Assembly: GCA_007376385.1 (NCBI GenBank) | Contig: VMGC01000004.1 | Location: 32,001 to 96,000 of the forward strand | DNA length: 64,000 bases | Direction: 5' to 3' | Origin: Parcubacteria group bacterium Gr01-1014_8 | GTDB lineage: Bacteria > Patescibacteriota > Minisyncoccia > Phycocordibacterales > UBA2100 | Part shown: one piece after another, positions 1-64,000 of the stretch | Layout: each line of letters starts with the position of its first letter | How positions within the stretch are numbered: the stretch's first letter is position 1 | The notes under the pieces: model-generated | Seen by the model: only the letters and a program-made list of their open reading frames with translations | The model's database searches: none | Told to the model about the DNA's origin: nothing | Position numbers and translations under genes: made by a program

Positions 1-99
1 ATTTTTTGGAGGGGAATGCAAATGCAAAATCCACTAAGGAGTGCATTGCCCCGCCCGCCCTTGCGCGCACAGGATTATTCTTCGCTTTGCGAAGCTCCC

Positions 100-810
100 T
101 TAAACTCCCAAATCCTTTTTCTTTTCTTCAAATTCGCTCTTATCAATTTCGCCTTTGGCGTATCGCTCCTTCAATATATCGAATGCTGATTTTCCTTGCA
201 CATCATTACCGTGACTGTGCCCTCCCATATGACCTGCTCCAAAATTCCCCCTTATCATGGAGACAATCATCCAGATTACGAAACCCCAAAAGAGAACCAT
301 AAAGATCCAGCCAAACCCACCAAAAGGCATTAATCCAAAATTCATCATAGAATTATTTGATTGATTAGTATTAAGAGGAGACGACCATCCTCCCCACATC
401 ATGTTCATCATCGGCATCCAGCCGCCGCTGATTGCGGGGAACGCCGCCGAGGTGTCGCAACCGGAAAGCCGTTTACCCATGACAATATGGATCTGCTCCT
501 CACCATCCGCGCCGTGCGCTTGAATCATCATGGCGTTCATGGCGGCGTGAGAATCACCAGCCATTTGACCCATAAAGTATTCACCAAGCACTCCATACTG
601 CTCATTGTTTAGATCAGCACAGGCGACCTCTTTTGCTTGCAGCTTACTCCGTAGCTCTTTTCCTTCCTGCTCTTCACGGGCAGTGTGCTCGACGACGGCG
701 TTCCAATCCGCAGCAGAATTGGAAAACCCACCCATCATTTGAGCATGTGCACTTTGAGCAAACGAACCGACGACAACTATAGAAAGAAAAGTTAAAATGA
801 GTTTTTTCAT
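100..810 (-). CDS. Secreted/membrane Met- and Gly-rich protein with C-terminal SHOCT domain
   Basis: N-terminal signal-like hydrophobic segment (MKKLILTFLSIVVVGSFAQSAHA). Met-rich stretches (MMNMMWGGW, HAAMNAMM). One hydrophobic TM segment. C-terminus AFDILKERYAKGEIDKSEFEEKKKDL matches the SHOCT consensus. Confidence 0.5.
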   Translation of the reverse strand: MKKLILTFLSIVVVGSFAQSAHAQMMGGFSNSAADWNAVVEHTAREEQEGKELRSKLQAKEVACADLNNEQYGVLGEYFMGQMAGDSHAAMNAMMIQAHGADGEEQIHIVMGKRLSGCDTSAAFPAISGGWMPMMNMMWGGWSSPLNTNQSNNSMMNFGLMPFGGFGWIFMVLFWGFVIWMIVSMIRGNFGAGHMGGHSHGNDVQGKSAFDILKERYAKGEIDKSEFEEKKKDLGV

Positions 811-822
811 AGTTTTTTTAAT

Positions 823-1170
823 TTAACCAAATACTAACACCTTGTCCGAACTCTCGACCATATTGAGTAAGTCGGACATGGTGGAAATAGGACACATGGC
901 GGTCTCTTTTTTGCCGCGAATTTCCAAGCAAGTACCGCATGCAAAGATTGTTCCTTTCAGTTCTTTATATTCTGCAATTCTCTTTGAAATATCAAAATGT
1001 TCGCCATCAGGAATAGAATCCAATTCCGAACCCTCATTCATCAAGAAAATCTCAACGTGGTGATTAGCTTTGAGTGCGGCGATACCGAGGCGGAACGTGT
1101 TCCATACGTGTTCGGGTTTATTGGATTGTAGGATGATGCCGAGCTTCATAGAGAGTATCTTCGTATCCAT
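823..1170 (-). CDS. DsrE/DsrF-like family small protein
   Basis: 115 aa; length and pattern (lone Cys in GTIFACGTC, alpha/beta layout) resemble the DsrE/YchN fold. Weak assignment. Confidence 0.45.
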   Translation of the reverse strand: MDTKILSMKLGIILQSNKPEHVWNTFRLGIAALKANHHVEIFLMNEGSELDSIPDGEHFDISKRIAEYKELKGTIFACGTCLEIRGKKETAMCPISTMSDLLNMVESSDKVLVFG

Positions 1171-1186
1171 TGATATAATACTTCAT

Positions 1187-2740
1187 ATGCGCTATTTCCT
1201 CTACGCCCGCAAAAGTACGGATGTCGAAGACAAACAGGTGATGTCCATCGAAGGACAGCTCGTTGAACTGCGGGCATTGGCTAAACGTGATGGATTAGAA
1301 ATTGCAGAAGAATTCATTGAAAAGCGAAGCGCGAAGATTCCAGGCCGCCCTGTATTTGAGGACATGTTAAAGCGGATCGAGAAAGACGAAGCGCACGGAA
1401 TTATCTGCTGGAAAATTGATCGTCTTTCACGCAATCCGGTTGATAGCGGGAGAATTAGTTGGCTACTTCAACAGAACATAATCCAGAAGATCGTAACGCA
1501 TGACAAGATATATCTTCCTCACGACAACGTACTCCTCATGTCTGTGGAATTCGGCATGGCGAATCAGTACATCCGAGACTTGAGTGTCAACGTGAAGCGC
1601 GGCCTCCGGCAAAAGGCACGACAAGGCGTATATCCAAGTACCGCGCCCTTGGGCTACCGCAACGACCCGTACACCAAGACCATCGTCGTGGATCGGCGCA
1701 AAGCGCCGCTCGTGCGTAAGGCATTTGAACTCTACGCAAAGAACGGCTCGCGGCTCGAAGACATTGCGCAGTTTCTTTTCGAGCACGGCATCAAGACGGG
1801 AGCGACGCGCGGATGGAGCAAGGGCGGCGGCAGGCCGCTCAAAAAAGACCAGATAACATTCCTGCTCTCTAATCCGTTTTACTTCGGCCACTTCGCCTAC
1901 AGCGGCGAGATGTACGAGGGCACGCATACGCCCATCGTGAGCAAGGAGCTTTTTGACGCGGTGCAAAAAGTCCTCGCGCTTCGCAGTCGTGCGCACCACA
2001 AAGTGGCGAACGAGCCGCAAGCGTATTGCGGCCTTTTGCATTGTGGCGAGTGCGGCTTTTCCATCACCGCCGAGGAGAAATCGAAGCGACAGAAGAACGG
2101 CAACGTACATCGCTACATTTACTATCGCTGTACGAAAAAGAAAGCCGCCGTTCATTGCTCACAGCCGTATGTGCGGGAAGAAGCGCTCGACTCGCAACTC
2201 TCCGGCTTGCTCGCAAAGTTTGTCATGCCCGCGCATTGGGCGAAGGAATTAGACGCAATGGCCGAGCGAGATGCGGCAAGCGCCTCTCAAACCACGGCGG
2301 CGTCCGTCCAAGCGATGCGGGCAAAGATTGCCGAGTTAGACGGCAAAATCGCCCGCATCACCGACCTCTTTGTCGAACAGGATATCGAGCGCGGCGACTA
2401 TCTCGAAAGGAAGCGCGCACTTATGTCCGAAAAGAAGTCGGTGCAGGAGCGAATCCTCCTGCTTGAACGGGACGCCGCCGTGTGGCTCGAACCGATGCAG
2501 AAGTGGATACAAGAGGCGCAAATGCTTGAAGAAATTGCGAAATCCAAAGACTACCCCTCCAAAAAATCCTCCCTCCAAAAAATCTTCGGCTCGAACCTCA
2601 CTCTCCACGCGCGCGAAGCGCGCGGCGTGCCGCAAAATCAGTGGTTTTCTTTGCTCACTGCCAAAGAAAACCACTCCGAAAATAACCTCGTTCCGATACT
2701 TGTGACCTCACGGGGAATCGAACCCCGGTTCCATCCTTGA
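1187..2740 (+). CDS. Large serine recombinase (resolvase/invertase N-terminal domain plus recombinase and zinc-ribbon domains)
   Basis: N-terminal YARKSTDVEDKQ..SIEGQ catalytic-serine motif. Central recombinase domain followed by a Cys cluster (CGLLHCGECG...CTKK..HC) and a C-terminal coiled coil. The start is taken at the internal ATG 1187; the ORF track begins at a TTG at 1070 that overlaps the upstream gene. The 3' end overlaps the tRNA-Glu gene. Confidence 0.8.
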   Translation: MRYFLYARKSTDVEDKQVMSIEGQLVELRALAKRDGLEIAEEFIEKRSAKIPGRPVFEDMLKRIEKDEAHGIICWKIDRLSRNPVDSGRISWLLQQNIIQKIVTHDKIYLPHDNVLLMSVEFGMANQYIRDLSVNVKRGLRQKARQGVYPSTAPLGYRNDPYTKTIVVDRRKAPLVRKAFELYAKNGSRLEDIAQFLFEHGIKTGATRGWSKGGGRPLKKDQITFLLSNPFYFGHFAYSGEMYEGTHTPIVSKELFDAVQKVLALRSRAHHKVANEPQAYCGLLHCGECGFSITAEEKSKRQKNGNVHRYIYYRCTKKKAAVHCSQPYVREEALDSQLSGLLAKFVMPAHWAKELDAMAERDAASASQTTAASVQAMRAKIAELDGKIARITDLFVEQDIERGDYLERKRALMSEKKSVQERILLLERDAAVWLEPMQKWIQEAQMLEEIAKSKDYPSKKSSLQKIFGSNLTLHAREARGVPQNQWFSLLTAKENHSENNLVPILVTSRGIEPRFHP

Positions 2741-2776
2741 GAAGGATGTGTCCTAGCCGCTAGACGATGAGGCCGT
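2705..2776 (-). tRNA. tRNA-Glu (anticodon CUC)
   Basis: The reverse complement folds as a 72-nt cloverleaf: acceptor GGCCTCA/TGAGGTC, D-arm GTCT-AGCGGCTA-GGAC, anticodon stem CATCC/GGATG with loop TTCTCAA (CTC), T-arm CGGGG-TTCGATT-CCCCG, discriminator A. CCA is not encoded. Confidence 0.8.
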
Positions 2777-2798
2777 CACGGCGAGTATAGAATATACT

Positions 2799-2823
2799 TG
2801 GTTCGATTCCAAGGGACTTACAG
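2799..2823 (+). other. Orphan tRNA 3'-half fragment (T-arm plus acceptor 3' strand) on the opposite strand
   Basis: CTTGG-TTCGATT-CCAAG followed by GGACTTAC. There is no room for a 5' half, because only about 22 nt separate it from the tRNA-Glu gene. Confidence 0.4.
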
Positions 2824-2929
2824 CTTCAAACATCATACGGGGAATCGGTCACGCATAATTTTCGAGTGAAAATTTGCGCGACCCCACCTCACTCGCCCTC
2901 GCTCGTTCCGGTCTTGCGGCGCTACGCTC

Positions 2930-3012
2930 ACTCGCGCCTCACCCCGCTCCATCCTTGAGATACTGGTATAAAGATGTGAATCAGTTTGTCCTAGCCGATA
3001 GCCTGCCCGGCC
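2930..3012 (-). pseudogene. Degenerate tRNA-Glu-like copy (pseudo-tRNA)
   Basis: It shares the anticodon arm and flanks with the tRNA-Glu at 2705-2776 (TCTCAAGGATGGA; CTAGGACA). It lacks the T-loop (CGGGG-TGAGG collapsed) and carries a 12-nt insertion in the anticodon region. Confidence 0.35.
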
Positions 3013-3101
3013 AGGGACGATAGGGCGTTCGAATGTCAAAAATAGCGATTTCGGCAACGACAAGCATGAGATGTTTCTCATTAACGTGCTACAGTTTTTG
3101 T

Positions 3102-3773
3102 ATGACGGATGACCGTAGCGGCTCCAGGCTCGACCAGATGACGAGAGCGCAACAGATAACTGCACTTTTTCCGAAGCTTACAGCGCTGGATGGGCAGTAC
3201 ACTGCGCTCTGGGATGAGATGCAGGGACTTTTTCTCGAGAAAAAGATAGGCGGCGCGTTTGCTCCCATTATCGAGCATCGCAGGCGGCAGTTGAAGACTC
3301 CTCGAAAAATGATACGGGAAAATATTCTTGGCGCTCGCACGACTCTCTTAAGCGGCGGCACGGCACCGCTTGCCCCGCTCTATCTTTCGGACCTGCAGCA
3401 CCGATTTGCAGGGATTGAAAGTATGATCCAGCGCGCACGTACGATCGCGCGGGACCTAACAGAACTTCTTGGTCTCGTGCGAAGTCAGGGTGACATCGGG
3501 CAGCTTATGCGGCATGCGGAGGCTTTTTGGACGGAGCATCAGCGCGCACAAGAGCATTTACTCGAAGACATACCGCATCGTGACACTATTTCGAGTGTTG
3601 TTGTTCTTGAACAGCGATTGAGGCACGCCACAAGAGAAATCCCGCTTGTTCGCTCATTTGCAGGAAGCGGGGCGCCGCGTGCCGAGATAGAAGCTGAAGT
3701 TACCAAGCTCACTAAAGCGATAGACTACACCGGCCGCCGGATACAGCGAGTAAAAAAAGAATTGGGATACTGA
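3102..3773 (+). CDS. Hypothetical protein (all-helical, no recognisable motif)
   Basis: Long ORF with coding-like composition. Start chosen at the internal ATG (MTDDRSG) downstream of the tRNA debris. Confidence 0.5.
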   Translation: MTDDRSGSRLDQMTRAQQITALFPKLTALDGQYTALWDEMQGLFLEKKIGGAFAPIIEHRRRQLKTPRKMIRENILGARTTLLSGGTAPLAPLYLSDLQHRFAGIESMIQRARTIARDLTELLGLVRSQGDIGQLMRHAEAFWTEHQRAQEHLLEDIPHRDTISSVVVLEQRLRHATREIPLVRSFAGSGAPRAEIEAEVTKLTKAIDYTGRRIQRVKKELGY

Positions 3774-3820
3774 CGTGTTTAAAAGTCGAGAATATAAGCG
3801 CCTCTCGCTCGGGCGGCCCG

Positions 3821-4993
3821 TCATTCTTCGGATTGTTTTCCCAATCGTTTTCCTGTCCTTTCGCGATTAACTGTTCTGCTATGGATCTTTTCATACGCGA
3901 GCCAAGCTTCCTCCAGGTCGTGCGAAGTAGCTGCAAGTTTAAAAGAGATGGGACGTCCCTGCTCGTCGGTCATTTCATTGAATGCCCGTATGACTTCCGT
4001 ATAGCCGCTAACATCTTTGCGATCACGCGGGTTCTCGTGCCAATGAGCTGCAAATATATCCGAATAGAATCGATTCTGCAGGTCGTGTATCTCATGCCAA
4101 TTGCTTTCCGGTTTATACGTAAAGCCGACATCAAGCATGGAAGCGGTGTAGTCTATTGGACTTTTTGATCCCTTGAGCAGAGAAATATCGGTTGCGCCCT
4201 GTGTTGACAGGCCTTTTGCGGAATCAAACCCAAGATCATGCCCCATTTGAAGAGCCAAAAAAAGCAGTAGCCGCTGGGGCGATACTTTGTACTTGTCTAA
4301 AAAATCATCGCGGATAGTTTTCAGCTCCTTCAGCCGCTCTTCTTTGCCATGACTCTTGTGACCGCTGCCGGTGCGGACTATCCGGAAGACGCGCTCGCCG
4401 GATGGTGTGATTTCCATATCAACGCCAACGCGCCACATCTCTCCGTGGGTGCTCTGGCTGACATTTCGCGGGTCATATCCGATGGCAAGATCGATGGAAA
4501 ATGTTCCTGACCCGCTTTGACCTTTTACAGAAAAATAGTACCCAGGCAGCGAAAGCTGGTTCTTTAATATGCGTCCACGCCATGATGGCTCATCACTCGT
4601 TGCGAACATGTCTTTTCCAAAAAGACCGGACCAAAAATTATAGTTCGCCTTCATGTTCGAGAACATCCTTTCAACAGGTGTGTCCTGGTCAGCCAGATAA
4701 ACCAAATTCCCCCGTCCGAAAAAATTATCCGGCAATTTGTCTTTTAGCCACGCGGCAAACGTCAATGCCTCCTCGAGGTCAGCACGTTTATTAGCCCAAC
4801 CGGCTCTGTTCATGAATAGGTTCAGACCATTCGCAGTAGCAGAATCAATATTTTGTCGTTCGCAGAATGTGCGAATGACGCGCCATCTTTCCTGCGGCGA
4901 TACATCCTGATCCCGCGACTGGAGCTCCGTACTCACGAACGTCCGTACTTGGAGAAGGGTAGCCTCCAATTGCCGTTGTTCCTCAAAAACCAT
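3821..4993 (-). CDS. Hypothetical protein (390 aa), contains a degenerate P-loop-like GQSGSGT segment
   Basis: Long ORF convergent with 3102-3773. No confident family assignment from sequence alone. Confidence 0.55.
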   Translation of the reverse strand: MVFEEQRQLEATLLQVRTFVSTELQSRDQDVSPQERWRVIRTFCERQNIDSATANGLNLFMNRAGWANKRADLEEALTFAAWLKDKLPDNFFGRGNLVYLADQDTPVERMFSNMKANYNFWSGLFGKDMFATSDEPSWRGRILKNQLSLPGYYFSVKGQSGSGTFSIDLAIGYDPRNVSQSTHGEMWRVGVDMEITPSGERVFRIVRTGSGHKSHGKEERLKELKTIRDDFLDKYKVSPQRLLLFLALQMGHDLGFDSAKGLSTQGATDISLLKGSKSPIDYTASMLDVGFTYKPESNWHEIHDLQNRFYSDIFAAHWHENPRDRKDVSGYTEVIRAFNEMTDEQGRPISFKLAATSHDLEEAWLAYEKIHSRTVNRERTGKRLGKQSEE

Positions 4994-5043
4994 ATGAAAA
5001 GTCTAGCAGGAAAAGAAGGCGCGAACCATGATACTCTGAGCGA

Positions 5044-7262
<2,219 letters not shown>

Positions 7263-7279
7263 TTCTCATATTTACTTAC

Positions 7280-8170
7280 ATGCGTCCGGCTTTTGTCGTT
7301 GAGTTTGCAACTCCAAAAAAATATCAGCTGAGAGGGTTGTGGTTTGGTCCAAGAAAACCGAAGTGTGCCATCGTGTGGATACATGGTCTCGGTGGTTCAG
7401 CGTTCAGTATGGGCTCGGTTGTTGAGAAATTAGTTAACAAAGACACGGCAGTTCTCACTTTTAATAACCGCGGATTTGAACGGGTTGCTGAAATAAAAAG
7501 AAAAATCGGCAAGAAAACAACATGGACGCGAGCGGGAGCCGCGCACGAGGTTTTTACGGATTGCCTCGATGATGTGCAAGGGGCCGTGAATGTTGCACGA
7601 AAGAGCGGCGCAAAAAATATCTATGTAGGCGGGCAATCTACAGGCTGCCAAAAATCAATCTATTGGGCGAGTACGGCAAAAGGCGGACAACGAATAAAGG
7701 GAATAATTCTCCTTGCACCAGTATCTGACTATGCCGGTGCGGCAAAGCGGCACGGAAAGAAAAAAATAGAGCGCGGTATCGCGTATGCTCGCCGGTTGAT
7801 CAAACAAGGCCGGAATCACGATTTGCTGCCACCATCTGTATGGTCTGAAGAATTGGATGATGCGCAGCGATTTTTGTCTCTCTATACGCCTGATAGCGTC
7901 GAAGAGATTTTTAGTTATGCGCTTCCCATGAAAGCCCCAAAAGTTCTGAAGTCCGTGAAAGTCCCAATTCTGACGCTGTGGGCGGGAAAAGATGAATATA
8001 CAGACAGGCCAGCGAAAAAAATTGAAGAATGGTTCAAAAAACATGTGAACGGCAACATTCTTACGTTTGCGACCATACAGGGCGCAACGCATGGATTCCG
8101 GAACAAAGAGAAGATAGTTGCACGAATGGTGCAACGATGGATGGCGCACAAGAGCGGGGCCAATTATTAA
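7280..8170 (+). CDS. Alpha/beta-hydrolase fold protein
   Basis: HGLGGS oxyanion-type motif and a GQSTG nucleophile elbow (GxSxG). Start taken at the ATG at 7280 after the ahcY stop. Confidence 0.65.
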   Translation: MRPAFVVEFATPKKYQLRGLWFGPRKPKCAIVWIHGLGGSAFSMGSVVEKLVNKDTAVLTFNNRGFERVAEIKRKIGKKTTWTRAGAAHEVFTDCLDDVQGAVNVARKSGAKNIYVGGQSTGCQKSIYWASTAKGGQRIKGIILLAPVSDYAGAAKRHGKKKIERGIAYARRLIKQGRNHDLLPPSVWSEELDDAQRFLSLYTPDSVEEIFSYALPMKAPKVLKSVKVPILTLWAGKDEYTDRPAKKIEEWFKKHVNGNILTFATIQGATHGFRNKEKIVARMVQRWMAHKSGANY

Positions 8171-8175
8171 TTGCT

Positions 8176-8544
8176 ATGAGTGAAATAGGTGAAAAGAACG
8201 GTGATAAGAACAATGATAAGAACGTTGACAAAGGGCCTGAAGATATCAAGGAAAGTTCACTCGTCGAGATTTTTATAGATGGCAAGGATGAAACTGGCGG
8301 AAAGCAGCCTTCCTTTGTGTACGGAATTGTGACAAACACGGCGGATAAAACACTAGAGGGTCGGCCTATCAGGGTCTGGGTTGCAGGACACAAAAGCAAA
8401 GATTACGCGTGCGCTCCATCAAGTATCAGACCGTGCCTGCCCGCGCGAAGGCGCATTGTTATCGATATGCTCCGACTGCGGCTTTCTGCAGAACCTAATG
8501 AATATGTACAGCAACTCTTAGATAGAGCTGAGGCACGAATGTGA
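8176..8544 (+). CDS. Hypothetical small acidic protein
   Basis: ORF starting at MSEIGEKNGDK immediately after the hydrolase stop. Low-complexity Lys/Asp-rich N-terminus. Confidence 0.35.
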   Translation: MSEIGEKNGDKNNDKNVDKGPEDIKESSLVEIFIDGKDETGGKQPSFVYGIVTNTADKTLEGRPIRVWVAGHKSKDYACAPSSIRPCLPARRRIVIDMLRLRLSAEPNEYVQQLLDRAEARM

Positions 8545-8560
8545 GTCTCTACAAGGCATG

Positions 8561-8696
8561 AAAGGTTTCAAACCCCTGGGCTAGCCCAGGACCCTCGCGA
8601 AAGAGCAGCGCTCTTTCGCGAACTTCCGCGGCCTGTCTGCGTGCATCGCACAGGCAGACAAGCCGCAGGGTTTTAAACCTTTGCTGTCTGCGTCGC
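8561..8696. repeat. Nested palindromic structured element (possible ncRNA or regulatory/terminator module)
   Basis: Outer imperfect inverted repeat AAAGGTTTCAAACCCCTG (8561-8578) ... CAGGGTTTTAAACCTTT (8666-8682). Inner perfect palindromes CCTGGGCTAGCCCAGG (8575-8590) and CGCGAAAGAG-cagc-CTCTTTCGCG (8596-8620). A further hairpin CTGTCTGCGTG...CACAGGCAGACAAG (8633-8662), plus a repeated CTGTCTGCGT at 8684-8693. Confidence 0.4.
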
Positions 8697-8755
8697 TCGG
8701 AAATGAGAAATCTACGCTTTTTCATTTCGCTCGCTATCCTCGACAGATAAATATG

Positions 8756-8764
8756 TGCTAGAAT
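8756..8764 (+). promoter_or_regulatory. Candidate extended -10 promoter element (TGcTAGAAT) upstream of atpB
   Basis: TGNTAnAAT-like extended -10, 11 nt upstream of the atpB ATG. No good -35 box. Confidence 0.25.
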
Positions 8765-8774
8765 CGCGTTTAAT

Positions 8775-9602
8775 ATGGCCATGGAATCGGCAGTGGAGCG
8801 TGCTGGCGAAGCGGCGGGCGCAGCTCACCTGCCTGCCGAAGCCTCGGCGCAGGCAGGCGAAACAGGTATTCACGTCGCTCTTGCCGCTGAACGGCTTGGC
8901 CACTTTCTCGGCATTCCGATAACGAATACGCTTGTTACAAGCCTTGCTGCGATGGGTATTCTCGTCATTCTATCATTTGTGATGCGAGGCCGTTTAAAAC
9001 TCATTCCTGGTAAATTCCAGACATTGCTCGAATACGCGTTCGAATTTGTGTACGACTACGTCGCCGAAACTCTTGAGAGCACCGAAATGGCGAGAAAATT
9101 CTTCCCGCTCCTTATGACAATATTCCTTTTCGTATTTACCGCAAATATTCTTGAATTTATCCCGGGCGTCGGCAGTCTCACGTTTGACCATCACCCGCTT
9201 TTCCGTGGCGCGAATACTGACCTCACAACCCCGCTTGTGCTCGCGTTGGTGTCTTTTTTCGTCATCGAGATAACCGGAATCTTGACGATTGGCATCTGGA
9301 AATACGGAAGTAAGTTCCTTCAGAATCCGCTTACAAATCCAGTCGGATTTGCGGTCGGGCTCATTGAGCTCATCGGCGAACTGGTGAGAGTCGTCTCGCT
9401 ATCGTTCCGGCTTTTCGGCAACATATTTGCCGGTGCGGTTGTTATCAGTGTCGCGACTTATTTCGCGCCGTATGGAGTTCCGGTATTGTTGATGCTGTTC
9501 GAGATATTCATCGGCTTTTTGCAGGCAGCCGTATTTGCGCTTCTCACGCTCTTTTTCATCAAACTCGCTATCGAGGAACCGCACCGCGAAGAAGCGCACT
9601 AA
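8775..9602 (+). CDS. atpB: F0F1 ATP synthase subunit a
   Basis: Multi-TM protein with the conserved SLSFRLFGNIFAG motif carrying the essential Arg. Confidence 0.9.
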   Translation: MAMESAVERAGEAAGAAHLPAEASAQAGETGIHVALAAERLGHFLGIPITNTLVTSLAAMGILVILSFVMRGRLKLIPGKFQTLLEYAFEFVYDYVAETLESTEMARKFFPLLMTIFLFVFTANILEFIPGVGSLTFDHHPLFRGANTDLTTPLVLALVSFFVIEITGILTIGIWKYGSKFLQNPLTNPVGFAVGLIELIGELVRVVSLSFRLFGNIFAGAVVISVATYFAPYGVPVLLMLFEIFIGFLQAAVFALLTLFFIKLAIEEPHREEAH

Positions 9603-9608
9603 GCCGAG

Positions 9609-10112
9609 CTACGGCTTGATAGGAATTTCTTGAAATATGTGTTCTGTACCGCTTGGCGCGAATGCGTAGTCTGCGAAGCGTATCCACGTGGGTCGTATCC
9701 AGATAACAGCAGTCTTTTCAGGGTTCAGTTTGGACACGGGCGCAAAGAAATATGGATTGGCGTTGTATACATCCAAGATCTTGCTCCGTGTGCTTTGCAT
9801 GTCAGCGTCAAGAGAGACGTCTTTTGCCATGCCCTCTATTTGTATTGTTTGCGGTACATCTTCTCGCATGACGGTGAAAGCGACCTGCGGGTGCGCCGAT
9901 AGCGATGCATACTTTCGGCTCGAGGGGAGTGTTAGGAAATACACGTTGAATTCATCGTCGGCATAGTAATGAATGGCACTTGCATGCGGAATGTTGTCGT
10001 GTCCTGCGGTAGCAAGCACGCCCGTTTTGTTACGCTTTAGGAATGCAAGGGCATCGGCTCGTGCCGCCTGGTCGCTCATGGTGCCTATACTACCATTTAA
10101 TACTCTATTCAA
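9609..10112 (-). CDS. Pyridoxamine 5'-phosphate oxidase-like FMN-binding split-barrel protein (general stress protein 26-like)
   Basis: 167 aa with a PNPOx-like split-barrel pattern (GVLATAG..., ..VYFLT...). Encoded antisense between atpB and atpE. Confidence 0.65.
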   Translation of the reverse strand: MNRVLNGSIGTMSDQAARADALAFLKRNKTGVLATAGHDNIPHASAIHYYADDEFNVYFLTLPSSRKYASLSAHPQVAFTVMREDVPQTIQIEGMAKDVSLDADMQSTRSKILDVYNANPYFFAPVSKLNPEKTAVIWIRPTWIRFADYAFAPSGTEHIFQEIPIKP

Positions 10113-10117
10113 AGGGA

Positions 10118-10145
10118 TTGAGACGTTGAAATACTGTGCTATTAT
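10118..10145 (+). promoter_or_regulatory. Candidate sigma70-like promoter (TTGAGA - 16 nt - TATTAT) for the atpE-atpC genes
   Basis: -35 TTGAGA at 10118-10123 and -10 TATTAT at 10140-10145. A GC hairpin CCGCGGC-tt-GCCGCGG lies at about 10236-10251 in the leader. Confidence 0.25.
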
Positions 10146-10282
10146 GCCGGCATTCGCATTTTATTGGCGGCGTAGAGCGAGGAAGGGAAAAGCATTCATT
10201 TTCATTTCCGAGCCGATGAGCCAAGATAGGATCGAATACCCCGCGGCTTGCCGCGGCATGAGTATCCTTTATTAATTACTAG

Positions 10283-10525
<243 letters not shown>

Positions 10526-10561
10526 ATCGGCGCACCATAGCGCCGAACGCTTTTTTGGCTC

Positions 10562-11011
10562 ATGTCTGAATTATTCGCAGCTTTTGGCATTAACTGGAAA
10601 CTCCTCTTGATCCAGGCGTTCAATTTCGGCATTTTGCTATTGGTGTTGTGGAAATACCTCTATACGCCTGTTCTGCGAATAATCGATGAACGACGGCAAA
10701 AAATGGCAGAAGGTGTAAAAAACGCAGAAGAGGCCGAAAAAAAACTAGCGTCAGCAGAAAGCGAAGGAAAAGATATAGTATCGAACGCTTCTCGCGAAGC
10801 AGAAGGAATGGTCGTTGCGGCACGAACTCGGGCGGGAGAAAAAGAAGATGAAATTATCAAGGAGGCTGAAAGCAGAGCGGACGTCATACTTCGGGAGGCA
10901 GCCGCGAGGGCGGAAGAAGTGAACCGTCAAATGCTTGCGACAAGCGCTCGTGACATTGCAAAGGCGGCGGTACTCGCCGCGGAGAAAATACTTCGACAAA
11001 AAAACGCATGA
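10562..11011 (+). CDS. atpF: F0F1 ATP synthase subunit b
   Basis: N-terminal TM helix followed by a long charged helix (AEEAEKKLASAESEGK...). Confidence 0.85.
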   Translation: MSELFAAFGINWKLLLIQAFNFGILLLVLWKYLYTPVLRIIDERRQKMAEGVKNAEEAEKKLASAESEGKDIVSNASREAEGMVVAARTRAGEKEDEIIKEAESRADVILREAAARAEEVNRQMLATSARDIAKAAVLAAEKILRQKNA

Positions 11012-11134
11012 TGCTGCTTCCTCGAACTATGAAAACCTTTCATCAAACCAATACGTATGCATCGGGTGGTACCATGAGGTCAAACGCTGTTTTATATTAC
11101 GCGCAAGAATAATTCGTCATTATACAAACCTGGT

Positions 11135-11521
11135 ATGGAAAAATCGTACGCGCAAGCTCTGTGGAATTGTGTCGAGAGGGGAATGGAGCCTGCGCATGCC
11201 GTGCGCTCGCTTCACCAAGGGCTTGAAAGACGAGGACGCGCTTCCCTGTGGCCGCAAATTGCGCGCGCATTTGAACGGCTCGCGTCGAGAGAGTCGCAAA
11301 AGAATCGCTCGGTCTTGATCGTCGCCGATAAAAGTCATGAGAAAGAAGCGCGTAAAGAGTCGGACGCGGAAGATGCCCGTCTCGTCGTTGATACAGGTTT
11401 GATCGGTGGATGGCGCTTTGAAAATAACGAGCAGTTGATTGATGCGAGTTTTAAGAAAAATCTTCTTGAATTGTATCAGCGGTCGACAAATGGTATGCAT
11501 TCGGCGGGCTACCAGCAGTAA
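11135..11521 (+). CDS. atpH: F0F1 ATP synthase subunit delta (short, 128 aa)
   Basis: C-terminal [11 protein letters not shown]...[12 protein letters not shown] matches the OSCP/delta C-terminal motif. An in-frame stop at 11075 precludes a longer N-terminus. Confidence 0.75.
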
Positions 11522-11538
11522 GTTGCGAGCTACCCACT

Positions 11539-13110
11539 ATGGATTCAAAAGTTGTTCAAAAAATAGTAAATGAGATAGAAAAGTATCAACCGAAGGTTGA
11601 GAGCACACACGTCGGGCATGTGACGGCTGTGGGGGATGGAGTCGTCGCAATTGACGGACTATCGAAAGCGGTCATGAGCGAGATCGTGGAATTCGAGGAG
11701 ACGGGAGGAAAATCTTTGAAGGATTCAATGGAGACAGGCGGCACATTGTATGGCCTTGTGCTCAACTTGGAAGAAGACAGTGTGCGTGCGACGATCCTCG
11801 GTGATTCTGCAAGGGTTAGCGAGGGCATGACCGTAAAGTCAACCGGCCGGATCTTGTCGGTACCATCCGGGGATGAGCTACTTGGCCGCGTTGTGAACGC
11901 GCTCGGCGAACCAATTGATGGCAAAGGCCCTTTCAAGAATCCGACCATGATGCCCGTTGAGCGCGAAGCGTATGGCGTTATCTTTCGAAAATCAGTTTCG
12001 GTGCCTCTGCAGACCGGTGTAAAAGCAATCGACGCGACGATCCCGATAGGCCGCGGACAGCGAGAACTCATCATCGGCGACCGCTCGACTGGAAAAACAA
12101 CTATTGCCATCGATACTATCATCAATCAGAAGAATGAACCTGCCGAAAAAAGGCCCATTTGCATCTATGTCGCCATCGGTCAAAAGGAATCAAAAACAGC
12201 GCGTATCGTTGCGCAGCTGAGCGGGGAGGGGGCAATGGGGTACACAATTATCGTGGATGCACCTGCGTCTGCTCCCGCGGCGCTGCAATTTCTTGCACCA
12301 TTCGCTGGAGCTGCTATTGGCGAATACTTCATGGACCGAGGGAAGGACGTCTTGATAATTTATGACGACCTTTCAAAGCAGGCCGTCGCATACCGCCAGC
12401 TCTCACTTCTCCTCCGCCGACCGCCTGGTCGCGAGGCATATCCGGGGGACATCTTTTACCTGCATTCGCGCCTTTTGGAGAGGGCAGCGCGGCTCTCTGA
12501 TGAAAAAGGAGGCGGTTCGCTTACCGCGCTTCCGATCATTGAAACTCTGGACGGCGACATTTCTGCCTACATTCCAACAAACGTCATTTCCATCACCGAC
12601 GGTCAGATATTCCTAACAGCAGATCTCTTCAACAAAGGAGTGCGTCCGGCAGTGGATGTTGGTACCTCCGTATCCCGTGTCGGTTCTGCGGCTCAGACGA
12701 AAGCGATGAAAAGCGTAGCAGGAACACTTCGATTGGAACTGGCTCAATTCCGCGAACTCGAAGCGTTCATGCAATTTGCGCAGGACCTGGACAAAGCAAC
12801 TGCGGAGAAGATCGAAACCGGCCGCCGTATGGTGGAAGTGTTGAAGCAAAAGAACGGCGAACCGATGCCTCTTGAGCGGCAAGTTGTTGCCATTTACGCG
12901 GCAGGACAGAGGTTTTTTGCGGATGCTCCGGCAGCAAAAGTGACGGCAGTAGAGAAGAGACTTCTTGAATTCTTTGATAATAGATATTCTGAAGTTTTTA
13001 AAGCTATTAAAGAAAGAGGCATTATCGGCGATGACACGAAGAAGTTGCTCGATAAGGGGCTTCAAGAATTCAAGCAAGCTCAAAAAGAACTCTTCTCCCT
13101 TGCGAAATAG
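11539..13110 (+). CDS. atpA: F0F1 ATP synthase subunit alpha
   Basis: Walker [10 protein letters not shown] and full-length alpha-subunit similarity. Confidence 0.95.
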
Positions 13111-13113
13111 AGT

Positions 13114-14028
13114 ATGGCGGGATTGAAGAACATCAAGTTGAAGATTCAATCCGTAAAGAAGACCTCCACGGTAACCCGTGCGATGGAGGCGGTTTCTGCC
13201 GTAAAGATGCGAAAGGCGCAGCAGCGCGCTTTGACGGCAAGGCCGTACGCACTTTCTGCTTTCCGCGTTCTTCGCGGACTTTCAGGGAGCGTTGACCTCT
13301 TGAGCCATCCCTTAATGACTGAAAGAAAGGAGGGGAGAATTGCGGTCTTGTTGATAACGAGCGACAAAGGCCTCGCGGGCAGTTTGAATAGCGCAGTCCT
13401 TAAGAAAGTGGAGAATTTCATTAAAGGCAGAAATCTTAAACGAGACGACCTTATTTTTCTCTGTCTCGGAAAGCGCGGCTACGAATTCGCGCAGGCGCGC
13501 GGGTACAAAGTCGCGCATCGCCATATAAATATTTCGGACGATATCGACCTTGAAGAATTCGAGCAGATAACGAAACAAATAACGACACTGTATAACGACG
13601 GGATCGTGCGCGATGTGCATGCTGCATATACGAACTATGTTTCAACCTTCGAACAGCGCGCCGCGATGCACAAGATCCTTCCACTTTCGAGACTCATCGT
13701 TGAGCACATAGTTGCAGATATTGCGACGCCACGAGGAAAACTGTTAGACAAATTTGAGGCTGACGCCGTCCCAACATACATGGTAGAGCCCGATGCATCG
13801 GAAGTATTCACAATGCTTTTGCCGTTGCTCGTGAATGTGGCCATCTTTCACAAGCTATTGGAATCGAAAGCATCAGAACACTCGGCACGCATGGTTGCCA
13901 TGAAGAGCGCAACCGATAAGGCAAAGGAAATGTCACAAATTCTTACTCGCAAATTCAACAAGATCCGCCAAGCGGCGATCACGCGTGAAGTTTCAGAAAT
14001 TACAAGCGGTATCGAGGCGATGAAATAG
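13114..14028 (+). CDS. atpG: F0F1 ATP synthase subunit gamma
   Basis: Conserved N-terminal (IKLKIQSVKKTSTVTRAMEAVSAVKMRKAQ) and C-terminal helices typical of gamma. Confidence 0.9.
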   Translation: MAGLKNIKLKIQSVKKTSTVTRAMEAVSAVKMRKAQQRALTARPYALSAFRVLRGLSGSVDLLSHPLMTERKEGRIAVLLITSDKGLAGSLNSAVLKKVENFIKGRNLKRDDLIFLCLGKRGYEFAQARGYKVAHRHINISDDIDLEEFEQITKQITTLYNDGIVRDVHAAYTNYVSTFEQRAAMHKILPLSRLIVEHIVADIATPRGKLLDKFEADAVPTYMVEPDASEVFTMLLPLLVNVAIFHKLLESKASEHSARMVAMKSATDKAKEMSQILTRKFNKIRQAAITREVSEITSGIEAMK

Positions 14029-14030
14029 AT

Positions 14031-14468
14031 ATGTCAGACTCCCCTGATTGGTTAGGCAAGCTGAAACATATCGGAAGCGATAGTCCGCTCGTGAAAGAGG
14101 GATTGAGCCGAATGCAAGGTACAATGAACACATTTACCGCACGTTTTTCGCCGATTTCTTCTGAGGTTAATCGAATCACCGCAACGAAACTTTGGAAAGA
14201 GCAAGTTATACCGATATTTGCTCGCGCGATCCACGAAATAAACTACCTCGACATCGTTAAAAACCGCGGTCTTGCCAATCCACTCCGGCATCAGGCATTG
14301 TCTGCCGCCGACGATAAGTTGAGGCAAGCGGAAGCCGAGTGTCGAAATATGAACACACAAAGCAGACTCGCGGCGCTTGTAGGTCCAGAGGATGAAATTC
14401 GGCGTTTGAGAATTGAACTCTGGGGATTCCTCCTAGCGTGGGACAAGGCTGAGCTTTCAAGTGATTAG
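14031..14468 (+). CDS. Hypothetical protein inserted between atpG and atpD
   Basis: 145-aa ORF starting 2 nt after the atpG stop. Soluble and helical, with no recognisable motif. Confidence 0.5.
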   Translation: MSDSPDWLGKLKHIGSDSPLVKEGLSRMQGTMNTFTARFSPISSEVNRITATKLWKEQVIPIFARAIHEINYLDIVKNRGLANPLRHQALSAADDKLRQAEAECRNMNTQSRLAALVGPEDEIRRLRIELWGFLLAWDKAELSSD

Positions 14469-14500
14469 GATTGAATTTATTTATAAAACCTGTAATCTAG

Positions 14501-15886
<1,386 letters not shown>

Positions 15887-15887
15887 T

Positions 15888-16136
15888 ATGGTTGCTGTGA
15901 GAACGTTTCGGCTCGTCATAACATCTGTTACGGGAGCACAATTCGATGGCGATGCTATTTCCGCGACGCTACCTGGTTCTGCCGGCGAAATGACGATCCT
16001 TGCGCATCACGAACCCCTCGTTAGCACGCTTCGAAAAGGTTCGATAAAAGTGAGGACAGAACAAGGCTCACAGGAGATAAAAGTGGAAAAGGGGGTTGTG
16101 GAGTGCTCAAGCAACCGCGTCACCATCTTAGTCTAG
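15888..16136 (+). CDS. atpC: F0F1 ATP synthase subunit epsilon (N-terminal beta-sandwich only, 82 aa)
   Basis: Starts 2 nt after atpD. Sequence is similar to the epsilon N-domain and the C-terminal helical hairpin is absent. Confidence 0.8.
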   Translation: MVAVRTFRLVITSVTGAQFDGDAISATLPGSAGEMTILAHHEPLVSTLRKGSIKVRTEQGSQEIKVEKGVVECSSNRVTILV

Positions 16137-16195
16137 TGCAGTTTTCAACATTAGAAAGCAGATGGGCGTCAAAGTAAAGGTACAATTGCCATATC

Positions 16196-17293
16196 ATGCG
16201 CGTACATGCGGTGTATACCGTTGGTTTTCTCGCCAGTGTGGTGATGATTCTTTTGATTCCCGGGTGGATCCTTGCAGCTCTGCCTACCGGTTTGACGCCG
16301 AAAGTAACATTTAGCGGAGCCGCTTCGACCTACAATCCGCAGTGCGAAGCTGAACAGTGGAATACATCAACAGGACAGAGATACAATCCGAATGAATGGG
16401 CCGCAGCGTTGCAACAAGGCTATGCGCAAAAATATCGATGCGGGTACGGCACGGGCAGAGTATGTTGTGCTGTTGTACAAGAACCCGGGGGTCGAGCTCT
16501 TATACTTAAGATAAATGATAATGGTCCTCTCAAACCGGGGAGGGTCATCGATTTGAATGAAAAATCAATGCGGTACCTTAGCTACGAAAAGTTCGGCAAT
16601 TGTAACGGATTGATCCCCCGTGTGAGCGTGGCGCTCCTAGACGGGTCGAGCTGTCCAATGGGTCCGGTCGAAGAAGCCGACAAGAAAGCTTGGAACGATA
16701 AAGTTGTAAGCGCACCTGCAGACACAGGACCGGTAGGTCCAAGCGCGGCTACCGGAGTCCCAGCACCGAGCGGTTTTCCAACAACCATCGGCCAGGCCTA
16801 TCAGGGGAATCAACCAACACAGGCGCAGCAGTATATGCCTTCACAGCCGGCGGTAGCGCAGAACCAGCCGGGGGGAATGCAACCGACGTCATACTTCAAC
16901 CCGCAACAGCCTGCGCAAAATCCATCAATGCCTTTGCCTTCCATGTCCCAACCCGCAGCGCAAGACAGTACGCAGATCGAGTCGGTCACAGAACGGATCT
17001 CGAATTTTCTAAAAGGTGGTACAACGGAAAAACCCATTGATACGAAGTCGCTCACGTTTGATTCACGTGTAAGTTCGAAAGTGATACTTTCTCCGGAGCA
17101 CCCAGCGTCCGGCAGTTCGGCAAGTACGAGCTCAAGCACGCCGCTGGCGCCGTCGCAAACCTTCGTTTCGCCCGACATGGCTTTCTCTGAGCCGAGTGAG
17201 CCCGTGAATCAGCGGCTGATCGCTATTCTCGAGACAATTCGCTTAGCCGCGCTCAAACTGTTGGCGAGGTTGAGACAACTAGTACCGCTCTGA
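16196..17293 (+). CDS. Membrane-anchored RlpA-like double-psi beta-barrel protein with Pro/Gln/Ser-rich tail
   Basis: N-terminal TM/signal. The segment SGAASTYNP...GYGTG...ILKINDNGPL..RVIDLNEKSMRYL resembles the RlpA/expansin-like DPBB fold, followed by a low-complexity PQ-rich linker. Confidence 0.5.
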   Translation: MRVHAVYTVGFLASVVMILLIPGWILAALPTGLTPKVTFSGAASTYNPQCEAEQWNTSTGQRYNPNEWAAALQQGYAQKYRCGYGTGRVCCAVVQEPGGRALILKINDNGPLKPGRVIDLNEKSMRYLSYEKFGNCNGLIPRVSVALLDGSSCPMGPVEEADKKAWNDKVVSAPADTGPVGPSAATGVPAPSGFPTTIGQAYQGNQPTQAQQYMPSQPAVAQNQPGGMQPTSYFNPQQPAQNPSMPLPSMSQPAAQDSTQIESVTERISNFLKGGTTEKPIDTKSLTFDSRVSSKVILSPEHPASGSSASTSSSTPLAPSQTFVSPDMAFSEPSEPVNQRLIAILETIRLAALKLLARLRQLVPL

Positions 17294-17362
17294 AGAACAG
17301 GAGAGCGTGTTTTCAACACCTTGGCGTCATGACAGGCATCTAAACGTTACAATGGAGCGAAT

Positions 17363-19276
17363 ATGCGGGCTATCCTAGGCCTTTGTTTTGTGTTGCTAGC
17401 GGCTTTACCGGTGTTCGCCATCACAGTGCCTGCAAATCCAACGACTGACGCAGAGCAGGCGGAAAGATCCTGCGCGGGCGAACAAACCGCAAAAACCGGT
17501 GAAGACGCAAAAGGAAAAATCGATTGTTCTCTAAAGTGCGGATCGAGAGTGATGAAGGTTGAGAAGGGAAAAGTTGTCATAACAAAAGACGAAAAAGGAA
17601 AGCAGTGCAGCGACCTTCAAAAAAATGTAATTTGCAAAACGTTGCCCAATAGTCCCGATTGCTGCACAGGCACCATCAGGTTTGTTTCGCCTGACATTCG
17701 AACGCCGGATAGGGTATTTTCTCGGTGCTCTCGCGATGATAAAGAGATCGAAAAGCAGGCTGAGCTGTTTGAAAATCTTGCAGGGAGGCAGCAGACTGCA
17801 ACAAATCTCAATGACCTTATTCAGTCAGTCGATCCGGATCTGCCATTGCCTGAAGGCATCCATCAAGAACTCAAGAACGGTCTTATGGAGCTCGGTTTTA
17901 CGCCCGGCCAGGCGGATGAGCTCATTCCTAAACTTGTCGGAAATCAGCAGAGTGCGGAAGATGCGCTCGATAAGATAGCGACGGGCAGAGCAGGATCTAT
18001 TACTGCAGACGAGCATGGTTTCAGCCTTTCTGACGCTGAGCGCTCGAATTTGCAGGCGCATATGGAAGCTTTGCAACCCGGTGAGCGTCCGCTCGACGAA
18101 GAACAGACTGACCCCGCCGTCGCGAGATGCAACGCTGGCGAAGAGTGTCCGGATAATACGTTCAAAGATGACGAAAAGGATGCATTGCTTCATCAGGCGG
18201 CGCTAAAAGATGATGTTGCAGACATGTGCGGGAAGCTCGACGGATGTTCCGTGGAATGCAGTGCAAGAAATCCGCTCGTATGCGTGACTCAGAATCCCGG
18301 TGCCGTCGTGTGCAGTCCTATTGCTAGAAGATTCGGTTGCAGTACGTGCGATCCCAACAATAACACTGCAATATGTCCGTCCATGGAAGCAGGAATTGCA
18401 TTGCAGGCTGTGCTCCTCCGTGAGAATGGTCGTTACTTCGGCTCCGGACAGAAATCAATACTTCAGGCATTTTGCAGCGGTTATTCGGCATCAAATTGCG
18501 GTCCGTATGCGCAATTCGTCGCCAGTCGAACGAGTATACCCATCAATCAAACTATTGACCCAAACAATACGGAACAGTTGGCGCGCATCATGATGGCGAG
18601 TTCTCGTTTTGAAAGCGGCCGGGGCGTGCTGTATTCGCCTGAACAGTTGCAACACGGTCTGGAGATCGCGTACGGTACGAGGGAACTCCCGCCCGCGACG
18701 CCAGGGTATGTCCCAAATTTCACTGCCGGCGGCTTGCCTAACGCTACGTCGCCATTCAACATTGGCTATGGAAATGATCCGTTCAGCACCGGCTTCGGGT
18801 CTCCCTTCGGCACGGGGACAAATGTGGGAACTCCGACAAATGTCGGGTACCCCACGAACACCGGGTATCCGGCCCAAAGTGGCTACGGCAGCGGGGGGAT
18901 CCCAGGGGGAACGGGGCCATCGCAAATCCCTGTTTCCCCGATCCCAATATCTCAGATCATTGATCCTCAAGGTCAGATGATGACCGTCGTGTCGATGCAG
19001 CCTGTGATAACGCTCATCGCAGAGCCAAATGAGATAGTACGAGGAAAAGGGGCTATCGTCTCATGGTCAGCGGTTGGTGTGAAGACGGAACCGAAATGTT
19101 CAATAACGAAAAGCGGTGTCGCAGGTTCGGGTACGTTTGCGGGGGGCAACGACGGCGCCAAACGTCTGAAAACGACGAAACAAATGTCGCCCGGCGTTGT
19201 TACACTTACAATGAAGTGTGTTTCAAGCGCAACAGGCCAAGTGCTCGAAAAAGGACAGCAAATCACCGTACGATGA
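17363..19276 (+). CDS. Large secreted cysteine-rich protein (637 aa), unknown function
   Basis: Signal peptide MRAILGLCFVLLAALPVFA. More than 30 Cys in the mature part, a G/T/P/Y-rich low-complexity segment, and a C-terminal beta-rich region. Confidence 0.6.
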   Translation: MRAILGLCFVLLAALPVFAITVPANPTTDAEQAERSCAGEQTAKTGEDAKGKIDCSLKCGSRVMKVEKGKVVITKDEKGKQCSDLQKNVICKTLPNSPDCCTGTIRFVSPDIRTPDRVFSRCSRDDKEIEKQAELFENLAGRQQTATNLNDLIQSVDPDLPLPEGIHQELKNGLMELGFTPGQADELIPKLVGNQQSAEDALDKIATGRAGSITADEHGFSLSDAERSNLQAHMEALQPGERPLDEEQTDPAVARCNAGEECPDNTFKDDEKDALLHQAALKDDVADMCGKLDGCSVECSARNPLVCVTQNPGAVVCSPIARRFGCSTCDPNNNTAICPSMEAGIALQAVLLRENGRYFGSGQKSILQAFCSGYSASNCGPYAQFVASRTSIPINQTIDPNNTEQLARIMMASSRFESGRGVLYSPEQLQHGLEIAYGTRELPPATPGYVPNFTAGGLPNATSPFNIGYGNDPFSTGFGSPFGTGTNVGTPTNVGYPTNTGYPAQSGYGSGGIPGGTGPSQIPVSPIPISQIIDPQGQMMTVVSMQPVITLIAEPNEIVRGKGAIVSWSAVGVKTEPKCSITKSGVAGSGTFAGGNDGAKRLKTTKQMSPGVVTLTMKCVSSATGQVLEKGQQITVR

Positions 19277-19584
19277 CACAAACACCTGCATTTCAGAAAA
19301 ACGTCGAGGACTTTACGTGCGAACACTGCGGCGCACTCGTGAGGGGTGATGGATATACGAATCATTGTCCAAAATGCCTATGGAGCAAGCATGTCGATAT
19401 GCATCCGGGCGATCGCTCAAACCCATGCCACGGCATGATGGAACCCGTTTCTATCGAGGGCGGTCCGCACGAATATAGGGTGGTTCACCGCTGTCAGAAA
19501 TGCTCCGCCAAAAAGCGCAATATTATCGGCCCTGAAGACGATATGAATATCGTGATAGCACTTGCCGGCAAGCAACATTCCTAA
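19273..19584 (+). CDS. RNHCP-like zinc-ribbon protein
   Basis: About 103 aa with CxxC...NHCPKC...C..C clusters (FTCEHCG, TNHCPKC, CQKCS). Its ATG overlaps the upstream stop (ATGA). Confidence 0.5.
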   Translation: MTQTPAFQKNVEDFTCEHCGALVRGDGYTNHCPKCLWSKHVDMHPGDRSNPCHGMMEPVSIEGGPHEYRVVHRCQKCSAKKRNIIGPEDDMNIVIALAGKQHS

Positions 19585-19625
19585 GTGAACAGGACAGGAA
19601 AAGTTGAAGGTGGTATTATTTAAAC

Positions 19626-20144
19626 ATGACGAAAATAAAACAAGAGCCCGAATCTGAGCTGGAACCGCCAGCTAATCTCTACTTTCCAAGGTTGAGTTTG
19701 GGTCCATCTCTCGCGCACTATCATGGCGACCACGTTCGGAGGCTCTTCATTGCCGCGGCAGGCGCGATGCTCGTCCTGGCTCCATTTCTTAGCAGTTACA
19801 TGCCGTATACACTCCCTTTCGAAATACTTGGTGCTGTCGTTATCGTTGTTCTCGCGGCTCTTACGAATCCGAAGAAGGAAATGGTAATGATGGCCAATGC
19901 GTTTGCTGCGGGTATAGGGGTCGTTGCAAATGAGACCATCGCACTCTTTGCATATTTTGACGGCTCTATATTTATTTTTTTCGGAAGGGAAGTTATCGCG
20001 TTCCTATTTATATTTGCTCTGTACTTTAGTTTAAAGACCGTTCGTGCGATGGAATTGGGGCAGATAGGGAAGCGCGAACCACCCGGAGAATTTCGCGAAC
20101 CGACGCTCGAAGAGATGTGGGAAGAAACACATCATCAGAAATAG
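19626..20144 (+). CDS. Hypothetical membrane protein (3-4 TM)
   Basis: Hydrophobic helices with an acidic N- and C-terminus. Confidence 0.5.
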   Translation: MTKIKQEPESELEPPANLYFPRLSLGPSLAHYHGDHVRRLFIAAAGAMLVLAPFLSSYMPYTLPFEILGAVVIVVLAALTNPKKEMVMMANAFAAGIGVVANETIALFAYFDGSIFIFFGREVIAFLFIFALYFSLKTVRAMELGQIGKREPPGEFREPTLEEMWEETHHQK

Positions 20145-20161
20145 TCTTTCATCGCAGCGGC

Positions 20162-23100
20162 CTATCGCACGGGGGAGGATCGCTGCACAACAGTGCTGTC
20201 TTGCCGCGCGATTTTCCACGAACCCGGCCATCGGTAGGTCAAAATCGGTATCATCACTAAGGTCAATATCATAGAGAATGCAAGCCCGAACATGATAGCG
20301 AACGCCAGCGGTCCCCATAGCGCTGAAGCGCCAGCAAGCGGCGCCATGCCGATAACGGTTGTCAGCGTCGTAAGGAATATCGGACGAAGGCGTGAGACGG
20401 CGGCCTCGACGATGATATCTCTATGGCTAAGGTCGTGCCGCGTCTGCAAAAGCCGATGTATTGAGTCAGTAAGAATAATTGCGTGATTAATGATAACCCC
20501 GGCGAGCGCAATGATGCCGATGACGGACGAGAACGACAGCGTTTGCGCCGTTAAGAACAATCCTCCGAAGACGCCGATCAAGGATAGGATGACCATCAAG
20601 ATGAGGTAGAGTGCGTGGCGCAGAGAATTGAATTGAAGGACCATGATGGCTATCATCAAAAGGAGGCCCGCAATGAACGCGATACCCATTTCCGCGAATG
20701 ACTTATTTACATCTTCAGTCTCACCGCCCGCTTTCCACGTGACGCCCTCTGGCAATTCGAGTTCATCTATACGCGCTTCGAATTCGTTTGTAACTTCAAC
20801 TGCTGTTTTACCGCCAGAAACCTGGCTAGAGACAGTCTCAATGCGCTTGCGATCGTCATGGCTGATGGAAGATTTTCCGCGATGAATTGATGTATCGAGA
20901 ACTGAACCGAGGAGTACCGGTCCACGGGGCGTTGGAATAGATATCGCGCGCAAAGCGTCTGGGCTAATGATAGTCGTTTCAGATGGGTCATCATAGAGGG
21001 GATTGAGGTCGAGTTTAACAACGACGTCTATATCGTCTTTAGCATTTCGTATCGTCGTAGCCGTTTGACCTTGTACAGCCGTGCGCAGTGTTTGCGCTAT
21101 CATCACCGGCGATAATCCTAAGGAAGCTGCTTTTGCCCTGTCGATAGAAAGTGAGAATTCGAGCCCGTTATCTTTCACGCTCGACTGAATGTCTGAGACT
21201 CCTTCAATGGAGGAAAGAATGTTTTCTGCCTTTAACGCGGCACTTTCCAGTTGGTCGAGGTCATCGCCGGAAAATGTGATGAGTACCGGCGAGCCCGACG
21301 GCGGGCCGTTATTCGGCTCCTGTATGCGAACATCCGTTCCCGGGATCGTGCCAACGCTTTTCCGAATATCCTCAACTACCTCGGACGAGGTCTTAGTCCT
21401 GTTTTTTTTGAGAAGTATAGTGATGTTCGCAAGATGGCCACCAGACGTTGGAGCGTCTCCAGTAAGAGCGCTCGAACCTCCCGTTGTCGTGGTGAATGCT
21501 TCAATATCAGGATTTCCATACAGCGATTCCTCAACGATGCGTACCGCAAGGTCGGTCTCTTCGAGAGCAGTGCCGCGCGGTTTCTCGATCTCAGCAAAAA
21601 TAAAATCTATGTCTTCCTGCGGGAAGAACGTTGTCCTCAAGAGGCCTGTAATAGGTAAGAGCATGGAGAGGATGAATGCGCCTGCTATTGACCACAGGAA
21701 AATATTCTGCGCCCGTCTGCTATCTAAGAGCCCGGATAGCTTCATCCGGTACCACTCTTGGAATCGATGCGTATACTCCTCTTGTTTTTGTTCGAGCCTG
21801 TTAGACTCTTTTGTCGTTAAAGCGATAGCTATGAGAGGAACAATGCCGAGAGCAACAAAAATTGACGCTACAAGAACGAAGATAAGCGTGAAAGGAATCG
21901 ATGCTATGAATTCGCCGACAATGCCGGATATGAAAAAAAGTGGAGCAAATACGGCGACGCTCGCCATCGTGCCGCTCATAAGCGGCCACGCATATTCCCG
22001 AAGCGACACGGCAGCTGCTTCATCCTTCGTAGGATAGCGGCGCATGCGGGTATGTATGGCCTCGGTGACAACGATGCCGGAATCAACCAGGATACCAATT
22101 GCAAGAATGAGCGCAAAAAGCGATACGAAGTTTATCGTATTGCCGGACGCTTGCAGGCCTATGAATGCTATAAGGAACGAAAGCGGAATAGAAGCTGCTG
22201 CAACGAGCGATTCACGCCAACCTATCGTTATAAAGAGAGTAAGCATCACCAATATCATGGTCTCGAATCCGACGCTGGTGAGCTCCGTTAAGTCTTTATT
22301 GACCTCTTCCCCTAAGTCGAGCGCAACGACAACCGTACTCCCCGCAAGCATGCCCGACTGCAATTCATCAAGCCGTTCTTTTATAGCGTCGGCAGTCGCG
22401 ACGATATTGCCGCCGGAACTTTTGAAGACGGAGAGCGTAAGGGAAGATTGCGACGGCTCACCCGCCTTCGACGCTCGGGAGATGCTCGTCGGTTTTTGTA
22501 ATCCATCCACAATGTCTGCGATATCGCGGATGTACACGATCGAGCCGCTTTGAGTCAATATCGCAACATCACGCACTTGGTCCGCTTTTGTAAGGTCTCC
22601 CTCAAAGTTCAGCGCGTATTCGACAGAATTGACGGTTATTGAACCTACCGGCAGCGAAGCATTTGATGCTTGTATGGCTCCCGTTACATCTCCTAGTCGG
22701 AGTCCATACTGCTCGAGTTTGTCTTTTTGAACTATGACGTGTATCTGGCGTTTCCGCACGCCTGACACTTCTACTCGGGAAACACCGTCCACATTTTGAA
22801 GCTCTTCTTTTATATCGTCGCCTAGTTTTGTGAGGATAGAAGGCGGATATTCACCGGTCACGGAAATAATAAGTACTGGTTGTTCGGAGAAATTTATCTC
22901 GCTCACGACCGGGTCATTTGCTTCTTCCGGCAGATTTGGTTTTACCTGGTCTATCGCGTCCTTCAAGTCCTGGATAGATTTGTCGAGGTCGGCACTCGCG
23001 TCGAATTGCACAGTAACGATCGAAATGCTCTCGCGAGAACTCGACGTGAGTGTGTCCAGGTTTTCAAGATTCGCGACAGCTGTTTCTATCTCATTCGTTA

Positions 23101-23290
23101 TGAGCTGCTCCACATCTTCAGCTGAACCGCCCGGCAGAACGACCGAGACGATGCCGACTGGGATACGAACCTCGGGCGCTGATTCCTTGGGGATCGAGAG
23201 AAGCGCGTAAGTACCAGCAGCAATGAGAGACACTACGAGAAGAACCGTGAATTGGCGCTTTTTAAGAAAAAATGTCCAGAGCGGTAACAT
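20162..23290 (-). CDS. RND efflux transporter, AcrB/HAE1-like inner-membrane permease
   Basis: 1042 aa with 12-TM topology, two large periplasmic loops and family-wide conserved segments. Confidence 0.9.
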   Translation of the reverse strand: MLPLWTFFLKKRQFTVLLVVSLIAAGTYALLSIPKESAPEVRIPVGIVSVVLPGGSAEDVEQLITNEIETAVANLENLDTLTSSSRESISIVTVQFDASADLDKSIQDLKDAIDQVKPNLPEEANDPVVSEINFSEQPVLIISVTGEYPPSILTKLGDDIKEELQNVDGVSRVEVSGVRKRQIHVIVQKDKLEQYGLRLGDVTGAIQASNASLPVGSITVNSVEYALNFEGDLTKADQVRDVAILTQSGSIVYIRDIADIVDGLQKPTSISRASKAGEPSQSSLTLSVFKSSGGNIVATADAIKERLDELQSGMLAGSTVVVALDLGEEVNKDLTELTSVGFETMILVMLTLFITIGWRESLVAAASIPLSFLIAFIGLQASGNTINFVSLFALILAIGILVDSGIVVTEAIHTRMRRYPTKDEAAAVSLREYAWPLMSGTMASVAVFAPLFFISGIVGEFIASIPFTLIFVLVASIFVALGIVPLIAIALTTKESNRLEQKQEEYTHRFQEWYRMKLSGLLDSRRAQNIFLWSIAGAFILSMLLPITGLLRTTFFPQEDIDFIFAEIEKPRGTALEETDLAVRIVEESLYGNPDIEAFTTTTGGSSALTGDAPTSGGHLANITILLKKNRTKTSSEVVEDIRKSVGTIPGTDVRIQEPNNGPPSGSPVLITFSGDDLDQLESAALKAENILSSIEGVSDIQSSVKDNGLEFSLSIDRAKAASLGLSPVMIAQTLRTAVQGQTATTIRNAKDDIDVVVKLDLNPLYDDPSETTIISPDALRAISIPTPRGPVLLGSVLDTSIHRGKSSISHDDRKRIETVSSQVSGGKTAVEVTNEFEARIDELELPEGVTWKAGGETEDVNKSFAEMGIAFIAGLLLMIAIMVLQFNSLRHALYLILMVILSLIGVFGGLFLTAQTLSFSSVIGIIALAGVIINHAIILTDSIHRLLQTRHDLSHRDIIVEAAVSRLRPIFLTTLTTVIGMAPLAGASALWGPLAFAIMFGLAFSMILTLVMIPILTYRWPGSWKIARQDSTVVQRSSPVR

Positions 23291-23310
23291 ACGCTACGTC
23301 GAGTTCAAAT

Positions 23311-24921
23311 TTACTGCGCGATTTCCACCTCTTGCCCTTCCTTTAAGCCGCGAACATCCACAACGATCTTAGTATCTGCATCGAGCCCGGAAGTTACTTG
23401 CACGTACTCGCCGGACAATTTGCCGATCGTAATTTCATGCGATACTGATTTATTTTCAACAACGGAAAAAATAATGGTACGACTAGCCTCGATCTTGAGG
23501 GCAGTTATAGGAATCGAAAGAGGGCCTTTTACTTCGGGTTTTGGTTTCTCGCCATTCGCGGTAAATTCTACTCTCAGCGATTGACCGTTCGTCAGCGTGT
23601 TTATCGCAGTTACAGGAAGCCCAATACGTACCTCTATCTTACGGGTCACAGGGTCAAGCGCAGGCGCTATTTTGGTAACGACGCCGGTGATGCCTCCCTC
23701 CAGCGCTACCTTCTGCCCGACTGATACGCGAGATTTATCCTCTTCTGTAAGAAATGCGATCGCTTCAAGTGCATTGTTGTTTGAAACAATAGCTATCTCT
23801 TGGGAAGGCGCAACCGTGTCGCCGAGCTTGATGGTGAAGTTATTCAACGTTCCTGAAATAGGGGAACGAATGATGGTTTTTTCAAGGTTTGCAAGTGCGG
23901 CGTTGTATGCTCCTTCGGCCTGCTTTACTACCGCTGCTGCAGCCGCGACGTCTTCCGACTGTGCGCCTGTCTCGCCTTGTTCGAGATTCTTTTCTGTAGT
24001 TTCAATTCCGCTTTTTGCTGAAGTGATCGCGGAAAGGGCGGTAGTGAGAGCAGTTCGAGAAGCAGTTGCATCGGAGCGGAATGCGGCAATGTCCGCCGAA
24101 TCAACGCCCGGTGAGTCGATGGCATCTGAGAGAGCGGCGAGAATGGTGTCGATAAATGTGCGTATATCACGCACCTCTGCTTCAGTAACTTGCAATTCGG
24201 TCTTCAGGTCGGAAGATGTAGAAATTGCATGGGATGCTGATTCTTGTCTTTTTAGAACAATAGCGAGTTCGCCACGTGTATATTCGAGAGCCACCTCTCG
24301 CTGCTGATTTGACGTTACCGGGGTGAATTGTATCTGGCCTATCTCAACGCCAGTGAACATTTGGTCCGCTGTATCGTTTACAGCGCTGTCCACTGTCCCG
24401 TATGCCGTAAGAAGTGAATTTACGGCAGTACCCTTCGCGGATGCGAGGACCGACTGGAGTATGGACAATTGTTCAGCCCGTGTACCGCCCTGGATCTTGT
24501 GGAGCGACGCTTTGGCGGCATCATATGCACCCTCAACTTGTAAGACTGTCGCGCGCTGCGAGCTATTCTCCAGTTCGGCAAGGACCTGGCCAGCCCCGAC
24601 GTGGTCTCCAAGAGATGCCTTTACGCGAACAACTCTGCCCCCGTTTTCGGGTGATATCTTCGCCTCGTTCACCGATTGGACTTCAGCGATAACTGAAAGG
24701 GTAGTACCCCCGTTCATGAGGTCGGCAACCCGTTTTACCACAACTGTTCGTATTTGTTTCTCTGCGAGCTCTGTTGAGCCGCCAGAGAGCGATATATAAG
24801 CAACAACAGCTATGAGGGCAATGACGAGCAGGAGAATGATGGATAGAGTTCTTCGAGAACGCCAGCTCACTCCGCGAAGAAGTCTTAGGAAAGGCACATT
24901 CTGAATGTTGAATGATGGCAT
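23311..24921 (-). CDS. RND efflux periplasmic adaptor (membrane fusion protein, HlyD-like)
   Basis: N-terminal TM anchor, long coiled-coil hairpin, and lipoyl/beta-barrel-like flanks. Immediately upstream of the RND permease. Confidence 0.85.
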   Translation of the reverse strand: MPSFNIQNVPFLRLLRGVSWRSRRTLSIILLLVIALIAVVAYISLSGGSTELAEKQIRTVVVKRVADLMNGGTTLSVIAEVQSVNEAKISPENGGRVVRVKASLGDHVGAGQVLAELENSSQRATVLQVEGAYDAAKASLHKIQGGTRAEQLSILQSVLASAKGTAVNSLLTAYGTVDSAVNDTADQMFTGVEIGQIQFTPVTSNQQREVALEYTRGELAIVLKRQESASHAISTSSDLKTELQVTEAEVRDIRTFIDTILAALSDAIDSPGVDSADIAAFRSDATASRTALTTALSAITSAKSGIETTEKNLEQGETGAQSEDVAAAAAVVKQAEGAYNAALANLEKTIIRSPISGTLNNFTIKLGDTVAPSQEIAIVSNNNALEAIAFLTEEDKSRVSVGQKVALEGGITGVVTKIAPALDPVTRKIEVRIGLPVTAINTLTNGQSLRVEFTANGEKPKPEVKGPLSIPITALKIEASRTIIFSVVENKSVSHEITIGKLSGEYVQVTSGLDADTKIVVDVRGLKEGQEVEIAQ

Positions 24922-25070
24922 AGGCTAAGCACTATAAATGATAATGTATTTGAGGCATGAGACGTACTCAGGGGGTTGACACTATCAAGAATTAATTGTC
25001 TGGTCAACTTTTAGCATTGTATAGAGAGCCAGTCGTCGCGACATCCTAGCATGTTACAATTCCACATTCC

Positions 25071-25661
25071 ATGACTAAAAAAATATTTCTCCTCCTCGGT
25101 CATCCGGACAAGATGGGATTATGCGGCGAACTTGCCGACGCATATGAGAAGGCGGCGCGAGATGCGGGACACACCATAGAGCGCATGAATTTAGGGGAAA
25201 TTAAATTTGACCCTATTCTTCACAAAGGATATCGCGAGAAACAAGAATTGGAGCCAGACCTGGTGCGCTTTCAGCAGCTCGTAACCGCGTCAGATCACTT
25301 TGTCGTTCTATACCCGGTCTGGTGGGTGGGCATGCCGGCGCTTCTCAAAGGTCTTTTTGATCGTGCGTGGCTTCCCGGTTCTGCGTTTCGCTATATAAAG
25401 ACAAAGGGCGGGCAGCGCACGGTGTTTTGGCACCGGCTATTTCGAGGGAAAACTGCCCGGATAATAATGACCAGCGGTACGGCGCCGTGGATTGTCCGCT
25501 TTTTGCCTGGCAACGTTAATGCGCAGTTGCGATGGGGAATCTTGTGGTTTGCAGGTTTCTCTGTCTGCACAACGTGGTTCGGTCCCGCAGAAAACCCGGA
25601 GCCCGCGACAAAGAAGCATTGGCTTGCGAAGATCAGCGCTTTAGGTAGAGGGGCGAGGTGA
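25071..25661 (+). CDS. Flavodoxin-like fold NAD(P)H-dependent oxidoreductase
   Basis: KIFLLLGHPD... N-terminal flavodoxin-like motif, typical of the NAD(P)H dehydrogenase (quinone)/KefF-like family. Confidence 0.7.
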   Translation: MTKKIFLLLGHPDKMGLCGELADAYEKAARDAGHTIERMNLGEIKFDPILHKGYREKQELEPDLVRFQQLVTASDHFVVLYPVWWVGMPALLKGLFDRAWLPGSAFRYIKTKGGQRTVFWHRLFRGKTARIIMTSGTAPWIVRFLPGNVNAQLRWGILWFAGFSVCTTWFGPAENPEPATKKHWLAKISALGRGAR

Positions 25662-25664
25662 CAT

Positions 25665-25904
25665 TTATTCAGCGTCGTATAAGTCCTTTCGCCACTTTTC
25701 AACCGAACCTGGCCCGTCCTTACCCTGAGGAGTATCCGATGGCGCGGGGGCCTTTTTTTTGAGTTCTTCATCAATAATGAACGGCTTATGTCTCGCCTTC
25801 TTACTCTCTTCCTCTTGGCGGTCACTCGGAGGTCCTTTCAACATGCTGCCGATTATAGCAAATTGCATGTAAAGGGCCGAGCGCCTAGAACAGTTTACAG
25901 TCAT
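25665..25904 (-). CDS. Small hypothetical protein (79 aa)
   Basis: ORF abutting the end of the oxidoreductase gene. Charged and Pro-rich; weak evidence. Confidence 0.25.
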   Translation of the reverse strand: MTVNCSRRSALYMQFAIIGSMLKGPPSDRQEEESKKARHKPFIIDEELKKKAPAPSDTPQGKDGPGSVEKWRKDLYDAE

Positions 25905-26092
25905 CTCACCGACCGCGCGGTTGGTGCCGCCTCTGGAGCGCGTCTTGTCTGTCCAGCATCGAGAGACAGGAGGTGTTCAGATGAATACTGTTGGTCGAGG
26001 TCAAGGAGTGGCATACTGTGCATAGGATGCTTTTAAAAAGCATGCAGAATGCGCCGAGCGCGCAAAAAAACAATCGTCTCACGTGACATATT

Positions 26093-26740
26093 TTGCCGGA
26101 TATGTTCAAAAATAGAAAAGAAGCGGGAAAAGAAATTGCGCAAAAACTCGCATCGTATCGAGGCATGAACGCTGTTGTTCTTGCGCTTCCGCGCGGCGGA
26201 GTTGTTGTCGGGCATGAGGTCGCAAAAGCGCTCTCGCTTCCTCTTGACATTGTTGCGGTGCGGAAAATTGGACATCCGTCATCGCCGGAATATGCAGTGT
26301 GCGCCCTCGATGAACACGGGACCCGTCTATGCAATGAAAGCGCTATTTGGGATATCGATCCAGCGTGGCTTGCTGCAGAGACAGAGCGGCAGACAATGGA
26401 GGCGTTGCGGCGGGCGCGTGTGTACCGGGGAAAACGGCTGCCGGTTGAGATAGCTGGCGCGACGGCTCTCTTGGTTGATGATGGAGCCGCGACTGGACTC
26501 ACGATGCGCGCCGCGATCGCGGCTGTTCGCGCGCGAGGAGTACAGAAAATAGTCGTTGCTGTTCCCGTCGCTTCCGTAGATGCCGTCAGAGATTTCACAA
26601 AGGAAGCGGACGAAGTGGTCATCCTCGAGCCCCCGGAGGAATTTAGGAGCGCAGTCGGAGCGCACTTTCGGCATTTCGACCAAGTCGAGGACAAGGAAGT
26701 TGTCCGTCTCCTTAAGGCATCTGTTCGGAACGCTTATTGA
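26093..26740 (+). CDS. Phosphoribosyltransferase-domain protein (type I PRTase fold)
   Basis: PRPP-binding motif LLVDDGAATGLT and overall length of about 215 aa, typical of standalone predicted PRTases. Confidence 0.75.
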   Translation: MPDMFKNRKEAGKEIAQKLASYRGMNAVVLALPRGGVVVGHEVAKALSLPLDIVAVRKIGHPSSPEYAVCALDEHGTRLCNESAIWDIDPAWLAAETERQTMEALRRARVYRGKRLPVEIAGATALLVDDGAATGLTMRAAIAAVRARGVQKIVVAVPVASVDAVRDFTKEADEVVILEPPEEFRSAVGAHFRHFDQVEDKEVVRLLKASVRNAY

Positions 26741-26832
26741 TACGAGATTTGTGCGAACCATCGCGAAAAGCGGGGTGTTGAAAGGAAGAAGAGGGGAGAA
26801 TATGCGGCTAATAAACACGGCAGAGAAATGAT

Positions 26833-27774
26833 ATGCGAGAGCAAAAATTACCAAAATATTTACAGCCGATGCTCGCGACGCTCATCGACGCGCCGTTTGA
26901 CGATGCTGAGTGGGTGTACGAAACCAAGTGGGACGGTTTTCGCATTGTTGCCGAGATAAAGCCCGGCGCGGTTACATTATATTCGCGTAACGGTCAGGTC
27001 ATGAGCGAACGATACAAGCCTGTAGCGATGGCGCTTTCAAAAATTCATCACGACGCGGTCATAGACGGCGAGCTGGTCGCGCTCGACAGGCAAGGCGTAT
27101 CGCGTTTTCAGCTGTTGCAAAATGCGTTGAAAACAAAAGTTGACCTGCACTATTGTATTTTTGACGTGATGTTCCTAGATGGTAAAGACCTTCGCGGCCT
27201 CTCTCTCGTCGAACGCAAGGAACAACTAAAAAGGATTATTCCGAATGATACGTTGTTGCGATATAGCGAACATCGTTTTGAACACGGAACAAGATACTTT
27301 AATGAGGCAAAAAAGAAAAAGGAGGAAGGCATCATGGCAAAACGGGCAGAGAGTAAGTATCTTTCTGGCAAGCGCTCAATGGCGTGGCTGAAGATCAAGA
27401 CTGGCTCGAGGCAGGAGGTCGTCATCGTCGGCTTTACTGCCCCCAAACGTTCTCGTAAATATTTCGGCTCCTTGGCGCTCGCAGTTCACGAAACCGGCCG
27501 GTCGAGCGGGAAAAAATGGCGCTATGTCGGGCATGTCGGCACAGGATTTGATGCAGCTGCCTTGAATGAGATACATGGGAAATTAGAACATTTGAGGACA
27601 CGGCATTCGCCGTTCGATACGGCGGTGAAATATGAGTCAACGACAACATGGGTGAAGCCAAAGCTTGTTGGCGAAGTGAAATTCACTGAATGGACGGACA
27701 AAGGGGAGATGCGGCATCCTGCGTTCATGGGGCTTAGAGAGGACAAGAAGCCTGAGGAAGTAGTGCGCGAATAG
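26833..27774 (+). CDS. ATP-dependent DNA ligase (LigD ligase-domain type)
   Basis: Motif I KWDGFR (adenylation lysine). Conserved ligase motifs follow (FDVMFLDG, EGIMAK, WLKIK). Confidence 0.85.
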   Translation: MREQKLPKYLQPMLATLIDAPFDDAEWVYETKWDGFRIVAEIKPGAVTLYSRNGQVMSERYKPVAMALSKIHHDAVIDGELVALDRQGVSRFQLLQNALKTKVDLHYCIFDVMFLDGKDLRGLSLVERKEQLKRIIPNDTLLRYSEHRFEHGTRYFNEAKKKKEEGIMAKRAESKYLSGKRSMAWLKIKTGSRQEVVIVGFTAPKRSRKYFGSLALAVHETGRSSGKKWRYVGHVGTGFDAAALNEIHGKLEHLRTRHSPFDTAVKYESTTTWVKPKLVGEVKFTEWTDKGEMRHPAFMGLREDKKPEEVVRE

Positions 27775-27780
27775 CATGAA

Positions 27781-28674
27781 ATGAATATGTTTGAACCGAC
27801 GCATCTGGACAAAATGTATTGGCCTGAAGCCGGATATACAAAGGGCGACATGCTCAAATATTATGAACGCATTTCCCCCTACCTATTGCCGTACCTTAAA
27901 GACAGACCAGTGGTATTGAAGCGTTTCCCCCACGGCATCTCAGGGCAGAGCTTTTTTCAGAAGAATGTCGAAGGCGATGTTCCAAAATTTGTGAAGCGCG
28001 TGACGATTCCTGCAGAAACCATCGAAAAGGATGTGCACTACATCGTCTGCAATAATGTGGAGACGCTCTCGTATCTGGCAAATTTAGGGACGATAGAGCT
28101 CCATCCATGGAATTCTCGCGTGAAAAAATTACATCACCCGGACTTCATGATATTCGATCTCGACCCAGGGGAGGGAACGACGTATAACGACGTTGTCGCT
28201 GCAGCGCTTCAGACGCGTGAATTATTGGATGAATTGGGCGTTTCGAGTTATCCCAAAACATCGGGGAAAAAAGGTATACACCTATACGTGCCGCTCGGAG
28301 CAAAATATTCGTATGACGAGGTGCGTGATTTTGCTCACCGAGTGTCGGGGACGCTCGCAACGCGTTATCCAAAGCTTCTCACGGCCAAGCGCGGTGAAGA
28401 ACACAGACACAAGAAGATATTTGTCGATTATCTGCGTAATTCTGTCGGGCAGACAGCAGTCGCTCCGTACTCCCTACGCGCATCGCCCGAGGCGACAGTC
28501 TCAACGCCGCTCAATTGGAGCGAAGTGAAAAAGGGTCTCAACCCGAAATTATTCACAATTGAGTCGGTGCTCAAGCGATTGAAGGTAAAAGGCGACTTGT
28601 GGGAGCCTGTTCTTAGCACTGGAGTCGAAATGAAAGCCGCGGCGAAGCAGCTTCGCGCATTGGCTTCAAAGTAG
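27781..28674 (+). CDS. LigD-type primase-polymerase (NHEJ polymerase domain) as a separate gene
   Basis: Conserved FDLDPGEG and KTSGKKGIHLYVPL motifs of the LigD Pol/PrimPol domain. Starts 7 nt after the ligase stop. Confidence 0.8.
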   Translation: MNMFEPTHLDKMYWPEAGYTKGDMLKYYERISPYLLPYLKDRPVVLKRFPHGISGQSFFQKNVEGDVPKFVKRVTIPAETIEKDVHYIVCNNVETLSYLANLGTIELHPWNSRVKKLHHPDFMIFDLDPGEGTTYNDVVAAALQTRELLDELGVSSYPKTSGKKGIHLYVPLGAKYSYDEVRDFAHRVSGTLATRYPKLLTAKRGEEHRHKKIFVDYLRNSVGQTAVAPYSLRASPEATVSTPLNWSEVKKGLNPKLFTIESVLKRLKVKGDLWEPVLSTGVEMKAAAKQLRALASK

Positions 28675-28687
28675 TTTTTCAGCTAGG

Positions 28688-29800
28688 ATGATTCGTGTCA
28701 TGAGCCTTTCTATTGGGATAGTAGGTTTGCCGAACGTTGGTAAATCCACGCTTTTTAACGCGCTTACGCAAAAGGGTGTCTTAATAGCCAACTATCCGTT
28801 TGCGACCATTGACCCTTCTGTCGGCGTTGTTGCCGTGCCGGACATCAGGCTTACTCGATTGAGCGAAATGTCGCATTCGGAAAAGACGGTTCCGGCGGCG
28901 GTTGAATTTGTTGATATCGCCGGGTTAGTTAAGGGGGCATCGGAGGGCGAGGGTTTAGGAAATCAATTCCTAACAAATATACGGGAAACAGATGCCATCG
29001 CAGAAGTCGTGCGCCTTTTTGATGATGAAGATATCCATCACGTTCATGGCGATGTGGACCCTCTCAGAGACATCGAGGTCATCAATTTAGAACTTGTTCT
29101 CGCTGATGAGGAGACAGCAGAGAAAAGGTTGGAGCGCGTTGAGCGAGATTCTAAAAACGGCGAGAAGGAGCTTGTACTTGAACGAGATGCTCTCCGGAAA
29201 ATAGTTTCTGTTCTAAAAAAAGGTACAGCAGCTCGTGAAGCTGAGCTTACTGATAAAGAGAGGGACGTTGTGAAAGGATTTCATCTCCTCACCATGAAGC
29301 CAATTTTGTACGTCCTGAATCGAAAGAGCGGCGCGGTCAACATGGATGCAGAGGGCGGGAACAGGTGGCGGGAATTAAAGAACTTTTTTGATACTACAAA
29401 AGCACAATACGTATTCGTAGACGCCGGAGTTGAAAACGAACTTCATGATGTGGGCGATGCAGAAAGGAATGACTTCCGCCGCGAACTCGGCGTATCAAGC
29501 GACGGAATAGATGACCTCATCAAAGGCGGATACGAACTCCTTGATTTGATCTCGTTCTTCACGACAGGACCGGATGAATCTCGTGCGTGGACAATCAAGC
29601 GCGGCTCGACTGCGCCCCATGCTGGCGCCGCCATCCACTCCGATTTCCGCGATAAATTCATCCGAACAGACGTCATCCAATGGGACAAGCTCCTGGAAGC
29701 AGGCTCTTGGAGCTTGGCACGGGACAAAGGTATACTGAGGACCGAAGGGAAAGAATATATAGTTCAAGATGGAGATGTAATGGAATTTAAACACAGTTGA
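28688..29800 (+). CDS. ychF: Ribosome-binding ATPase YchF (Obg-family)
   Basis: GIVGLPNVGKSTLFNALT G1 motif, a TGS-like C-terminus, and full-length similarity. Confidence 0.9.
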   Translation: MIRVMSLSIGIVGLPNVGKSTLFNALTQKGVLIANYPFATIDPSVGVVAVPDIRLTRLSEMSHSEKTVPAAVEFVDIAGLVKGASEGEGLGNQFLTNIRETDAIAEVVRLFDDEDIHHVHGDVDPLRDIEVINLELVLADEETAEKRLERVERDSKNGEKELVLERDALRKIVSVLKKGTAAREAELTDKERDVVKGFHLLTMKPILYVLNRKSGAVNMDAEGGNRWRELKNFFDTTKAQYVFVDAGVENELHDVGDAERNDFRRELGVSSDGIDDLIKGGYELLDLISFFTTGPDESRAWTIKRGSTAPHAGAAIHSDFRDKFIRTDVIQWDKLLEAGSWSLARDKGILRTEGKEYIVQDGDVMEFKHS

Positions 29801-29805
29801 TACAT

Positions 29806-30276
29806 ATGGGTCGGAAAGAAAGCAGTTTGGATAAAGGTGCAGGCCTTGATTCAAAAAAACTCTCGCAGATGCTGGTCGCGATTGCTGCCGGTGATGTTCC
29901 CGCGATCAAGAGCATGCAAATCCCAAATATGGTGGACACTTTCTTCGGCTACGTTCGTAACCTGGAGGACTCTCACGCGAAATACCAGGATTTGAAGACA
30001 TCACAGAACCCGAAAGCAGTGAAACTCGGGGAACATTTCAACCAATACGTGAACGCGTGGCTTGATAGCGGTGATTGGCAGACGCCATTCGTTAAGTTTC
30101 TAATTGAAAGCGATTTCCCACCCGGCGAAATTTCAAGGGGACTTGGAATGCGCTCATGGAAGGACCTCGAGAAACTGAATGCGGCGCTAGAGAACAATAA
30201 ACAGTTCCGAGTATTCAACGAAATAAAATCGCCGAAAGACTTGGAAGGCGCAACTGACGAGACTGACGAGACGTAA
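29806..30276 (+). CDS. Hypothetical protein
   Basis: ORF overlapping the ychF stop. The track start is a TTG at 29797; the first ATG is at 29806. Confidence 0.45.
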   Translation: MGRKESSLDKGAGLDSKKLSQMLVAIAAGDVPAIKSMQIPNMVDTFFGYVRNLEDSHAKYQDLKTSQNPKAVKLGEHFNQYVNAWLDSGDWQTPFVKFLIESDFPPGEISRGLGMRSWKDLEKLNAALENNKQFRVFNEIKSPKDLEGATDETDET

Positions 30277-30300
30277 AAAAATCGCGAAGTATCAATTTTG

Positions 30301-31353
30301 TTATTCAAGAGTTTTTATTGCGTTTGATTTCGCAGCCCACATCGCGAGATCCCATAAAACTCTCATTCCAACATTTTGATTCCACTCCGAATCTTCTGAC
30401 GGGCTTACTTCGTTGACATCAAAGCCGATAATGGTCTTCCCAGATCCGGCAACGGCTCGTATTAAATACGTGGCTTCTTGGAATTGAAGACCTCCCGGAA
30501 CAGGAGTGCCTGTGTGCGGGCAAAGCGCCGGATCGAGTCCATCTATATCGAGACTGATGTACACTTTTTCGGGCAATTTGCTCGCGATGTCGCTGACGAT
30601 ATTCACCCAGGTGTCGCCGCTGAATTGACGCTCCTTTATGTCCGCGTCGAAAAAAGTCACTATTCTGCCGTTCGAATTCTTTATGATCTCATTTTCGCCG
30701 ATGGAATAATCTCGGACGCCAACCTGTACTAATTTTTTGACTTGCGGCATTTTGAGCGCATTTGTCATTATTGACGCATGAGAATACGTGAATCCTTCGT
30801 ATGAATCTCGTAGGTCGCAATGAGCATCAATTTGGAGAATGCCGAAATCTCCGTGTTTTTTTGCAAGGGCACGCATAAGACCGAGCGGCGTAGAATGGTC
30901 GCCTCCGACGAGTCCCACGAGTTTTCCCCTCGCAAGCAATTCCGATGCCGTTTTCTCGATCCGCGCCATAAACAGCTCGCACCCCTCATTTATGACCGAC
31001 ATCGTATGTCCGTCATTTTTATCGATATCATGTTCGAGGTTTTCGATATGAGCCCTGGCTTTTTCGCGCAGCAAGAGGTTTTCCTTGTACGCGTCACCCC
31101 ACTCCTCGAGAGGGAGCATCGAGATGCCAAGTTTCCACGAATCGTTTCCGTAGCTTTCGTGAAAATAATCAATCTGGGGCGAGGCTTCGTATATTGCCTT
31201 CGGTCCATTATGCGTTCCGCCGCCGTACGAGACCGTGACGCCCCATGGGGCGGGGATAAGCACTACCTGCGAGTCGTCGGGCGAGAATGGGAGACCGAAG
31301 ATGCCTAAATCTTCTCGTCCGACTCCATTTGGATCGAAGTTCTCCCGTTTCAT
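30301..31353 (-). CDS. Ureohydrolase (arginase/agmatinase family); agmatinase suggested by polyamine context
   Basis: Mn-binding motifs GGDHS, DAHCD and SLDIDGLDP. Start taken at the internal ATG (MKRENFDP). Confidence 0.8.
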   Translation of the reverse strand: MKRENFDPNGVGREDLGIFGLPFSPDDSQVVLIPAPWGVTVSYGGGTHNGPKAIYEASPQIDYFHESYGNDSWKLGISMLPLEEWGDAYKENLLLREKARAHIENLEHDIDKNDGHTMSVINEGCELFMARIEKTASELLARGKLVGLVGGDHSTPLGLMRALAKKHGDFGILQIDAHCDLRDSYEGFTYSHASIMTNALKMPQVKKLVQVGVRDYSIGENEIIKNSNGRIVTFFDADIKERQFSGDTWVNIVSDIASKLPEKVYISLDIDGLDPALCPHTGTPVPGGLQFQEATYLIRAVAGSGKTIIGFDVNEVSPSEDSEWNQNVGMRVLWDLAMWAAKSNAIKTLE

Positions 31354-31784
31354 ATTCGCAGAATTATGTGCAGTGTAGCAGAATTTATAGAAGCACACAC
31401 TAGATTGCGGCATCAAAATCAACGCTATAATGGCAATCATGGTTGAACTAGAGCCGGAGCCAAGAGACCGAAGCAGCCTTTCTTGCTGGAAGGAAGAGTG
31501 CGGATAGTACCGATGCGATTGCTGATCAAGCGAGGATGATAACTTTCTTGAAAGGCCGAGCGGAACTTGATCAGAATGTCATTAACCGCCAAAAAGATAA
31601 AATTCAGAGATTGGAAGATAAGCAAATTGACCTTGAGCTAAAAATTAGAGAACTTGAGAGAAAAAATATTGATTAAGGGGTTGTCATTCGAAAATTAGAC
31701 GAAAAATTACGCCAGCTGCAACAATTCCCCCCGACGGCAAATCCTGAGAAATCGATATAATGTGGCGCGTTGCAAAGGGAATTT

Positions 31785-33002
31785 TTACCCCATTCTCGCC
31801 CTAAAGTCTTGGTAAGAGAATTCGCGTATGGGGATCGCCTGGCCGTCTTTCCATAAAACAATACTTGGGTGCTGGACACCATTGAACATGGTGCACTGAA
31901 CGAGGTTGTATTGAATTCCGTCTTCAATGACTATTTTATCGCCTGCCTTTAGAGGTTTTTTAAAGACGTGGTTAAAGGAAAGTCTGTCGCCCGTCAAACA
32001 TGTGCCTCCGCCAAGTCGATATAGATTCTTTGTATTTTTTGGCGTCTCGCTGCGATCGATCTTCGCACCTCGTATTCGCACGTCGTAGTCCGAGCTGAGT
32101 ATGAAATCCGGTGTATGAGCCGAAAACGACATGTCGAGCACCGCGATTTTGTACGGCACATCATCTCGATAGAGGACATCTAATACCGATGCTACGAGTG
32201 TTCCCGCGTTCCAAACGATAGCCGCGCCAGGCTCTAACTGAACACGAACATCGTATTTCTTTTGGAACGTTTTGATAAGCGCAATGATTCCATTTACGTC
32301 ATATGCATCATCGGTAATTTTCTGACCGCCGCCAAAGTTGATCCATTTCATGCCGGGGAAATACGTTGCAAATTTCTCTTCCACAAGAGTTACAGCAGTT
32401 TCTAGTTCGGAGAATTCCTTTTCAAAAAAGATATGAAAATGAAGTCCGCTAATGCCTTCGAGCGCCTTAGGGTCTTTCGCGAGGGCTTCTTTGAATTCGT
32501 TGATACGGATGCCAAGCCGTGAGCCTGGTGCGCAAGGGCTCCATAATCCGCCATGCTCATCGGGCCCCAGATATTCAGGATTGATACGTAACCCGCATTG
32601 TATCTTCATTCCCGTATTTTTTTCGTGTGCCCACACGCGTTCACGAAATTGATACCACTGGCTGAATGAATTAAATACGATGGTATTGCAATATTTCAAC
32701 ACATCCGCAAATTCCTCTTCTTTGTAGGCAGGAGCATACATGTGCACTTCCGACCCGAATTCATCGAAGCCAAGTCTAGCTTCATTCAGCGAACTCACTT
32801 CAGTACCGTCTAAATATTCTTTAGTGATATGAAAGAGGGGCCAGGTTGCCCATGTCTTCAAAGCTTGCAGCATGAAGCAACCCGTCTCGTCTTTCACGTG
32901 TTTCAGTATCGAGAGATTATGTCGAAGTAATTCTTCCTCGATAACAAATGCGGCGGTCTTTATTTTTGACGGATCAAGTGTGGAAGCAGGTCTTTTTTTC
33001 AT
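31785..33002 (-). CDS. nspC: Carboxynorspermidine/carboxyspermidine decarboxylase
   Basis: Fold-type III PLP decarboxylase with NspC-like length (405 aa) and conserved regions. Lies near the CANSDH gene. Confidence 0.8.
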   Translation of the reverse strand: MKKRPASTLDPSKIKTAAFVIEEELLRHNLSILKHVKDETGCFMLQALKTWATWPLFHITKEYLDGTEVSSLNEARLGFDEFGSEVHMYAPAYKEEEFADVLKYCNTIVFNSFSQWYQFRERVWAHEKNTGMKIQCGLRINPEYLGPDEHGGLWSPCAPGSRLGIRINEFKEALAKDPKALEGISGLHFHIFFEKEFSELETAVTLVEEKFATYFPGMKWINFGGGQKITDDAYDVNGIIALIKTFQKKYDVRVQLEPGAAIVWNAGTLVASVLDVLYRDDVPYKIAVLDMSFSAHTPDFILSSDYDVRIRGAKIDRSETPKNTKNLYRLGGGTCLTGDRLSFNHVFKKPLKAGDKIVIEDGIQYNLVQCTMFNGVQHPSIVLWKDGQAIPIREFSYQDFRARMG

Positions 33003-33060
33003 ATCAGCAATGTACTACGTATTCGTGAGAATGCGAGCATTTACAGTGTAGAATTTACCC

Positions 33061-33555
33061 ATGGAAGATAAAACAATTAATGCTTTGCGCTGGATTCTAG
33101 AAATTCTACATAGGAATGAAGTTGAATATCAGATCACAGGTGGTCTTGCGGCCAAAATATACGGATCTCCTAGGCCACTTAACGATATTGATATAGACCT
33201 ATCAGGAAAGTCGTTTCCAACGATAGTGCCTGAAATCTCAGAATATATAACATTTGGTCCCGCTCGTTTTAAAGATGGTAAATGGGATATGGATATGATC
33301 TCACTGAATTATCAGGGGCAGGAGATGGATTTAAGCGGTATAGACAATGATCCTCGCATCAGCAACAAGCCGAGAACAGAGTGGATCCCGTATCTCAGTG
33401 ATATTTCTAAAAAATTGAAACTTGATCATGAGGGAATGGACGTCTGGGTTATGCATCCTCGCGCATTGGCGGCATACAAGAAAGAACTCGACGGCGACCA
33501 CCAATCGATGGACATCGCAGCGGCAGAGAAATATGCCAGCGAACATGGATCGTAG
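33061..33555 (+). CDS. Nucleotidyltransferase-fold protein (minimal NTase, ANT/Lnu-like)
   Basis: GGLAAKIYGSPRPLNDIDIDL matches the hG[GS]...DhDh Pol-beta-type NTase motif. Confidence 0.55.
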   Translation: MEDKTINALRWILEILHRNEVEYQITGGLAAKIYGSPRPLNDIDIDLSGKSFPTIVPEISEYITFGPARFKDGKWDMDMISLNYQGQEMDLSGIDNDPRISNKPRTEWIPYLSDISKKLKLDHEGMDVWVMHPRALAAYKKELDGDHQSMDIAAAEKYASEHGS

Positions 33556-33560
33556 CACCT

Positions 33561-34472
33561 CTACGCTATGAGAAAAGAGCCAATGACCACAAGCAGGATC
33601 CCGGCGCTTTTTTGAATGACGGTTTCCTTCGTGAACACTTCTTCAAGATCGACTTTGAATTTCTGCTGCGCGAACATCGTGATCATAAGCAATATCAACG
33701 GATGGATGACTTTCATCGCAGCGACCTGAGTAACTGTCGCAAGAGTAAGCGCATGCAATGTGAAAAAGATATTCCCATAATCCGCCAGCTTCGCAAGGGA
33801 CGCCCCGCGTGCGTAGGAAAGAGCTCCCTGCAACTGTATACCCTTGCCGGCCCATGCAAAATGTATAGCAAGCATTACTGCGAGAAAGGCGCACATGTAC
33901 AGCATGCCACTCACCAGGAAAGACGCAGGAGAGAGCTCATACTGCTCGTAATAGCTCTTGAAAATATACCCCTCTGAACCGATGACGATCGCATCAAAAA
34001 TCAAGACACCGAGCATCATAAGTATGTATTTGGAATTTGAGAGTCTTTTTGACAGATCCTTGCGTGCAAAGAAGATCAACCCGCCGATAACCAACACTCC
34101 GACTCCGCCTATCTGCATCAACGTAAGCGACTCTTGCCGGAAAAAGATATCTATGGGCAGGAACACAAGGGGAAGAAGCGCGAACGTTACGCTGGCTGCC
34201 GTTATTTCAATGTACTTCAATATCCACGTATAGGAGATCGCTTGTATCGCATATACGAGTCCCCACCAAATTATCGGAAGAGAGAAGATTATCTCAGGCA
34301 CTGATCGGTAGATGAGAAATGCCACAACGATCGCAACACCAAGCACGATAATGTTCCGTATCAACGCGGCAACGAACGTGTCGAGCGTGCTTGAACCAAG
34401 CATCGCCGCTTTATCGATCGTTTCCTCAAGCGTGTTACAGAATATCGCGCCGAGGCTAAAGAGTTGCCACAT
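33561..34472 (-). CDS. DMT-superfamily (EamA-like) 10-TM transporter
   Basis: About 10 hydrophobic helices in two repeats of five. Confidence 0.55.
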   Translation of the reverse strand: MWQLFSLGAIFCNTLEETIDKAAMLGSSTLDTFVAALIRNIIVLGVAIVVAFLIYRSVPEIIFSLPIIWWGLVYAIQAISYTWILKYIEITAASVTFALLPLVFLPIDIFFRQESLTLMQIGGVGVLVIGGLIFFARKDLSKRLSNSKYILMMLGVLIFDAIVIGSEGYIFKSYYEQYELSPASFLVSGMLYMCAFLAVMLAIHFAWAGKGIQLQGALSYARGASLAKLADYGNIFFTLHALTLATVTQVAAMKVIHPLILLMITMFAQQKFKVDLEEVFTKETVIQKSAGILLVVIGSFLIA

Positions 34473-34475
34473 GGG

Positions 34476-35702
34476 CTATATCTTCGCGGGAAGCGGTTTG
34501 TAGTTGATGACCTTATGTGGCAAACCATTTTTTGCAAGTGTCTTCAAGAACGGCTCCGGGTCCAATTGTTCGACGTTCCATACACCTGCCCCTGTCCAAA
34601 AACCTTTCATGACCATCATGGCTGCAATTACTGGCGGTACGCCCGCCGTATATGAGACTGCTTGAGAACCGACTTCGCGGAAGCATTTTGCGTGGTCGCA
34701 GACGTTATAAATGTATTTAGTACTTTCTTTGCCATTTTTTACGCCGGTCACGATACAACCGATGACAGCCTTGCCGCTGTACCCGGTTGCTAGCGATGCC
34801 GGGTCCGGGAGAAGTGCTTTCAAGAATTGAATTGGCACGATAGGTCTCCCTTCAAACATTACAGGGTCAATCCGACTGATGCCAATCGACTCCATGACGC
34901 GAAGATGCGTGAGGTAATTCTCGCCAAATGTCATCCAGAATCGCATTCGTTCAACAGAAGGGAAATGTTTGACAAGAGATTCCATTTCTTCGTGGTAGAG
35001 AAGATAGCTCTCCCTCTTTCCAGCAACAGGATAGTTGAAGGTGAAGTGGGTGCTTTTTGGGTCCATGATCGGGGGGCTCTTTACCCACTTTCCTTTGTTC
35101 CAATGTTTAACCTCTTGCGTAACCTCGCGAATGTTGATTTCTGGATTAAAATTCGTTGCAAATGATTTGCCGTGGCTTCCAGCATTTGCGTCGAGAATAT
35201 CAACGTACTTTATCTTGTCGAAATATTTCTTTGCGATATATGCGATGAAGGCGTTCGTAACTCCAGGGTCGAAGCCAGCGCCAAGAACCGCCATGATGCC
35301 CTTTTTCTTGTAGCGCGCCTGGTATGCCCATTGCCAGCTGTATTCAAAGTGAGCCTCATCGATAGGTTCGTAGTTCGCGGTGTCTATATAGTGGACTCCC
35401 GTTTCGAGGCATGCATCCATGATGGAAAGATCTTGGTAGGGAAGGGCGAGGTTGATGACGACCTCGGGATCTACTTTACGAATGAGCGCCGCTACATCTT
35501 TAGCTTTGTCAGCGTCTACAACATGGGTCTCAATGTCCACCCCCCAGCGTTTTTTTACATTCTTCTGGATTGCGTTCGGCTTTGCTATCGAACGGCTGGC
35601 GAGGTGTATTTTTTTGAATACGTCTTTATTTATTGCGCACTTGTGTGCGGCGACACTTCCGACCCCTCCGGCTCCAATGATGAGTACAGTTCCTTTAGCC
35701 AT
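34476..35702 (-). CDS. Carboxynorspermidine dehydrogenase / saccharopine dehydrogenase family
   Basis: N-terminal Rossmann motif LIIGAGGVGSV and full-length CANSDH-like similarity. Start taken at MAKGTVLIIGAGG. Confidence 0.85.
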   Translation of the reverse strand: MAKGTVLIIGAGGVGSVAAHKCAINKDVFKKIHLASRSIAKPNAIQKNVKKRWGVDIETHVVDADKAKDVAALIRKVDPEVVINLALPYQDLSIMDACLETGVHYIDTANYEPIDEAHFEYSWQWAYQARYKKKGIMAVLGAGFDPGVTNAFIAYIAKKYFDKIKYVDILDANAGSHGKSFATNFNPEINIREVTQEVKHWNKGKWVKSPPIMDPKSTHFTFNYPVAGKRESYLLYHEEMESLVKHFPSVERMRFWMTFGENYLTHLRVMESIGISRIDPVMFEGRPIVPIQFLKALLPDPASLATGYSGKAVIGCIVTGVKNGKESTKYIYNVCDHAKCFREVGSQAVSYTAGVPPVIAAMMVMKGFWTGAGVWNVEQLDPEPFLKTLAKNGLPHKVINYKPLPAKI

Positions 35703-35759
35703 GGTTTCAATTTTATTGTATAGCCGGATGATAGGAGCGATAGGGGACAGCGTCAAGCA

Positions 35760-37595
35760 TCAGAAATTTCCCCACGCTGCCGGATGCCATGGTACTTTCG
35801 TAGAAATTTTTTCGGTCTTTTGCCGAAAGCCGTCATCCTTCATCAATTCTCGAATCGAAGGAAGAGTCTTGGGAGCGTTAGGCAATTTTTCTAGTACATA
35901 TACTTGCACAGGCGTACCAGAGGCAGTCATTTTTTTACGCAAAATAACATTCAGTATCTTTATGCGAGGAGCAATACCGCCTTCGTTGGGTTCTGAAAAT
36001 ATGGATTCGAGAAGCTCTAGTACGGAGGGGTAGACATAACGCGCCTCTATGAATATCTGCCCGTTTGTCGCAAGCCGTTCATAGAGTTCTCTCAAGACTC
36101 TGTCGTATAACGATTGAAATGCAGCTTTGTTTGCTATCTTCTCTTTCATTGCTCCGATCGGCCTGAAAAAAACGGTATCTAAAACAAATCCCCGAGATAT
36201 ATGGTCGTCGATTCTCGCAAGTAGGTTCTTGAGGCTTCCTCCTCTGCCCCGACGGAGAACATCCCCAGGGACAAATTCCAGTCCTGGACGGTGAGTCTGG
36301 GCGACGGCATTGGCATGAGGAGTATCACTTGGATCGATTGCTGTGGCCGCGATCATCGCGTCTTCACCTGCTTCAAATCCTAAATTTCCCTGGCCGAATA
36401 CATCTACGAAGAGGACTTTCTGTTTATTTCCATGTCGCTTTGCAATTCGTTCTTGGATACGTTGCGGAGACGAAAGCCCCCAGAAGGAGAGTTTATCAAC
36501 GCTCTCTTGCGAATTTATCTGTGTTGACCTTTTTACCTCATCTTCAATGTCGTCGGGGCTTCTCGCAAAATACGGAATATTACCCGCGTATGCATCCCAG
36601 TTTTTTTCTTTTAGCTTCTGTGCATCATGCATGTCGTATTTCAAGCTTTCTAACCCGCGGCGCATAACACCTTTTTTTAGGATTTTAAATTTGCGCACAG
36701 GTTTGGTGCGAAGTTTTGCCGTCTCTGAAATATAGTTCTCGTCCACTTGAGAATCTCCTGCTCGGTCGACATATATCTGCCGTTTGTAATAAGGTCTCAC
36801 AGTTTTTATGCTTATCAAATGACCGCCAACAATGGGCGCGTTTGACCCGAGTCTTTCGTCAAGACTAGTCTGGAGAGCGAAAATCTTTTCGGCTTGATTT
36901 TTGATGTTGCCGTTAGGTAACCGTGCGATATCGGCCGTTTTCATTCGAAGGATATAATCTTCATCTGTGAGAACCAAGCCTTCATTGCCTGATGGGAGAA
37001 GTGATTGGTCGGGAGCGAGTACATCGGTCCTACTCAAGTAATCAATGTCTAGTTTCCGAAGACGTTCAACCTCGGCAATTCCGGTGCCGGTTGTTCCATA
37101 ATACGTCGTAAAACCTTTGGTTTTTCCTACCGCGATCCGACTCATTATCGCCGCCAACGTTGTCGAAGCGCTGATTATTGAGTTAAACGAAGGCTCCGAA
37201 AATATCGTTGTATAGAGATCCTTCCCGATACCTTTCTGCTGGTGTTCTTTGCCCACGATAATGTCACGAAGAATCGCGACGGAGGCGTCGCTTGCGTCGC
37301 GCTCGATGCAACAAAATCCGAGTACGCGAGAATCGGAAGTTTTAATGAAAACCTTATCAACGCTCTCGAATGTTATCTGCAATTGTCGCTCAAATTCCGC
37401 TTCATCACGATCGTATGCCTCCTTAATGAGGGGCCAAAACAGATCCTTAAGTTGGACAATGTTCTCGTTCCACATCTCTTTGTCTTTAACGGTAAGGACG
37501 AGACTAGCACTTGAGATATCCATCGAGGCGCCTTTGAAATTCTCAAGCTTTAGTTTGAGCTCATTTGGACAATCACTCCCGATATCCCGTATCAT
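35760..37595 (-). CDS. Multidomain protein: N-terminal GNAT acetyltransferase domain fused to uncharacterised middle region and C-terminal Rossmann-like (GxGxxG) domain
   Basis: GNAT motif A (ILRDIIVGKEHQQKGIGKDLY). C-terminal KVLFVDVFGQGNLGFEAGED resembles a dinucleotide/SAM-binding motif. Confidence 0.6.
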   Translation of the reverse strand: MIRDIGSDCPNELKLKLENFKGASMDISSASLVLTVKDKEMWNENIVQLKDLFWPLIKEAYDRDEAEFERQLQITFESVDKVFIKTSDSRVLGFCCIERDASDASVAILRDIIVGKEHQQKGIGKDLYTTIFSEPSFNSIISASTTLAAIMSRIAVGKTKGFTTYYGTTGTGIAEVERLRKLDIDYLSRTDVLAPDQSLLPSGNEGLVLTDEDYILRMKTADIARLPNGNIKNQAEKIFALQTSLDERLGSNAPIVGGHLISIKTVRPYYKRQIYVDRAGDSQVDENYISETAKLRTKPVRKFKILKKGVMRRGLESLKYDMHDAQKLKEKNWDAYAGNIPYFARSPDDIEDEVKRSTQINSQESVDKLSFWGLSSPQRIQERIAKRHGNKQKVLFVDVFGQGNLGFEAGEDAMIAATAIDPSDTPHANAVAQTHRPGLEFVPGDVLRRGRGGSLKNLLARIDDHISRGFVLDTVFFRPIGAMKEKIANKAAFQSLYDRVLRELYERLATNGQIFIEARYVYPSVLELLESIFSEPNEGGIAPRIKILNVILRKKMTASGTPVQVYVLEKLPNAPKTLPSIRELMKDDGFRQKTEKISTKVPWHPAAWGNF

Positions 37596-37607
37596 GATAG
37601 AAGTCTA

Positions 37608-38036
37608 TTAGCCTTCAAAAAGTAGAATAATTCCAATAGCGGAAAACAGAAAACCAACAGCCTTCGTGATAGACAACGGCTCTTTTAGAAAAATGATTCC
37701 AACAAACGCGACTATCGCAATTGCGACCACTTCCGTCAGAATGCCAGCGACGCTCAGTTGTGCGCCACGGCTATACATAAAGAAAATAGCGAGATCTGCA
37801 ATAGCTATAGAAGCACCTGCAAATAGGGCGGCACCGATGCCATAACGAGTGTACGTTAGATGTCCGTCGTATAAACGATAGAAAAATAAAAGGCAAAGGC
37901 TTACAGCCAGCGCCGACGACGTCATAATAATCACCGCAAGGAGAGGAGAGATTTTTTCGCCGGTCAATTTAGCACCGATGGCGTATCCAGCGGTACCCAG
38001 TGTGTAGAGCACGGCGAATATTTTCCACGACTGCAT
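37608..38036 (-). CDS. Small 4-TM EamA/SMR-like transporter
   Basis: About 140-aa hydrophobic protein with four predicted helices. Start taken at the internal ATG (MQSWKIF). Confidence 0.5.
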   Translation of the reverse strand: MQSWKIFAVLYTLGTAGYAIGAKLTGEKISPLLAVIIMTSSALAVSLCLLFFYRLYDGHLTYTRYGIGAALFAGASIAIADLAIFFMYSRGAQLSVAGILTEVVAIAIVAFVGIIFLKEPLSITKAVGFLFSAIGIILLFEG

Positions 38037-38183
38037 CGCTCCAGTATATACTTCTGTAGCCTTTCGGTTGTCCACACTGTTGACAAAAAGATGCATATTT
38101 TGAAAAACGTGGTATGGTATCGGTCTATCCGAATACTGCAAGAGCGCAACCCGCGCATACGGCATCGGTAAGAAACATCAGAG

Positions 38184-39599
38184 ATGAGCACGGAATCCGC
38201 AACGCCTAAAAAGCGTGCGAAAACAAAAAAGAAAAAGAAGAAAAACGGTTTTAAAAAATTCTGGCGCCTCGGAATGGAGGAGTTTAATACGGGGGGCTTT
38301 GATATTAGTTCCGACGGCGAACTTGTCGCGCGCGAGGGCAATTATCAATACAATATTTTCGATATTGTAAAGAAATACGGCTCTCCGACGGAAATATTCT
38401 TTCCAACCGTCGTTGAGAACCGTGTGCGTGACCTTATCGAGACATTCAACGCGTACATAAAAGTCCTCGGATACAAGGGGAAATTTCACTACCATTATCC
38501 AATGAAAGTGAACCAAAACAAGGAATTTGTCTTACCTGCGGTAGCCGAGGGCTCCAACCTTGATGTTGCATCTGCAAACGAGCTGTATCTGGTAAAGCGA
38601 ATGTTGGAACAGGAAAGGTTCCACAACAAGATGCGCGTCATATGCAATGGTCCGAAAACAGCGCGGTACATGGACCTCATAGAAGAGCTGCGGGGGAAAG
38701 GACTCACGGTCATTCCGATAATCGAGGATCCGGTGGAGCTCGAGCGGATGCAAAAATTCAAAGGTCCTGTCGGCATTCGCGTCGATTTGAACGTTAAAGT
38801 GAAAAGTCATTGGGATAAGAAATTCAACCGCTTCGGCTTTACTGAAGATGAGTTGCTCGACATAGGGAAAATACGAAATCTTTCGGTATTGCACTATCAC
38901 ATTTCAAGCCAAATAGAGCAGATGAACGGATTTATTGAGCCGCTCAAAAGGGCAATTCAACTATTTGCAAAAATGAAGGAAAAGAATCCTGGATTGGACA
39001 CGCTCGATATCGGCGGGGGAGCAGGAGTTCCGTACAACAAGCAAAAGAAATTTTATTCGGGAAAAAGCCTCATTCAAAAGATCGTTAAAACAGCAAAAAC
39101 GCAAGCTGATGCGCTTGGGATAAAGCACCCGAATCTCATCGCCGAGTGGGGGCGTTACGTTGTCGCACCAGCCCAGATGACAATTTACAGGGTCATCGCC
39201 GAAAAGAGCGTGCAAAATAAAGGAGGCAATAAATGGTACGTCGTTGACGGAAGTTTTATGAACGACCTCACTGATACGTGGGCGCTCAAACAGAAGTGGC
39301 ACGTGATACCGATAAACAACTTACATCATCCGAAGTTGGAGCGGGTCTGGTTTGCCGGCAGTTCCTGCGACAGTGATGACAAGTACACTCACGGCGGCGT
39401 TCATGTTTTAGTGCCTAAGTTGTCAGATATAGACGAGCTGTTTGTCGGTATCCTCGATACCGGTGCATACCAGGACTCGCTTGCCTCGCATCATTGTCTT
39501 CTTTCATCGCCTTTGAAACTTATGGCTGCAAACGGCGAGATAAAAGTTGTGCGCAAGAGGGAGACACCAGAAGAGGTTGGGCGTCAGTTCGGGTGGTAG
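38184..39599 (+). CDS. speA: Biosynthetic arginine decarboxylase-like PLP enzyme (fold type III, short SpeA-like)
   Basis: YPMKVNQ PLP-lysine motif and LDIGGGAGVPY glycine-rich motif. Unusual Lys-rich N-terminal tail (PKKRAKTKKKKKKNGFKKFW). Confidence 0.75.
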   Translation: MSTESATPKKRAKTKKKKKKNGFKKFWRLGMEEFNTGGFDISSDGELVAREGNYQYNIFDIVKKYGSPTEIFFPTVVENRVRDLIETFNAYIKVLGYKGKFHYHYPMKVNQNKEFVLPAVAEGSNLDVASANELYLVKRMLEQERFHNKMRVICNGPKTARYMDLIEELRGKGLTVIPIIEDPVELERMQKFKGPVGIRVDLNVKVKSHWDKKFNRFGFTEDELLDIGKIRNLSVLHYHISSQIEQMNGFIEPLKRAIQLFAKMKEKNPGLDTLDIGGGAGVPYNKQKKFYSGKSLIQKIVKTAKTQADALGIKHPNLIAEWGRYVVAPAQMTIYRVIAEKSVQNKGGNKWYVVDGSFMNDLTDTWALKQKWHVIPINNLHHPKLERVWFAGSSCDSDDKYTHGGVHVLVPKLSDIDELFVGILDTGAYQDSLASHHCLLSSPLKLMAANGEIKVVRKRETPEEVGRQFGW

Positions 39600-39611
39600 G
39601 ACACAGACTAG

Positions 39612-39705
39612 GCATATGTTCGGTACCGTCGCTGTCTGTCGCTGCTGCGACAGCGCTGACTCTCGATCCGGTCGGCCTGCGAGACACGGCACCGAACACA
39701 TGCCC
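39612..39705. terminator. Long imperfect inverted repeat / hairpin downstream of speA (possible terminator)
   Basis: CATATGTTCGGTACCGTC ... GACACGGCACCGAACACATG with inner CGCTGTC...GACAGCG. No poly-T tail. Confidence 0.25.
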
Positions 39706-39784
39706 ACGCTCGTTAAGGGGTGAATACAAAATGCAAATTCCACAGACTCGCTTATGATATACTTCTCGCATTAGACAATAATTA

Positions 39785-40744
39785 TTGTATATGCCAAGTT
39801 CACCGAAAGTCACGCCGAAAGATTTCTTCCTCTGGGCAGGAGCGATGGTTGCCCTCTATGGGGGAGTCATTTCCTTCGTCACCCTATTATTTCAATACAT
39901 TGATTACGCGTATCCTGATCCTCTTTCCAACTATTCATACAGCGACCCGTTCTCAGGCAGCATGCGGTTTGCTATGGCGACTCTCATTGTGCTCGTGCCC
40001 GTAGCTCTCGTCATCATGCGCTTCATACGCAAAGACATCGCGCGCATTCCTGAAAAAAATGAACTGTGGGTACGACGATGGGCGCTCGTACTCACCGTCT
40101 TTATCGCTGGGGCTGCAGTAGTGGGGGACTCGATCGCGCTCATTAATTCGTTCCTGGGCGGTGATCTTACGACTCCATTTCTTCTCAAGGTTGTTGCGCT
40201 TCTTCTCGTTGCCGGTGCCGCATTCTTGCATTTTCTCGCTGACTTGCGTGGATACTGGACGGCAAATCGGGGACGGGCACAGATGGTCGGTTACGGAGCA
40301 GGAACCGTTGTACTTCTTACCGTCGTCGCAGGATTCTTCATCATGGGAACGCCGGGCGATGTGCGATTGATGCGTTATGACTCGCAAAAAGTGACTGACC
40401 TCCAGAACATACAATGGCAAGTGGTGAACTATTGGCAACAGAAACAAATGCTCCCGACAGCATTATCGCAACTTGAGGATCCTATCTCTGGTTGGAAGGC
40501 ACCGCTCGATCCAGAGGACAAGAGAGAGTATACGTATGAGAAAACAGGCGATATGTCTTTCAAACTCTGCGCGGAGTTCAACTTCGAAGTCACCGAAGAA
40601 ATGAATGGGGTGAAGGTTGCATATCCGGAATACGGCGTTAGTACGGACAATTGGCTGCATGGGCAGGGTGAGCACTGCTTTGACCGAACTATCGATCCGG
40701 ACCTGTATCCAGTCTATCCCAAAGGCGTTCCCATCCGCGAGTAA
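39785..40744 (+). CDS. Hypothetical membrane protein (about 5 TM, DUF-like)
   Basis: Hydrophobic N-terminal two-thirds and a soluble C-terminal domain. Confidence 0.5.
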   Translation: MYMPSSPKVTPKDFFLWAGAMVALYGGVISFVTLLFQYIDYAYPDPLSNYSYSDPFSGSMRFAMATLIVLVPVALVIMRFIRKDIARIPEKNELWVRRWALVLTVFIAGAAVVGDSIALINSFLGGDLTTPFLLKVVALLLVAGAAFLHFLADLRGYWTANRGRAQMVGYGAGTVVLLTVVAGFFIMGTPGDVRLMRYDSQKVTDLQNIQWQVVNYWQQKQMLPTALSQLEDPISGWKAPLDPEDKREYTYEKTGDMSFKLCAEFNFEVTEEMNGVKVAYPEYGVSTDNWLHGQGEHCFDRTIDPDLYPVYPKGVPIRE

Positions 40745-40747
40745 TTT

Positions 40748-41002
40748 CTACGAGTCTGACTCGTAATGATCGAGTCGCCAGCGTTGGTAGGCGAGTAGCG
40801 CCCACTCTGAGCCTAGGATGAGCGACGAGATGGTTGCCGACCACAGATCGAGTGTCGCGTAGGTCGCAGCAAACACAAATAGTCCGCCAGCAGAAGCAAG
40901 TGAGGTGAGTAGTGCTGGCTTTTGTGCTCGATCAAATATCGTCGGTAAGATCGTCAAAATAAATCCCCACTGAATGATCGAGATAGCCCAATCTTGCCAC
41001 AT
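40748..41002 (-). CDS. Small hypothetical membrane protein (84 aa)
   Basis: Two or three hydrophobic helices, tightly packed between neighbours. Confidence 0.35.
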   Translation of the reverse strand: MWQDWAISIIQWGFILTILPTIFDRAQKPALLTSLASAGGLFVFAATYATLDLWSATISSLILGSEWALLAYQRWRLDHYESDS

Positions 41003-41043
41003 GATTGTTAGTATATCGTATATAGTATATCGTATCTCGTATT

Positions 41044-41127
41044 ATGAAGAGATACGATCATCGCAAAATTGAGAAAAAATGGGCCTCCTTCGCTAAGGCT
41101 ACGGACGGGCAAACAGCAGAAGTATGA
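41044..41127 (+). other. Upstream ORF (27 aa) mimicking the LeuRS N-terminus, stop overlapping the leuS ATG (ATGA)
   Basis: Encodes MKRYDHRKIEKKW..., versus LeuRS MKSYDHKRIERKW... Its ATG sits in the loop of a 10-bp perfect hairpin (41029-41058). Confidence 0.3.
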
Positions 41128-44081
41128 AAAGTTACGATCATAAACGTATAGAACGAAAGTGGCAGGCACGCTGGAAGAAATCGAAGCTGTACAAGACTGC
41201 CGATACGGTAAAAGGTAAGAAAAATTATTATTTGCTAACTGAATTTCCGTATCCGTCTGGCAATTTGCACGTCGGACACTGGTACGCTTTTTCTGTACCG
41301 GACATTTTAGCAAGAGCGCTCCGCATGCAAGGCAAGAATGTGATGTATCCGTTCGGCTTTGATGCATTCGGATTGCCTGCGGAAAACGCAGCCATAAAAA
41401 ATAAGTTGAATCCTCGAAAATGGACCCTCGGCAACATCAAGTACATGAAAAAACAGATAACCTCGATGGGTGCATCGTTTGATTGGTCTCGAGAACTCGC
41501 TACGTGCGATCCTGAATACTACAAGTGGACGCAGTGGCAGTTTTTGCAATTTTTTAAGGCAGGACTCGCATATCGAAAAGAGACAGCAGTCAATTGGTGC
41601 CCTTCGTGCAAGACAGTGCTTGCGAACGAGCAGGTAGTGGATGGAAAATGCGAACGATGCGGAACGGAAGTGATTCAGAAGCAAATGCTTCAATGGAACT
41701 TAAAAATCACCGACTATGCGGACCGTCTTATTGACGATTTGAGCACGCTGGATTGGCCTGAACAGATAAAGGAATCGCAGAAAAATTGGATAGGACGTTC
41801 TGAAGGCGCCGAGATAGATTTCAGGCTCACAGGAAATGTAGGCGATGACTCACGGTATCTGATCCTCCACGGCAGAGAAGGGAAGCCCACGAGCGTCTTT
41901 ATTCCATGGCTCAAAGAAGAACTGGAAAAAGCTGGACATGAAGTGGAAGTGCCACAGCTTCCCAACACGAATGAACCGAATGCATATGAACAGGCAGAAT
42001 ACATCCTCAAGAACTGCACCGTAGATGAAAAAACAGTTGTGATAGGCCACTCGATAGGAGGAGTTACAGCGCTGCGTCTCTTGGAGAAGGGCGCAAAGGT
42101 TAGGCGCGTTATATTGGTCGCGACACCGTACTCAGGAAGATTTTTGGATGGTAAGAAACGGCCGAGCGTCACAGATTCCGTGAAGAAGGGGTTCGATTTC
42201 GAGACGATACGGAACAATACAAAGAGCATCATTGTTATGCCGGATGTAAAAGATGACAGAGTTCCATTTTCCGACGCCGAGAGCTATGCGCAGAAACTGG
42301 CCGGGATGCTGGTCCATGGCAGGGGAGAGGAGAAGCATTTTATGGGTAAGATAGAGCCGGATGTATTGATGTGCCTTTGCCCCACTATCCGCGTTTTTAC
42401 GACGCGAGCCGACACGCTTTTCGGGGCGACCTACATGGTCTTGTCCCCGGAACATCCATGGGTACGGTTAGCGATAGATGATGATCACAAAGTTTTAGAA
42501 AATAAGGATGAGGTAAAGGAATACGTCACAGCGGCGAATAAAAAAACTGAGCTGGAACGCCTCACGGAACAAAAAGAAAAGACCGGGGTGAGGCTGAAAG
42601 GCGTTGAGGGAGTAAACCCCGCTACGGGCGAGAAGATACCGATATTCGTAGCAGACTACGTGCTTGCGCACTACGGGACAGGGGCCATCATGGCGGTCCC
42701 GGCGCACGATGAGCGCGACTTTGCATTTGCCAAGAAATTTGAGCTGCCGATACGAGATGTGATCTCTACTGGAAAGATGGAATCCGGCGTGTTCGCAGGA
42801 GAAGGAGTGTTGGTGAATTCCGGCGCGTTCAATGGGCTAAAAAGTATCGAGGCTAAGAGCACGCTCACCGATAAATTTGGCCGCAGTAAAATCACGTACA
42901 AACTCCGCGATTGGATAGTTTCGCGCCAGCGTTACTGGGGAGTTCCAATACCCATCGTCCACTGCGAAAGGTGTGGAGACGTCGCTATTCCTGATCCACA
43001 GCTTCCCGTTACATTGCCGGAAATCAAAGATTATTTGCCAACCGGAGACGGAAAATCGCCTCTCGCAAAAGCCAAAAAGTGGGTCAAAGTGAAATGTCCG
43101 CAGTGCAAAGGGACGGCAGAAAGAGAAACAGATACTCTCGATACGTTCGTCGATTCATCCTGGTACTTTTTGCGGTACGCGGACACAATAAACAAAAAAA
43201 AGTTTGCCGATATGAAAAAGATGGATGCATGGATGCCGGTAGATCTCTATTCCGGAGGAGCAGAACACACAACGATGCACCTCCTCTATTCTCGCTTCTG
43301 GCAGAAGGCGCTCTACGATCTAAAGCTCGTTAAGGACAGCGAGCCGTACACGCGAAGGATGAATCGTTCCATCATTCTTGGTCCAGACGGGCAAAAGATG
43401 TCGAAATCCCGAGGCAACGTGATAGACCCGGATGCTGTTGTCGCGAAACTCGGCGCAGACACCGTGCGTATGTACCTTGCCTTCATAGGTCCGTATAATG
43501 AGGTTTCGAACTATCCGTGGAATCCGGATGGTGTGGTAGGTATTCGCCGTTTTCTCGAGCGTGTTTGGCGCCTCCGCGACCGACTTACGATATCGGTCAA
43601 GAAAAGTGACGGACATACGATATCGAACATCGAACGGATGCTGCATGTAACGATTAAAAAGGTGGGGGACGATATCACTGCCCTGAAATTCAATACTGCC
43701 ATCGCGCAGATGATGTCGTTTATGAACGAAGCAGAGAGTAAAGGGATCACAAAGGCGCAATACGAGACACTGCTTCGGCTTCTTGCCCCGTTCGCTCCTC
43801 ATATTGCAGACGAACTTTGGAGCATGATGGGACACAAGAAGTCGGTTCATATTGAAAAATGGCCCGCATTCGATCCGCATAAACTCGCGTCGTCGTCGTT
43901 TACAATTGCGGTACAAGTGAATGGCAAGACACGAACTCAAATCACCATACCTGCTGCAGTGAAGGAAGACGCCGTGAAGGAACAGGCTGAAACAGCTGCA
44001 GGAAAATGGTTGGAGGGAAAGGCTATAAAAAAGATCATCTACGTGCCCGGCCGCATCGTCAACATCGTCGCGGGCGAATAG
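41124..44081 (+). CDS. leuS: Leucyl-tRNA synthetase with inserted YdeN/RBBP9-like alpha/beta-hydrolase domain
   Basis: HIGH motif (HVGHWY) and KMSKS; CP1 editing motifs TTRADTLFGATY and GTGAIMAVPAHDERD. A roughly 185-aa insertion at aa 236-420 has YLILHG...GHSIGG... Confidence 0.9.
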   Translation: MKSYDHKRIERKWQARWKKSKLYKTADTVKGKKNYYLLTEFPYPSGNLHVGHWYAFSVPDILARALRMQGKNVMYPFGFDAFGLPAENAAIKNKLNPRKWTLGNIKYMKKQITSMGASFDWSRELATCDPEYYKWTQWQFLQFFKAGLAYRKETAVNWCPSCKTVLANEQVVDGKCERCGTEVIQKQMLQWNLKITDYADRLIDDLSTLDWPEQIKESQKNWIGRSEGAEIDFRLTGNVGDDSRYLILHGREGKPTSVFIPWLKEELEKAGHEVEVPQLPNTNEPNAYEQAEYILKNCTVDEKTVVIGHSIGGVTALRLLEKGAKVRRVILVATPYSGRFLDGKKRPSVTDSVKKGFDFETIRNNTKSIIVMPDVKDDRVPFSDAESYAQKLAGMLVHGRGEEKHFMGKIEPDVLMCLCPTIRVFTTRADTLFGATYMVLSPEHPWVRLAIDDDHKVLENKDEVKEYVTAANKKTELERLTEQKEKTGVRLKGVEGVNPATGEKIPIFVADYVLAHYGTGAIMAVPAHDERDFAFAKKFELPIRDVISTGKMESGVFAGEGVLVNSGAFNGLKSIEAKSTLTDKFGRSKITYKLRDWIVSRQRYWGVPIPIVHCERCGDVAIPDPQLPVTLPEIKDYLPTGDGKSPLAKAKKWVKVKCPQCKGTAERETDTLDTFVDSSWYFLRYADTINKKKFADMKKMDAWMPVDLYSGGAEHTTMHLLYSRFWQKALYDLKLVKDSEPYTRRMNRSIILGPDGQKMSKSRGNVIDPDAVVAKLGADTVRMYLAFIGPYNEVSNYPWNPDGVVGIRRFLERVWRLRDRLTISVKKSDGHTISNIERMLHVTIKKVGDDITALKFNTAIAQMMSFMNEAESKGITKAQYETLLRLLAPFAPHIADELWSMMGHKKSVHIEKWPAFDPHKLASSSFTIAVQVNGKTRTQITIPAAVKEDAVKEQAETAAGKWLEGKAIKKIIYVPGRIVNIVAGE

Positions 44082-44084
44082 TCC

Positions 44085-45509
44085 CTATTTTTGGGAGATA
44101 CGAGGACCTTTGGTCGAGTCTTCGAGGTTGAATCCATGCGCAGCGACCATGCTGCGTAATTCGTCGGCCCGTTTCCAATCTTTTGCACCTCGGGCCGTCT
44201 CGCGTTCATCGACAAGTGCGCGAACTTCCGGCGGCAGCTCATCAATAGATACGTTGTTCGCTGCGCTGCCGGATTCAAGTTTCAGTCCTAATACCGCATC
44301 AAAATCTTTGAGAGCGTTGTATTTTTTGACGGCACTGACGTTTGGGTCTTTTACAAGCTCCCACACAACTGCGAGCGCTCCAGGAGTGTCCACGTCATCA
44401 TTAATTCGCTTTCTGAACATATCTATATATGGATCAGCGTTCTTGCCAGTGTCTTTATTATCCCTGAACGAACCATACAAATTGTATAGGCGATTCAAAG
44501 ACGTCTGCGCTGCAGTCATTCCGTCCCACGAAAAACTTGCTGGCGTGCGGTAGTGAGCGCCGAGGAGAAGATATCGGAATACGAGGGGAGAGAACCCGCG
44601 TTCGACGACATTTGATACATAGATGGTATTGCCTTCCGACTTTGCAATTTTGGCGCCCTCTATCTGTACGTGGGCGCGATGAAGCCAGAAGCGTGAAAAT
44701 GGCTTTTTACCTGTCGCAGATTCAGATTGAGCTATTTCGTTATTGTGGTGAATTGGAATGTGCTCTATTCCACCAGTATGAATATCTATCTGGTCGCCTA
44801 AGAGCTCTCTACTCATCACTGAGCACTCGATATGCCAGCCGGGATAGCCCTTTCCCCATGGCGAATCCCAGCCCAACGTATCCTGACTGCTAAGTTTCCA
44901 AAGCAAAAAATCGGTGGGATTTTTTTTGTCCGAAGTCGATGAGACACGTGCGCCTTCGCGAATGCCAGATAGGTCGATGTTGCCCAATGTTCCGTACGCC
45001 GGGAATTTCGACGAATCAAAATACATGCCTTGTTTCCCGCGATACGCGAATCCTTTTTTTTCGAGGGTTTTTACCATCTCTATCTGCTGCGGAATATAGT
45101 CTGACGCGCGCGGGAATGAAGTGCTGGCAGTATTGATGTTCAGAAGTTTTAGGTCCTCCAGAAACAAGTCAGCATATTTCTTGCCAAGTGCGCGCATGTT
45201 CTCGAGCGTGAGTTCCATGCCCTCTCGTTTCAATCCTTTTGTCATGCGGTCTTCTCCCTCGTCCGCATCGCCCTGGTTATCTCCGGTCAAATGGCCGACA
45301 TCGGTAAAATTTATTGCTTGTTTGACCTTGTAGCCGTTGAATTCGAGAGTGCGCCGCAATAGATCTACGAATACGAACATAGACAAGTTTCCGATATGTT
45401 GAGGACCGTAGACGGTCGGACCGCAGTTGTACATTTTTACTTCTCCTCTCTGCAGCATCGTAAACTCTTGCTTTTTACCGGTCAGCGTGTTGTAAAAGAA
45501 AAGCGGCAT
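44085..45509 (-). CDS. cysS: Cysteinyl-tRNA synthetase
   Basis: HIGN motif (PQHIGNL) and KIAKSEGN (KMSKS variant); Zn-binding Cys/His present. Start taken at the conserved MPLFFYNTLT. Confidence 0.9.
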   Translation of the reverse strand: MPLFFYNTLTGKKQEFTMLQRGEVKMYNCGPTVYGPQHIGNLSMFVFVDLLRRTLEFNGYKVKQAINFTDVGHLTGDNQGDADEGEDRMTKGLKREGMELTLENMRALGKKYADLFLEDLKLLNINTASTSFPRASDYIPQQIEMVKTLEKKGFAYRGKQGMYFDSSKFPAYGTLGNIDLSGIREGARVSSTSDKKNPTDFLLWKLSSQDTLGWDSPWGKGYPGWHIECSVMSRELLGDQIDIHTGGIEHIPIHHNNEIAQSESATGKKPFSRFWLHRAHVQIEGAKIAKSEGNTIYVSNVVERGFSPLVFRYLLLGAHYRTPASFSWDGMTAAQTSLNRLYNLYGSFRDNKDTGKNADPYIDMFRKRINDDVDTPGALAVVWELVKDPNVSAVKKYNALKDFDAVLGLKLESGSAANNVSIDELPPEVRALVDERETARGAKDWKRADELRSMVAAHGFNLEDSTKGPRISQK

Positions 45510-45661
45510 ATTCGCCGATGCTGAACCGCTTCTGTTCATACGAAACGGAAATGCAGACAGGATGTCTGAGATCACCTGCCCGACGACATCAGCGAGAGAC
45601 CGCATGACCAAAAGTATGCCTGCATTTGCTTCAGACTACAAGCGGAGAATGGCTCGTTGTC

Positions 45662-46573
45662 CTACAGCCATTTGCGCCGTTTGAAATACCACACCATAAG
45701 CGCGCCCGCAGTTGCGACTATGCCGACAATGATCCAGAAATCGTAGGGCAGACCTACGATCGGATTGGATCTCGCATTGATGTCGAAAATAGCAACGAAA
45801 AGCGAAAGAGGGAATGTAAGGAGTGCCATGATGGTAAGAACGCGCATTGTCTCGTTCTCTTTCGTCGAAAGAAGAGAGTTATTGGTTTCGCGCAATTCGT
45901 GGAGGACCTCTGTAAGTCTCATGACATGATTGTGTACTCGATAATATTCGTTCGACAAGGCGCGCAAATAACTGACGAATTCTTCTCCAAAGAACATCTG
46001 ACCGTCTTTATCGAGCGTGTGGAGTACGTCTCTGTGCGGTTCAATAGTTTGCCTTAAATTCAGCAGGTCTCTTGCGCTTCTTGAAAGCCGCTCGACCATG
46101 CCAACTTCGTGGCCGGAAAATATGTTCTCTTCAATATGCGAAAGGTCGCTTCGCACGAAATCAATTTCATGCTCAACGGCCTTATAGAGACGCTTGAGCA
46201 TGTAGTAAAAAAGAAAGCCGGCATGATCTCCCATGACGCTTTTATCAAGAATTGAATTCACTTCAAAAAGCTTGGAAAATGTATGCAGCGGGTCAATGGT
46301 GTCGTAGTGAGTAGTGATGATGAATGACTTGCCTATGACAAAATCTATTTCTTGCTCGATGGTTCTGTGCGTGTGTCGTAGAGCAGGGAAGTGGAGAATA
46401 GCGTAGATGTAATCGTTATAGAATTCGACTCGAGGTTTCGCAGTCGGTAGAAGAAGTTCTTCCGCGATAAGGTGGGCAAGGCCGAATTCATCCATAACAG
46501 CGCGGACCTCTTCGCGGGTAGGGGATTCGAGGTCTATCCACACGAGCGATGAATGCTCATGGCGTGACAACAT
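45662..46573 (-). CDS. CorA-family divalent cation transporter-like protein (divergent signature loop)
   Basis: Soluble N-domain plus two C-terminal TM helices and a KRRKWL-type end. The canonical YGMNF loop is replaced by FDINA. Confidence 0.65.
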   Translation of the reverse strand: MLSRHEHSSLVWIDLESPTREEVRAVMDEFGLAHLIAEELLLPTAKPRVEFYNDYIYAILHFPALRHTHRTIEQEIDFVIGKSFIITTHYDTIDPLHTFSKLFEVNSILDKSVMGDHAGFLFYYMLKRLYKAVEHEIDFVRSDLSHIEENIFSGHEVGMVERLSRSARDLLNLRQTIEPHRDVLHTLDKDGQMFFGEEFVSYLRALSNEYYRVHNHVMRLTEVLHELRETNNSLLSTKENETMRVLTIMALLTFPLSLFVAIFDINARSNPIVGLPYDFWIIVGIVATAGALMVWYFKRRKWL

Positions 46574-46636
46574 GTGCTGAATTCTAGCACAAAAGCGACG
46601 TCATTTTTTCATCGTCTATGATAGAATACTGCCACT

Positions 46637-47887
46637 ATGTTATTTCAAAGAGAGGGTCAGCCGAGTGGAACTGTACGCTTCGGAACGGCATTCGCCATCG
46701 CACTTGTGGTGGGTGCGCTCGGCTTCACCGGGGGTATTTTTGCAGGTAATCGTACCTATGCGAATGGACCCCTGCTCGGCGACTCTCCGCCAGAAGGGGT
46801 CGACATGACCCCCGTATGGAAAGCGTGGCGCATCATTGATGAAAAATTCGTTCCCGCAGCCGTTGCTACCACGAGCATAGCTGCAGCATCAACAACCGAT
46901 GCGGAGCAAAGACGAGTCTGGGGCATGATCGAAGGACTGGCCAATTCATTGGACGATCCCTACACATATTTCATGCCGCCCGCAGAGCAAAAGCAATTTT
47001 CAGAGGACATGACTGGCGCATTCGAAGGAGTAGGGATGGAAATAGCCGTTCGAGACGAAGTGCTCGTTATCGTCTCGCCCCTTAAAGGCACGCCTGCTGA
47101 ACGGGCAGGACTTCGAGCAGGAGACAAGATATTGAAAATAGACGGCGATGACACGCGTGGCGTAGATATTACGTCTGCAGTCCAGCGCATCCGCGGACCA
47201 AAGGGAAGTACCGTTACTTTCTCTATATTTAGAGATGGATGGTCCGAACCCAAGGATGTACAAGTCGTACGCGACGTCATCAACGTCCCGATCGTCACGA
47301 CGGAAATAAAAGAGGGAGTCTTCGTTATTGAGGTGGCAAGCTTTACGGCAAATTCGCCAGGACTATTTCGAAATGCTCTTCGTGAATTTGTGGATTCAGG
47401 CACGTCGAGACTCATCATTGACCTTCGTGGAAATCCGGGAGGATATCTGGATGCCGCCGTGGACATGGCAAGTTGGTTCCTTCCTTCTGGAAAAATCGTG
47501 GTTGTGGAAGATTATGCTGGGCACGAGACCAATATAACGCATCGCTCGCGCGGCTATAACGTATTCAACGATAATTTGCGCATGGTCATTCTCGTTGATA
47601 AAGGCTCTGCATCCGCCTCTGAAATTCTCGCACTCGCGCTTAATAGCCACGGCAAGGCTCGGCTCATCGGTTCTCCTACCTTCGGCAAAGGTTCAGTCCA
47701 GGAGCTGATAGACATAACGCCTGATACGGGTTTGAAGCTCACGGTCGCGAGGTGGCTCGGGCCTAACGGAGAGCATATACCGCACTCTGGCATCATTCCC
47801 GACATTCAAGTTGAAAGAACTGAAGACGATATTAAAAGCGACAAGGACCCGCAGATTGATGCGGCTATCAAGGCAGTCAATGAGTAG
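46637..47887 (+). CDS. C-terminal processing peptidase (S41 family, tail-specific protease)
   Basis: PDZ domain plus S41 catalytic region with the GNPGGYL motif. N-terminal TM anchor. Confidence 0.85.
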   Translation: MLFQREGQPSGTVRFGTAFAIALVVGALGFTGGIFAGNRTYANGPLLGDSPPEGVDMTPVWKAWRIIDEKFVPAAVATTSIAAASTTDAEQRRVWGMIEGLANSLDDPYTYFMPPAEQKQFSEDMTGAFEGVGMEIAVRDEVLVIVSPLKGTPAERAGLRAGDKILKIDGDDTRGVDITSAVQRIRGPKGSTVTFSIFRDGWSEPKDVQVVRDVINVPIVTTEIKEGVFVIEVASFTANSPGLFRNALREFVDSGTSRLIIDLRGNPGGYLDAAVDMASWFLPSGKIVVVEDYAGHETNITHRSRGYNVFNDNLRMVILVDKGSASASEILALALNSHGKARLIGSPTFGKGSVQELIDITPDTGLKLTVARWLGPNGEHIPHSGIIPDIQVERTEDDIKSDKDPQIDAAIKAVNE

Positions 47888-47893
47888 CGTATG

Positions 47894-48029
47894 CCCGCAC
47901 ACCAATGGTGGCATAATGTTTTTGTTGCAAATATACTATCTGACATGTATCCAGATTCGGAAACTCGTACTGCGACTACGGATAATATTCTGAAAACACG
48001 TGGCAACCATGCCACCATTGGTGTGCGGG
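47894..48029. mobile_element. MITE-like element: 21-bp perfect terminal inverted repeats flanking a 94-nt core
   Basis: CCCGCACACCAATGGTGGCAT (47894-47914) is the exact reverse complement of ATGCCACCATTGGTGTGCGGG (48009-48029). It is flanked by (G)TATG on both sides; the right copy supplies the rplI ATG. Confidence 0.55.
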
Positions 48030-48030
48030 T

Positions 48031-48480
48031 ATGAAGGTCATCATGCTTCGTGATGTCGCAGGTGTGGGACAAAAGGGAACCATAGCGCGCGTATCGGATG
48101 GCTATGCCATGAATTTTCTTATTCCTCAAAAATTTGCAGAAATGGCTACAGAAGAGAAGGTCAATGAGACGCATAAACGAAAAGCCGAAGCTGAAGCCAT
48201 GGTGGTGAAGCAGATGGCAGAATGGAAGGAGCAAGCAACACGGCTTGCTAATGCATCAGTGACAGTTCGCATGGAGGCAAATGAAAAGGGACAGCTGTAT
48301 AGTCAGATACCTCACGCCAAAATTCTTGAACGCATATCGAAGGAGCTCGGCATCAACGTTAAGGAGGAATGCCTGGTCGATGTAAGGCCGATAAAATCAC
48401 TCGGCCGTACTGAAATAGACCTTACGCTGGGCGGGAAACGGATCCCATTCACTGTTTTTGTGGAGAGAAAAGAGGATTAA
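48031..48480 (+). CDS. rplI: 50S ribosomal protein L9
   Basis: N-terminal [30 protein letters not shown] matches the L9 N-domain. Confidence 0.9.
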
Positions 48481-48749
48481 ACAACCTCTGCCATTCGGCG
48501 GATATTTCTGCGACCGTCGAAATTTATCTTACGCACTGTGCGGAATTTTACGATCCCTTTGATGAGTGAAAAGATGGTGTGGTCTTTACCGAGTCCGACG
48601 TTCTTGCCGGCCATTATTTTTGTGCCTCTCTGGCGAACGATTATCTCGCCCGGATTTACCGAGCTTCCATCAGAACGCTTGATGCCGAGGTATTTCGGAT
48701 TCGAATCGTTCAGGTTTTTTGCTGTTCCAGCGGCTTTCGTTGTTGCCAT
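48477..48749 (-). CDS. rpmA: 50S ribosomal protein L27
   Basis: NPKYLGIK...RQRGTK...[14 protein letters not shown]27 signature. Its stop codon overlaps the rplI stop (TTAA). Confidence 0.85.
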
Positions 48750-48800
48750 AGTTGTATCTTTAGAGCCTTCCTACGCCCTTTTCTAGGGTATTATTGAGGC

Positions 48801-49163
48801 ATGCAGAGTATACCGGAGATGACTGGTAGTATCAAGGGCTACGTTGACAAGGGGACAGGGGAGTGGGGTATTCCAGTTATCGTCATTTTGGTAGGCATCG
48901 CCTCATTTGGATTAGGACGATTGTCGACGCTTGAAGGCTCTACATCCGCAGTATCGGTCAGTTCTATCCCTATGCAGGCAGCTTCCGCATCGCTTGCGGT
49001 AGGAGGGCTTGTGGTGGCTTCAAGAACGGGCACTGCATATCATTACCCATGGTGTGCCGGCGCGACGACAATAAAGGAGAGTAATAAAGTGTGGTTCAAA
49101 GATGAGGAGGCAGCCAGAAAAGCAGGCTATACCCCTGCTAAAAACTGTAGGGGATTGAAATAG
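48801..49163 (+). CDS. Membrane-anchored hypothetical protein with C-terminal Cys-containing Ada-like metal-binding motif
   Basis: One TM helix, a Ser/Ala-rich linker, and a C-terminus YHYPWCAGATTIKESNKVWFKDEEAARKAGYTPAKNC. Confidence 0.4.
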   Translation: MQSIPEMTGSIKGYVDKGTGEWGIPVIVILVGIASFGLGRLSTLEGSTSAVSVSSIPMQAASASLAVGGLVVASRTGTAYHYPWCAGATTIKESNKVWFKDEEAARKAGYTPAKNCRGLK

Positions 49164-49303
49164 GAAACATAACGGGGGCAACTGTGCTTCGTACCATAAT
49201 GGTGCCGGTCGGCACCATTATGGTACGCATATAAATCAAAAGGAGACAGAAAATCCCCGAAACAAACACGACAGCTGGTATATCATGGGATATACTTATC
49301 GTC

Positions 49304-49906
49304 ATGTTGGTCGTCGATGTTGAAGCCTCGGGGACAGAGGCGCATACACACTCCATTGTGAGTGTTGGCGCACTGGACCTTTCAAACCCGACCAATCGTT
49401 TTTATGAAGAGTGCCGCGTATGGGACGGCGCGCACATCATGGATGAGGCGCTTGTCGTTAATGGTTTTACGCGAGAACAGATAATCGACCCAAAAAAGTT
49501 ATCGGAAGCAGACCTTGTCCATAAATTTCTGCATTGGAGTGAAGATTTGACTAACCGCACTCTAGCTGGACAGAACGTGTCATTCGACAGAGATTTCTTA
49601 AAATATGCATCGCAAAGGGCGGGGCATACGGATTGGCCATTCGCATATCGCACCATAGACACTCATACGCTCTGCTGGGCTCATATGGTGAATCGGGGAT
49701 TGAAACCGCCAATAGACCCGAAGCACCGGCGCTCTGCGCTCGATTTGGACGCTGTACTGAACTATTGCGGGATTCCGAACGAGCCAGAACCGCATAATGC
49801 TCTTACGGGAGCGTTGTCGCATGGAGAAGTAATCTCAAGATTGTTGTATGGAAGGAAATTACTGCCAGAATTCACGCAGTTCGATATTCCGTGGAAAAAA
49901 GTGTAG
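49304..49906 (+). CDS. DEDDh 3'-5' exonuclease domain protein
   Basis: Exo I VVDVEASG (DxE) and Exo III HNALTGAL-like motifs. Confidence 0.7.
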   Translation: MLVVDVEASGTEAHTHSIVSVGALDLSNPTNRFYEECRVWDGAHIMDEALVVNGFTREQIIDPKKLSEADLVHKFLHWSEDLTNRTLAGQNVSFDRDFLKYASQRAGHTDWPFAYRTIDTHTLCWAHMVNRGLKPPIDPKHRRSALDLDAVLNYCGIPNEPEPHNALTGALSHGEVISRLLYGRKLLPEFTQFDIPWKKV

Positions 49907-49915
49907 AGGGTTTAT

Positions 49916-50512
49916 ATGACTGATAATGGAAACTTCGGCGGTCCAGATAAAAATCATACACCAGACGATACAAAACGAATGATTGAGGAGGCAGTCCGCA
50001 GAGCTCAAGAGCGACTGCAAAAGAATTTGCAGAGAACGGTGGATCAAGCTGGCGCAGACGTACGGAAGCAAGATGCAGAAGAGAAGGCTCGTACAGAAGA
50101 AACGCTAAAAGCACCCATTGAGGAGCGCGTTGCATATGCTGCAGGTGCCGTCATGAATTATTTTTATTTTACGATGGGTTTTCAACCGGACAAAGCAAAG
50201 AGGGCGCAGGATAGCGTGAGTCTTATTTCTGCAGCGATCACGACGGCACAGCGCGCGTCTGAAGATCTCTTCAAGACAAACCCGCAAGGATACAAAACGC
50301 CAGAGGAGCAAATTCAGCGCGTAACAGAGATGGAGGAGGTTATATCAAATACAGTTCTTAAATGGTACGAACGCGAGCGCGATACTCTTGTCGCAAGCGG
50401 TCACAAGCCGAAGGGGTATGCCAGTATGGAGGGGGCGTGGGCGACATTTGTAGAAGGCTATAGAGATTCCTTTAACACCTACGCGTTCCCGAAAACGAAG
50501 CCCTCGAAGTAG
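49916..50512 (+). CDS. Hypothetical protein
   Basis: 198-aa ORF starting 10 nt after the exonuclease gene. Helical and charged, with no motif recognised. Confidence 0.45.
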   Translation: MTDNGNFGGPDKNHTPDDTKRMIEEAVRRAQERLQKNLQRTVDQAGADVRKQDAEEKARTEETLKAPIEERVAYAAGAVMNYFYFTMGFQPDKAKRAQDSVSLISAAITTAQRASEDLFKTNPQGYKTPEEQIQRVTEMEEVISNTVLKWYERERDTLVASGHKPKGYASMEGAWATFVEGYRDSFNTYAFPKTKPSK

Positions 50513-50551
50513 CTAGACTAGCCAGAAACTTGTGGCACACTGTGCCTATAT

Positions 50552-51301
50552 ATGTTTGAACTACTCGCAGGCGTTGTTGTACTCATCGTGGTCGCGGTTC
50601 TTGTTTTGCGCCAGGTAAACCAATACGAAGGGGGAGTGATGTTCACCATGGGCAAATTTGTCGGCGTAAAAGCGCCGGGCTGGAGAATTGTCGTCCCGAT
50701 ATTTCAGCAGATGAAGAAAGTGGACATGCGCGTGAAAGCCGTGGACGTGCCAGAACAAAAGGCGATAACGAAAGACAATATCGCAGTCGGAGTAAATGCA
50801 GTCATCTATTATCGCGTGATAGACGCCGCGAAAGCAATACTCGAAGTCGAGAATTTTATTTATGCGATGAGCCAGCTAGCGCAGACAACGATGCGAAATG
50901 CGGTTGGTGAAGTCGAACTCGACGACCTGCTTTCCCAACGCGACAAAATTTCAGAACGCATAAGCAATGTCGTGGATAGCGCGAGCGAGTTATGGGGCAT
51001 CAAAGTTTCGAACGTGGAGTTGAAAGATATTGCGCTCCCGGCCGATATGGAACGAACCATCGCAAAGCAAGCAGAGGCAGAACGTGAGAAGCGCGCCGTT
51101 ATCATCAAGGCAGAAGGGGAGGTAATGGCGGCAGAGAATATGGCAAAAGCAGCCACTATGCTGGCTGCGGCCCCTGGGGCATTGCATTTGCGAACGCTCC
51201 AGTCCATTAACGATATTTCATCTGACCAATCCAACACTGTTGTATTCGCAGTGCCGCTTGAAGTTTTGCGTGCGCTTGATGTGTTGGGCAAGAAATCATA
51301 A
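50552..51301 (+). CDS. SPFH/Band-7 (stomatin/prohibitin-like) membrane protein
   Basis: N-terminal TM helix, SPFH core, and a C-terminal Ala/Glu-rich coiled coil (AKQAEAEREKRA). Confidence 0.8.
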   Translation: MFELLAGVVVLIVVAVLVLRQVNQYEGGVMFTMGKFVGVKAPGWRIVVPIFQQMKKVDMRVKAVDVPEQKAITKDNIAVGVNAVIYYRVIDAAKAILEVENFIYAMSQLAQTTMRNAVGEVELDDLLSQRDKISERISNVVDSASELWGIKVSNVELKDIALPADMERTIAKQAEAEREKRAVIIKAEGEVMAAENMAKAATMLAAAPGALHLRTLQSINDISSDQSNTVVFAVPLEVLRALDVLGKKS

Positions 51302-51349
51302 GGGGGATAGGATCTATCCCAATAATGGCAATGTCGCACAATATATCTT

Positions 51350-52054
51350 TTGCGACACGTAGCCTGGGCAAACGGCTGCCCTGGGGTCTCCCCCGGGTTC
51401 CGGTATAATTTCGAGGTGACGTATGCCATACGTGTCAGAGACGTTCTTTCAACATCTGAACGTCGGATATTTTCCCGCCTCTCTTCCCCGCGGAAGCTTC
51501 AGGATTTCTTAGAATCTATTCCGATCAATTTTGAGCAAAAAGGAGAAACCAACCACTCCCCCGAAAACGTCCTAAAAACCGGGGAAGCCCATTGTTTTGA
51601 AGCGGCTGTATTTGCCGCCGCGGTACTTGCCTACCATGGCCGGAAGCCTCTCCTCATGGATTTTGCGACTGCATATGACGATGAAGACCATACAGTTGCC
51701 CTTTTTCGAGAAAGCGGCCTCTGGGGCGCGATCAGTAAGACAAACCATGCAGTACTACGCTACCGAGATGCTGTTTATAGGACTCCGCGCGAACTCGCAC
51801 TGTCTTATTTCCACGAATACTATATGTGGGATGGCAGAAAGTCTTTGCGCGCTTTTTCTAAGCCGTTTGACGTATCTCGCTATGCGCCTGAAAAATGGAT
51901 AACGACGGAAACGAGCCTAGACTGGCTCATGGATAGAATTTCCAAGTCTCCCTATTATGCGATGGCGCCGGAAAAAGCTCTTAAAAAGCTTCGACCTGCC
52001 TCGCCTATCGAACTTCGTGCGCTGAAACTGACAGAATGGAAAAAGAAAGTCTAG
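51350..52054 (+). CDS. Hypothetical protein with possible transglutaminase-like Cys-His core
   Basis: GEAHCFEAAVFAAAVL ... H ... D arrangement resembles the papain/transglutaminase-like fold. N-terminal extent is uncertain. Confidence 0.35.
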   Translation: MRHVAWANGCPGVSPGFRYNFEVTYAIRVRDVLSTSERRIFSRLSSPRKLQDFLESIPINFEQKGETNHSPENVLKTGEAHCFEAAVFAAAVLAYHGRKPLLMDFATAYDDEDHTVALFRESGLWGAISKTNHAVLRYRDAVYRTPRELALSYFHEYYMWDGRKSLRAFSKPFDVSRYAPEKWITTETSLDWLMDRISKSPYYAMAPEKALKKLRPASPIELRALKLTEWKKKV

Positions 52055-53316
52055 AGATAATCCAATGGATTCAAATACCCTCCTACAGCTGAAACCGGAA
52101 TGGTTGCCTTCCCACATGGAGTATTCGTACCAAGCTGGCGTACCTGCACCGCGTCAGAAGCATATACGGTGAAGTGCAAGTGCGGGCCGGTCGCATATCC
52201 CGTATTGCCAGAGTACCCTATCGCCTGCCCGGTAGAAACGGATTGTCCTTGACTCACATTTATTTGCGACAGGTGCGCATAGAGCGTCGTAAGTCCGTTG
52301 CCATGTTTTATCAGCACCCATTTTCCATATGAGTAACAACCTCTTACAGCGTCAGAATTGCCAGTTCCGATAACGTCTCCCGAAAGAGCGGTTTTTACAG
52401 GCGTACCGATAGATGCACGAAAATCCACACCGTTGTGGCCTTTTCCGCTGTATGCTCCGCTGCGTGCGAAATCCGTATTTCCGAAGTTTTGCGTGATTGT
52501 CACGCTATCCAGGGGCCAGCGCAGGATTCCCTTCCCGGATGGTGGCAAAAGCTTCGGGTTCAGTGTGTATTGGAGTTTTGATTCCAGTTCGTTCAGAGAT
52601 TTCTCGAACGTTGCTTTGGCTGTACGTTTTGCTTCCAGAATTGCTTGGTAGTTTGCCTCTTGTGATTTTGTTTGCGCGAGAAGCGCGTTCTGCTCGCGTC
52701 TCGTCACGTCCAAGGATTCCTGTTGCGAGGCCAACGTCTCCTTCTGACTGACAAGTTGCTGACGTTTTTTGTCAGATTCATCACGCGATACAGTCAGTTC
52801 TTCCTTGGCTGCCATCATTGAATCAATATGTTCGTTCACGGCATCCTGGAACGAACGGTTGGTCTCCAAGTCGTCCCACAGAGCGGATATAGAGTCGCTC
52901 GTAAGCACTTGTTCAATAAGCGTCACGTTTTCTTGTTGATTCATGGACTGAATGGCCTGAGTCAAACCCTCTTCATCCCGATGTATCGCGGTCTCTTTAT
53001 CAACGATAGAACCGTCGAGCCGTTTGATCTCCAACTCTGTCGTAGCAATGTTTGCCTTAGTAACGTTTATCTTTGCGTTTAATTGTTTACGCTGAAGGTC
53101 AAGGATAGAGACTGTATTTTGCAGTGTTTGTTTCTTCGCACCGACTTCCTGCAGCTGCTTTTCAAAAGCGGCAATTTCTCTGTTGAGTTGTTGAATGTGC
53201 GAATTTTGCGAATTTATCTGGTTCTGCAATTGATCGGCCGTTTGAGCAGACAACACGAAAGGCGTACTGGCAAGTACCGCCAGTGCAAGCATGAAGATAC
53301 CGCCTCGTACGTGCAT
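52051..53316 (-). CDS. M23-family peptidoglycan metalloendopeptidase with N-terminal coiled coil (EnvC-like)
   Basis: Signal peptide and a long coiled coil. C-terminal M23 motifs HNGVDF and HLHFTVY. Confidence 0.8.
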   Translation of the reverse strand: MHVRGGIFMLALAVLASTPFVLSAQTADQLQNQINSQNSHIQQLNREIAAFEKQLQEVGAKKQTLQNTVSILDLQRKQLNAKINVTKANIATTELEIKRLDGSIVDKETAIHRDEEGLTQAIQSMNQQENVTLIEQVLTSDSISALWDDLETNRSFQDAVNEHIDSMMAAKEELTVSRDESDKKRQQLVSQKETLASQQESLDVTRREQNALLAQTKSQEANYQAILEAKRTAKATFEKSLNELESKLQYTLNPKLLPPSGKGILRWPLDSVTITQNFGNTDFARSGAYSGKGHNGVDFRASIGTPVKTALSGDVIGTGNSDAVRGCYSYGKWVLIKHGNGLTTLYAHLSQINVSQGQSVSTGQAIGYSGNTGYATGPHLHFTVYASDAVQVRQLGTNTPCGKATIPVSAVGGYLNPLDYL

Positions 53317-53318
53317 AA

Positions 53319-54650
53319 TTACGAAAGAGAAGCTATGGCTTTGCTGACGCGCCGCACTGTCTCATCCTTACCGAGGATCGAAGCAACAAGAAAAGGGTCC
53401 GGTGACTGTTCTTTGCCGGTAAGAGAGTATCGAAAAGGCCAAAGAACTGCTCCCCTTCCCTCTTTAGTGGCGTAGGGCCAAAGCGCATCTTTTATCGAGG
53501 ATACGTCGAATACATTCAACGCTTCAAGCAGAGTCTTGATATCCCTAAGATGCTCGGCAGTTTTTGCGGCGCTGATCTTCTTCATTGGAATGAGATGTGC
53601 CTCTACTGAGGGCTGAACGAAGAAATAGTCGTATTCGCCGTTCATTGATTGTTCGTGAATGTCGCTCCATACAGAAATTCGCTCGCGAACAAGCGGAATG
53701 ATCTTTTTTGCAATGGATTCGTTCCAGTTCAAATGCGTAAGTGAATTTTCAAGCCACGACAGAGCCTCTGATGCGAACGCACTATCTGATAGTTTCAACA
53801 TATATTCGCGATTGAACCATCGCAATTTCTCAACATCGAAGACTGCTCCGCTTTTGTGCAGATCTGATAGTTCGAATTCCTGTACCATCTCATCGAGCGA
53901 CAATACTTCCCTTCCTGACGGCGCAGTCCACCCCAGCGTCGCTAGGTAGTTCAAGAGCGCTTGGGGCAGATATCCCTTTTCCCTGTAATTCTTTACAGCA
54001 ACGTCGCCCTTTCGCTTGGATAATTTTGCCCGGTCGAGGCTCAGGTGCAGAGGATAATGGGCGTACATGGGTCTTTTCGCGCCGAGTGCTTCTTGAATGA
54101 GAATTTGACGCGGCGTATTAGATATATGGTCCTCCCCTCTGATAACGTGCGTAATTCCCATAGCCGCATCGTCAACCACGACGGCAAGATGATACAGCGG
54201 GTCGTCCTTGGAGCGAGCGATGACAAAGTCTTTAAGCTCCGTTGTGTCAAACGATATATCGCCGCGTATGACATCAGTAAACGTGATAGTTTTGCCGGAA
54301 TTCCGCAATCGAATAACGCTCACCATTGTACCGGGGTCCTTCTTACTCTCTTCGTCCGATACGTATGCTTTATCTTCATCAATAAGTTTTTCTATTTCAG
54401 CGCGATACACGTCGATCCTCTCGGATTGTCTATGAAATTCGTCCCATGAAAGCCCAAGCCACGTGAGCGAATCTTTGATGTCATCCTCGAATTCTCGGGT
54501 ACTTCGTTCTTTGTCCGTATCCTCTGAGCGAAAAATGATGGTGCCATTGTTTTTTCGCGCAAACAAATAATTCACGATGGCCATACGCGCAGTACCTACG
54601 TGGCAGAACCCGGTCGGGCTCGGCGGAAATCTAACCCGCACGGAATTCAT
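53319..54650 (-). CDS. gltX: Glutamyl-tRNA synthetase
   Basis: RFPPSPTGFCHVGTAR (HIGH-type) and KLSKRKG (KMSKS). Confidence 0.9.
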   Translation of the reverse strand: MNSVRVRFPPSPTGFCHVGTARMAIVNYLFARKNNGTIIFRSEDTDKERSTREFEDDIKDSLTWLGLSWDEFHRQSERIDVYRAEIEKLIDEDKAYVSDEESKKDPGTMVSVIRLRNSGKTITFTDVIRGDISFDTTELKDFVIARSKDDPLYHLAVVVDDAAMGITHVIRGEDHISNTPRQILIQEALGAKRPMYAHYPLHLSLDRAKLSKRKGDVAVKNYREKGYLPQALLNYLATLGWTAPSGREVLSLDEMVQEFELSDLHKSGAVFDVEKLRWFNREYMLKLSDSAFASEALSWLENSLTHLNWNESIAKKIIPLVRERISVWSDIHEQSMNGEYDYFFVQPSVEAHLIPMKKISAAKTAEHLRDIKTLLEALNVFDVSSIKDALWPYATKEGRGAVLWPFRYSLTGKEQSPDPFLVASILGKDETVRRVSKAIASLS

Positions 54651-54749
54651 ACCCCGTGAGAGAGATTACGCGAGCTTATGCAACAAACTCTCGGGATATT
54701 GAATTGAATGAATAGTATTGTCATATCTATTATTTTTTCTCTCATGGGG

Positions 54750-55889
54750 TCATAGCGGCTCGTGGGAGAGCGCGGTCTCGAGAAGAATGGTCGCAAGCTT
54801 CCCTCCCGCATCGGGTCGTGCAAATTGTGCGGCCGCGGCGGACATCTTCGCCCGAGTCATCTCATCGTTCATTACTCTGTCTATTTCTGCAGCAAGGAGA
54901 TGCGGCGTCAAATTCTTTTGATCAACGACAACAGATGCTCCCGTTCTTGCATATGAGAACGCATTCTCCGTCTGATCATTTGAGATCTCCTTTGGGAGAG
55001 GAATAATGATGCTCGGCAATTTCCACGATGCTATTTCAAAAATGGTGCCGGACCCCGCTCGGGCAACAACGAGCGATGCAATTCCCGCTGTCATTCGCAG
55101 AGCAAGCGTGTTTAGCAGTCCGAATGTACGGTAGCGTTCTTTGTACGGCGAATCTTTGAGGATGACGTTAGCTATCCCATTCAATTCTTCAAGATTAGAT
55201 TTTCCGGTTTGGTGAACGACATTATATTTAGAGAGCAAGTCGGGGAGAGCGTTGAGTACGGCCTCATTTATTGCCTGTGCTCCCTGCGAGCCTCCCATGA
55301 TAAAGACTGTCGCTCGCGGCTGAAGTTTGAGAAATTCATATCCGCCCTCTTTCGTCGGATTCTCTATCTCTTTTCGTATCGGGTGTCCAATGAGAGCAAT
55401 GCGCGACTTCACTTTCGATGAATATTGCGCAACAGCTTCTGGATGAGCAACGGCGACCCATTTGGCGAATTTCGATGACCACAACGAGACTCGTCCGGGC
55501 TTTGCGTCTGCGTCGTATATGACAACCGGAATGTTTAAGGTGCGCGCTGCGTAGAGAGTCGGAAACGCCGCGTAACCGCCGGTAGAAAAGACGACATCAG
55601 GATAGATTGAAAATAATTGGAAAATTGATTTGATTATGCCGACGAACGTCTTGAAAACGTCAAACACGTTAAGAATGCTCGGATATGTGCGCAACTTTCC
55701 TGCAGGCGAAGGCCGATAGGAAATATCATGCTCGACAAGCGCTGCGTCATCAAACGCAGGCGGACCAATGTAGAAAAATTCAGGCGAAACAAGCCGCCGC
55801 GCATCCACGAGATCCTCAATGTGCTCCGCAACTGCAATGAGGGGATAAAAATGTCCGCCAGAGCCCCCTCCCGTGAAGACGATGCGCAT
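54750..55889 (-). CDS. murG: Undecaprenyl-PP-MurNAc-pentapeptide N-acetylglucosaminyltransferase
   Basis: N-terminal GGGSGGHFYP motif and C-terminal GT-B domain. Confidence 0.9.
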   Translation of the reverse strand: MRIVFTGGGSGGHFYPLIAVAEHIEDLVDARRLVSPEFFYIGPPAFDDAALVEHDISYRPSPAGKLRTYPSILNVFDVFKTFVGIIKSIFQLFSIYPDVVFSTGGYAAFPTLYAARTLNIPVVIYDADAKPGRVSLWSSKFAKWVAVAHPEAVAQYSSKVKSRIALIGHPIRKEIENPTKEGGYEFLKLQPRATVFIMGGSQGAQAINEAVLNALPDLLSKYNVVHQTGKSNLEELNGIANVILKDSPYKERYRTFGLLNTLALRMTAGIASLVVARAGSGTIFEIASWKLPSIIIPLPKEISNDQTENAFSYARTGASVVVDQKNLTPHLLAAEIDRVMNDEMTRAKMSAAAAQFARPDAGGKLATILLETALSHEPL

Positions 55890-55928
55890 AGTGGCTTAAA
55901 GTTTACCACGTTCCTCTCTCCTGAGGAC

Positions 55929-57023
55929 TTATTTCTTTGGCCTATATCTGGATATACCGAGCAAAATGCCGGCACTGCCCAGAGAGACAAGCATGGCAGA
56001 ACCACCCTGACTTATAAACGTCAACGGAATCCCGGTTAACGGGGCAAGACCAAGCATTGAACCAATATTTATAAATGCCTCGCTGACGAAATATGTTGAA
56101 ATGCCGACGGCAGCAAGCGCTCCGAAATAATCAGGCGCACGAGCAGCTACCGCAAAACCGCGCAGGGCGAGTAGTAAAAATACTCCTATGATGGCGCTTC
56201 CGCCGATAAAACCGATCTCCTCGGCCGCAACAGCAAATATTGAATCCCCCATCGGTTCAGGCAGATACGTAAATTTCTGAACGCTCTGGCCAAATCCGCG
56301 TCCAAAGACGCCGCCCGAACCTATCGCAATGAGGGACTGTTTTATTTGATAGCCTTCCGCGAGAGGATTTTCAGCGGGATTAATGAATGTCGTAACCCTA
56401 TCGAGCATGTACGGTCTTAGGTATGCAAGGCCCCCGAGCATGATGACGCCGATTGCGCCGATAATCGCGATATCACGTAATCGTGCGCCTGCCGCTACAT
56501 ATACTGCAAGTGCAGCGATACAGATGACGCCGAGCGTGCCTATATCGGGCTGTATGACAAGCAATAGAGTCGGCGGCGCAAGTATCGCCGCAAACGCGGC
56601 AAGACCTCGCCATGAACCGCTCTCCCCTCTCAATGTCGAGAAGTAGGAAGCAACCATAAGAATAGTCGCAATTTTAAGCGCTTCCGAAGGTTGAAACGTG
56701 AAGCCGAGTATCTCAATCCACCGTCTCCCGCCGCCGTGCATAAAGCCGACGTGCGGCACGAAAACGAGTGCCGTCAGCAACAGCGCACATCCATACAGAT
56801 ATGGCGCCCATACCCGCCATCTGCGATATTCAATGAACGTGGTAGCCGCGAGCGCTGCGAGACCAAGACTCACCCCAAGAACTAAGTGGTTAAAAACGAC
56901 TGACGAAATGTGCGATGCTCCGCGTGCGAGAAGACCGAACGCCGCTGATATGAATACGCCAGCGCCGCCGACTACGAGTACAGCAATAATACTAGCGAGA
57001 GGTTTGTCGATATGTGCTTTCAT
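55929..57023 (-). CDS. ftsW: SEDS-family peptidoglycan glycosyltransferase (FtsW/RodA)
   Basis: 10-TM SEDS pattern. Start taken at the ATG overlapping the upstream gene's stop. Confidence 0.8.
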   Translation of the reverse strand: MKAHIDKPLASIIAVLVVGGAGVFISAAFGLLARGASHISSVVFNHLVLGVSLGLAALAATTFIEYRRWRVWAPYLYGCALLLTALVFVPHVGFMHGGGRRWIEILGFTFQPSEALKIATILMVASYFSTLRGESGSWRGLAAFAAILAPPTLLLVIQPDIGTLGVICIAALAVYVAAGARLRDIAIIGAIGVIMLGGLAYLRPYMLDRVTTFINPAENPLAEGYQIKQSLIAIGSGGVFGRGFGQSVQKFTYLPEPMGDSIFAVAAEEIGFIGGSAIIGVFLLLALRGFAVAARAPDYFGALAAVGISTYFVSEAFINIGSMLGLAPLTGIPLTFISQGGSAMLVSLGSAGILLGISRYRPKK

Positions 57024-57024
57024 G

Positions 57025-58533
57025 TCATCCGAGTGATTTTCGATACTTTGCCGCTGCAAGAGCATCGTCAGCGAATTCACTATTACCTTTCCAGAGATGG
57101 TAGATGTTCGATGTGTGGTTTCGATGCAGGAAATGCCGCTGCTTCTCCGGGCCAAGATCTTTTTCCACATACTCTTCAATGAGGGAAATATCTTCCGCGA
57201 GTACATTAAATCGAGCATCTCCGCCCATAAGCAGTTCTAAGTTTTCCTTATTCAAAAACTTACCCGCGTGGACGAGGTCCTTTTTAAGATTTACATACAA
57301 CCGCTCTAATAAGTTCATGATGCCCATCTCACGAGCGATCTTTAGCGCTCTTCCCGTAGCTATCAGCTCTGGCGGAATACCAAGGGAATAGAATGCGCCG
57401 GTGAATTTAATGGCTCTCGGCAGTTGAATCCCGCCAACACCGCGTGAATATCCGAAGAGTCCGATGTGCTGCGCCCTCTCACGATGACTCGGCAGTGCAG
57501 ACGCTACATCGTTTATGACATCCGCAAGCGGCGTTATTGTGTCAGTAAAAAAACGAGCTGCCCGAGCATTGAACAGAGAGATTTTTTCGCTGTCCTTCTC
57601 GTTCACTTTTTCATACCTGTCGATATTCTTAGGGATTTCTTTGTTGAGTTTTCGTATGGCTTTTTTCACGTCATCCAGCGGGTAATCCGAGCGAAAGGCT
57701 GATTGGATCGTCAACGACTGGGCACCTGTATACTGCTCTATGGTTTCGTCAACATATTCCGGGTTTATCCCTCCTCTGAACGGTAAGCTGCCGCCGCCAA
57801 CCCACGGATACATGCGTATACCTCGTTTTTCTCCTAGCTCATGTGAATCTGCAATAAGTTTCTTGACTGCGAGCACGGTCGGCAAAAGCCCCGCGTTCAT
57901 TGCCGGATCGGAGCGCGCTATAAAGACGCGAAAGTACTCTGGGACAAGAGCATGAGTGTCTCGCAGATAATCGAGATAATCACTCATGATGCGGGGAGCC
58001 TCTTCCATGGTCTCAACGCTTTCAAATAGCGGTATAACGTCGAGAAATTTGAATTCGCTTGGCATATCAAAAATACTTTCTGCAGCTTCCGCTATTCTAT
58101 GGAATCGCTCCTGCATCTGTTTGAGTTGCTCTGCAGAAGTCGTCATGGGCAAGATGAGTTCAAATATCGGAGGAATATGGAAACCGTATTGCCTCGCGGC
58201 ATGTTCGGCCGCAAATACGTTGATAAGGCTCCGCGGAAGCCGGTGTGTTTTCTCGACCCAAACATTTGGAATGCGAAACGTGAGAAATATGTTCTTGCCA
58301 ATTTGATGTTTCTTGAAATAGTCAAAATAGTTTTGGTACAGCCGGTCAATAACCGCCTCATCAACCAACTTTCCTTCCCAATCCCACATGTACTCGTGCA
58401 CTCCGAGCTCGGAAAAACATCGGTAGCATTCATCAATTTCCTCACTTGACGCAACAAACCGCTTCCCCGTAAAGGGTGACGGGCATGCGTTATCAGGATG
58501 CTGGGTGGCCATCGTGACGGGGATAGTGCGCAT
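57025..58533 (-). CDS. Archaeal-type phosphoenolpyruvate carboxylase
   Basis: N-terminal IPVTMATQHPDN matches the atPEPC signature start (…MSTQHPDN). Length is about 500 aa. Confidence 0.75.
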   Translation of the reverse strand: MRTIPVTMATQHPDNACPSPFTGKRFVASSEEIDECYRCFSELGVHEYMWDWEGKLVDEAVIDRLYQNYFDYFKKHQIGKNIFLTFRIPNVWVEKTHRLPRSLINVFAAEHAARQYGFHIPPIFELILPMTTSAEQLKQMQERFHRIAEAAESIFDMPSEFKFLDVIPLFESVETMEEAPRIMSDYLDYLRDTHALVPEYFRVFIARSDPAMNAGLLPTVLAVKKLIADSHELGEKRGIRMYPWVGGGSLPFRGGINPEYVDETIEQYTGAQSLTIQSAFRSDYPLDDVKKAIRKLNKEIPKNIDRYEKVNEKDSEKISLFNARAARFFTDTITPLADVINDVASALPSHRERAQHIGLFGYSRGVGGIQLPRAIKFTGAFYSLGIPPELIATGRALKIAREMGIMNLLERLYVNLKKDLVHAGKFLNKENLELLMGGDARFNVLAEDISLIEEYVEKDLGPEKQRHFLHRNHTSNIYHLWKGNSEFADDALAAAKYRKSLG

Positions 58534-58542
58534 ACAGATCGT

Positions 58543-59604
58543 TTATAGTGCTGATAGCGCCAAAATGACCCCAAGGAACGCAAATACGATGGAGAGTACC
58601 CAGTAACGCATGGCAACCTTATAGCCCGGCCAACCGATGGCTTCAAAGTGATGATGGAGAGGCGCGACGCGGAATATCTTCTTTCCGAGAAAGTATTTCG
58701 AGGTAACTTGGAGCACATTTGACCCCACAGTAATAACAAGAAGCCCTCCTATAATGGGAAGAACGGCGACGCCGACTCCTTCGCCCAAGCTATCTGTCAT
58801 GAATACGACAACAGCGAGCGCGAGTGTGAGCGCCATTGTTCCCGTATCGCTCATATAAAAACGCGCAGGCGGGATGTTGAACCACAAAAATGCGAGAAGT
58901 CCCCCGACCACGGACGCCGTAAATGCTGCGAGGTCTATCTGATTTTGCGCAAAAGCGATGACCGAATACGCCGCAAACACAGACATAAAAACACCGCCCG
59001 AGAGTCCGTCAATGCCATCAATGACCCCCGAGGCAAACAGAGCGAGGGAAAGCAGAACGAAAAAAGGAATAACAAGCCAGCCGATCTCGAGTGGTGAAGA
59101 GAAAGGAATATTTATCGTGTGAACATCAAGTTTTGCAAAAAACCATACGCCTATCATGGTCGACATGATGAGTACGACAACAAGTCGCACATTGAGAGGC
59201 AGCCCATCGCCAGACGGGCGTATGACAAGCACATCGTCGATGAATCCGGCGATACCGCCTATAACGAGCGCCGCGAGAGGTATCCACGTTTGATTTCGAC
59301 TTAAGAAATTGAGACTCGTTGTCACCGAGTCTTGAAAAAGACCTGCGAGACCAGCAAGACCAAGTATGGTAATAACGACGCTCCCCCACACGACGAGCCC
59401 GCCCATGCGCGGCGCTCTCTGTTCGTGGGCTTCGTGAAGCCTATTGAACTCAGATGCGACATTGCCATCAAGACCATTTTTCCCGGGTTTTTTTTTCCAC
59501 ATCCTGTGCTTGTAGAGATAGTGTGTCAGGATAGGTGTAATTGCCATCCCAACAACGAAGGTGGCGGCAGCCGGAACAAGAATGCGTACCGTATCGGACA
59601 ACAT
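58543..59604 (-). CDS. mraY: Phospho-N-acetylmuramoyl-pentapeptide transferase
   Basis: 10-TM MraY pattern with conserved DD and HHH-type loops. Confidence 0.9.
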   Translation of the reverse strand: MLSDTVRILVPAAATFVVGMAITPILTHYLYKHRMWKKKPGKNGLDGNVASEFNRLHEAHEQRAPRMGGLVVWGSVVITILGLAGLAGLFQDSVTTSLNFLSRNQTWIPLAALVIGGIAGFIDDVLVIRPSGDGLPLNVRLVVVLIMSTMIGVWFFAKLDVHTINIPFSSPLEIGWLVIPFFVLLSLALFASGVIDGIDGLSGGVFMSVFAAYSVIAFAQNQIDLAAFTASVVGGLLAFLWFNIPPARFYMSDTGTMALTLALAVVVFMTDSLGEGVGVAVLPIIGGLLVITVGSNVLQVTSKYFLGKKIFRVAPLHHHFEAIGWPGYKVAMRYWVLSIVFAFLGVILALSAL

Positions 59605-59624
59605 ATTTTCATTGTACCTCGCTG

Positions 59625-60599
59625 CTACAAGCTTTGCGCGATGGCTTTCGTGGCCCGGTCAACGAGACTGCGCATATCCTTAAATCGACCATCGTAGGAT
59701 GAGCCAAGCACCACAACAACAACGGGGTGACCCGGTCCCACCTCAAACACGACCACAACATTACCGCCTGCCAGATCCGTGTACCCTGTCTTGCCGAGCA
59801 CCAGCCCAGGAATATCCGGCAGAGCGTCATTCGTGTTAATAGTGGCGCTCGGACTGCCATTGAGCGGCCCAAGATCAGCATTCGGGTCGCTTGTCCCGGA
59901 AAATAGGTCCTGATCCACGGCCACAGCATGAGCAAAAAGTGTTGCGACATCTCGTGCTGAACCCATAGCGCCTGGCTGTGTCGTACCGATGTCCAGTCCG
60001 CTTGGATTAGCAAAGTATGTTTTTGCGAGGCCAAGTTCCTGAGCAAGTTTGTTCATCCTCCATACGGCGGTATTAGTATCCGGAGCGTCTGGATATTTTG
60101 CACGAAGCAGCGGCTCAGCGGCCTCCGCCAGGGCCTCTGCGCCCGCGTTCGATGAGCGTATAAGTGTAAAATCCACGAGGTCGCGAACTCTCCAGCTATC
60201 GCCCGTGCCGAGTCCGCCGCCCTCTCCTTTTTCCACTGCGTCTCGCGATATCGTAACCGTATCAAATGGCTGCAAGACTTCGGAAACTACAAGCATGAGG
60301 GGCACTTTCGTCAAAGACGCAAGCGGTAGCTGTGTCTCAGCATTTTTTTCGAAAAGCACGGCACGTTCATGCATGTCGTATACAAGAGCCGCCTTGGCCT
60401 CGAGCGAAACATCGCGAAATAGAGCGTGTGGCATCGCAACAGCTGCAGTTTGGTCAATACGAGTCTCTGAGGATCCAATTGACTGCATACCAACCAATAT
60501 CACAATGGTAGCCGTCAAAAAAAGAGATATGCTGGCAAGCCATTTCTCACGAGCTATTTCCATCGTTTTGCGAATGAGCGTTTTCATTGAAAATTTCAT
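59625..60599 (-). CDS. D-alanyl-D-alanine carboxypeptidase (S11, PBP5/6-like)
   Basis: SxxK (SLTK), SxN (SSN) and KTG (GKTGYT) motifs in the correct order. Confidence 0.75.
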   Translation of the reverse strand: MKFSMKTLIRKTMEIAREKWLASISLFLTATIVILVGMQSIGSSETRIDQTAAVAMPHALFRDVSLEAKAALVYDMHERAVLFEKNAETQLPLASLTKVPLMLVVSEVLQPFDTVTISRDAVEKGEGGGLGTGDSWRVRDLVDFTLIRSSNAGAEALAEAAEPLLRAKYPDAPDTNTAVWRMNKLAQELGLAKTYFANPSGLDIGTTQPGAMGSARDVATLFAHAVAVDQDLFSGTSDPNADLGPLNGSPSATINTNDALPDIPGLVLGKTGYTDLAGGNVVVVFEVGPGHPVVVVVLGSSYDGRFKDMRSLVDRATKAIAQSL

Positions 60600-61122
60600 T
60601 CTTGCTCTTAAAAGCCTTTAGTTCGCGAGCGATTGTATCATAGTCGGGTAATTTTTCCGTGTTTGCTACACCGAGATGGGCAAGAAGCTCGACTGTCGGC
60701 CGATACAGGTATTCTCTGCCGTCCTCGGGATTTCCTGCTCGTTCGGCAAGGCCCCGCGAAAGCAGCGTTCGGAGTGTTGACGAAGAATTCACGCCTCGAA
60801 TGTAATCAATGTCGGCTCGGGTGGACGGACCGTCGTATAAAAGGATCGTCAATACTTCGAGCCCCGCATCGCCTATTTCTCGTTCCTGCTCTTTCAGCTG
60901 GGCAGCAGCTACGGTGTCACGTATGCCGGCAGAAACGGCCAGCGCGACTTCTTTGTCAGTCCTGACGACAGTGAGCGGCGTATTCTTGAGCGTCTGTTCA
61001 AGTACGTTCAATGCACCAAGAAGCTCAGCCTGATCGCAGTCTAAGAATTGTGCCAATTTCTTCAGCGTCAGGGAATCGCCTTCTGCAAACAATAGTGCGT
61101 GAATTTTAGAAGCAAGGTCCAT
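60547..61122 (-). CDS. scpB: Segregation and condensation protein B
   Basis: Two winged-helix ScpB repeats (LLFAEGDSLTLKKLA...; ILLYDGPSTRADIDYIRGV). Confidence 0.8.
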   Translation of the reverse strand: MDLASKIHALLFAEGDSLTLKKLAQFLDCDQAELLGALNVLEQTLKNTPLTVVRTDKEVALAVSAGIRDTVAAAQLKEQEREIGDAGLEVLTILLYDGPSTRADIDYIRGVNSSSTLRTLLSRGLAERAGNPEDGREYLYRPTVELLAHLGVANTEKLPDYDTIARELKAFKSKNEIFNENAHSQNDGNSS

Positions 61123-61126
61123 ATGT

Positions 61127-61903
61127 TCAATATTTTGGCGCGCCAAGAGCTTCGGTTTCGAGAAGAATATCACTAAAAAGCTTCTCCTGCGTTGCGCTAA
61201 TGCTGCCGCTGCGTATTAGTTCCAAGACCGCGAGAAAATGGACTATCATTTCGTGCCTTCCGGATGCCTTGGTTAATTCGCTCCACTTTGTGCGGATAGA
61301 GGATGCCAAACGGCGTCGCAGAGTCCCGATGACCTCTTCGAGTTGGAGAATGGGGACGACAGTCGCTTCTGCCAGGCGTTCGGGTTTTGGAAGAGTATTT
61401 ACCAGTCTTTTTGCGGCGCCGAGCAGCATGGCAAGCGTCGTTTCTCCAGGATTGAAGGCCACCGCACGTCCTCCCGTATGCTCCGGCGTAGGCTGTCGTT
61501 TTGCGAATTGCAGAGGCTTTTTCCTCCATATCTGCCGCAATGACTTTGACGACTTTCGTACCAACGCATACGCGGCAAGTCTCCTTTCCAATTCTCCGAT
61601 GCTTTGCGATTCCTCTTCGGACAAATCGACCGACGGAAGCAATGTTCTGGACTTGATAAGCAGCAGAGTGGATGCAATGAGTATGAACTGCGCGGTCTCC
61701 GCGAGAGGCAATTGCGGCAAACTCTCAACGTATGCGAGGTATGCGTCGGTTACTTCCGCAAGAGAAACTTCGGATATCGAAAGCTTTCTCTCTTCTATCA
61801 AGCTAAGAAGAGCATCAAGCGGTCCAGAATATGTATGTGTAGCTACGGCAAAGGCGCTCATGCCCGCCACTCGAAATGGCATCGCAAGAGAGAACATTGC
61901 CAT
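61127..61903 (-). CDS. scpA: Segregation and condensation protein A
   Basis: N-terminal F.GPLDALLSLIEERK kleisin motif. The start may be the internal ATG. Confidence 0.8.
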   Translation of the reverse strand: MAMFSLAMPFRVAGMSAFAVATHTYSGPLDALLSLIEERKLSISEVSLAEVTDAYLAYVESLPQLPLAETAQFILIASTLLLIKSRTLLPSVDLSEEESQSIGELERRLAAYALVRKSSKSLRQIWRKKPLQFAKRQPTPEHTGGRAVAFNPGETTLAMLLGAAKRLVNTLPKPERLAEATVVPILQLEEVIGTLRRRLASSIRTKWSELTKASGRHEMIVHFLAVLELIRSGSISATQEKLFSDILLETEALGAPKY

Positions 61904-61992
61904 TTATTACGTCCTGCTGATAATTGCTCGATCATATATTTGTTCTGTATTTTATATCTGCTAAATTCCAAATGCCATTTCGCATGCTCGGA

Positions 61993-63387
61993 TTACACTT
62001 TCTTCTTTTTTATCTCAATGCCCAGTTCATTCAGCTGTTTGCCCTGAAGCGGCTTAGGTGCGTTCATAACTGCGGTTTGGCCGCCCCTCGTCATCGGGAA
62101 TGCCTGCACCTCGCGAAGATAGCTCTCCCCCGTCAGGTTCATCAGAACGCGTTCAATGCCGATTGCGATGCCTCCGTGCGGCGGGGCGCCATAGGTAAAG
62201 GCTTTCAACATGTGCCCGATGCTATCTTCGATGCGTTCATCGCTGTAGCCCATTGTCTTATACACAGCACGTAATATGCCTGGTCTATGGGCGCGAATAG
62301 AACCCCCAGCGGTCTCGAAGCCGTTACAAACAAGATCATATTGCGCTGTCAAAATGTGTTCGATATTGCGGCCGTGCAACAGGTCATCCGCATGCTCTGG
62401 AAGCGGCGCAGAAAATGGATTGTGAGTGAACGTCCAACCGCCCTCAGGCGTTTTCTCAAAGAACGGGAATTTGTGGACCCACGCATACGCAAGAACCCCG
62501 GTTTTCTTCTCATCGTCTGTTCGAAGGTCGAATTTATCAGCGCCGAATTTTTCCATTGCTTCAGCATAGGTAAATCGCGGAAATGGTTTTTCACGAACTT
62601 TAAACCCGAGCTTTTCCACCGTCTCAGTCATCATGTCCTCCACGATGGCCATCACATCTTCTTGTTCGACGAATGACATCTCTATATCGATCTGCGAGTG
62701 TTCAAAGCCCCGGTCAGCCCGCAGGTCTTCATCGCGGACGGCGCGCGCAATCTGAAAATATCGCTCCATGCCTGCAACCATCAGAAGCTGCTTGTACTGC
62801 TGTGGGGACTGCGGAAGAGCATAAAATGAGCCTGGATGGAGCCGCGATGGAACGACAAAATCCCTCGAACCTTCCGGTGTTGACTCTGTGAGGAGAGGTG
62901 TTTCAATTTCGGTGAATTTCTTTGCAAATAAATACTCTCTGCACGCTCTGACAAATTCGCTCCGCAATCGAATATTCTTTTGCATTCGTTCACTTCGAAG
63001 ATCTAAATAGCGGTACTGCAATCGAGTTTTCTCATCGACCATTGAGGTATCTTCAGTAATTTCAAATGGCGGCACATCGGATGCACCGAGAACATCGAGT
63101 GATCCAACTGATACTTCTATATCGCCGTTCTCTACCCCGACGGTTATATTTTTTCCAGGTCGTTTGTTAACAGTGCCCATGATGGAGATAGCCGACTCGC
63201 GTGTCGTCGTCTTAGCGACTTCAAGAGCAGGACTTTTGGTCAAGACAACGGTTTGGACCGATCCGGTCATGTCTCGCACGTCAAAAAAGACCATTTTACC
63301 TTGGTCTCTCCGTACTGATATCCAGCCGCGTATGCAAACGCTTTCCCCGACATGATCTTTAAGATCTTTAATGTAGGTACGTTCCAT
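61993..63387 (-). CDS. aspS: Aspartyl-tRNA synthetase (short form without GAD insertion)
   Basis: N-terminal OB fold. Class II motifs YRYLDLR, QSPQQYKQLLM and FRDEDLRADR..FEHSQIDIEMSF. Confidence 0.85.
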   Translation of the reverse strand: MERTYIKDLKDHVGESVCIRGWISVRRDQGKMVFFDVRDMTGSVQTVVLTKSPALEVAKTTTRESAISIMGTVNKRPGKNITVGVENGDIEVSVGSLDVLGASDVPPFEITEDTSMVDEKTRLQYRYLDLRSERMQKNIRLRSEFVRACREYLFAKKFTEIETPLLTESTPEGSRDFVVPSRLHPGSFYALPQSPQQYKQLLMVAGMERYFQIARAVRDEDLRADRGFEHSQIDIEMSFVEQEDVMAIVEDMMTETVEKLGFKVREKPFPRFTYAEAMEKFGADKFDLRTDDEKKTGVLAYAWVHKFPFFEKTPEGGWTFTHNPFSAPLPEHADDLLHGRNIEHILTAQYDLVCNGFETAGGSIRAHRPGILRAVYKTMGYSDERIEDSIGHMLKAFTYGAPPHGGIAIGIERVLMNLTGESYLREVQAFPMTRGGQTAVMNAPKPLQGKQLNELGIEIKKKKV

Positions 63388-63391
63388 AGTG

Positions 63392-64000
63392 CTAGATCGA
63401 AACTCCAATCTTTTCACGAACGTCATACATCTTCTTGGATGCATATTCTCGCGCGTTCGCGCTCCCCTTTTCAAGTATTGTTGCTACATCTGAATCGCTG
63501 ATCGATGCATATTTCTCTCTCATCGGTTTTACAACGGCATCAATGTCCTCGATAAGCGCCTCTTTCAGGACCTTGTATTTTCCTTTATGTGCGCTATAGA
63601 GCGACTCAAGTTCTGCCTCAGCGCGAAAATGCCGGTGTACTTGGTACACATTCTCAGGTCTTTCTCCGGATGAGTCAGTGACAATGGACATCACCGCTTT
63701 TACGAGAACATCCTTTGGCTCAAAGAGAGGTATCGTATTTCCATAGCTCTTGCTCATTTTCTTGCCATCCGTGCCTGGAACGATAGCGACAGAATCCAAT
63801 ATCTTTGCTTGCGGTTCTTTAAATGTTTGGCCGAACGCAATGTTGAATTTCGACGCCGCTTCACGCGCGTACTCGAGATGCTGCCGCTGGTCAGCGCCCA
63901 CTGGTACAACATCGGTATCGTACAGCAAAATATCTGCGGCCATAAGCATCGGATAGTTAAAAAGTCCCACGTTCGCTTCGAGTCCTTTCGCAAGTTTGTC
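63392..64000 (-). CDS. trpS: Tryptophanyl-tRNA synthetase (C-terminal part; N-terminus beyond window edge)
   Basis: KMSKS motif and PVGADQRQHLE. The ORF runs off the right end of the window. Confidence 0.85.
   Translation of the reverse strand, partial: DKLAKGLEANVGLFNYPMLMAADILLYDTDVVPVGADQRQHLEYAREAASKFNIAFGQTFKEPQAKILDSVAIVPGTDGKKMSKSYGNTIPLFEPKDVLVKAVMSIVTDSSGERPENVYQVHRHFRAEAELESLYSAHKGKYKVLKEALIEDIDAVVKPMREKYASISDSDVATILEKGSANAREYASKKMYDVREKIGVSI

Follow-up and report, generated by a model that had tools for sequence, protein, structure and literature searches.

The window, as we call the whole 64,000-nucleotide stretch of contig VMGC01000004.1 from Parcubacteria group bacterium Gr01-1014_8 that was analysed, carries at its left end a gene for a large serine recombinase (LSR) that reads into a tRNA gene on the opposite strand, with small cargo genes to its left and tRNA-like fragments to its right. 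The features, in window coordinates, are:

1-17, minus strand: inner end of an inverted copy of the LSR 3' end (IR_L, P-copy), located by tblastn and blastn on L001
100-810, minus strand: cargo gene between IR_L and the LSR, its product a membrane protein of 236 aa with a SHOCT domain at the C-terminus (Pfam PF09851)
823-1170, minus strand: cargo gene for a DsrE/DsrF-like protein of 108-115 aa (Pfam PF02635)
1187-2740, plus strand: intact LSR gene, 517 aa (ATG at 1187, stop at 2738-2740)
2571-2706, plus strand: P arm (IR_R), the proposed element-side attachment arm, within the last ~45 LSR codons and forming an inverted repeat with L001 8724-8827
2640-2675, no strand: within the P arm, a perfect palindrome of 14 bp around an 8-nt spacer, from an inverted-repeat search
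2702-2706, no strand: putative crossover core (O), GTGAC, the last acceptor bases and discriminator of the tRNA-Glu
2702-2774, minus strand: intact tRNA-Glu(CUC), the probable B' arm of attR (ARAGORN; Rfam 2703-2774)
2797-2823, plus strand: orphan tRNA 3' half (T-arm and acceptor strand), from a T-arm pattern search
2837-2847, plus strand: 11-nt repeat ACGGGGAATCG, antisense to the T-stem/loop of the tRNA-Glu and an exact match to 2710-2720
2902-3027, plus strand: candidate older attR scar, 18 nt of P arm followed by a degenerate tRNA-Glu (minus strand), from local alignments with shuffle controls

The recombinase consists of a Resolvase domain (Pfam PF00239; residues 4-148, E 1.3e-20) followed by a Recombinase domain (PF07508, E 8.5e-17) and a zinc ribbon (Zn_ribbon_recom, PF13408, E 4.7e-10). 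Every residue that is invariant in its family is kept in the window protein, including R8 and S10 of the resolvase-type catalytic domain with its serine nucleophile (invariant across 25 aligned members) and C286, C289, C315 and C324 in the alignment of family members. The nearest solved structures in the PDB, those of SPbeta SprA/YokA and the A118 integrase, are of low similarity (E ~1e-11), with the SprA match reaching residue 421. The enzyme is of the serine and not the tyrosine type, which separates it from the integrases of tyrosine-integrase tRNA islands, and as a 517-aa protein with LSR domains it is also distinct from Hin/Gin enzymes, which have ~190 aa and a C-terminal HTH and act on short inverted sites around an invertible promoter or gene segment.

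Only one tRNA was called by ARAGORN over the 64-kb window, the tRNA-Glu(CUC), which Rfam scored at 58.1 bits against a gathering score of 29. An earlier, sequence-only reading of this DNA had placed the intact minus-strand gene at 2705-2776; both programs agree on its presence and set it at 2702/3-2774. The antisense overlap with the recombinase ORF described in that reading is likewise real, with the ORF end covering 38-39 nt of the 3' part of the tRNA instead of 36 nt. The palindrome inside the P arm has counterparts in the family, where 75% of 53 members bear, at the same position, a perfect stem of 7 bp or more, against 8% of control windows, and these stems are built from 33 different arm sequences. 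A function of the palindrome as a terminator, whether as a replacement for that of the tRNA or for the recombinase itself, was rejected, the A/T runs lying on the wrong side in both directions.

The recombinase belongs to what is apparently a large, Patescibacteria-wide and undescribed family, with at least 590 matches among GTDB species representatives and no description found in the open-access literature searched. The anatomy of the junction is conserved family-wide. In 45 of 65 related loci ARAGORN placed an opposite-strand tRNA in or adjoining the end of the ORF, representing 12 isotypes; Rfam added tRNAs at L010, L016, L031 and L033, together with a tRNA containing an intron at L046. Among 120 clusters of homologues, 86 have C-terminal peptides encoded antisense to a tRNA and ten have a native tail. 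Given its recurrence in this many loci and clusters, the running of the ORF into a tRNA is not a product of chance. Closely related recombinases differ in their tRNA-derived tails (P0039 and P0072-74, 98.8% identical; P0109 and P0110, 95.8% identical), and several MAGs hold two copies at different tRNAs. The cargo of the family is variable, including redox and sulfur genes, methyltransferase/helicase genes and tRNAs. The arcs of DNA that hold cargo are also heterogeneous in content, with secreted or membrane proteins encoded in some; no directionality factor, transfer function or conserved small gene was identified among them.

The attachment sites could be compared directly in eight loci, where an alignment of attL, an internal site and attR revealed only a shared core of 3-5 nt, positioned at the discriminator/CCA end of the tRNA. 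At the family level of these eight loci, attP and attB are without long shared homology, as is characteristic of LSRs; the window has no attL. The final ~110-170 nt of the recombinase ORF make up the element-side P arm, and the P' arm codes for a conserved tail, LY..ARTYF. A GAAC motif is found at +15 in the B' arms of the tRNAs and at +19 in the P' arms, i.e., 4 nt farther from the core, and this shift matches the offset between attB and attP of serine integrases, in which the zinc-ribbon-domain (ZD) motif is displaced by 5 bp and lies closer to the core in attB (PMC3783163); GAAC would then be the sequence bound by the ZD. In L006, the B arm consists of a hairpin and a T-run, and rejoining B-O-B' restores a tRNA-CCA with a terminator. 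The attB reconstructed for this locus had no match in JGI metagenomes, and L083 and L084, considered as an occupied and empty pair at a tRNA-Ser, aligned only within the tRNA and so provide no clean empty site. By analogy with the three-site alignments of the eight other loci, GTGAC would be the crossover site in the window, and TGAC is common to this core and to the window's own inverted site. The arrangement in which the window LSR runs into the tRNA-Glu is very probably the right-hand junction (attR) of a small mobile element lying to the left of the tRNA.

An inverted copy of the P arm joined to P' upstream of the recombinase is present in 53 loci, with inverted repeats of 100-170 nt and 72-100% identity. 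Of the 35 related loci in which an inverted repeat and a tRNA call occur together, 30 have the outer edge of the repeat at +2 to +6 nt within the 3' end of the tRNA. A second inverted pair, the P'/D repeats, flanks the cargo arc, and contigs stop ~k-2 nt past the left crossover, as expected with repeated P'/D. As a consequence of the inverted P-copy-O-P' upstream of the recombinase, inverted repeats delimit both the recombinase unit and the cargo arc. A terminal-inverted-repeat transposon, in which the segment from IR_L to IR_R would move alone, was rejected, as every IR_L found runs into P' and never into host DNA and attL has the form B-O-P'. An alternative junction (rec-P-O-P') is present on contigs L085, L086, L088 and L089, and both orientations of any one locus were not observed. 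Reading the LY..ARTYF tail solely as a sign of un-integrated attP proved only partly right: the tail is P', which in most loci adjoins a partial, inverted copy of the end of the gene within an integrated element. Short contigs with the native tail (L085, L086, L089 and L090) were also tested as possible circles; they are without terminal overlaps and end within repeats, and no closed circle was demonstrated.

The inverted repeats at the 53 loci and the second inverted pair around the arc are also what would be seen if the LSR were a resident DNA invertase, a phase-variation switch beside a tRNA that flips the segment between the two inverted copies of its own 3' end, or in other loci the cargo arc between the P'/D repeats, and is not a mobile element, and this explanation gains from the occurrence of both junction states in nature (rec-P-O-tRNA and rec-P-O-P') and from the secreted or membrane proteins of some arcs. 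We consider it unlikely, however, as attL junctions (B-O-P') with unrelated B arms denote insertion and not inversion alone, 12 tRNA isotypes are used, near-identical recombinases reside at different tRNAs, and the integrase-type LSR architecture is unlike that of a small invertase. Inversion and integration are compatible with each other.

The inverted copy at the left edge of the window is cut by the window boundary: positions 1-14 are a perfect inverted repeat of 2554-2567, and what remains of IR_L is found just beyond base 1 on the left, together with the conserved tail (P') and the region downstream, at L001 8649-8831. This IR_L has 76% identity with its own gene end over 104 nt and 87% amino-acid identity with P0028. 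The position of the DsrE gene between IR_L and the recombinase is repeated in L082, which has a 90%-identical recombinase. Neither attL nor P' was detected in the 8.6 kb to the left of the window element. With an intact attR, a diverged inverted copy and no attL found, the window copy is probably immobilised, a decaying remnant.

To the right of the tRNA, the sequence-only reading had proposed a repeatedly used tRNA integration site together with a possible small integrative element or its remnant, and both the family-wide attR and an older attR scar back this proposal. The degenerate tRNA-Glu, originally delimited as 2930-3012, stands out from shuffled sequence (score against the intact tRNA-Glu of 41, compared with 17.9 ± 3.6, reached by 0 of 300 shuffles) and is longer than proposed, spanning 2902-3027 with a piece of the P arm, in that 2902-2919 matches the final 18 nt of the LSR ORF before the tRNA (score 55, compared with 25 ± 4.4; 0 of 300 shuffles). 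These 18 nt of P arm, retained where an attR would have them, identify the degenerate copy as the scar of an earlier attR. It has no T-arm, and sequence has been inserted into it in the region of the anticodon stem and, over 14 nt, at 3002-3015, the latter presupposed by an end at ~3027. The outcome named beforehand as speaking against a re-used site, an identical arrangement in related genomes with no empty-site variant and tRNA-like fragments aligning to tRNA-Glu no better than chance, was not observed; a true empty site, however, was likewise not found.

The orphan 3' half on the plus strand includes a real T-arm (CTTGG-TTCGATT-CCAAG at 2797-2813, then GGACTTA), and perfect 5-bp stems around TTCRANN occur only three times on both strands of the 64 kb: in the true tRNA, in the orphan and at 27608. 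The origin from tRNA-Glu first ascribed to it does not hold, since the sequence differs and the strand is opposite. Aligned to the junction on the minus strand, the orphan T-arm gave a score reached by 48 of 300 shuffles, which is not significant, and with its right flank it produced nothing significant against the junction or the internal site on either strand. It may represent what is left, on the tRNA side, of a junction that was inverted and has decayed. The 11-mer ACGGGGAATCG does have a copy inside the tRNA at 2710-2720, with the outer copy at 2837-2847 and not, as first given, at 2833-2843; a junction-like alignment around the outer copy has a score reached by 7 of 1000 shuffles. The palindrome GTATAgaaTATAC reported from the same region is present at 2786-2798, without evidence of a meaning. 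A search for tandem duplication of the whole attR block (2775-2901 against 3028-3250) found no similarity.

These fragments might alternatively be ordinary decay of a local tRNA duplication unrelated to the recombinase, with the overlap arising from an accidental late stop codon. Rfam, at E <= 10, called neither the orphan nor the degenerate fragment a tRNA, which agrees with such decay, as do L008, L016 and L087, in which intact and degenerate tRNA copies likewise stand in tandem; a simple LSR insertion duplicates nothing and therefore does not predict the tandem of intact and degenerate tRNA-Glu, a point that counts against the element reading. Directly 5' of the tRNA end in the degenerate copy, nevertheless, lie 18 nt from the 3' arm of the recombinase, the overlap is repeated in dozens of genomes and at different tRNAs, and an accidental overlap is already contradicted by the family-wide conservation of the junction, which leaves this explanation very improbable. 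Most characterised LSRs are phage integrases (PMC3783163), but a prophage or phage satellite with a serine integrase is scarcely credible here, as no relative was found among the 2.9 million viral contigs of IMG/VR, phage genes are lacking between the junctions of eight mapped elements as well as in the window, and minimal units measure ~1.9 kb.

The explanation that we favour, and hold to be highly likely, is that these LSR elements belong to a Patescibacteria-wide family of integrative cargo elements that insert at the extreme 3' ends of tRNA genes using an attP inside their own ORF, and that in the window the pieces found right of the tRNA are scars of earlier insertions. In such a mechanism, attP would be P-O-P' inside the recombinase gene, with O comprising 3-5 nt that correspond to the last acceptor base(s), discriminator and (C)CA of the tRNA, and with P' supplying the native C-terminal tail (..LY..ARTYF..stop). 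Exchange with the tRNA 3' end (attB, B-O-B') would keep the tRNA whole and would yield an attR in which the native tail is swapped for read-through into the antisense tRNA, and an attL in which P' is placed beside the former trailer/terminator of the tRNA. The P' arm would present GAAC(C/T), resembling the T-loop of a tRNA and set 4 nt farther out, and reading of the T-loop and CCA end would account for the use of 12 tRNA isotypes. We infer catalysis by the LSR, the precise point of crossover, recognition of the T-loop and mobility at the present day, with the roles of core and T-loop deduced from sequence. Several points count against the element reading. The mechanism supplies no purpose for the internal inverted site, and an exchange between attP and attR should not occur with a canonical LSR. 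Neither an empty attB nor a closed circle nor a directionality factor or transfer function came to light, and the cargo of the arcs is mixed; in the window, attL is missing from the 8.6 kb searched and the inverted copy has only 76% identity.

Compared with known systems, the family resembles phage LSRs (A118/LI, SPbeta SprA, phiC31 and Bxb1) in its Resolvase, Recombinase and zinc ribbon domains, its very short core and the placement of the distal motif of the attB-type arm nearer the core than that of the attP-type arm (PMC3783163). It differs from them in targeting the 3' ends of tRNAs of many isotypes, in an attP inside the recombinase ORF, as a result of which integration rewrites the C-terminus, and in having an extra inverted attP-like site and no phage context. 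Archaeal integrases of the SSV1 type (fusellovirus/pTN3) also have attP within the integrase gene, a tRNA target and an ORF altered by integration; these are tyrosine recombinases whose gene is split in two large parts and whose att core spans a long part of the tRNA sequence, whereas the present family swaps only the last ~12-17 codons around a core of 3-5 nt. In the mycobacteriophages BPs and Brujita, attP lies inside the repressor gene and integration by a tyrosine integrase changes the C-terminus, with the loss of a degradation tag as the demonstrated functional consequence; the coding-region attP and different C-terminus after integration are shared with the family described here, in which the affected gene is the recombinase. 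Tn4451 (TnpX), Tn5397 (TndX) and IS607 are small cargo elements with a serine recombinase, a circular form and no target duplication, and no tRNA-end targeting, site inside the recombinase ORF or 100-170 bp inverted gene-end copies are known among them. Two inverted sites split an element into two invertible parts in the Hin/Gin invertases and in yeast 2-micron Flp/FRT, which are of a different enzyme class or architecture, unlike the family, whose sites double as integration sites. The tycheposons of Prochlorococcus are cargo integrative elements at tRNA genes, mostly with tyrosine recombinases and with replication modules, 27 of 937 encoding an LSR; an attP inside the recombinase ORF and an inverted copy are not reported in the text of that preprint consulted (bioRxiv 10.1101/2020.12.28.424599). 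Islands formed at tRNAs by tyrosine integrases have, at the far end, a direct repeat of at least 15 nt of the tRNA 3' part, in contrast to the 3-5 nt shared by the junctions of the family.

A broader model, possible if doubtful, has the LSR as a self-contained module, of a class not recognised before, that reads the universal T-loop and discriminator-CCA end of tRNAs, which would account for its many isoacceptor targets, that has attP within its own ORF and in which the inverted second attP flips the integrated element between native and tRNA-antisense C-termini; this would switch activity or direction with no need for a directionality factor of its own kind, and the covarying P-arm hairpin would be part of the control. 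That the tail swap affects function is speculative, and conservation of the LY..ARTYF tail may reflect the DNA site alone.

The family has consequences for genome annotation, as it accounts for ORFs that enter tRNAs, for breaks in CPR assemblies at such positions and for the tRNA-like debris beside some tRNA genes. For the biology of recombinases, it provides dozens of natural attP/attB/attL/attR sets that are readable from genomes, suggests a plausible target rule, namely a T-loop motif combined with a discriminator/CCA core, and is unusual in that the C-terminus of the integrase itself is edited by integration. The mobile elements of the Patescibacteria (CPR) are poorly known, and these at least 590 GTDB matches all come from one family.

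Resolvase, Recombinase and Zn_ribbon_recom domains identify the product of 1187–2740 as a large serine recombinase (LSR); its nearest solved structures are SPbeta SprA/YokA (E 1.6e-11) and the A118 integrase. The sequence-only reading had this ORF running into an opposite-strand tRNA-Glu gene, which both ARAGORN and Rfam confirm, with the final 38–39 nt antisense to the tRNA acceptor and T-arm and translated as ..VTSRGIEPRFHP. The source contig, k139_150609, belongs to the Parcubacteria-group MAG Gr01-1014_8 (coordinates below are those of the window unless preceded by L001–L090, numbered genomic loci with recombinase relatives).

Features at and around the window junction
Left of the LSR ORF, minus strand: genes for a DsrE-like protein and a SHOCT-domain membrane protein
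1187 (ATG) to 2738–2740 (stop): LSR ORF, 517 aa
2640–2675: hairpin with a 14-bp palindrome in the P arm (element-side arm at the end of the ORF)
2702–2774, minus strand: tRNA-Glu(CUC) by ARAGORN, the sole tRNA in 64 kb (Rfam 2703–2774, 58 bits)
2797–2813, plus strand: orphan T-arm; the window contains only two other perfect T-arm patterns
L001 (locus reaching left of the window start) 8649–8831: inverted P copy, only its last 17 nt within the window

The overlap of ORF and tRNA is a trait of the family rather than chance. The best 120 homologue clusters (62–100% identity) all come from Patescibacteria-type sources; classed by C-terminus, 86 had tRNA-antisense peptide ends (e.g., GIEPRF, GLEPT, RLELS), 10 had a conserved alternative tail, [LVI]Y..ARTYF.., and 24 were truncated, frameshifted or read through. 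GTDB species representatives yielded at least 590 matches, from which 80 loci were kept. Of the 65 loci with the ORF end on the contig, 45 have an ARAGORN-called tRNA on the opposite strand at that end (Thr 13, Gln 7, Glu 6, Leu 6, Ile 3, Tyr 2, Val 2, Arg 2, and Lys, Cys, Asn and Gly 1 each); Rfam added junction tRNAs in L010, L016, L031 and L033. Tails derived from different tRNAs occur despite 98.8% (P0039 vs P0072–74) and 95.8% (P0109 vs P0110) recombinase identity, and two copies can occupy different tRNAs within one MAG (e.g., L007/L027 and L009/L022). No relative was found in IMG/VR. In L046, a group I intron (6459–6746, minus strand; Rfam, 82 bits) directly adjoins the recombinase junction, and the target is probably an intron-containing tRNA missed by ARAGORN. 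Read-through peptides containing ..SFAYT.. are common to L021, L024, L044 and L047, also without a called tRNA.

Upstream of the recombinase gene, at distances from 118 nt to 9 kb, 53 loci possess an inverted copy of P (100–170 nt, 72–100% identity), and in 30 of the 35 loci having both this repeat and a called tRNA the gene-end repeat has its outer edge within the tRNA, +2 to +6 nt in from the 3' end. Beyond the upstream P copy are a conserved tail, P', encoding the alternative C-terminus, and a downstream region, D. P' and D occur a second time, on the plus strand, 2.3–8 kb further left (150–300 nt, ~100% identical, with an identical end point) in eight loci (L006, L007, L020, L028, L037, L044, L054 and L062). 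When the three sites of each locus are aligned, the left junction (attL) reads B-O-P', the right junction (attR) P-O-B' and the internal site inverted P copy-O-P', where B and B' are the host arms (B' being the tRNA) and O is a shared core of 3–5 nt (GGTGA, GTGA, GAG, GCTC, GTG, TGGAG, GGTAC and GTG). The B arms show no relatedness to P; in L006 the B arm is a GC hairpin and T-run on the tRNA strand, and B-O-B' restores tRNA-Glu-CCA followed by a terminator. Such junctions are what conservative site-specific integration at a very short core is expected to produce, matching serine integrases. The recombinase gene carries attP (P-O-P') within its 3' end.

What lies between the sites as cargo varies, and the compared elements have no mobility gene in common. 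No empty attB was found when the reconstructed L006 attB was compared with JGI metagenomes, nor was a closed circle or a directionality factor identified among the elements. The family is not described in the open-access papers searched. An unoccupied tRNA-Thr(CGU) in L027 (1456–1531, minus strand) shares its contig with an occupied tRNA-Thr; its 3' flank (..ATTTTGGAG|CC) and the terminal part of the element's P arm have 9 nt in common, and therefore the B and P arms are alike beside the core in this subgroup. In L066, on a contig binned as Thermodesulfobacteriota (probably mis-binning), the gene ending just 5' of a recombinase with the native P' tail (1200–1680) resembles a reverse transcriptase/maturase C-terminus (..YVTGWKQYY..). 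Contigs stop ~139 nt (k = 141) or ~51 nt (k = 55) past the left crossover, i.e., ~k-2 nt (L003, L010, L012, L017, L021, L030, L053 and others), as expected of de Bruijn graphs if P'/D is repeated; such ends are a practical signature for locating these elements and one reason that CPR MAGs fragment at tRNA genes.

P' contains GAAC(C/T)TATTT, coding for ..ARTYF, and the tRNA arm contains the T-loop antisense (T)CGAAC(C). In the majority of loci, counting from the divergence point, the GAAC of B' begins at +15 and that of P' at +19, and the offset is +4 in every locus where both are readable. In A118-type integrases the zinc-ribbon-domain motif of attB lies nearer the centre than that of attP, by 5 bp (Rutherford et al., PMC3783163), a shift in the same direction. 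The core spans the discriminator and, in many members, CCA. From these sequence features we infer that the enzyme reads the T-loop and the discriminator/CCA end, which all tRNAs share; this would account for the range of isotypes. That the tail is conserved as protein may merely mirror the DNA site. The P arm also has a hairpin (perfect stem ≥7 bp, loop 3–10 nt, starting 57–67 nt before O) in ~40 of 53 members, i.e., 75% of P arms against 8% for control windows taken from those ORFs, across 33 different arm sequences; as a terminator it was rejected, the flanking A/T runs being unsuitable in both directions. Within the window ORF, a direct repeat with 16-nt spacing, CTCCAAAAAATC(C/T)TC (2554–2591), encodes PSKKSSLQKIF and lies roughly where the inverted repeat ends on its inner side, a point at which the frame is broken in many upstream copies.

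The attP-like inverted site inside the element leaves the recombinase unit and the cargo arc each flanked by inverted repeats, so that inversions would regenerate identical site types. The other junction state, recombinase-P-O-P', is present on contigs L085, L086, L088 and L089. L088 runs from inverted P copy through cargo, recombinase-P-O-P'D and a 6-kb arc to inverted D, a layout expected both of a circle and of an integrated copy that has flipped; the two are not distinguishable because the contig ends fall in repeats. The arc (3118–7694) encodes an N6/N4 methyltransferase, a DEAD/ResIII helicase, tRNA-Phe and tRNA-Arg, and looks like defence-type cargo with tRNAs on the element.

In the window, attR is intact, as is the recombinase, which shares 87–90% identity with the recombinases of L082–L084. 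Those copies sit at tRNA-Glu genes in different genomic surroundings, and one of them also has a DsrE cargo gene. Window positions 1–14 pair with 2554–2567, and the inverted copy has only 76% identity to the gene's own end; it resembles another family member (87% amino acid identity to P0028). The 8.6 kb left of the window element, which soon enters an mraZ-rsmH-PBP-mur cluster, yielded neither P' nor D and hence no attL. We conclude that this member retains its right junction and enzyme, with the left side decayed or rearranged, and is probably no longer excisable.

To the right of the tRNA, the degenerate tRNA-Glu copy of the sequence-only reading was borne out and is longer than described, to ~3027. 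The junction (P and tRNA-Glu) aligns to 2902–3002 with a score of 55 (shuffles 25 ± 4.4, 0/300 reaching it), opening with CTCGTTCCGGT-CTTGCGG against CTCGTTCCGATACTTGTG of the P arm; taken separately, the P part is matched by 16/1000 shuffles and the tRNA part by 0/300. This copy is therefore a degenerate attR, a scar left by an earlier insertion next to a tRNA-Glu copy whose T-arm was later lost and which acquired insertions. An 11-mer (2837–2847) with its left flank also resembles the junction (7/1000 shuffles reach). The proposed orphan tRNA 3' half is present as a T-arm pattern (2797–2813) and is not derived from tRNA-Glu, nor was its alignment as part of an inverted junction significant. 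The third perfect T-arm-like pattern (27608–27624, plus strand; CGCCG-TTCGATA-CGGCG) has no called tRNA and is possibly chance. Because LSR integration duplicates nothing, it does not account for the tandem of intact and scarred tRNA-Glu. Similar intact/degenerate target-tRNA pairs or fragments occur at three other junctions.

Tandem target-tRNA copies or fragments
L008: 1940–2009 and 2325–2397
L016: 4303–4361 and 4457–4530
L087: 11523–11661, with a 24-nt P' piece wedged between P and tRNA-Leu pieces

In L083 the target tRNA-Glu is neighboured by tRNA-Ser(CGA), into which a second LSR (11708–13402, minus strand; 564 aa; just 35% identity with the window enzyme) reads from the opposite side of this tRNA pair. 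At the corresponding tRNA-Ser, L084 (11707–11792) has a terminator hairpin instead of an LSR; as the flanks do not align, an occupied/empty pair is suggestive only. The tRNA-end strategy may thus extend beyond this recombinase family. The original observation stands, and the proposal of an integrative element or remnant at a tRNA integration hot spot is supported and extended. Judged by their sequences, these appear to be LSR integrative elements aimed at tRNA ends, with attP within the recombinase ORF and an extra inverted site, features that set them apart from phage-type large serine integrases.

Follow-up and report, generated by a model that had tools for sequence, protein, structure and literature searches.

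A hairpin-rich stretch upstream of atpB in a Candidatus Kaiserbacteria genome as a possible small insertion element with a diverged second copy

The window, that is, the whole 64,000-nt stretch of DNA analysed, comes from a MAG of Candidatus Kaiserbacteria (Patescibacteria), a groundwater CPR bacterium, and includes the gene series pfkB-ahcY-hydrolase-small ORF-atpB-atpE. The closest relative (L002), whose AtpB is 83% identical, shares this gene order. Between the small ORF and atpB lies a highly structured stretch (8561-8696) that makes up the larger part of what we call element A; a shorter relative of it, element B, lies 1.6 kb away in front of atpE. The features are listed below with the evidence for each in brackets.

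8564..8746, minus strand (so assigned that the flanking target reads 5'-TTTAT): element A, all of the insertion that L002 lacks (comparison with the L002 site).
8558-8563, minus strand: ATGAAA, or TTTCAT on that strand, 3' terminal motif of A (TEM-like) or imperfect target duplication (junction comparison).
8561-8575, plus strand: 5' arm of the outer stem, AAAGGTTTCAAACCC (paired to 8668-8682 in both the MFE and the centroid fold).
8575-8590, no strand assigned: H1, the perfect palindrome CCTGGGCTAGCCCAGG (sequence and fold).
8595-8621, no strand assigned: H2, a 12-bp stem TCGCGAAAGAGC/GCTCTTTCGCGA with the 3-nt loop AGC (sequence and fold).
8628-8666, no strand assigned: H3, made of GCGGC/GCCGC, TGTCTGC/GCAGACA and GTGC/GCAC (sequence and fold).
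8668-8682, plus strand: 3' arm of the outer stem, GGGTTTTAAACCTTT (pairs with 8561-8575 in the MFE and centroid folds).
8684-8693, plus strand: second copy of CTGTCTGCGT (doubles as the 5' side of the stem that closes D2).
8684-8746, no strand assigned: domain D2, a closing stem CTGTC (8684-8688)/GACAG (8742-8746) with the A/T-rich hairpin GAAATGAGAAA...TTTTTCATTTC (8700-8728) inside (sequence comparison and fold).
8747-8751, minus strand: ATAAA, or TTTAT on that strand, the pentanucleotide directly 5' of element A, a target/TAM-like motif (L002 empty site CACATTTTTA-GCCTTG).
8754-8764, plus strand: extended -10 TGTGCTAGAAT of atpB, downstream of element A; the atpB ATG is at 8775 (TGnTAnnnT-type box conserved in 17 relatives).
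10135-10145, plus strand: extended -10 TGTGCTATTAT of atpE, with element B about 20 nt downstream (conserved in L002).
10160-10164, plus strand: TTTAT adjoining element B on its 5' side (one ...GATTTTTAT/TAATTACTAG at this site in L002).
10165..10272, plus strand: element B, the shorter paralogue, inverted relative to A, in the atpE 5' UTR (blastn, local alignment and L002 comparison; reproduced by an independent assembly).

The initial annotation had described an outer inverted repeat enclosing three hairpins, and this architecture was recovered by folding. In the predicted plus-strand fold, 8561-8682 (domain D1 of element A, followed by D2 at 8684-8746) forms a four-way junction in which an outer 14-bp stem surrounds three hairpins; its arms make 14 pairs with one base per side unpaired, and the MFE and centroid folds of 8545-8774 agree on the junction. 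Each arm being a palindrome of its own (GGTTT-N-AAACC), the outer 'inverted repeat' can just as well be called an 11-mer direct repeat 105 nt apart. The perfect palindrome (H1) and the third hairpin (H3) of the earlier description are both present, and so is the hairpin between them, although what had been read as a 10-bp stem with loop cagc is a stem of 12 bp with loop AGC. The loop of H3 is a 27-nt inner palindrome (8633-8659), an arm of which duplicates CTGTCTGCGT from 50 nt downstream; the direct repeat first noticed at 8684-8693 thus has its other copy at 8633-8642. No hairpin of element A is followed by a T-run.

The fold energy of 8545-8774 is -93 kcal/mol, compared with -66 +/- 4.5 in 200 dinucleotide shuffles (z = -6.0; 0/200 as good); the folding analysis called for at the outset yields a stable four-way junction. 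In a 140-nt sliding scan of the whole plus strand of the 64-kb window, 8541-8680 was the strongest outlier (-5.1 sd). The minus strand of the element region reaches a comparable z = -5.2 and, because it folds equally well, the fold statistic is unable to separate RNA from DNA. A different sequencing run, assembled independently (Logan, SRR8863434), gives 8545-8653 base for base and also agrees for B; since it matches, the element does not stem from an error of one assembler. The Logan contigs end at 8653 and 8828. A 77-aa minus-strand ORF (8549-8782) was set aside as a by-product of the palindromes and is not called as a gene.

Comparison with the closest relative defines the limits of the structured stretch. 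From the stop codon of the small ORF to the ATG of atpB there are 24 nt in L002 and 230 nt in the window, therefore about 187 nt (8564-8750) are a lineage-specific insertion. The small ORFs of the two genomes are homologous up to their C-termini; a resemblance of the 3' end of the L002 ORF to the element interior (AGGCAGAsAAG, GCTGTCT) was judged to be due to chance. On the minus strand the junctions read CACATATTTAT/CTGTCG...AACCTTTCAT/GCCTTG (slashes mark the joins), and the L002 empty site reads CACATTTTTA-GCCTTG, with the motif carried as TTTTA. The element sequence is also absent from 16/16 other close relatives, and the conservation in related genomes that had been proposed as a check was not seen, no relative examined having an orthologous copy. 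As the search for AtpB homologues returned no relative closer than 83%, there is no orthologous copy for a covariation test.

A BLAST-type search for further copies, also suggested initially, did return one diverged copy, element B, aligned on the minus strand at 10165-10272. L002 is without the approximately 102-108 nt of this copy, and both A and B are precise insertions relative to it. On the plus strand the junctions of B are GCATTTTAT/TGGCGG...TATCCTTTAT/TAATTAC, and the L002 empty site is GATTTTTAT/TAATTAC. The two copies are about 72-75% identical over their common part (74% over 78 nt by blastn), and their alignment, the best non-self local alignment, scores 48 compared with 30.3 +/- 3.3 and a maximum of 41 in 60 shuffles (0/60 reach it). 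The alignment continues to CCGCGGC...AAGCCGCrGGGT beyond a 26-nt gap; MAFFT misaligned the copies.

The best-conserved part between A and B is D2, which corresponds in B to a hairpin at 10181-10209, followed by a D1-like hairpin CCGCGGCTTGCCGCGG at 10241-10256 and the terminal TTTAT (10268-10272). The base of H3 (GCGGC/GCCGC) is homologous to the copy B hairpin; H1, H2, the H3 inner palindrome and GGTTTnAAACC all have no counterpart in B. Pairing of the D2 hairpin is slightly better on the plus strand of the window in A (a G.U instead of a mismatch) as well as in B (a 1x1 instead of a 2x2 loop). The 5-bp closing stem of D2 is read only as closable in both copies, because its helix is shifted by one alignment column between A and B. 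Both copies sit directly 3' of TTTAT, a pentanucleotide found at only 0.25-0.37% of positions, and on the appropriate strand they end in TTCAT or TTTAT; the first hairpin begins 16-18 nt past TTTAT and the last ends 11 nt before the terminal motif. In A this last hairpin is H1, which has the same 11-nt spacing from the element end as CCGCGGCTTGCCGCGG in B, whereas H3, the A homologue of the B terminal hairpin, lies about 75 nt from the end and not 11 nt.

Searches beyond the two copies were made at several levels. With the nhmmer profile of A and B, only A and B were recovered from 1.35 Mb of compared sequence and approximately 29 kb more from the same genome; no further copy of the outer arms or of the direct repeat occurs in the window outside the element, and H1, H2, H3 and D2 do not recur in about 93 kb of the genome beyond A and B. 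With only two copies in this ~93 kb, 1.6 kb apart, a dispersed family is not demonstrated. The element had no blastn match among plasmids and phages, and the three matches of the pattern GGTTTMAAACC-N80-110-GGTTTKAAACC in viral contigs were all unrelated. A metagenome scan with GGTTTMAAACCC-N78-108-GGGTTTKAAACC found at least 120 loci, none element-like among the matches listed; since each arm is self-palindromic, the matches were pairs of another hairpin, GGGCGGGTTTCAAACCCGCCC, which is very common and unrelated.

The Rfam scan, likewise foreseen in the initial annotation, assigned no family to the element: at gathering thresholds the only match in the whole window was a tRNA (2703-2774), and at E <= 10 the region 8400-8900 gave only mir-1788 at 13 bits, which is noise level, and copy B only noise. 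Hammerhead, twister-sister and other ribozymes were accordingly dropped, there being no Rfam match. Several other identities were considered and rejected: an orphan CRISPR repeat (GTTTCAAACCCCTGGGCTAGCCCAGGAC resembles one, but is present in a single copy with no array), an integron attC site (the R'/R'' boxes misfit and no integrase is adjacent), a retron msr/msd or DGR (no reverse transcriptase nearby) and a replication origin (no skew reversal at 8.6 kb).

We consider the chances about even that element A represents a small, non-coding insertion element with hairpin ends, PATE/REP-like and low in copy number, of which this genome has two copies or more. The REP/MITE-type repeat among the initial suggestions is favoured by the second copy and the precise insertions, but the element has no terminal inverted repeats and is not the REP hairpin that flanks the RAYT-like gene described below. 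Palindrome-associated transposable elements (PATEs) are non-autonomous IS200/IS605 derivatives mobilised by a Y1 TnpA (PMC3119063, PMC10055086, PMC5934647); the IS200/IS605 elements themselves have subterminal hairpins and insert 3' of a 4-5-nt target that is kept in the left flank, with no duplication (PMC5934647, PMC10055086). In Geobacillus, IS605-family elements are documented to target TTTAT and TTCAT (PMC10055086). Both A and B directly follow such a pentanucleotide, which the L002 empty sites carry once (B) or as TTTTA (A) and which may be read as a target kept in the left flank without duplication; both have subterminal imperfect palindromes at the two ends on the same strand. The hairpins of the left and right ends are not alike, D2 being A/T-rich with a 7-nt loop and D1 G+C-rich with a 4-nt loop.

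At the boundaries set by the L002 empty sites, the ends of A and B have no terminal inverted repeats; for B, the end GGCGGCGTAGAG... does not match the reverse complement GGATACTCATGC... of the other. A perfect TTTATT, single in L002, stands on either side of B, and A is flanked by the imperfect ATGAAA/ATAAAT. These junction motifs fit a 5-6-bp target duplication and a target motif plus element-encoded end motif equally well. Candidate guide pairings are ATA of B (10226-10228, on the 5' side of the D1 stem) with TAT of the terminal TTTAT and AAA of A, within the outer stem, with TTT; the pairing rules are non-canonical (PMC5934647). A strand bias is reported for IS200/IS605 elements (PMC5027513); cumulative GC skew is monotonic around A and B, and this bias is not matched because the two copies are oppositely oriented on one replichore.

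Under this insertion-element reading, the element would have entered TTTAT sites as DNA, most likely through a single-strand, hairpin-recognising 'peel-and-paste' of the HUH/Y1 type, as in PATEs; alternatively, it would have been moved by another transposase, one that makes a 5-bp duplication of an AT-rich target. Enlargement of copy A by the nested palindromes H1, H2 and the H3 inner palindrome may have followed, giving the four-way junction. Where it now stands, the element probably amounts to selfish or neutral DNA, and the one effect it is likely to have is a very stable structure at the 3' end of read-through transcripts of the pfkB-ahcY-hydrolase-small ORF genes; it also sets these genes apart from the promoter of leaderless atpB.

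Among the proteins of this genome is a RAYT-like Y1 protein (L206 616-1338; Pfam Y1_Tnp E = 2.7e-11), which scores 35 bits against NCBIfam REP_Tyr_transpos, below the cut-off of 80. The hairpin that flanks its gene, TTGTGCAAGTCTGACTTGCACAA, resembles neither A nor B and is absent from the window. The gene is single-copy and syntenic (grpE-Y1-dnaK) across relatives, and it looks domesticated rather than part of an active IS. No other Y1 gene was seen in the searched part of the genome.

A functional structured RNA read from the plus strand, be it a 3'-UTR stabiliser, a terminator or insulator without U-tract after the ahcY cluster, or an independent small RNA, appears unlikely, though it draws on several of the observations above. 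The fold stability is exceptional (z = -6.0, the strongest outlier in the window); the element lies right after a stop codon, where L003, L006, L011/L012 and L017 have a simple terminator hairpin; the D2 hairpins of A and B pair slightly better on the plus strand, the one expected to be transcribed; and the CTGTCTGCGT repeat permits alternative pairings of GCAGACA. Against this, the minus strand folds just as well, as expected of DNA palindromes, and no Rfam family was matched. A promoter consensus scan of 8000-9000 gave no promoter-like site, whether within the element or near it; the terminator scan gave no terminator-like site within it, nor does a T-run follow the hairpins. Because the closest relative is without the whole element, it is not a conserved function of the locus, and because B is inverted inside the 5' UTR of another gene, A and B have no common RNA context. 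The small structured ncRNA proposed in the initial annotation therefore finds no backing in an Rfam match (E <= 10), a promoter-like site or an orthologue in relatives.

Local replication errors would dispense with a transposase: a template switch or hairpin-primed synthesis would have produced A and B as an inverted duplicate, followed by palindrome expansion. The two copies are the only ones found in about 93 kb, inverted and 1.6 kb apart; both junctions lie in the A/T-rich microhomology TTTAT(T), the H3 inner palindrome reuses CTGTCTGCGT from 50 nt downstream, and other, unrelated long intergenic palindromes occur at 47891-48032 and 49164-49303. However, a recent local copy is unlikely because identity between A and B is down to about 72-75%, with flanks that remain well conserved relative to L002, and the same pentanucleotide ends with matching hairpin distances are not expected from random template switches. 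We hold such an origin to be rather improbable.

An array of palindromic protein-binding sites (operators) that controls the atp promoters at the DNA level would account for the palindromic GGTTT-N-AAACC 11-mers 105 bp apart (about 10 helical turns), for the perfect palindromes H1 and H2 and for the position of both A and B next to atp promoters. It is nevertheless very unlikely, as GGTTTnAAACC, H1 and H2 are missing from copy B, none is found at the atp promoters of relatives, no regulator gene is adjacent, and copy B is situated past the atpE transcription start, not at the promoter.

Position with respect to the atpB promoter also bears on the leader of the ATP synthase operon that the initial annotation had envisaged. 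The distance from the extended -10 to the atpB ATG is 7-10 nt in the relatives measured and 10 nt here; with a conserved -10 box just before the ATG, atpB is effectively leaderless, and element A stands upstream of its promoter, about 20 nt before the transcription start predicted from that box. Element A is thus not an atpB leader, on a start site placed by the -10 box, and a cis-regulatory leader or riboswitch, attractive in that the element is highly structured and lies upstream of atpB on the same strand, is extremely improbable given that the box conserved in 17 relatives leaves no leader, that the closest relative has no such element and that no Rfam family was matched.

Returning to the insertion element, a bolder proposal, to which we give a low probability, is that A and B are the first recognised members of a family, in Patescibacteria, of hairpin-ended mini-elements without terminal inverted repeats, which would integrate as single-stranded DNA 3' of TTTAT, be served in trans by a Y1/HUH protein such as the conserved RAYT-like one, and grow by palindrome nesting from the two-hairpin B to the four-way-junction A. 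If the insertion-element reading holds, non-autonomous insertion elements, active now or until recently, are present even in CPR genomes that are very small and streamlined; they remodel promoter-proximal intergenic DNA of core operons, and their hairpin content can grow by nesting. The find also cautions that not every highly structured intergenic stretch in a MAG is a new ncRNA, and it has no bearing on any long-standing open question. The two precisely bounded junctions and the TTTAT motif make the element searchable in other Kaiserbacteria genomes.

Among known systems, the terminators or 3'-UTR stem-loops of relatives resemble element A in occupying the same place before the atpB promoter and in being G+C-rich hairpins; those of L003 and L006 are one hairpin and then a T-run, whereas element A has 4-5 hairpins in 187 nt and no T-run. 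Classical bacterial MITEs include Correia (Neisseria), ERIC/IRU and RUP. Like these, A and B are about 100-190 nt long, non-coding and intergenic by promoters, with a short A/T-rich flanking repeat that may be taken for a target duplication and a stable RNA if co-transcribed. Unlike them, they have no terminal inverted repeats at their boundaries, the 'outer inverted repeat' of A being internal to D1 and its sequence absent from B, and their interior consists of several independent hairpins, not one long hairpin.

With REP/REPIN/BIME sequences (RAYT, TnpA-REP; PMC8266576) the elements share an intergenic position, palindromes and, in A, a mosaic or nested build, in a genome that has a RAYT-like Y1 protein; they differ in having 2 copies in 93 kb and in that no sequence is common to the A/B hairpins and the RAYT-flanking TTGTGCAAGTCTGACTTGCACAA. 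PATEs differ from A and B in that no autonomous IS with matching ends was found here, that there are only two copies, that A has three extra palindromes and that the left and right hairpins are unlike each other, in contrast to IP_L/IP_R of IS608. The likeness to PATEs is that A and B are short and non-coding, have no terminal inverted repeats and carry a hairpin domain near each end, and that both follow TTTAT and end in a similar motif, TTCAT/TTTAT.

Upstream of atpB, the window carries an insertion with two domains, D1 and D2, which we call element A, and a shorter, inverted paralogue (element B) lies upstream of atpE. The features of the region are listed below.

Features around element A (window positions, numbered on the plus strand)
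5044-5982, pfkB
6006-7262, ahcY
between ahcY and the small ORF, alpha/beta hydrolase gene
8137-8544, small ORF
8561-8575 and 8668-8682, outer arms of the D1 stem of element A
8575-8590, hairpin H1, CCTGGGCTAGCCCAGG
8595-8621, hairpin H2, 12-bp stem with triloop AGC
8628-8666, hairpin H3
8633-8642 and 8684-8693, direct repeat CTGTCTGCGT
8754-8764, extended -10 box of atpB, TGTGCTAGAAT, 10 nt before the ATG at 8775
8775-9602, atpB, whose protein is also encoded on ENA metagenome contig ERZ27284378 k139_150609
9609-10079, minus strand, PNPOx-family gene
10298-10525, atpE, followed by the remaining atp operon

By AtpB, the nearest relatives are Candidatus Kaiserbacteria/Patescibacteria MAGs. L002 (JACRFI010000015) is the closest, yet only 83% identical; 16 other relatives are at 44-73%. 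Gene order in L002 is identical and the small ORFs are homologous up to the C-terminus (E = 2e-7), while the distance from the small-ORF stop to the atpB ATG is 24 nt in L002 versus 230 nt in the window. Both flanks align (window ...CAAGGCATGAAA, element, ATAAATATGTGCTAGAATCGCG...; L002 ...CAAGGCTAAAAATGTGCTAGAATCGCG...), thus about 187 nt (8564-8750) are extra in the window lineage. Nothing similar was found in the 16 other relatives, so the conservation that the initial annotation had suggested looking for is lacking. Element A is therefore lineage-specific inserted DNA. About 6 kb upstream of it, a large serine recombinase (Resolvase, Recombinase and Zn_ribbon_recom domains; ~1187-2740, or 2413-3966 in fetched locus L001) adjoins SHOCT and DsrE-like genes; this recombinase may be what is left of an integrated element.

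Every feature listed in the initial annotation for 8561-8696 was found in the sequence, the H2 stem being slightly longer than described. RNA folding of 8545-8774 yields a four-way junction, in the MFE and centroid structures alike, with an energy of -93 kcal/mol versus -66 +/- 4.5 in 200 shuffles (z = -6.0), and a 140-nt sliding scan ranks 8541-8680 as the top structured stretch of the window plus strand (-5.1 sd). The multi-hairpin structure of element A is thus confirmed far beyond chance. The opposite strand folds equally well (z = -5.2), as palindromes should, so the fold statistic does not tell an RNA structure from a DNA one. A Logan assembly made from another run (SRR8863434, same strain) matches 8545-8653 exactly. 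Its contigs stop within H3 (at 8653) and within the 5' end of atpB (at 8828, beside the inverted repeat CCTGCCTGCC...GGCGCAGGCAGG), leaving 175 nt unassembled; this gap could come from a coverage drop at the hairpins or from strain heterogeneity at element A.

Other structured stretches occur in the window. The second most structured, 49164-49303 (z = -6.2), lies between two plus-strand genes and holds a perfect 20-bp hairpin, CTTCGTACCATAATGGTGCC-GGTC-GGCACCATTATGGTACGCA, within a longer stem, with neither an Rfam match nor a T-run. Between a 416-aa ORF and an rplI-like gene, a 24-nt inverted repeat, ATGCCCGCACACCAATGGTGGCAT (47891-47914 and 48009-48032, 96% complementary), surrounds 94 A/T-rich nt, each arm being partly palindromic (CACCA-A-TGGTG).

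When the intergenic region was compared with the fetched loci by blastn, a reverse-strand match appeared within the window itself, 8659-8732 versus 10175-10250 (74% over 78 nt), and similarity resumes beyond a 26-nt gap (CCGCGGC ... AAGCCGCrGGGT). With element A masked, its Smith-Waterman score against both window strands is 48, versus 30.3 +/- 3.3 (maximum 41) in 60 dinucleotide shuffles. By these alignments element B (10165-10272) is a shorter version of A: it keeps the H3 base as a simple hairpin, CCGCGGCTTGCCGCGG (10241-10256), plus D2, and is without H1, H2 and the H3 inner palindrome. B, too, is inserted DNA when compared with L002 (window ...GCATTTTATT, 102 nt, TTTATTAATTACTAG...; L002 ...GATTTTTATTAATTACTAG...), a diverged nearby paralogue that a second independent assembly matches exactly. 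The conserved extended -10 box of atpE (10135-10145) is about 20 nt upstream of B, which places B in the atpE 5' UTR. With the PNPOx gene that separates atpB from atpE, likewise inserted relative to L002, the atp operon has three lineage-specific insertions in the space of 1.7 kb. The PNPOx gene has its own extended -10-like box; its region (9603-10130) corresponds to ~30 nt between atpB and the atpE promoter in L002.

A and B share their end architecture and junction motif. In each, D1 is an outer stem around G+C-rich hairpins (three in A, one in B), and D2 is a 5-bp closing stem (CTGTC/GACAG in A, TTGGC/GCCAA in B) around an A/T-rich hairpin, GGAAATGA(G)AAA.... The outer inverted repeat of the initial annotation is present but internal to D1, and B does not share its sequence, the domain there being closed by another pair (AGGAT/ATCCT); at the true boundaries neither element has terminal inverted repeats. 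On the strand that has the 5'-TTTAT flank (the minus strand in A, the plus strand in B), the junctions read CACATATTTAT/CTGTCG...GGTTTGAAACC-TTTCAT/GCCTTG for A and GCATTTTAT/TGGCGG...CATGAGTATCC-TTTAT/TAATTAC for B. TTTAT, found at only 0.25-0.37% of positions, directly precedes both; the first hairpin starts 16-18 nt after it, and 11 nt separate the end of the last one from a terminal TTCAT or TTTAT. These junctions may represent duplication of an A/T-rich target of 5-6 bp, exact in B but imperfect in A. They may also follow the pattern of IS200/IS605 elements, which insert 3' of a short target kept in the left flank, with subterminal hairpins, no duplication and a right-end motif related to the target (PMC5934647, PMC10055086); this reading explains A without mutation.

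The copy search suggested initially thus yielded one further copy, B, and nothing elsewhere in ~93 kb of this genome (the window, 10 kb to its left in L205 and ~19 kb to its right in L206 and L211); the remaining 1.3 Mb of fetched loci gave no homologue, nor did plasmids or phages. An unrelated palindrome, GGGCGGGTTTCAAACCCGCCC (variant GGGAGGGTTTCAAACCCTCCC), forms pairs with a spacing of ~80-110 nt on very many contigs of soil and marine origin (L085-L204), with several pairs on some; this points to a REPIN-like family that is abundant in unrelated organisms.

The extended contig encodes, about 8 kb past the end of the window, a 240-aa Y1_Tnp/RAYT-like protein (RAYT, REP-associated tyrosine transposase), with hairpin TTGTGCAAGTCTGACTTGCACAA on both sides of the gene; this hairpin has no relation to A or B and is absent from the window. 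The protein is single-copy here, its family is spread through Kaiserbacteria/Paceibacterota (296 matches), the grpE-Y1-dnaK position recurs in both relatives with readable neighbour genes (L213, L214), and the gene has the same flanking hairpin in all relatives examined. Single copy, shared position and shared hairpin make it look domesticated rather than like an active IS, and neither A nor B is one of its REPs. In L206 (558-1380) the hairpin, TTGTGCAAGTC(T/A)GACTTGCACAA, flanks the gene between grpE and dnaK (L212 is too short to tell). Relatives keep it nearly unchanged at a protein identity of only 62-73%, and it is seen in L212, L213 and L214. A copy also directly follows atpB in L003 (4833-4855), another Patescibacteria MAG. 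This has the look of a domesticated RAYT whose REP-like hairpin is clade-wide, or the hairpin may be an operator of the chaperone operon.

Other explanations were weighed. That element A is a selected 3'-UTR or terminator RNA seems unlikely, although a single canonical terminator hairpin occupies its position in L003, L006, L011/L012 and L017; a consensus scan of 8000-9000 found no promoter-like site and, within element A, no terminator-like site. Nor did the Rfam search suggested in the initial annotation return a family, 8400-8900 and 10080-10320 matching no model at E <= 10; in the whole window, only the tRNA at 2703-2774 passed gathering thresholds, and ARAGORN found the same tRNA alone. 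Somewhat less probable still is a purely local replication-error product. We regard operator-like DNA sites, as a reading of the palindromes, as improbable. The atpB regulatory leader proposed initially is very improbable: an extended -10 box (TGnTAnnnT) lies just upstream of the atpB ATG in the window and in 17/17 relatives (box-to-ATG gap of 10 nt in L002, 7-8 nt in two others measured), transcription would then start near 8771 on an essentially leaderless mRNA, and element A, ending at 8746-8750, lies upstream of this promoter and so outside the leader.

We put at even chances that element A is a member of a family of small insertion elements with hairpin ends and low copy number. Copy A would have been enlarged by nested palindromes: one arm of the H3 inner palindrome repeats CTGTCTGCGT from 50 nt further downstream, pointing to local copying with inversion. 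The second inserted copy favours the REP/MITE-type repeat suggested initially; the lack of terminal inverted repeats speaks against a classical MITE, and the difference from the RAYT-flanking hairpin against a RAYT REP. The present effect is probably limited to a very stable structure on read-through transcripts of the ahcY cluster and 200 nt of spacing from the atpB promoter. No paper describing MITE-type elements in Patescibacteria was found, and A and B would be a modest first there; as two copies in one MAG, they remain a curiosity.

As to mechanism, a single-strand process like that of PATEs (palindrome-associated transposable elements, non-autonomous IS200/IS605 derivatives) fits best, doubtful as it is. 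Two features speak against strict derivation from IS200/IS605: within each element the end hairpins differ from each other, and A and B have opposite orientations on one replichore, the cumulative skew being monotonic. While none of the sequences searched is related to this family, its kind, the small palindromic non-coding intergenic insertion, is well known.

Follow-up and report, generated by a model that had tools for sequence, protein, structure and literature searches.

An orphan gene in a variable slot between atpG and atpD of a Parcubacteria group bacterium

Small inhibitors of the F1 ATPase include mitochondrial IF1, alphaproteobacterial zeta, cyanobacterial AtpTheta and the C-terminal helical domain of epsilon. 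The known F1 inhibitors are small helical proteins that share no known homology with one another; zeta, for instance, is a four-helix bundle with a disordered inhibitory N terminus. Both zeta and IF1 are conserved across their own clades and are not usually encoded inside the atp operon, the F1 part of which is usually among the most rigid of bacterial gene orders. Flexible genomic islets, which lie between conserved core genes and are exchanged by homologous recombination, are general in bacterial genomes. Here, we analyse an open reading frame (ORF) without recognisable relatives among described families that lies between the genes for the gamma and beta subunits of F1. Taken alone, the ORF would count as just another conserved hypothetical protein; its context proves less ordinary, because in this clade of the CPR changing sets of co-oriented genes interrupt the gamma|beta junction and, in many cases, the alpha|gamma junction as well. 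We found no description of inserted genes in CPR atp operons in the searchable literature.

Location and expression of the orphan ORF

The window, a stretch of 64,000 nucleotides from Parcubacteria group bacterium Gr01-1014_8 (judging by its contig and locus names, from Hainich-type groundwater), encodes all eight canonical F-type ATP synthase subunits, each separate from the orphan ORF. The ORF (positions 14031–14468, plus strand) runs from an ATG to a TAG codon and specifies a protein of 145 amino acids (aa), roughly 16.5 kDa and pI 7.9, which the source record annotates as hypothetical protein G01um10148_785. Upstream, on the same strand, lie atpA (F1 alpha, 523 aa, 11539–13110, with ATP-synt_ab domains) and atpG (F1 gamma, 304 aa, 13114–14028; Pfam PF00231 (ATP-synt), E = 1.7e-79), separated by 3 nt, so that the alpha|gamma junction of the window is empty. 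Downstream, an AT-rich spacer of 50 nt (14469–14518) leads to atpD (F1 beta, 455 aa, 14519–15886, plus strand; Pfam PF00006 (ATP-synt_ab), E = 1.7e-72), followed by atpC (epsilon, 82 aa, 15888–16136, plus strand; Pfam ATP-synt_DE_N over residues 7–82). The ATG stands 2 nt after the atpG stop codon, and the ORF list and the Pfam-confirmed neighbours agree with the layout given in a preliminary description of this DNA: 145 aa, plus strand and gaps of 2 and 50 nt. The sequence GAGG at 14014–14017, which falls within the 3′ end of atpG, precedes the ATG by 13 nt and is a weak candidate for the Shine–Dalgarno sequence of the ORF.

The preliminary description held co-transcription with the F1 genes to be almost certain; we regard it as plausible, because the 50-nt spacer contains no promoter- or terminator-like site when compared with the consensus. 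The spacer also has no Rfam match, and its RNA fold is no better than that of shuffled sequence (z-score −0.37). The best promoter-like site in the region (10118–10145, plus strand) consists of TTGAGA and TATTAT separated by 16 nt, has a TG upstream and agrees with the consensus at 10 of 12 positions; located ahead of atpE, it is likely, going by this match, to be the start of an atpE-F-H-A-G-ORF-D-C transcript. Around the ORF we saw no flanking direct or inverted repeats, integrase or attachment-like sites. Searches for a mobile cassette bounded by repeats, for a structured RNA and for a promoter or terminator in the spacer all gave nothing, and these possibilities were dropped.

Several other features of the window's operon are worth recording. 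Directly after atpE, which encodes the c subunit, there is a hairpin that resembles a terminator and has a T-run (TCGGCGCACCATAGCGCCGA, then ACGCTTTTTT; 10527–10556). It might serve as an attenuator within the operon, by which c is made in excess of the other subunits. A gene of the PNPOx-like (pyridoxamine 5′-phosphate oxidase) family on the minus strand (9609–10112) separates atpB from atpE; in one relative a PNPOx-family gene is found instead just after atpC, on the opposite strand. The product of the gene directly downstream of atpC (16196–17293) has 365 aa and combines a DPBB_1 (RlpA-like lytic transglycosylase) domain with a long tail of low complexity, rich in P, Q and S; the next gene (17363–19276) encodes a protein of 637 aa that is Cys-rich, apparently secreted and unmatched in Pfam.

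Evidence for a genuine gene

The sole homologue of the orphan ORF is a 146-aa ORF (L001:359–799), entered in the database from a later start codon as a 136-aa protein (P0002). It belongs to a second carrier, represented by two short contigs (L001 and L002) that we joined and that are identical where they overlap. A family of only two members, devoid of any known domain, together with a structure model of low confidence, might be taken to mean that the ORF is a non-functional spacer, a decayed remnant or an artefact of annotation or assembly. The comparison of the two copies makes this extremely improbable. They are 70% identical over 145 codons and conserved over their full length, including both termini, and the differences between them fall predominantly at third positions (32, 21 and 87 at codon positions 1, 2 and 3, respectively), giving a pN of 0.174 against a saturated pS of 0.825. 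The adjacent C-terminal part of atpG, in the same pair of genomes, follows the same pattern (pN 0.233, pS 0.764). Moreover, the exact protein occurs on three independently assembled contigs with identical neighbours, and we therefore dismiss an assembly or frameshift artefact. The poor coding potential or frameshift that the preliminary description had named as a sign of a non-functional spacer is thus not seen, and the codon-position substitution pattern effectively refutes a non-functional reading. By this measure of sequence change, the orphan ORF is a genuine gene under purifying selection.

Two further origins were considered for the ORF. Its GC content (0.489, against 0.494 for the window) and its codon usage resemble those of its neighbours, and a foreign origin by composition was set aside. 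The other, an overprinted remnant of an rdgB or NUDIX gene, was rejected, as tblastn at E ≤ 0.01 found neither RdgB nor NUDIX similarity anywhere in the window; this result, too, speaks against a decayed remnant.

Family searches and predicted structure

The orphan protein matched no Pfam-A family at E ≤ 1, and its homologue none at E ≤ 10. Searches of NCBIfam and PADLOC with the orphan protein gave no match at E ≤ 10; the best PHROG match (E = 0.14 over 26 residues) was not significant, and the best match in the PDB by sequence, whether queried with the single protein or with a profile, had an E value of 0.95. The protein had no profile match to any of the canonical F-type subunits (a, b, c, delta, alpha, gamma, beta, epsilon and AtpI), and neither profile nor fold similarity to IF1, zeta/DUF1476, the epsilon C-terminal domain, Atp11 or Atp12. 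The earlier impression that this is no recognised ATP synthase subunit or inhibitor is thereby upheld, and neither profile nor structure searches supplied a family in its place: on its sequence, the orphan protein belongs to no described family.

Its known distribution is correspondingly narrow. A word-indexed search of 5.8 billion clustered proteins recovered one relative only, and an exhaustive phmmer search of 1.84 billion representatives returned the same single relative together with P0003 (E = 3.5e-5), an apparently eukaryotic, immunoglobulin-like repeat protein of 1007 aa. We rejected the latter match as repeat-inflated noise, a 30-residue stretch having been matched six times. No further copies of the ORF were found in JGI metagenome contigs or IMG/VR viral contigs. 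Weak tblastn matches in two loci (L015 and L022, E about 3) were also rejected, lying inside the C terminus of a 650-aa protein that resembles DNA polymerase III alpha.

An AlphaFold model of the protein, built on two sequences and of low confidence (pLDDT 63, pTM 0.52), predicts four long helices (residues 19–39, 45–78, 86–109 and 119–143). No long helix precedes residue 19, and pLDDT falls below 50 at residues 1–5. No membrane segment is predicted. The modelled product is probably a small soluble all-α protein with the form of a generic four-helix bundle, and the structural matches listed for it include no ATP synthase chain.

The gamma|beta junction in related genomes

We surveyed the junction in about 70 Kaiserbacteria-like operons whose gamma is 50–77% identical to that of the window, fetching 80 further loci with gamma 50–68% identical for the purpose; loci were counted non-redundantly, and a junction was called direct where at most 100 nt separate atpG from atpD. 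By this definition, the junction is direct in 22 loci and occupied in 46, the latter holding between one and six genes, all on the same strand. In GTDB representatives whose gamma is 41–50% identical, atpD follows atpG directly, with gaps of 25–75 nt. The first occupant lacks a Pfam match in 31 of the 46 loci, where it belongs to one of at least eight groups that are unrelated to each other, several with a single member; elsewhere it is a Pfam-confirmed Ham1/RdgB (seven loci), NUDIX (six) or CYTH (one) protein or, in one locus, an MntA–HepT toxin–antitoxin pair. A common order is atpG, small orphan, RdgB, NUDIX, atpD. Whichever gene comes first after atpG, RdgB and an orphan family of about 200 aa included, it starts 1–4 nt past the stop codon, so the tight spacing that the orphan ORF shows is generic to these compact genomes.

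The orphan ORF is absent from the nearest relatives of the window as judged by gamma (69–77% identity). There, atpG is followed by a 92-aa coiled-coil protein in L036; by a 116-aa homologue of that protein, a 123-aa orphan and atpD in L037/L038; by a 106-aa orphan and atpD in L039; by a 118-aa unknown protein and atpD on a first contig of ERZ27297570; directly by atpD on a second contig of ERZ27297570 and in L040; and by a 373-aa unknown protein, a GNAT acetyltransferase and atpD on a JGI contig. None of the occupants in L036–L039, ERZ27297570 or the JGI contig resembles the orphan ORF. Conserved flanks thus enclose non-homologous content in close genomes, which marks the junction as a hypervariable slot, and the ORF, with its two known carriers, was not found to accompany the atp operon consistently through the lineage. 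In the second of these, the gene after the ORF homologue is rdgB (on L002), and the order runs atpG-ORF146-rdgB onward; a broken operon was rejected as the explanation, since rdgB lies at the gamma|beta junction in 20 loci. The preliminary description had proposed a lineage-specific ATP synthase accessory or regulatory protein and had counted against its proposal the absence of the ORF from close relatives with an otherwise identical operon. That absence is what the relatives with gamma 69–77% identical display, and the step from position to an ATP synthase function loses its support in a junction that also holds Ham1/RdgB, NUDIX, CYTH and toxin–antitoxin genes.

Two enzymes recur at this site. 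In many Kaiserbacteria-like genomes, genes for Ham1/RdgB (some 199 aa, in 20 loci) and for a NUDIX hydrolase (some 139 aa, in 24 copies) are tightly packed between atpG and atpD on the same strand (loci among L042–L120; for example, L072:4922–6300, L097:1938–3340 and L120:4938–6340), an association that embeds NTP house-cleaning enzymes in an F1 operon. Other junctions are also interrupted. In relatives, the alpha|gamma junction is often filled by small (77–164 aa) coiled-coil-like orphans with no mutual similarity (for example, L040:2573–2959, L059:3642–3992, L078:3621–3992, L081:3648–3998 and L119:3583–3999), and in a Patescibacteria locus with direct gamma and beta genes a 94-aa acidic low-complexity ORF (L005:8324–8608) lies between atpD and a 76-aa atpC. 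Occupation of the gamma|beta junction is not unique to the CPR, because a Weeksellaceae MAG (Bacteroidota) has a 602-nt gap between atpG and atpD that contains a 189-aa unknown ORF (L021:6860–7430).

A pair consisting of an MntA-like nucleotidyltransferase and HepT, assigned by Pfam Polbeta/NTP_transf_2 and HepT-like, is found between gamma and beta in three of the loci (L048:2197–2876, L049:5245–5924 and L086:4943–5568). The presence of this pair in the same junction, and the rapid replacement of slot content by unrelated orphans between mosaic flanks, as in variable islets, would fit an orphan ORF that is itself a conflict-system component (antitoxin-like, immunity, anti-phage or anti-defence) in a recombination-prone islet inside the atp operon. 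We think this very unlikely for the orphan ORF, a single gene that has no partner in the window, evolves slowly between its two carriers and yielded neither a PADLOC match, a significant PHROG match nor an IMG/VR copy in the searches described above.

Replacement and recombination within the slot

The different slot contents could in principle have arisen by divergence or by replacement. An hmmsearch with the profile of the orphan ORF against all junction ORFs gave a best E value of 0.37; in jackhmmer, the ORF pair stayed isolated from the other slot families; and hhalign assigned probabilities of 1.9% and 1.2% to its similarity with two of these, famA and famB (A2 vs A4 and A2 vs A5). A likeness noticed by eye between ARFSPISSEVNRI in the orphan ORF and ERYGLTTAEVNSI in famA was dropped, the HMM and hhalign comparisons giving it no support. 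Because the orphan ORF evolves slowly (70% identity, like the gamma C terminus), the non-homologous occupants of equally close genomes point to replacement, not divergence.

The flanks of the slot were compared over the last 113 residues of gamma and the N-terminal 57 aa of RdgB. The gamma C terminus of the window is closest to those of L040, L037, L036 and L039 (73–75% identity) and is 68% identical to that of the second carrier, which in turn is closest to L070 (85%) and L086 (83%); the two carriers are therefore not each other's nearest relatives by this segment. In L070, a different, famA-like gene of 113 aa lies between equivalent atpG and rdgB flanks. On the other side of the slot, the RdgB N terminus of the second carrier is closest to those of L048 (88%) and L061 (82%), the gamma C termini of which are only 75% identical to its own, whereas the RdgB proteins of L070 and L086 are 54–56% identical to it. 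Across 22 loci, the similarities of the gamma and RdgB flanks are uncorrelated (Spearman 0.0). This incongruence, measured over short segments (113 and 57 aa), suggests recombination within the junction.

Taken together, these data lead us to favour, by a little, the reading that the orphan ORF is a lineage-restricted passenger in a hypervariable atp-operon slot, expressed with F1 and dispensable for the enzyme. The slot, directly downstream of atpG and apparently characteristic of Kaiserbacteria-like Paceibacteria, would house the ORF as cargo. The layout would have it transcribed from the atp promoter upstream of atpE and translated close-packed after gamma, and purifying selection would keep it for a function of its own. 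Slot content would turn over by whole-gene replacement, probably through homologous recombination between flanking sequences that are conserved, namely the 3′ end of atpG on one side and the 5′ ends of rdgB or atpD on the other; we infer this route because the two flanks have incongruent affinities. The function of the ORF would be dispensable for the ATP synthase because most relatives lack the ORF, and such dispensability means that its product is most likely not a stoichiometric subunit.

Some observations sit less easily with a passenger. Both copies are the first gene after atpG, with no copy known from any other place, and a function linked to gamma is therefore possible. The orphan occupants that we examined (famA, famB, the coiled-coil family and several singletons) look like small, hydrophilic, helical proteins, as F1 inhibitors are; a few other slot occupants appear to be membrane proteins. 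The truncated epsilon and short delta of the clade, described below, leave room for a substitute regulator. Furthermore, no flanking repeats or mobile-element signatures accompany the slot, the mechanism of exchange is our interpretation of the flanks, and their incongruence is drawn from the short segments given above and, for the second carrier, from joined contigs.

Relation to the regulation of F1

The ATP synthase of the window is reduced in two of its subunits. Its 82-aa epsilon (15888–16136) is confined to the β-sandwich domain, the helical regulatory domain at the C terminus being absent, and its delta (11135–11521, 128 aa) covers positions 68–168 of the 172 in the OSCP profile. Relatives have an epsilon of 76–83 aa and a delta of about 120–128 aa irrespective of slot occupancy. 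As far as their sequences go, these recurrent truncations suggest a minimal F1Fo without the usual autoinhibition by epsilon.

Against this background, the orphan protein might be a lineage-specific F1 accessory factor or regulator, either a small helical protein that inhibits hydrolysis or an assembly factor directed at gamma, and one that stands in for the missing epsilon C-terminal domain, the other post-gamma proteins being its non-homologous analogues. Such a role would suit the position of both known copies, 2–4 nt after atpG on the same strand, the lack of a terminator or promoter before atpD, a degree of constraint equal to that on gamma, and the fact that many relatives carry a small helical orphan first after atpG; that epsilon is reduced to its β-sandwich and delta is truncated throughout the clade would give it something to replace. 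It is harder to reconcile with close relatives that lack the ORF in an otherwise identical operon, with a slot that also carries enzymes and a toxin–antitoxin pair, and with the short epsilon and delta that occur whether the slot is filled or empty. The last of these led us to reject compensation by the ORF for the missing C-terminal domain of epsilon or the N-terminal part of delta, as no compensation pattern was seen. We regard a role in F1 regulation as unlikely, if worth keeping in mind. A broader proposal, that the small helical post-gamma proteins regulate a minimal F1Fo as a class whose members are non-homologous and rapidly replaced, seems to us decidedly doubtful; by analogy with IF1, zeta and AtpTheta, members of such a class could be interchangeable inhibitors of wasteful ATP hydrolysis.

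What follows from the locus depends on which of these readings holds. If the inserted genes are passengers, where a gene sits within a core operon of these genomes says little about what it does, a caution for annotation by guilt by association, and the junction would be the sign of an islet driven by recombination within an essential operon. Should some of them act on F1, they would count as new regulators of a pared-down ATP synthase, in organisms of poorly understood energy metabolism, and a true class of post-gamma regulators would mean that regulators of the ATP synthase have been invented or exchanged repeatedly within one clade.

Comparison with known systems

Set beside the known F1 inhibitors, the product of the orphan ORF is likewise predicted to be small, soluble, helical and not membrane-bound, and its model, in which a helical bundle comes after a low-confidence N terminus, has an outline like that of zeta. 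The ORF also adjoins F1 genes, and epsilon in its lineage is without the inhibitory domain. In contrast to IF1 and zeta, however, it is restricted to two lineages and absent from their nearest relatives, and the protein, unlike the F1 inhibitors, has no sequence-profile match (no Pfam family at E ≤ 1).

There is also a likeness to the other proteins of the post-gamma slot, namely famA (109–125 aa), famB (114–123 aa), the GFDEVNDKLDRVID coiled-coil family (91–116 aa) and the singletons. Like them, the orphan ORF comes first after atpG, at 1–4 nt, on the same strand, and is of similar size. The slot proteins that we examined look hydrophilic and helical, and the representatives tested had no Pfam match above the cut-off; these families are nearly orphans themselves, famA having five members among the 5.8 billion clustered proteins. 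The orphan protein differs from these neighbours in being longer (145 aa) and less acidic (pI 7.9), and it has no detectable homology to them.

The slot as a whole resembles the flexible islets of bacterial genomes, with its conserved flanks (atpG on one side and rdgB or atpD on the other), variable and patchy content, toxin–antitoxin module and incongruent flank affinities. Unlike typical islets, it shows no integrase, repeats or attachment-like sites and lies inside the F1 part of an essential and normally invariant operon, and its cargo, all co-oriented and tightly packed, must be expressed with that operon. Variable islets are a known kind of structure; what is unusual is to meet one within the F1 gene block, and to meet it repeatedly in a CPR clade.

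Follow-up and report, generated by a model that had tools for sequence, protein, structure and literature searches.

Two predicted secreted peptidoglycan-cleaving enzymes in a variable slot that follows the ATP synthase operon in a Parcubacteria group bacterium

RESULTS

Gene content of the locus

The window is a 64 000 nt stretch of contig VMGC01000004.1 (positions 32 001 to 96 000) of Parcubacteria group bacterium Gr01-1014_8, a Kaiserbacteria-like Patescibacterium (candidate phyla radiation, CPR). ORF calls and translations gave four consecutive plus-strand genes at 16196-20144 (Table 1), as the original prediction had it; the gaps across the cluster, the first running from the end of the ATP synthase operon to gene 1, are 59, 69, -4 and 41 nt. 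In the operon, the genes of subunits a, alpha, gamma and beta start at 8775, 11539, 13114 and 14519, respectively, and epsilon occupies 15888-16136; orf145 (14031-14468) is an insertion in the gamma/beta interval. On the other side, the genes for an RND transporter and an HlyD-type protein separate gene 4 from the Flavodoxin_2 gene (context span 20162-25661); in most relatives the gene 4 homologue is followed directly by Flavodoxin_2 with nothing inserted, and the same RND insertion is present in locus L094 (L numbers denote homologous loci). Promoter and terminator consensus sequences were matched in the region no more often than in shuffled sequence.

Table 1. Features of the locus (positions in the window; aa, residues of the product)
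Feature	Position	Strand	Basis
F1Fo ATP synthase operon	8775-16136	+	Pfam; same operon upstream of homologous loci
Gene 1, predicted exported RlpA-like DPBB protein, 365 aa	16196-17293	+	Pfam, PDB match, hydropathy
Gene 1, DPBB domain, aa 40-136	16313-16603	+	Pfam DPBB_1
Gene 1, C-terminal 'QTF ... amphipathic helix' tail, aa ~315-365	17138-17290	+	
Gene 2, predicted secreted multidomain peptidoglycan glycosidase, 637 aa, 23 Cys	17363-19276	+	ORF, translation
Gene 2, predicted signal peptide, aa 1-19, MRAILGLCFVLLAALPVFA	17363-17419	+	hydrophobic segment, homologue N-termini
Gene 2, N-terminal Cys-rich, beta-containing region, aa ~37-122	17471-17728	+	alignment, low-confidence model
Gene 2, helical region, aa ~126-250	17738-18112	+	model
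Gene 2, catalytic domain, Enc34-type/PHA02564 lysozyme-like, aa 283-452	18209-18718	+	
Gene 2, G/P/T/S/N/Y-rich low-complexity linker, aa 453-544	18719-18994	+	composition, pLDDT
Gene 2, C-terminal Ig-like beta-sandwich, aa 545-637	18995-19273	+	model, Foldseek, blastp
Gene 3, cytoplasmic RNHCP-domain zinc-ribbon protein, 103 aa	19273-19584	+	Pfam PF12647
Gene 4, small membrane protein, 172 aa	19626-20144	+	hydropathy scan
RND transporter	20162-23290	- (convergent)	Pfam
HlyD-type membrane-fusion protein	23311-24921	-	Pfam
Backbone Flavodoxin_2 gene	25071-25661	+	Pfam

Gene 1

The RlpA-like DPBB protein recognized in the original prediction matches Pfam DPBB_1 (E = 2.4e-8, 34.5 bits; gathering cut-off 28.8) and PDB entry 4AVR, the DPBB protein PA4485 (E = 6.5e-5, with TSTGQRYNPN and INDNGP..GRVIDL aligned). 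Its N-terminus (aa 1-34) is hydrophobic by hydropathy, a signal or an anchor; a P/Q/S-rich linker follows the DPBB domain, and the tail is similar to the C-termini of CPR proteins P0041 and P0047. It is 38-46% identical to the DPBB proteins that loci L005, L015 and L055 have in the corresponding slot. With RlpA, a septal-ring lytic transglycosylase, and the PA4485 type (4AVR), gene 1 shares DPBB_1 and the aligned motifs TASGE.YNP and INDRGP..GR.ID; however, it scores far under the RlpA equivalog and subfamily cut-offs and has neither a SPOR domain nor a lipobox, and the P/Q-rich linker and the CPR-specific C-terminal helix tail set it apart from both.

Architecture of gene 2

The gene 2 product is identical to NCBI hypothetical protein G01um10148_789 of the same bacterium. 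Local alignments to its 17 homologues, none of which contains a Pfam domain, span 51-93% of the query with 29-43% identity; over the multiple alignment identity is 27-34%. The secretion proposed earlier is supported by the hydropathy scan: residues 1-27 form a hydrophobic, signal-like segment, with equivalent N-termini in the homologues, and the predicted signal peptide would be cut after VFA. As to the more than 30 cysteines once credited to this protein, we counted 23 (22 beyond the signal peptide), which is still a content of 3.6% versus 0.57% across 40 other genes of the window; only 12 are conserved in the family alignment.

Four of the conserved cysteines (C59, C82, C100 and C122) belong to the N-terminal Cys-rich region, for which a family search gave no match; the helical region that follows (helices at 126-206, pLDDT 68-86 in the full-length model) had no significant family match either, and the N-terminal 260 residues, ~40% of the protein, were poorly modelled. 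Six more (C289, C295, C307, C329, C371 and C379) lie inside the catalytic domain. The G/T/P/Y-rich segment and the beta-rich C-terminus of the original prediction were both found: residues 452-545 consist of G, T, P, Y, S and N to 67%, with pLDDT <50, and residues 545-637 are all-beta in the model (pLDDT about 80-90), carry the conserved pair C579/C619 and, when run through Foldseek, matched MG, PKD and Ig domains with E = 2e-3 to 3e-2.

Predicted catalytic domain of gene 2

No characterized system of such composition had been recognized at first; we found that the core of gene 2 is a peptidoglycan hydrolase domain of the Enc34-type (PHA02564) family with intact catalytic residues. Enc34 residues Glu131, Tyr95 and Trp79 align with E417 (nt 18611-18613), the predicted catalytic Glu, and with Y382 and Y374; neither E417 nor Y382 varies among the 18 family members or in a wider superfamily sample. 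The domain is the best-conserved part of the protein (52-59% identity to close family members vs 27-34% at full length). A profile built from CPR sequences only matched residues 7-130 of PDB 9VVP_L (Gp29, a K1F-type gp16 homologue) with E = 4.1e-5; in this PDB search only the K1F-type domain was reached by sequence and Enc34 itself was not, so the connection with Enc34 comes from structure and from a mixed profile. An exhaustive search for the domain yielded 660 representatives, including tape-measure, internal-virion and small secreted proteins; Pfam domains co-occurring in 78 distant members were PG_binding_1 (3), CHAP (2) and TMP_2, PhageMin_Tail and PG_binding_3 (1 each).

The endolysin domain of Enc34 ORF39 is muralytic by experiment, and its authors favour a GH73-like beta-N-acetylglucosaminidase (PMC8943055); with the fold and the residues shown here, the activity and bond specificity of gene 2 may be expected to follow by likeness. 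The ORF39 catalytic domain (PHA02564; PDB 7Q47; Cernooka et al. 2022, PMC8943055) and gene 2 have in common an NNPG motif, the catalytic Glu and Tyr, an aromatic residue at the Trp79 position and a predicted peptidoglycan glycosidase function. However, identity is only about 20%, Trp79 is replaced by Tyr, and the six family-conserved cysteines distinguish the gene 2 domain; also, Enc34 ORF39 belongs to a phage lysis cassette and ends in a two-helix TM domain, whereas gene 2 is cellular and chromosomal, has a predicted Sec signal peptide instead and carries the domain in the middle of a 637-aa multidomain chain.

The domain at the N-terminus of the K1F-like gp16-type internal virion (ejection) protein, 9VVP chain L, annotated as 'internal virion protein with endolysin domain', belongs to the same domain family and is the solved sequence closest to the CPR profile, the match spanning most of the domain; that protein is, however, a 1295-aa virion component that goes into the host envelope at infection, while gene 2 is predicted to be secreted, is cellular and has unrelated flanking domains. 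With the GH73 N-acetylglucosaminidases (FlgJ/TM0633, AtlA, LytB, Ecd09610) and modular Gram-positive autolysins gene 2 shares the logic of catalytic domain, linker and wall- or surface-binding module, and its slot counterparts share their exchangeable catalytic domains; there is no sequence similarity, the binding module is Ig-like rather than LysM, SH3b, CWB or SPOR, and the helix order of the Enc34-type domain is permuted with respect to GH73 and GH23 (PMC8943055).

Genes 3 and 4

Gene 3 matches Pfam RNHCP (PF12647) over its full length (E = 5.6e-28, 97.2 bits) and carries the motif T29-N30-H31-C32-P33. It is a zinc ribbon, as proposed, with seven cysteines arranged as three CxxC pairs (16/19, 32/35 and 74/77) plus C52 and not as four pairs. 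The hydropathy scan found no signal peptide, TM or hydrophobic segment. We collected 1102 RNHCP homologues, with 50-64% identity across phyla and a block of 29-31 residues, depending on the sample, that are invariant or at least 95% conserved; neither a solved structure nor literature was found for the family. The (R/T)NHCP motif and the CxxC pairs are common to the family, whereas the subfamily of gene 3 has TNHCP and, only within one Patescibacterial clade, comes immediately behind the ATP synthase operon.

Gene 4 codes for a small membrane protein, in agreement with the original prediction: overlapping hydrophobic stretches cover residues 37-142, which we read as four putative TM helices. 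It has no match in Pfam, NCBIfam or PADLOC; the gene after RNHCP in L002, L003, L005, L006 and L094 is 36-49% identical to it, and about 20 of the 25 atp-linked loci have a member of its family, some of them lacking any wall enzyme.

The slot between atpC and RNHCP in related species

We surveyed this slot in 25 atp-linked loci of related species. It held (i) an orthologue of gene 2 (the PHA02564 gene) in nine species genomes; (ii) in nine, a different secreted protein that shares the C-terminal domain; (iii) one protein with a different tail; and it was empty in six. The proteins of group (ii) comprise two with DPBB (L015, L055), two of SLT type (L045 by Pfam; L059, SLT-like, by blastp to L045, E = 1e-20) and five with no recognized catalytic domain. 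The Ig-like C-terminus of gene 2 is also the last module of DPBB, SLT and other secreted proteins in this slot; in blastp it was matched by the C-termini of the slot proteins of L005, L015, L025, L045, L046, L055, L059, L073, L090 and L092. In L001-L007, found via gene 2 homologues, the homologue is always between atpC and RNHCP; in L009, found via an RNHCP homologue, a 600-aa gene has this place. The swapping of recognized glycan-cleaving domains on a common scaffold supports a muralytic role; given the five proteins with no recognizable catalytic domain, the slot need not be exclusively enzymatic.

DISCUSSION

We consider it likely that genes 1 and 2 code for two accessory, Sec-exported enzymes that cleave the glycan strands of peptidoglycan and occupy a variable slot downstream of the ATP synthase operon, genes 3 and 4 being part of the backbone and not their dedicated partners. 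Export is argued by the hydrophobic N-termini of genes 1 and 2, the Cys enrichment and the conserved Cys pairs. The gene 2 product would leave the cell through its own signal peptide, fold oxidatively outside the membrane, its 12 conserved cysteines probably forming six disulfides, and probably be retained at the cell surface or wall by the Ig-like domain; there it would cut the glycan backbone, with E417 as acid/base and Y382 and Y374 positioning the substrate. Gene 1 would add a second, RlpA-like DPBB domain. Their most likely role would be to reshape, at the cell surface, the wall of the producing organism itself, so that there is room for growth, division or surface structures. Genes 3 and 4 take their places in the conserved backbone order of atp operon, RNHCP, 4-TM protein, Flavodoxin_2, YchF, DUF5671 and LeuRS.

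The main alternative is attack on another wall: genes 1 and 2 could be glycosidases that breach or remodel the wall of a bacterial host, the organism presumably being episymbiotic, with the Ig-like C-terminus targeting the host surface and the slot acting as a hot spot of host-range-driven diversification. This is possible, though we think it rather unlikely. Gene 2 diverges fast (29-43% identity, whereas in these genomes AtpD shows 85%, RNHCP 52-57% and gene 4 36-41%), and the slot differs in presence or absence and in catalytic domain across the 25 related species; however, the modular autolysins of ordinary bacteria equally shuffle domains and have fast-evolving linkers. Cys richness is as expected of a stable extracellular protein, and other CPR genomes group a paralogue with several wall hydrolases (P0050 neighbours two VanY genes, a GH114 gene and a Peptidase_M15_3 gene). 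Elsewhere, catalytic domains of this type serve phages in penetrating or lysing bacteria (PMC8943055). On the other hand, the organism has no known host, and Pfam searches revealed no secretion or injection apparatus nearby, the flanks being the ATP synthase operon and the RND pump.

The original prediction, a dedicated four-gene module of a new type for adhesion or an effector function, in which the Cys-rich and RNHCP proteins are translationally coupled and act together with the DPBB and membrane proteins, is now very unlikely and largely refuted by co-occurrence. Its surface-directed part stood, genes 1 and 2 being predicted exported; the partnership with RNHCP did not. Co-orientation and short gaps speak for such a module, wall-enzyme genes adjoin RNHCP in 19 of the 25 related species, and in L094 RNHCP lies upstream of the wall enzyme, in reversed order; this proximity in two orders could reflect a regulatory link. 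The stop-start overlap ATGA (19273-19276) is real; however, it recurs only in L001, with gaps of 10-104 nt in other homologous loci. RNHCP directly follows atpC in L010, L011 and six GTDB loci of the same clade, and 54 of the 80 loci sampled (Anaerolineae, Proteobacteria, Bdellovibrionales, Poribacteria and other CPR) have RNHCP with none of these neighbours; together with the reversed order in L094, this indicates that RNHCP is not a dedicated partner of gene 2. Moreover, gene 3 has no export signal and gene 2 is predicted exported, so their products should occupy different compartments; the presence or absence of wall enzymes makes no difference to the place of the gene 4 family after RNHCP, the DPBB gene is missing at most homologous loci, and PADLOC gave zero matches. 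The match of the Cys-rich protein to a characterized family counts against the original prediction. The neighbourhood is conserved, but its conservation is that of general synteny around a variable insertion slot. Thus, the 'four-gene system' is two predicted accessory secreted wall enzymes inserted in a conserved backbone.

One could also speculate that gene 2 acts as an adhesin or binds the wall without being an enzyme, its Enc34-like domain only binding glycan. The large non-catalytic parts (N-terminal 260 residues, linker, Ig-like domain), the change of Trp79 to Tyr and the slot proteins of several relatives that have no recognizable catalytic domain would fit; the invariance of the catalytic Glu and Tyr, the highest conservation falling on this very domain and its substitution in relatives by true lytic domains (DPBB, SLT) make it highly improbable. 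Finally, a prophage lysis or virion module remnant, with a true phage endolysin or virion lysin, is suggested by a domain family otherwise typical of phage endolysins, internal virion and tape-measure proteins, but is extremely unlikely, as no holin, spanin, capsid or tail genes were seen near genes 1 and 2 among ORFs and Pfam matches, an IMG/VR search found no CPR-type relatives, gene 2 has a predicted Sec signal peptide of its own, the GC content matches that of the flanks, and in many species the genes occupy a syntenic place on the chromosome, flanked by the ATP synthase operon and housekeeping genes.

Catalytic domain of the Cys-rich protein

The original prediction knew of no characterised system with this gene composition; we saw that the core of the Cys-rich product of gene 2 belongs to the PHA02564 / Enc34 family, with profile relationship, fold and catalytic residues all in agreement. 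The protein is 100% identical to G01um10148_789 of Parcubacteria group bacterium Gr01-1014_8. Its 17 homologues (529-654 aa; one from Candidatus Kaiserbacteria, none with Pfam annotation) share with it 29-43% identity in local alignments over 51-93% of the query and 27-34% identity over the multiple alignment. A single block of the family alignment is strongly conserved (see the table, 'catalytic domain'); it shows 52-59% identity between close family members and carries the motifs NNPGA, NNT, QTIDP and SRFE(N/S)GRG.

The whole 637-aa protein matched no Pfam or NCBIfam family and no PADLOC model, there is no Pfam model for the catalytic domain itself, and searches against PHROGs gave weak hints only, to 'endolysin' and 'tape measure' families (E ~ 0.01). 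The profile built from candidate phyla radiation (CPR) sequences alone (alignment A2) matched residues 7-130 of PDB entry 9VVP_L ('Gp29') with E = 4.1e-5; by tblastn, this segment is the gp16 N-terminus of K1F-like phages, an 'internal virion protein with endolysin domain'. The Enc34 structure, 7Q47, was not reached directly by the CPR-only profile; the mixed profile A5 found Enc34 ORF39 at 2.7e-30 and the K1F gp16 N-terminus at 1.6e-45. An exhaustive profile search returned 660 cluster representatives at E <= 1e-3, including tape-measure-like proteins, giant virion proteins, phage proteins with the NNPGN motif, and small stand-alone secreted proteins with the motif RNNNPGNI. Pfam partners seen in 78 distant members were PG_binding_1 (three), CHAP (two) and TMP_2, PhageMin_Tail and PG_binding_3 (one each).

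The model of the domain, made from a 57-sequence alignment, reached pLDDT 91.4, and Foldseek against the PDB gave one significant entry, the bacteriophage Enc34 endolysin catalytic domain (7Q47, E = 6e-6). The domain is all-helical and resembles the lysozyme alpha-lobe, as 7Q47 does. In the hmmalign alignment E417, Y382 and Y374 correspond to Glu131, Tyr95 and Trp79 of Enc34, one aromatic residue replacing another at the third position. Among 57-58 superfamily sequences E417 and Y382 do not vary; N311 and G344 are likewise invariant in the superfamily sample, and Y374 is nearly invariant within the gene 2 family. Given the Foldseek match together with the aligned residues, we consider fold and catalytic residues of the domain as established.

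The Enc34 domain is muralytic: a construct of it, ORF39deltaC, lowers turbidity; it resembles the lysozyme alpha-lobe and uses Glu131, with Tyr95 and Trp79, and its authors argue for a GH73-like beta-N-acetylglucosaminidase (Cernooka et al., PMC8943055). We infer, by analogy, both a peptidoglycan-cleaving activity of gene 2 and its bond specificity: the enzyme would cleave the glycan backbone with E417 as acid/base. Published mentions of PHA02564 found in our literature search concern phage endolysins or phage proteins only, and no relevant literature was found on 9VVP or on the NNPGN motif. What is new, then, is a chromosomal CPR form of a domain known from phages, not a new kind of system. 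In contrast to the Enc34 endolysin, the CPR version is chromosomal, predicted to be Sec-exported, cysteine-reinforced and multidomain; also, at one fixed position in the genome it alternates with DPBB and SLT domains. With this assignment a family of ~40 proteins so far called 'hypothetical', and a related one of paralogues of 400-520 aa, receive a concrete annotation that can be tested.

Features of the locus and regions of the gene 1 and gene 2 products
Feature	Coordinates	Strand	Length	Remarks
F1Fo ATP synthase operon, complete	end 16136			upstream of gene 1; last gene epsilon subunit
ORF inside the ATP synthase operon	14031-14468		145 aa	between atpG and atpD; no family match
Gene 1 (DPBB protein)	16196-17293	+	365 aa	
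Gene 1, C-terminal '(Q/N)TF ... amphipathic helix' tail	17138-17290		~50 aa	C-terminal module two
Gene 2 (Cys-rich protein)	17363-19276	+	637 aa	
Gene 2, signal-like hydrophobic segment	N-terminus			MRAILGLCFVLLAALPVFA
Gene 2, Cys-containing region	aa ~37-122			poorly modelled
Gene 2, helical region	aa ~126-250			
Gene 2, catalytic domain	aa 283-452			single strongly conserved block
Gene 2, linker	aa 453-544			67% G/T/P/Y/S/N
Gene 2, C-terminal beta-sandwich	aa 545-637 (18995-19273)			confidently modelled; Ig-, MG- and PKD-like Foldseek matches; C-terminal module one
Gene 3 (RNHCP zinc-ribbon protein)	19273-19584	+	103 aa	
Gene 4 (small membrane protein)	19626-20144	+	172 aa	
RND transporter and HlyD-type membrane-fusion protein	20162-24921	-		between gene 4 and Flavodoxin_2
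Flavodoxin_2 gene	25071-25661	+		backbone gene
ATP-dependent DNA ligase	26833-27774			DNA_ligase_A_M and DNA_ligase_A_C

Cysteines and modular organization

More than 30 cysteines had been attributed to the product of gene 2; we counted 23. Even so, cysteine makes up 3.6% of this protein vs 0.57% in 40 other genes of the window, a ~6-fold enrichment. Twelve cysteines are conserved in the family and fall into three regions: C59, C82, C100 and C122; C289, C295, C307, C329, C371 and C379; C579 and C619. Paired within these regions, they would give two, three and one conserved disulfides, respectively, six in total. The signal-like segment suggests Sec export, with predicted cleavage after VFA. 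AlphaFold modelled the full-length protein poorly (pLDDT 55), and Foldseek returned Ig-like matches for its C-terminus only; this Ig-like domain probably retains the protein at the surface or wall.

Two types of C-terminal module were seen when we compared loci L005, L015, L037, L045, L055, L059, L073 and L094 of related genomes and proteins P0038-P0055. One is the Ig-like domain seen in gene 2, in which a Cys pair is conserved; the other is the tail found in gene 1, present also in P0041, P0043, P0044, P0045, P0047, P0049, P0054 and the L037 protein. Both occur in shuffled combinations in secreted wall proteins of CPR, and either can follow DPBB or PHA02564. The analysis thereby reveals that surface enzymes of CPR are modular in design. 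The two modules, specific to CPR, may serve as surface-localization or sorting signals.

Gene content after atpC

Four genes on the + strand were indeed found where the original prediction had them (see the table), and the stop of gene 2 does overlap the start of gene 3 as ATGA. The intergenic gaps from the end of the atp operon through gene 4 are 59, 69, -4 and 41 nt. Matches to consensus promoters and terminators in the region occurred at chance level and so mark no transcription units or operon boundaries.

In seven loci fetched through five gene 2 homologues (L001-L007) the homologue of gene 2 is situated directly after atpC and before the RNHCP gene; in L009, fetched via an RNHCP homologue, this position, referred to below as the slot, is taken by a 600-aa gene. 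In all these loci RNHCP is followed by a ~185-aa protein that shares 36-41% identity with gene 4; next come, in most cases, Flavodoxin_2, YchF, DUF5671 and LeuRS. As AtpD is ~85% identical among these genomes, they represent one moderately deep clade. In L010 and L011 atpC is followed by RNHCP with no gene between.

A scan of GTDB species, with ORFs called stop to stop, provided 80 loci with RNHCP 50-64% identical, the best 80 of at least 554 RNHCP loci; 25 of these best 80 have the atp operon directly upstream, and 54 have no neighbour in common with the window. The 54 loci come from Anaerolineae, Alpha- and Gammaproteobacteria, Bdellovibrionales, Poribacteria and others, as well as from Doudna-, Morani-, Gracili- and Jorgensenbacteria. 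The set of 25 atp-linked loci was divided into four groups by content of the slot: (i) those with a PHA02564 orthologue of gene 2 (nine loci); (ii) those with another secreted protein, sharing only the C-terminal Ig-like domain of gene 2 (nine loci); (iii) one locus, L037, having a secreted protein with the other type of tail; (iv) those with an empty slot (six loci). In group (ii), the slot proteins of L015 and L055 carry DPBB, that of L045 carries SLT by Pfam, and that of L059 is SLT-like by blastp to L045 (E = 1e-20; Pfam found nothing); no recognizable catalytic domain was present in L025, L046, L073, L090 and L092. Motif-based assignments of L073 as DPBB-like and of L037 as 3D-like were dropped, as Pfam found nothing.

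One further locus, L094, has the order atpC, RNHCP, PHA02564 paralogue, gene 4 homologue (49% identity), followed on the opposite strand by RND and membrane-fusion genes; the wall enzyme sits here after RNHCP, unlike the order in the window.

From these comparisons (the 80 RNHCP loci, the slot contents and L094) we conclude that RNHCP and the protein with four putative TM helices (4-TM) belong to the backbone, into which genes 1 and 2 are inserted as accessory genes. The idea of a four-gene surface, adhesion or effector module, with RNHCP as partner of the Cys-rich protein, is therefore largely refuted: the genes do not consistently co-occur, and the product of gene 3, which has no export signal, should end up in another compartment than that of gene 2. 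RNHCP is found without gene 2 in L010, L011, the six atp-linked loci with an empty slot and the 54 unlinked loci; few loci carry DPBB; L094 has the opposite order. Across genomes the four components do not show the co-occurrence and mutual dependence expected of a dedicated system, and a false lead is thus removed.

Several contigs (L019, L025, L045, L046, L055, L092 and others) are from metagenome-assembled genomes labelled 'uncultured Candidatus Saccharibacteria'; they carry the atp-RNHCP-4TM-Flavodoxin backbone of Kaiserbacteria-like genomes, and their titles may be taxonomically unreliable.

The DPBB, RNHCP and 4-TM proteins

In the product of gene 1 a hydrophobic segment at the N-terminus is combined with a DPBB_1 domain that scores 34.5 bits vs the Pfam cut-off of 28.8; this domain can be aligned with PA4485 of P. 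aeruginosa (PDB 4AVR, E = 6.5e-5) and shows the motifs TASGE.YNP and INDRGP..GR.ID. It falls far below the full-length RlpA models (TIGR00413, 24.1 bits vs 82.15; NF007953, 20.9 vs 201), Pfam detected no SPOR domain, and there is no lipobox, the hydrophobic segment having no Cys. Therefore 'RlpA-like DPBB protein', the label originally chosen, is the right level of naming.

The identity of gene 3 as an RNHCP zinc-ribbon protein, with its NHCP motif, was borne out (PF12647, 97.2 bits vs a cut-off of 24), and N30, H31, C32 and P33 are >=95% conserved in 81 sequences. Instead of four Cys pairs, as predicted, its seven cysteines form three CxxC pairs plus C52. RNHCP is 50-64% identical across Patescibacteria, Anaerolineae, Bdellovibrionales, Alpha- and Gammaproteobacteria and Poribacteria (loci L013-L092). 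Some 30 residues are >=95% conserved: F7, E12, F14, C16, C19, G25-P33, C35, L36, S38, H40, V41, D42, P45-R48, C52, G54, M56, P58, C74, C77 and D89. Judged by sequence, such a block would suit an active or ligand site better than a plain zinc ribbon.

No literature or solved structure was found for RNHCP, and its profile showed only generic zinc-finger similarity to PDB entries (Sgf11, L37ae, RpoM). Clustering of neighbours outside the clade gave no cross-phylum gene partner, only lineage-specific synteny; neighbours in Anaerolineae resemble, by eye, Pcm, MutY and an MBL-fold hydrolase. RNHCP is thus a protein strikingly conserved across phyla. Gene 4 was considered as an AtpI-like accessory of the ATP synthase, but this found no support, as it matched neither ATP-synt_I nor any other family.

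Possible roles of the wall enzymes

Independent support for a muralytic role of gene 2 comes from the slot, where PHA02564, DPBB and SLT are swapped on a shared scaffold. The surroundings of the paralogue P0050 also point to such a role. In L093 (Minisyncoccia, 1-11455) P0050 belongs to a co-oriented run, preceded by three large proteins without Pfam domain and followed by two VanY genes, a GH114 gene and a Peptidase_M15_3 gene; this run is a candidate wall-hydrolase island. By default, gene 2 would take part in remodelling of the organism's own wall.

A serious alternative, though in our opinion a less likely one, is that the secreted wall enzymes attack the wall of a host. The fast divergence of gene 2 (29-43% identity vs 85% for AtpD), the variation in presence and absence at the slot and the phage-weapon ancestry of the catalytic domain all speak for it. 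Under either reading these are candidate enzymes for wall remodelling, own or host, by ultra-small cells.

One could speculate, with still more reserve, that in one clade of Patescibacteria the slot is a diversification hot spot exchanging PHA02564, DPBB and SLT on a common scaffold with the Ig-like or the 'TF + amphipathic helix' module; the enzymes would be host-range determinants opening host walls, and the Enc34-type domain a domesticated, cysteine-enriched weapon of an episymbiont.

A phage endolysin in the functional sense was rejected, as gene 2 lies neither in a phage genome nor in a lysis cassette: it is flanked by the ATP synthase operon, RNHCP, the 4-TM protein and the RND pump, a chromosomal position syntenic in many species. 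Prophage origin is rejected on this context, on GC content and on the IMG/VR scan, which showed no CPR-type relatives. None of the four proteins matched PADLOC models of anti-phage defence.

Other features of the neighbourhood

The RND transporter downstream of gene 4 is of AcrB type, and the same RND/membrane-fusion insertion is present in L094 (6364-10813). An organism of this type is usually considered to have no outer membrane, and the RND/HlyD pair is thus curious; no gene for an outer-membrane factor was seen in the annotated stretch. An ATP-dependent DNA ligase gene lies a few kb further downstream.

The interruption of the ATP synthase operon by the 145-aa ORF is unusual; in related genomes the position between atpG and atpD is taken by other small ORFs and often by Ham1p_like plus NUDIX genes.
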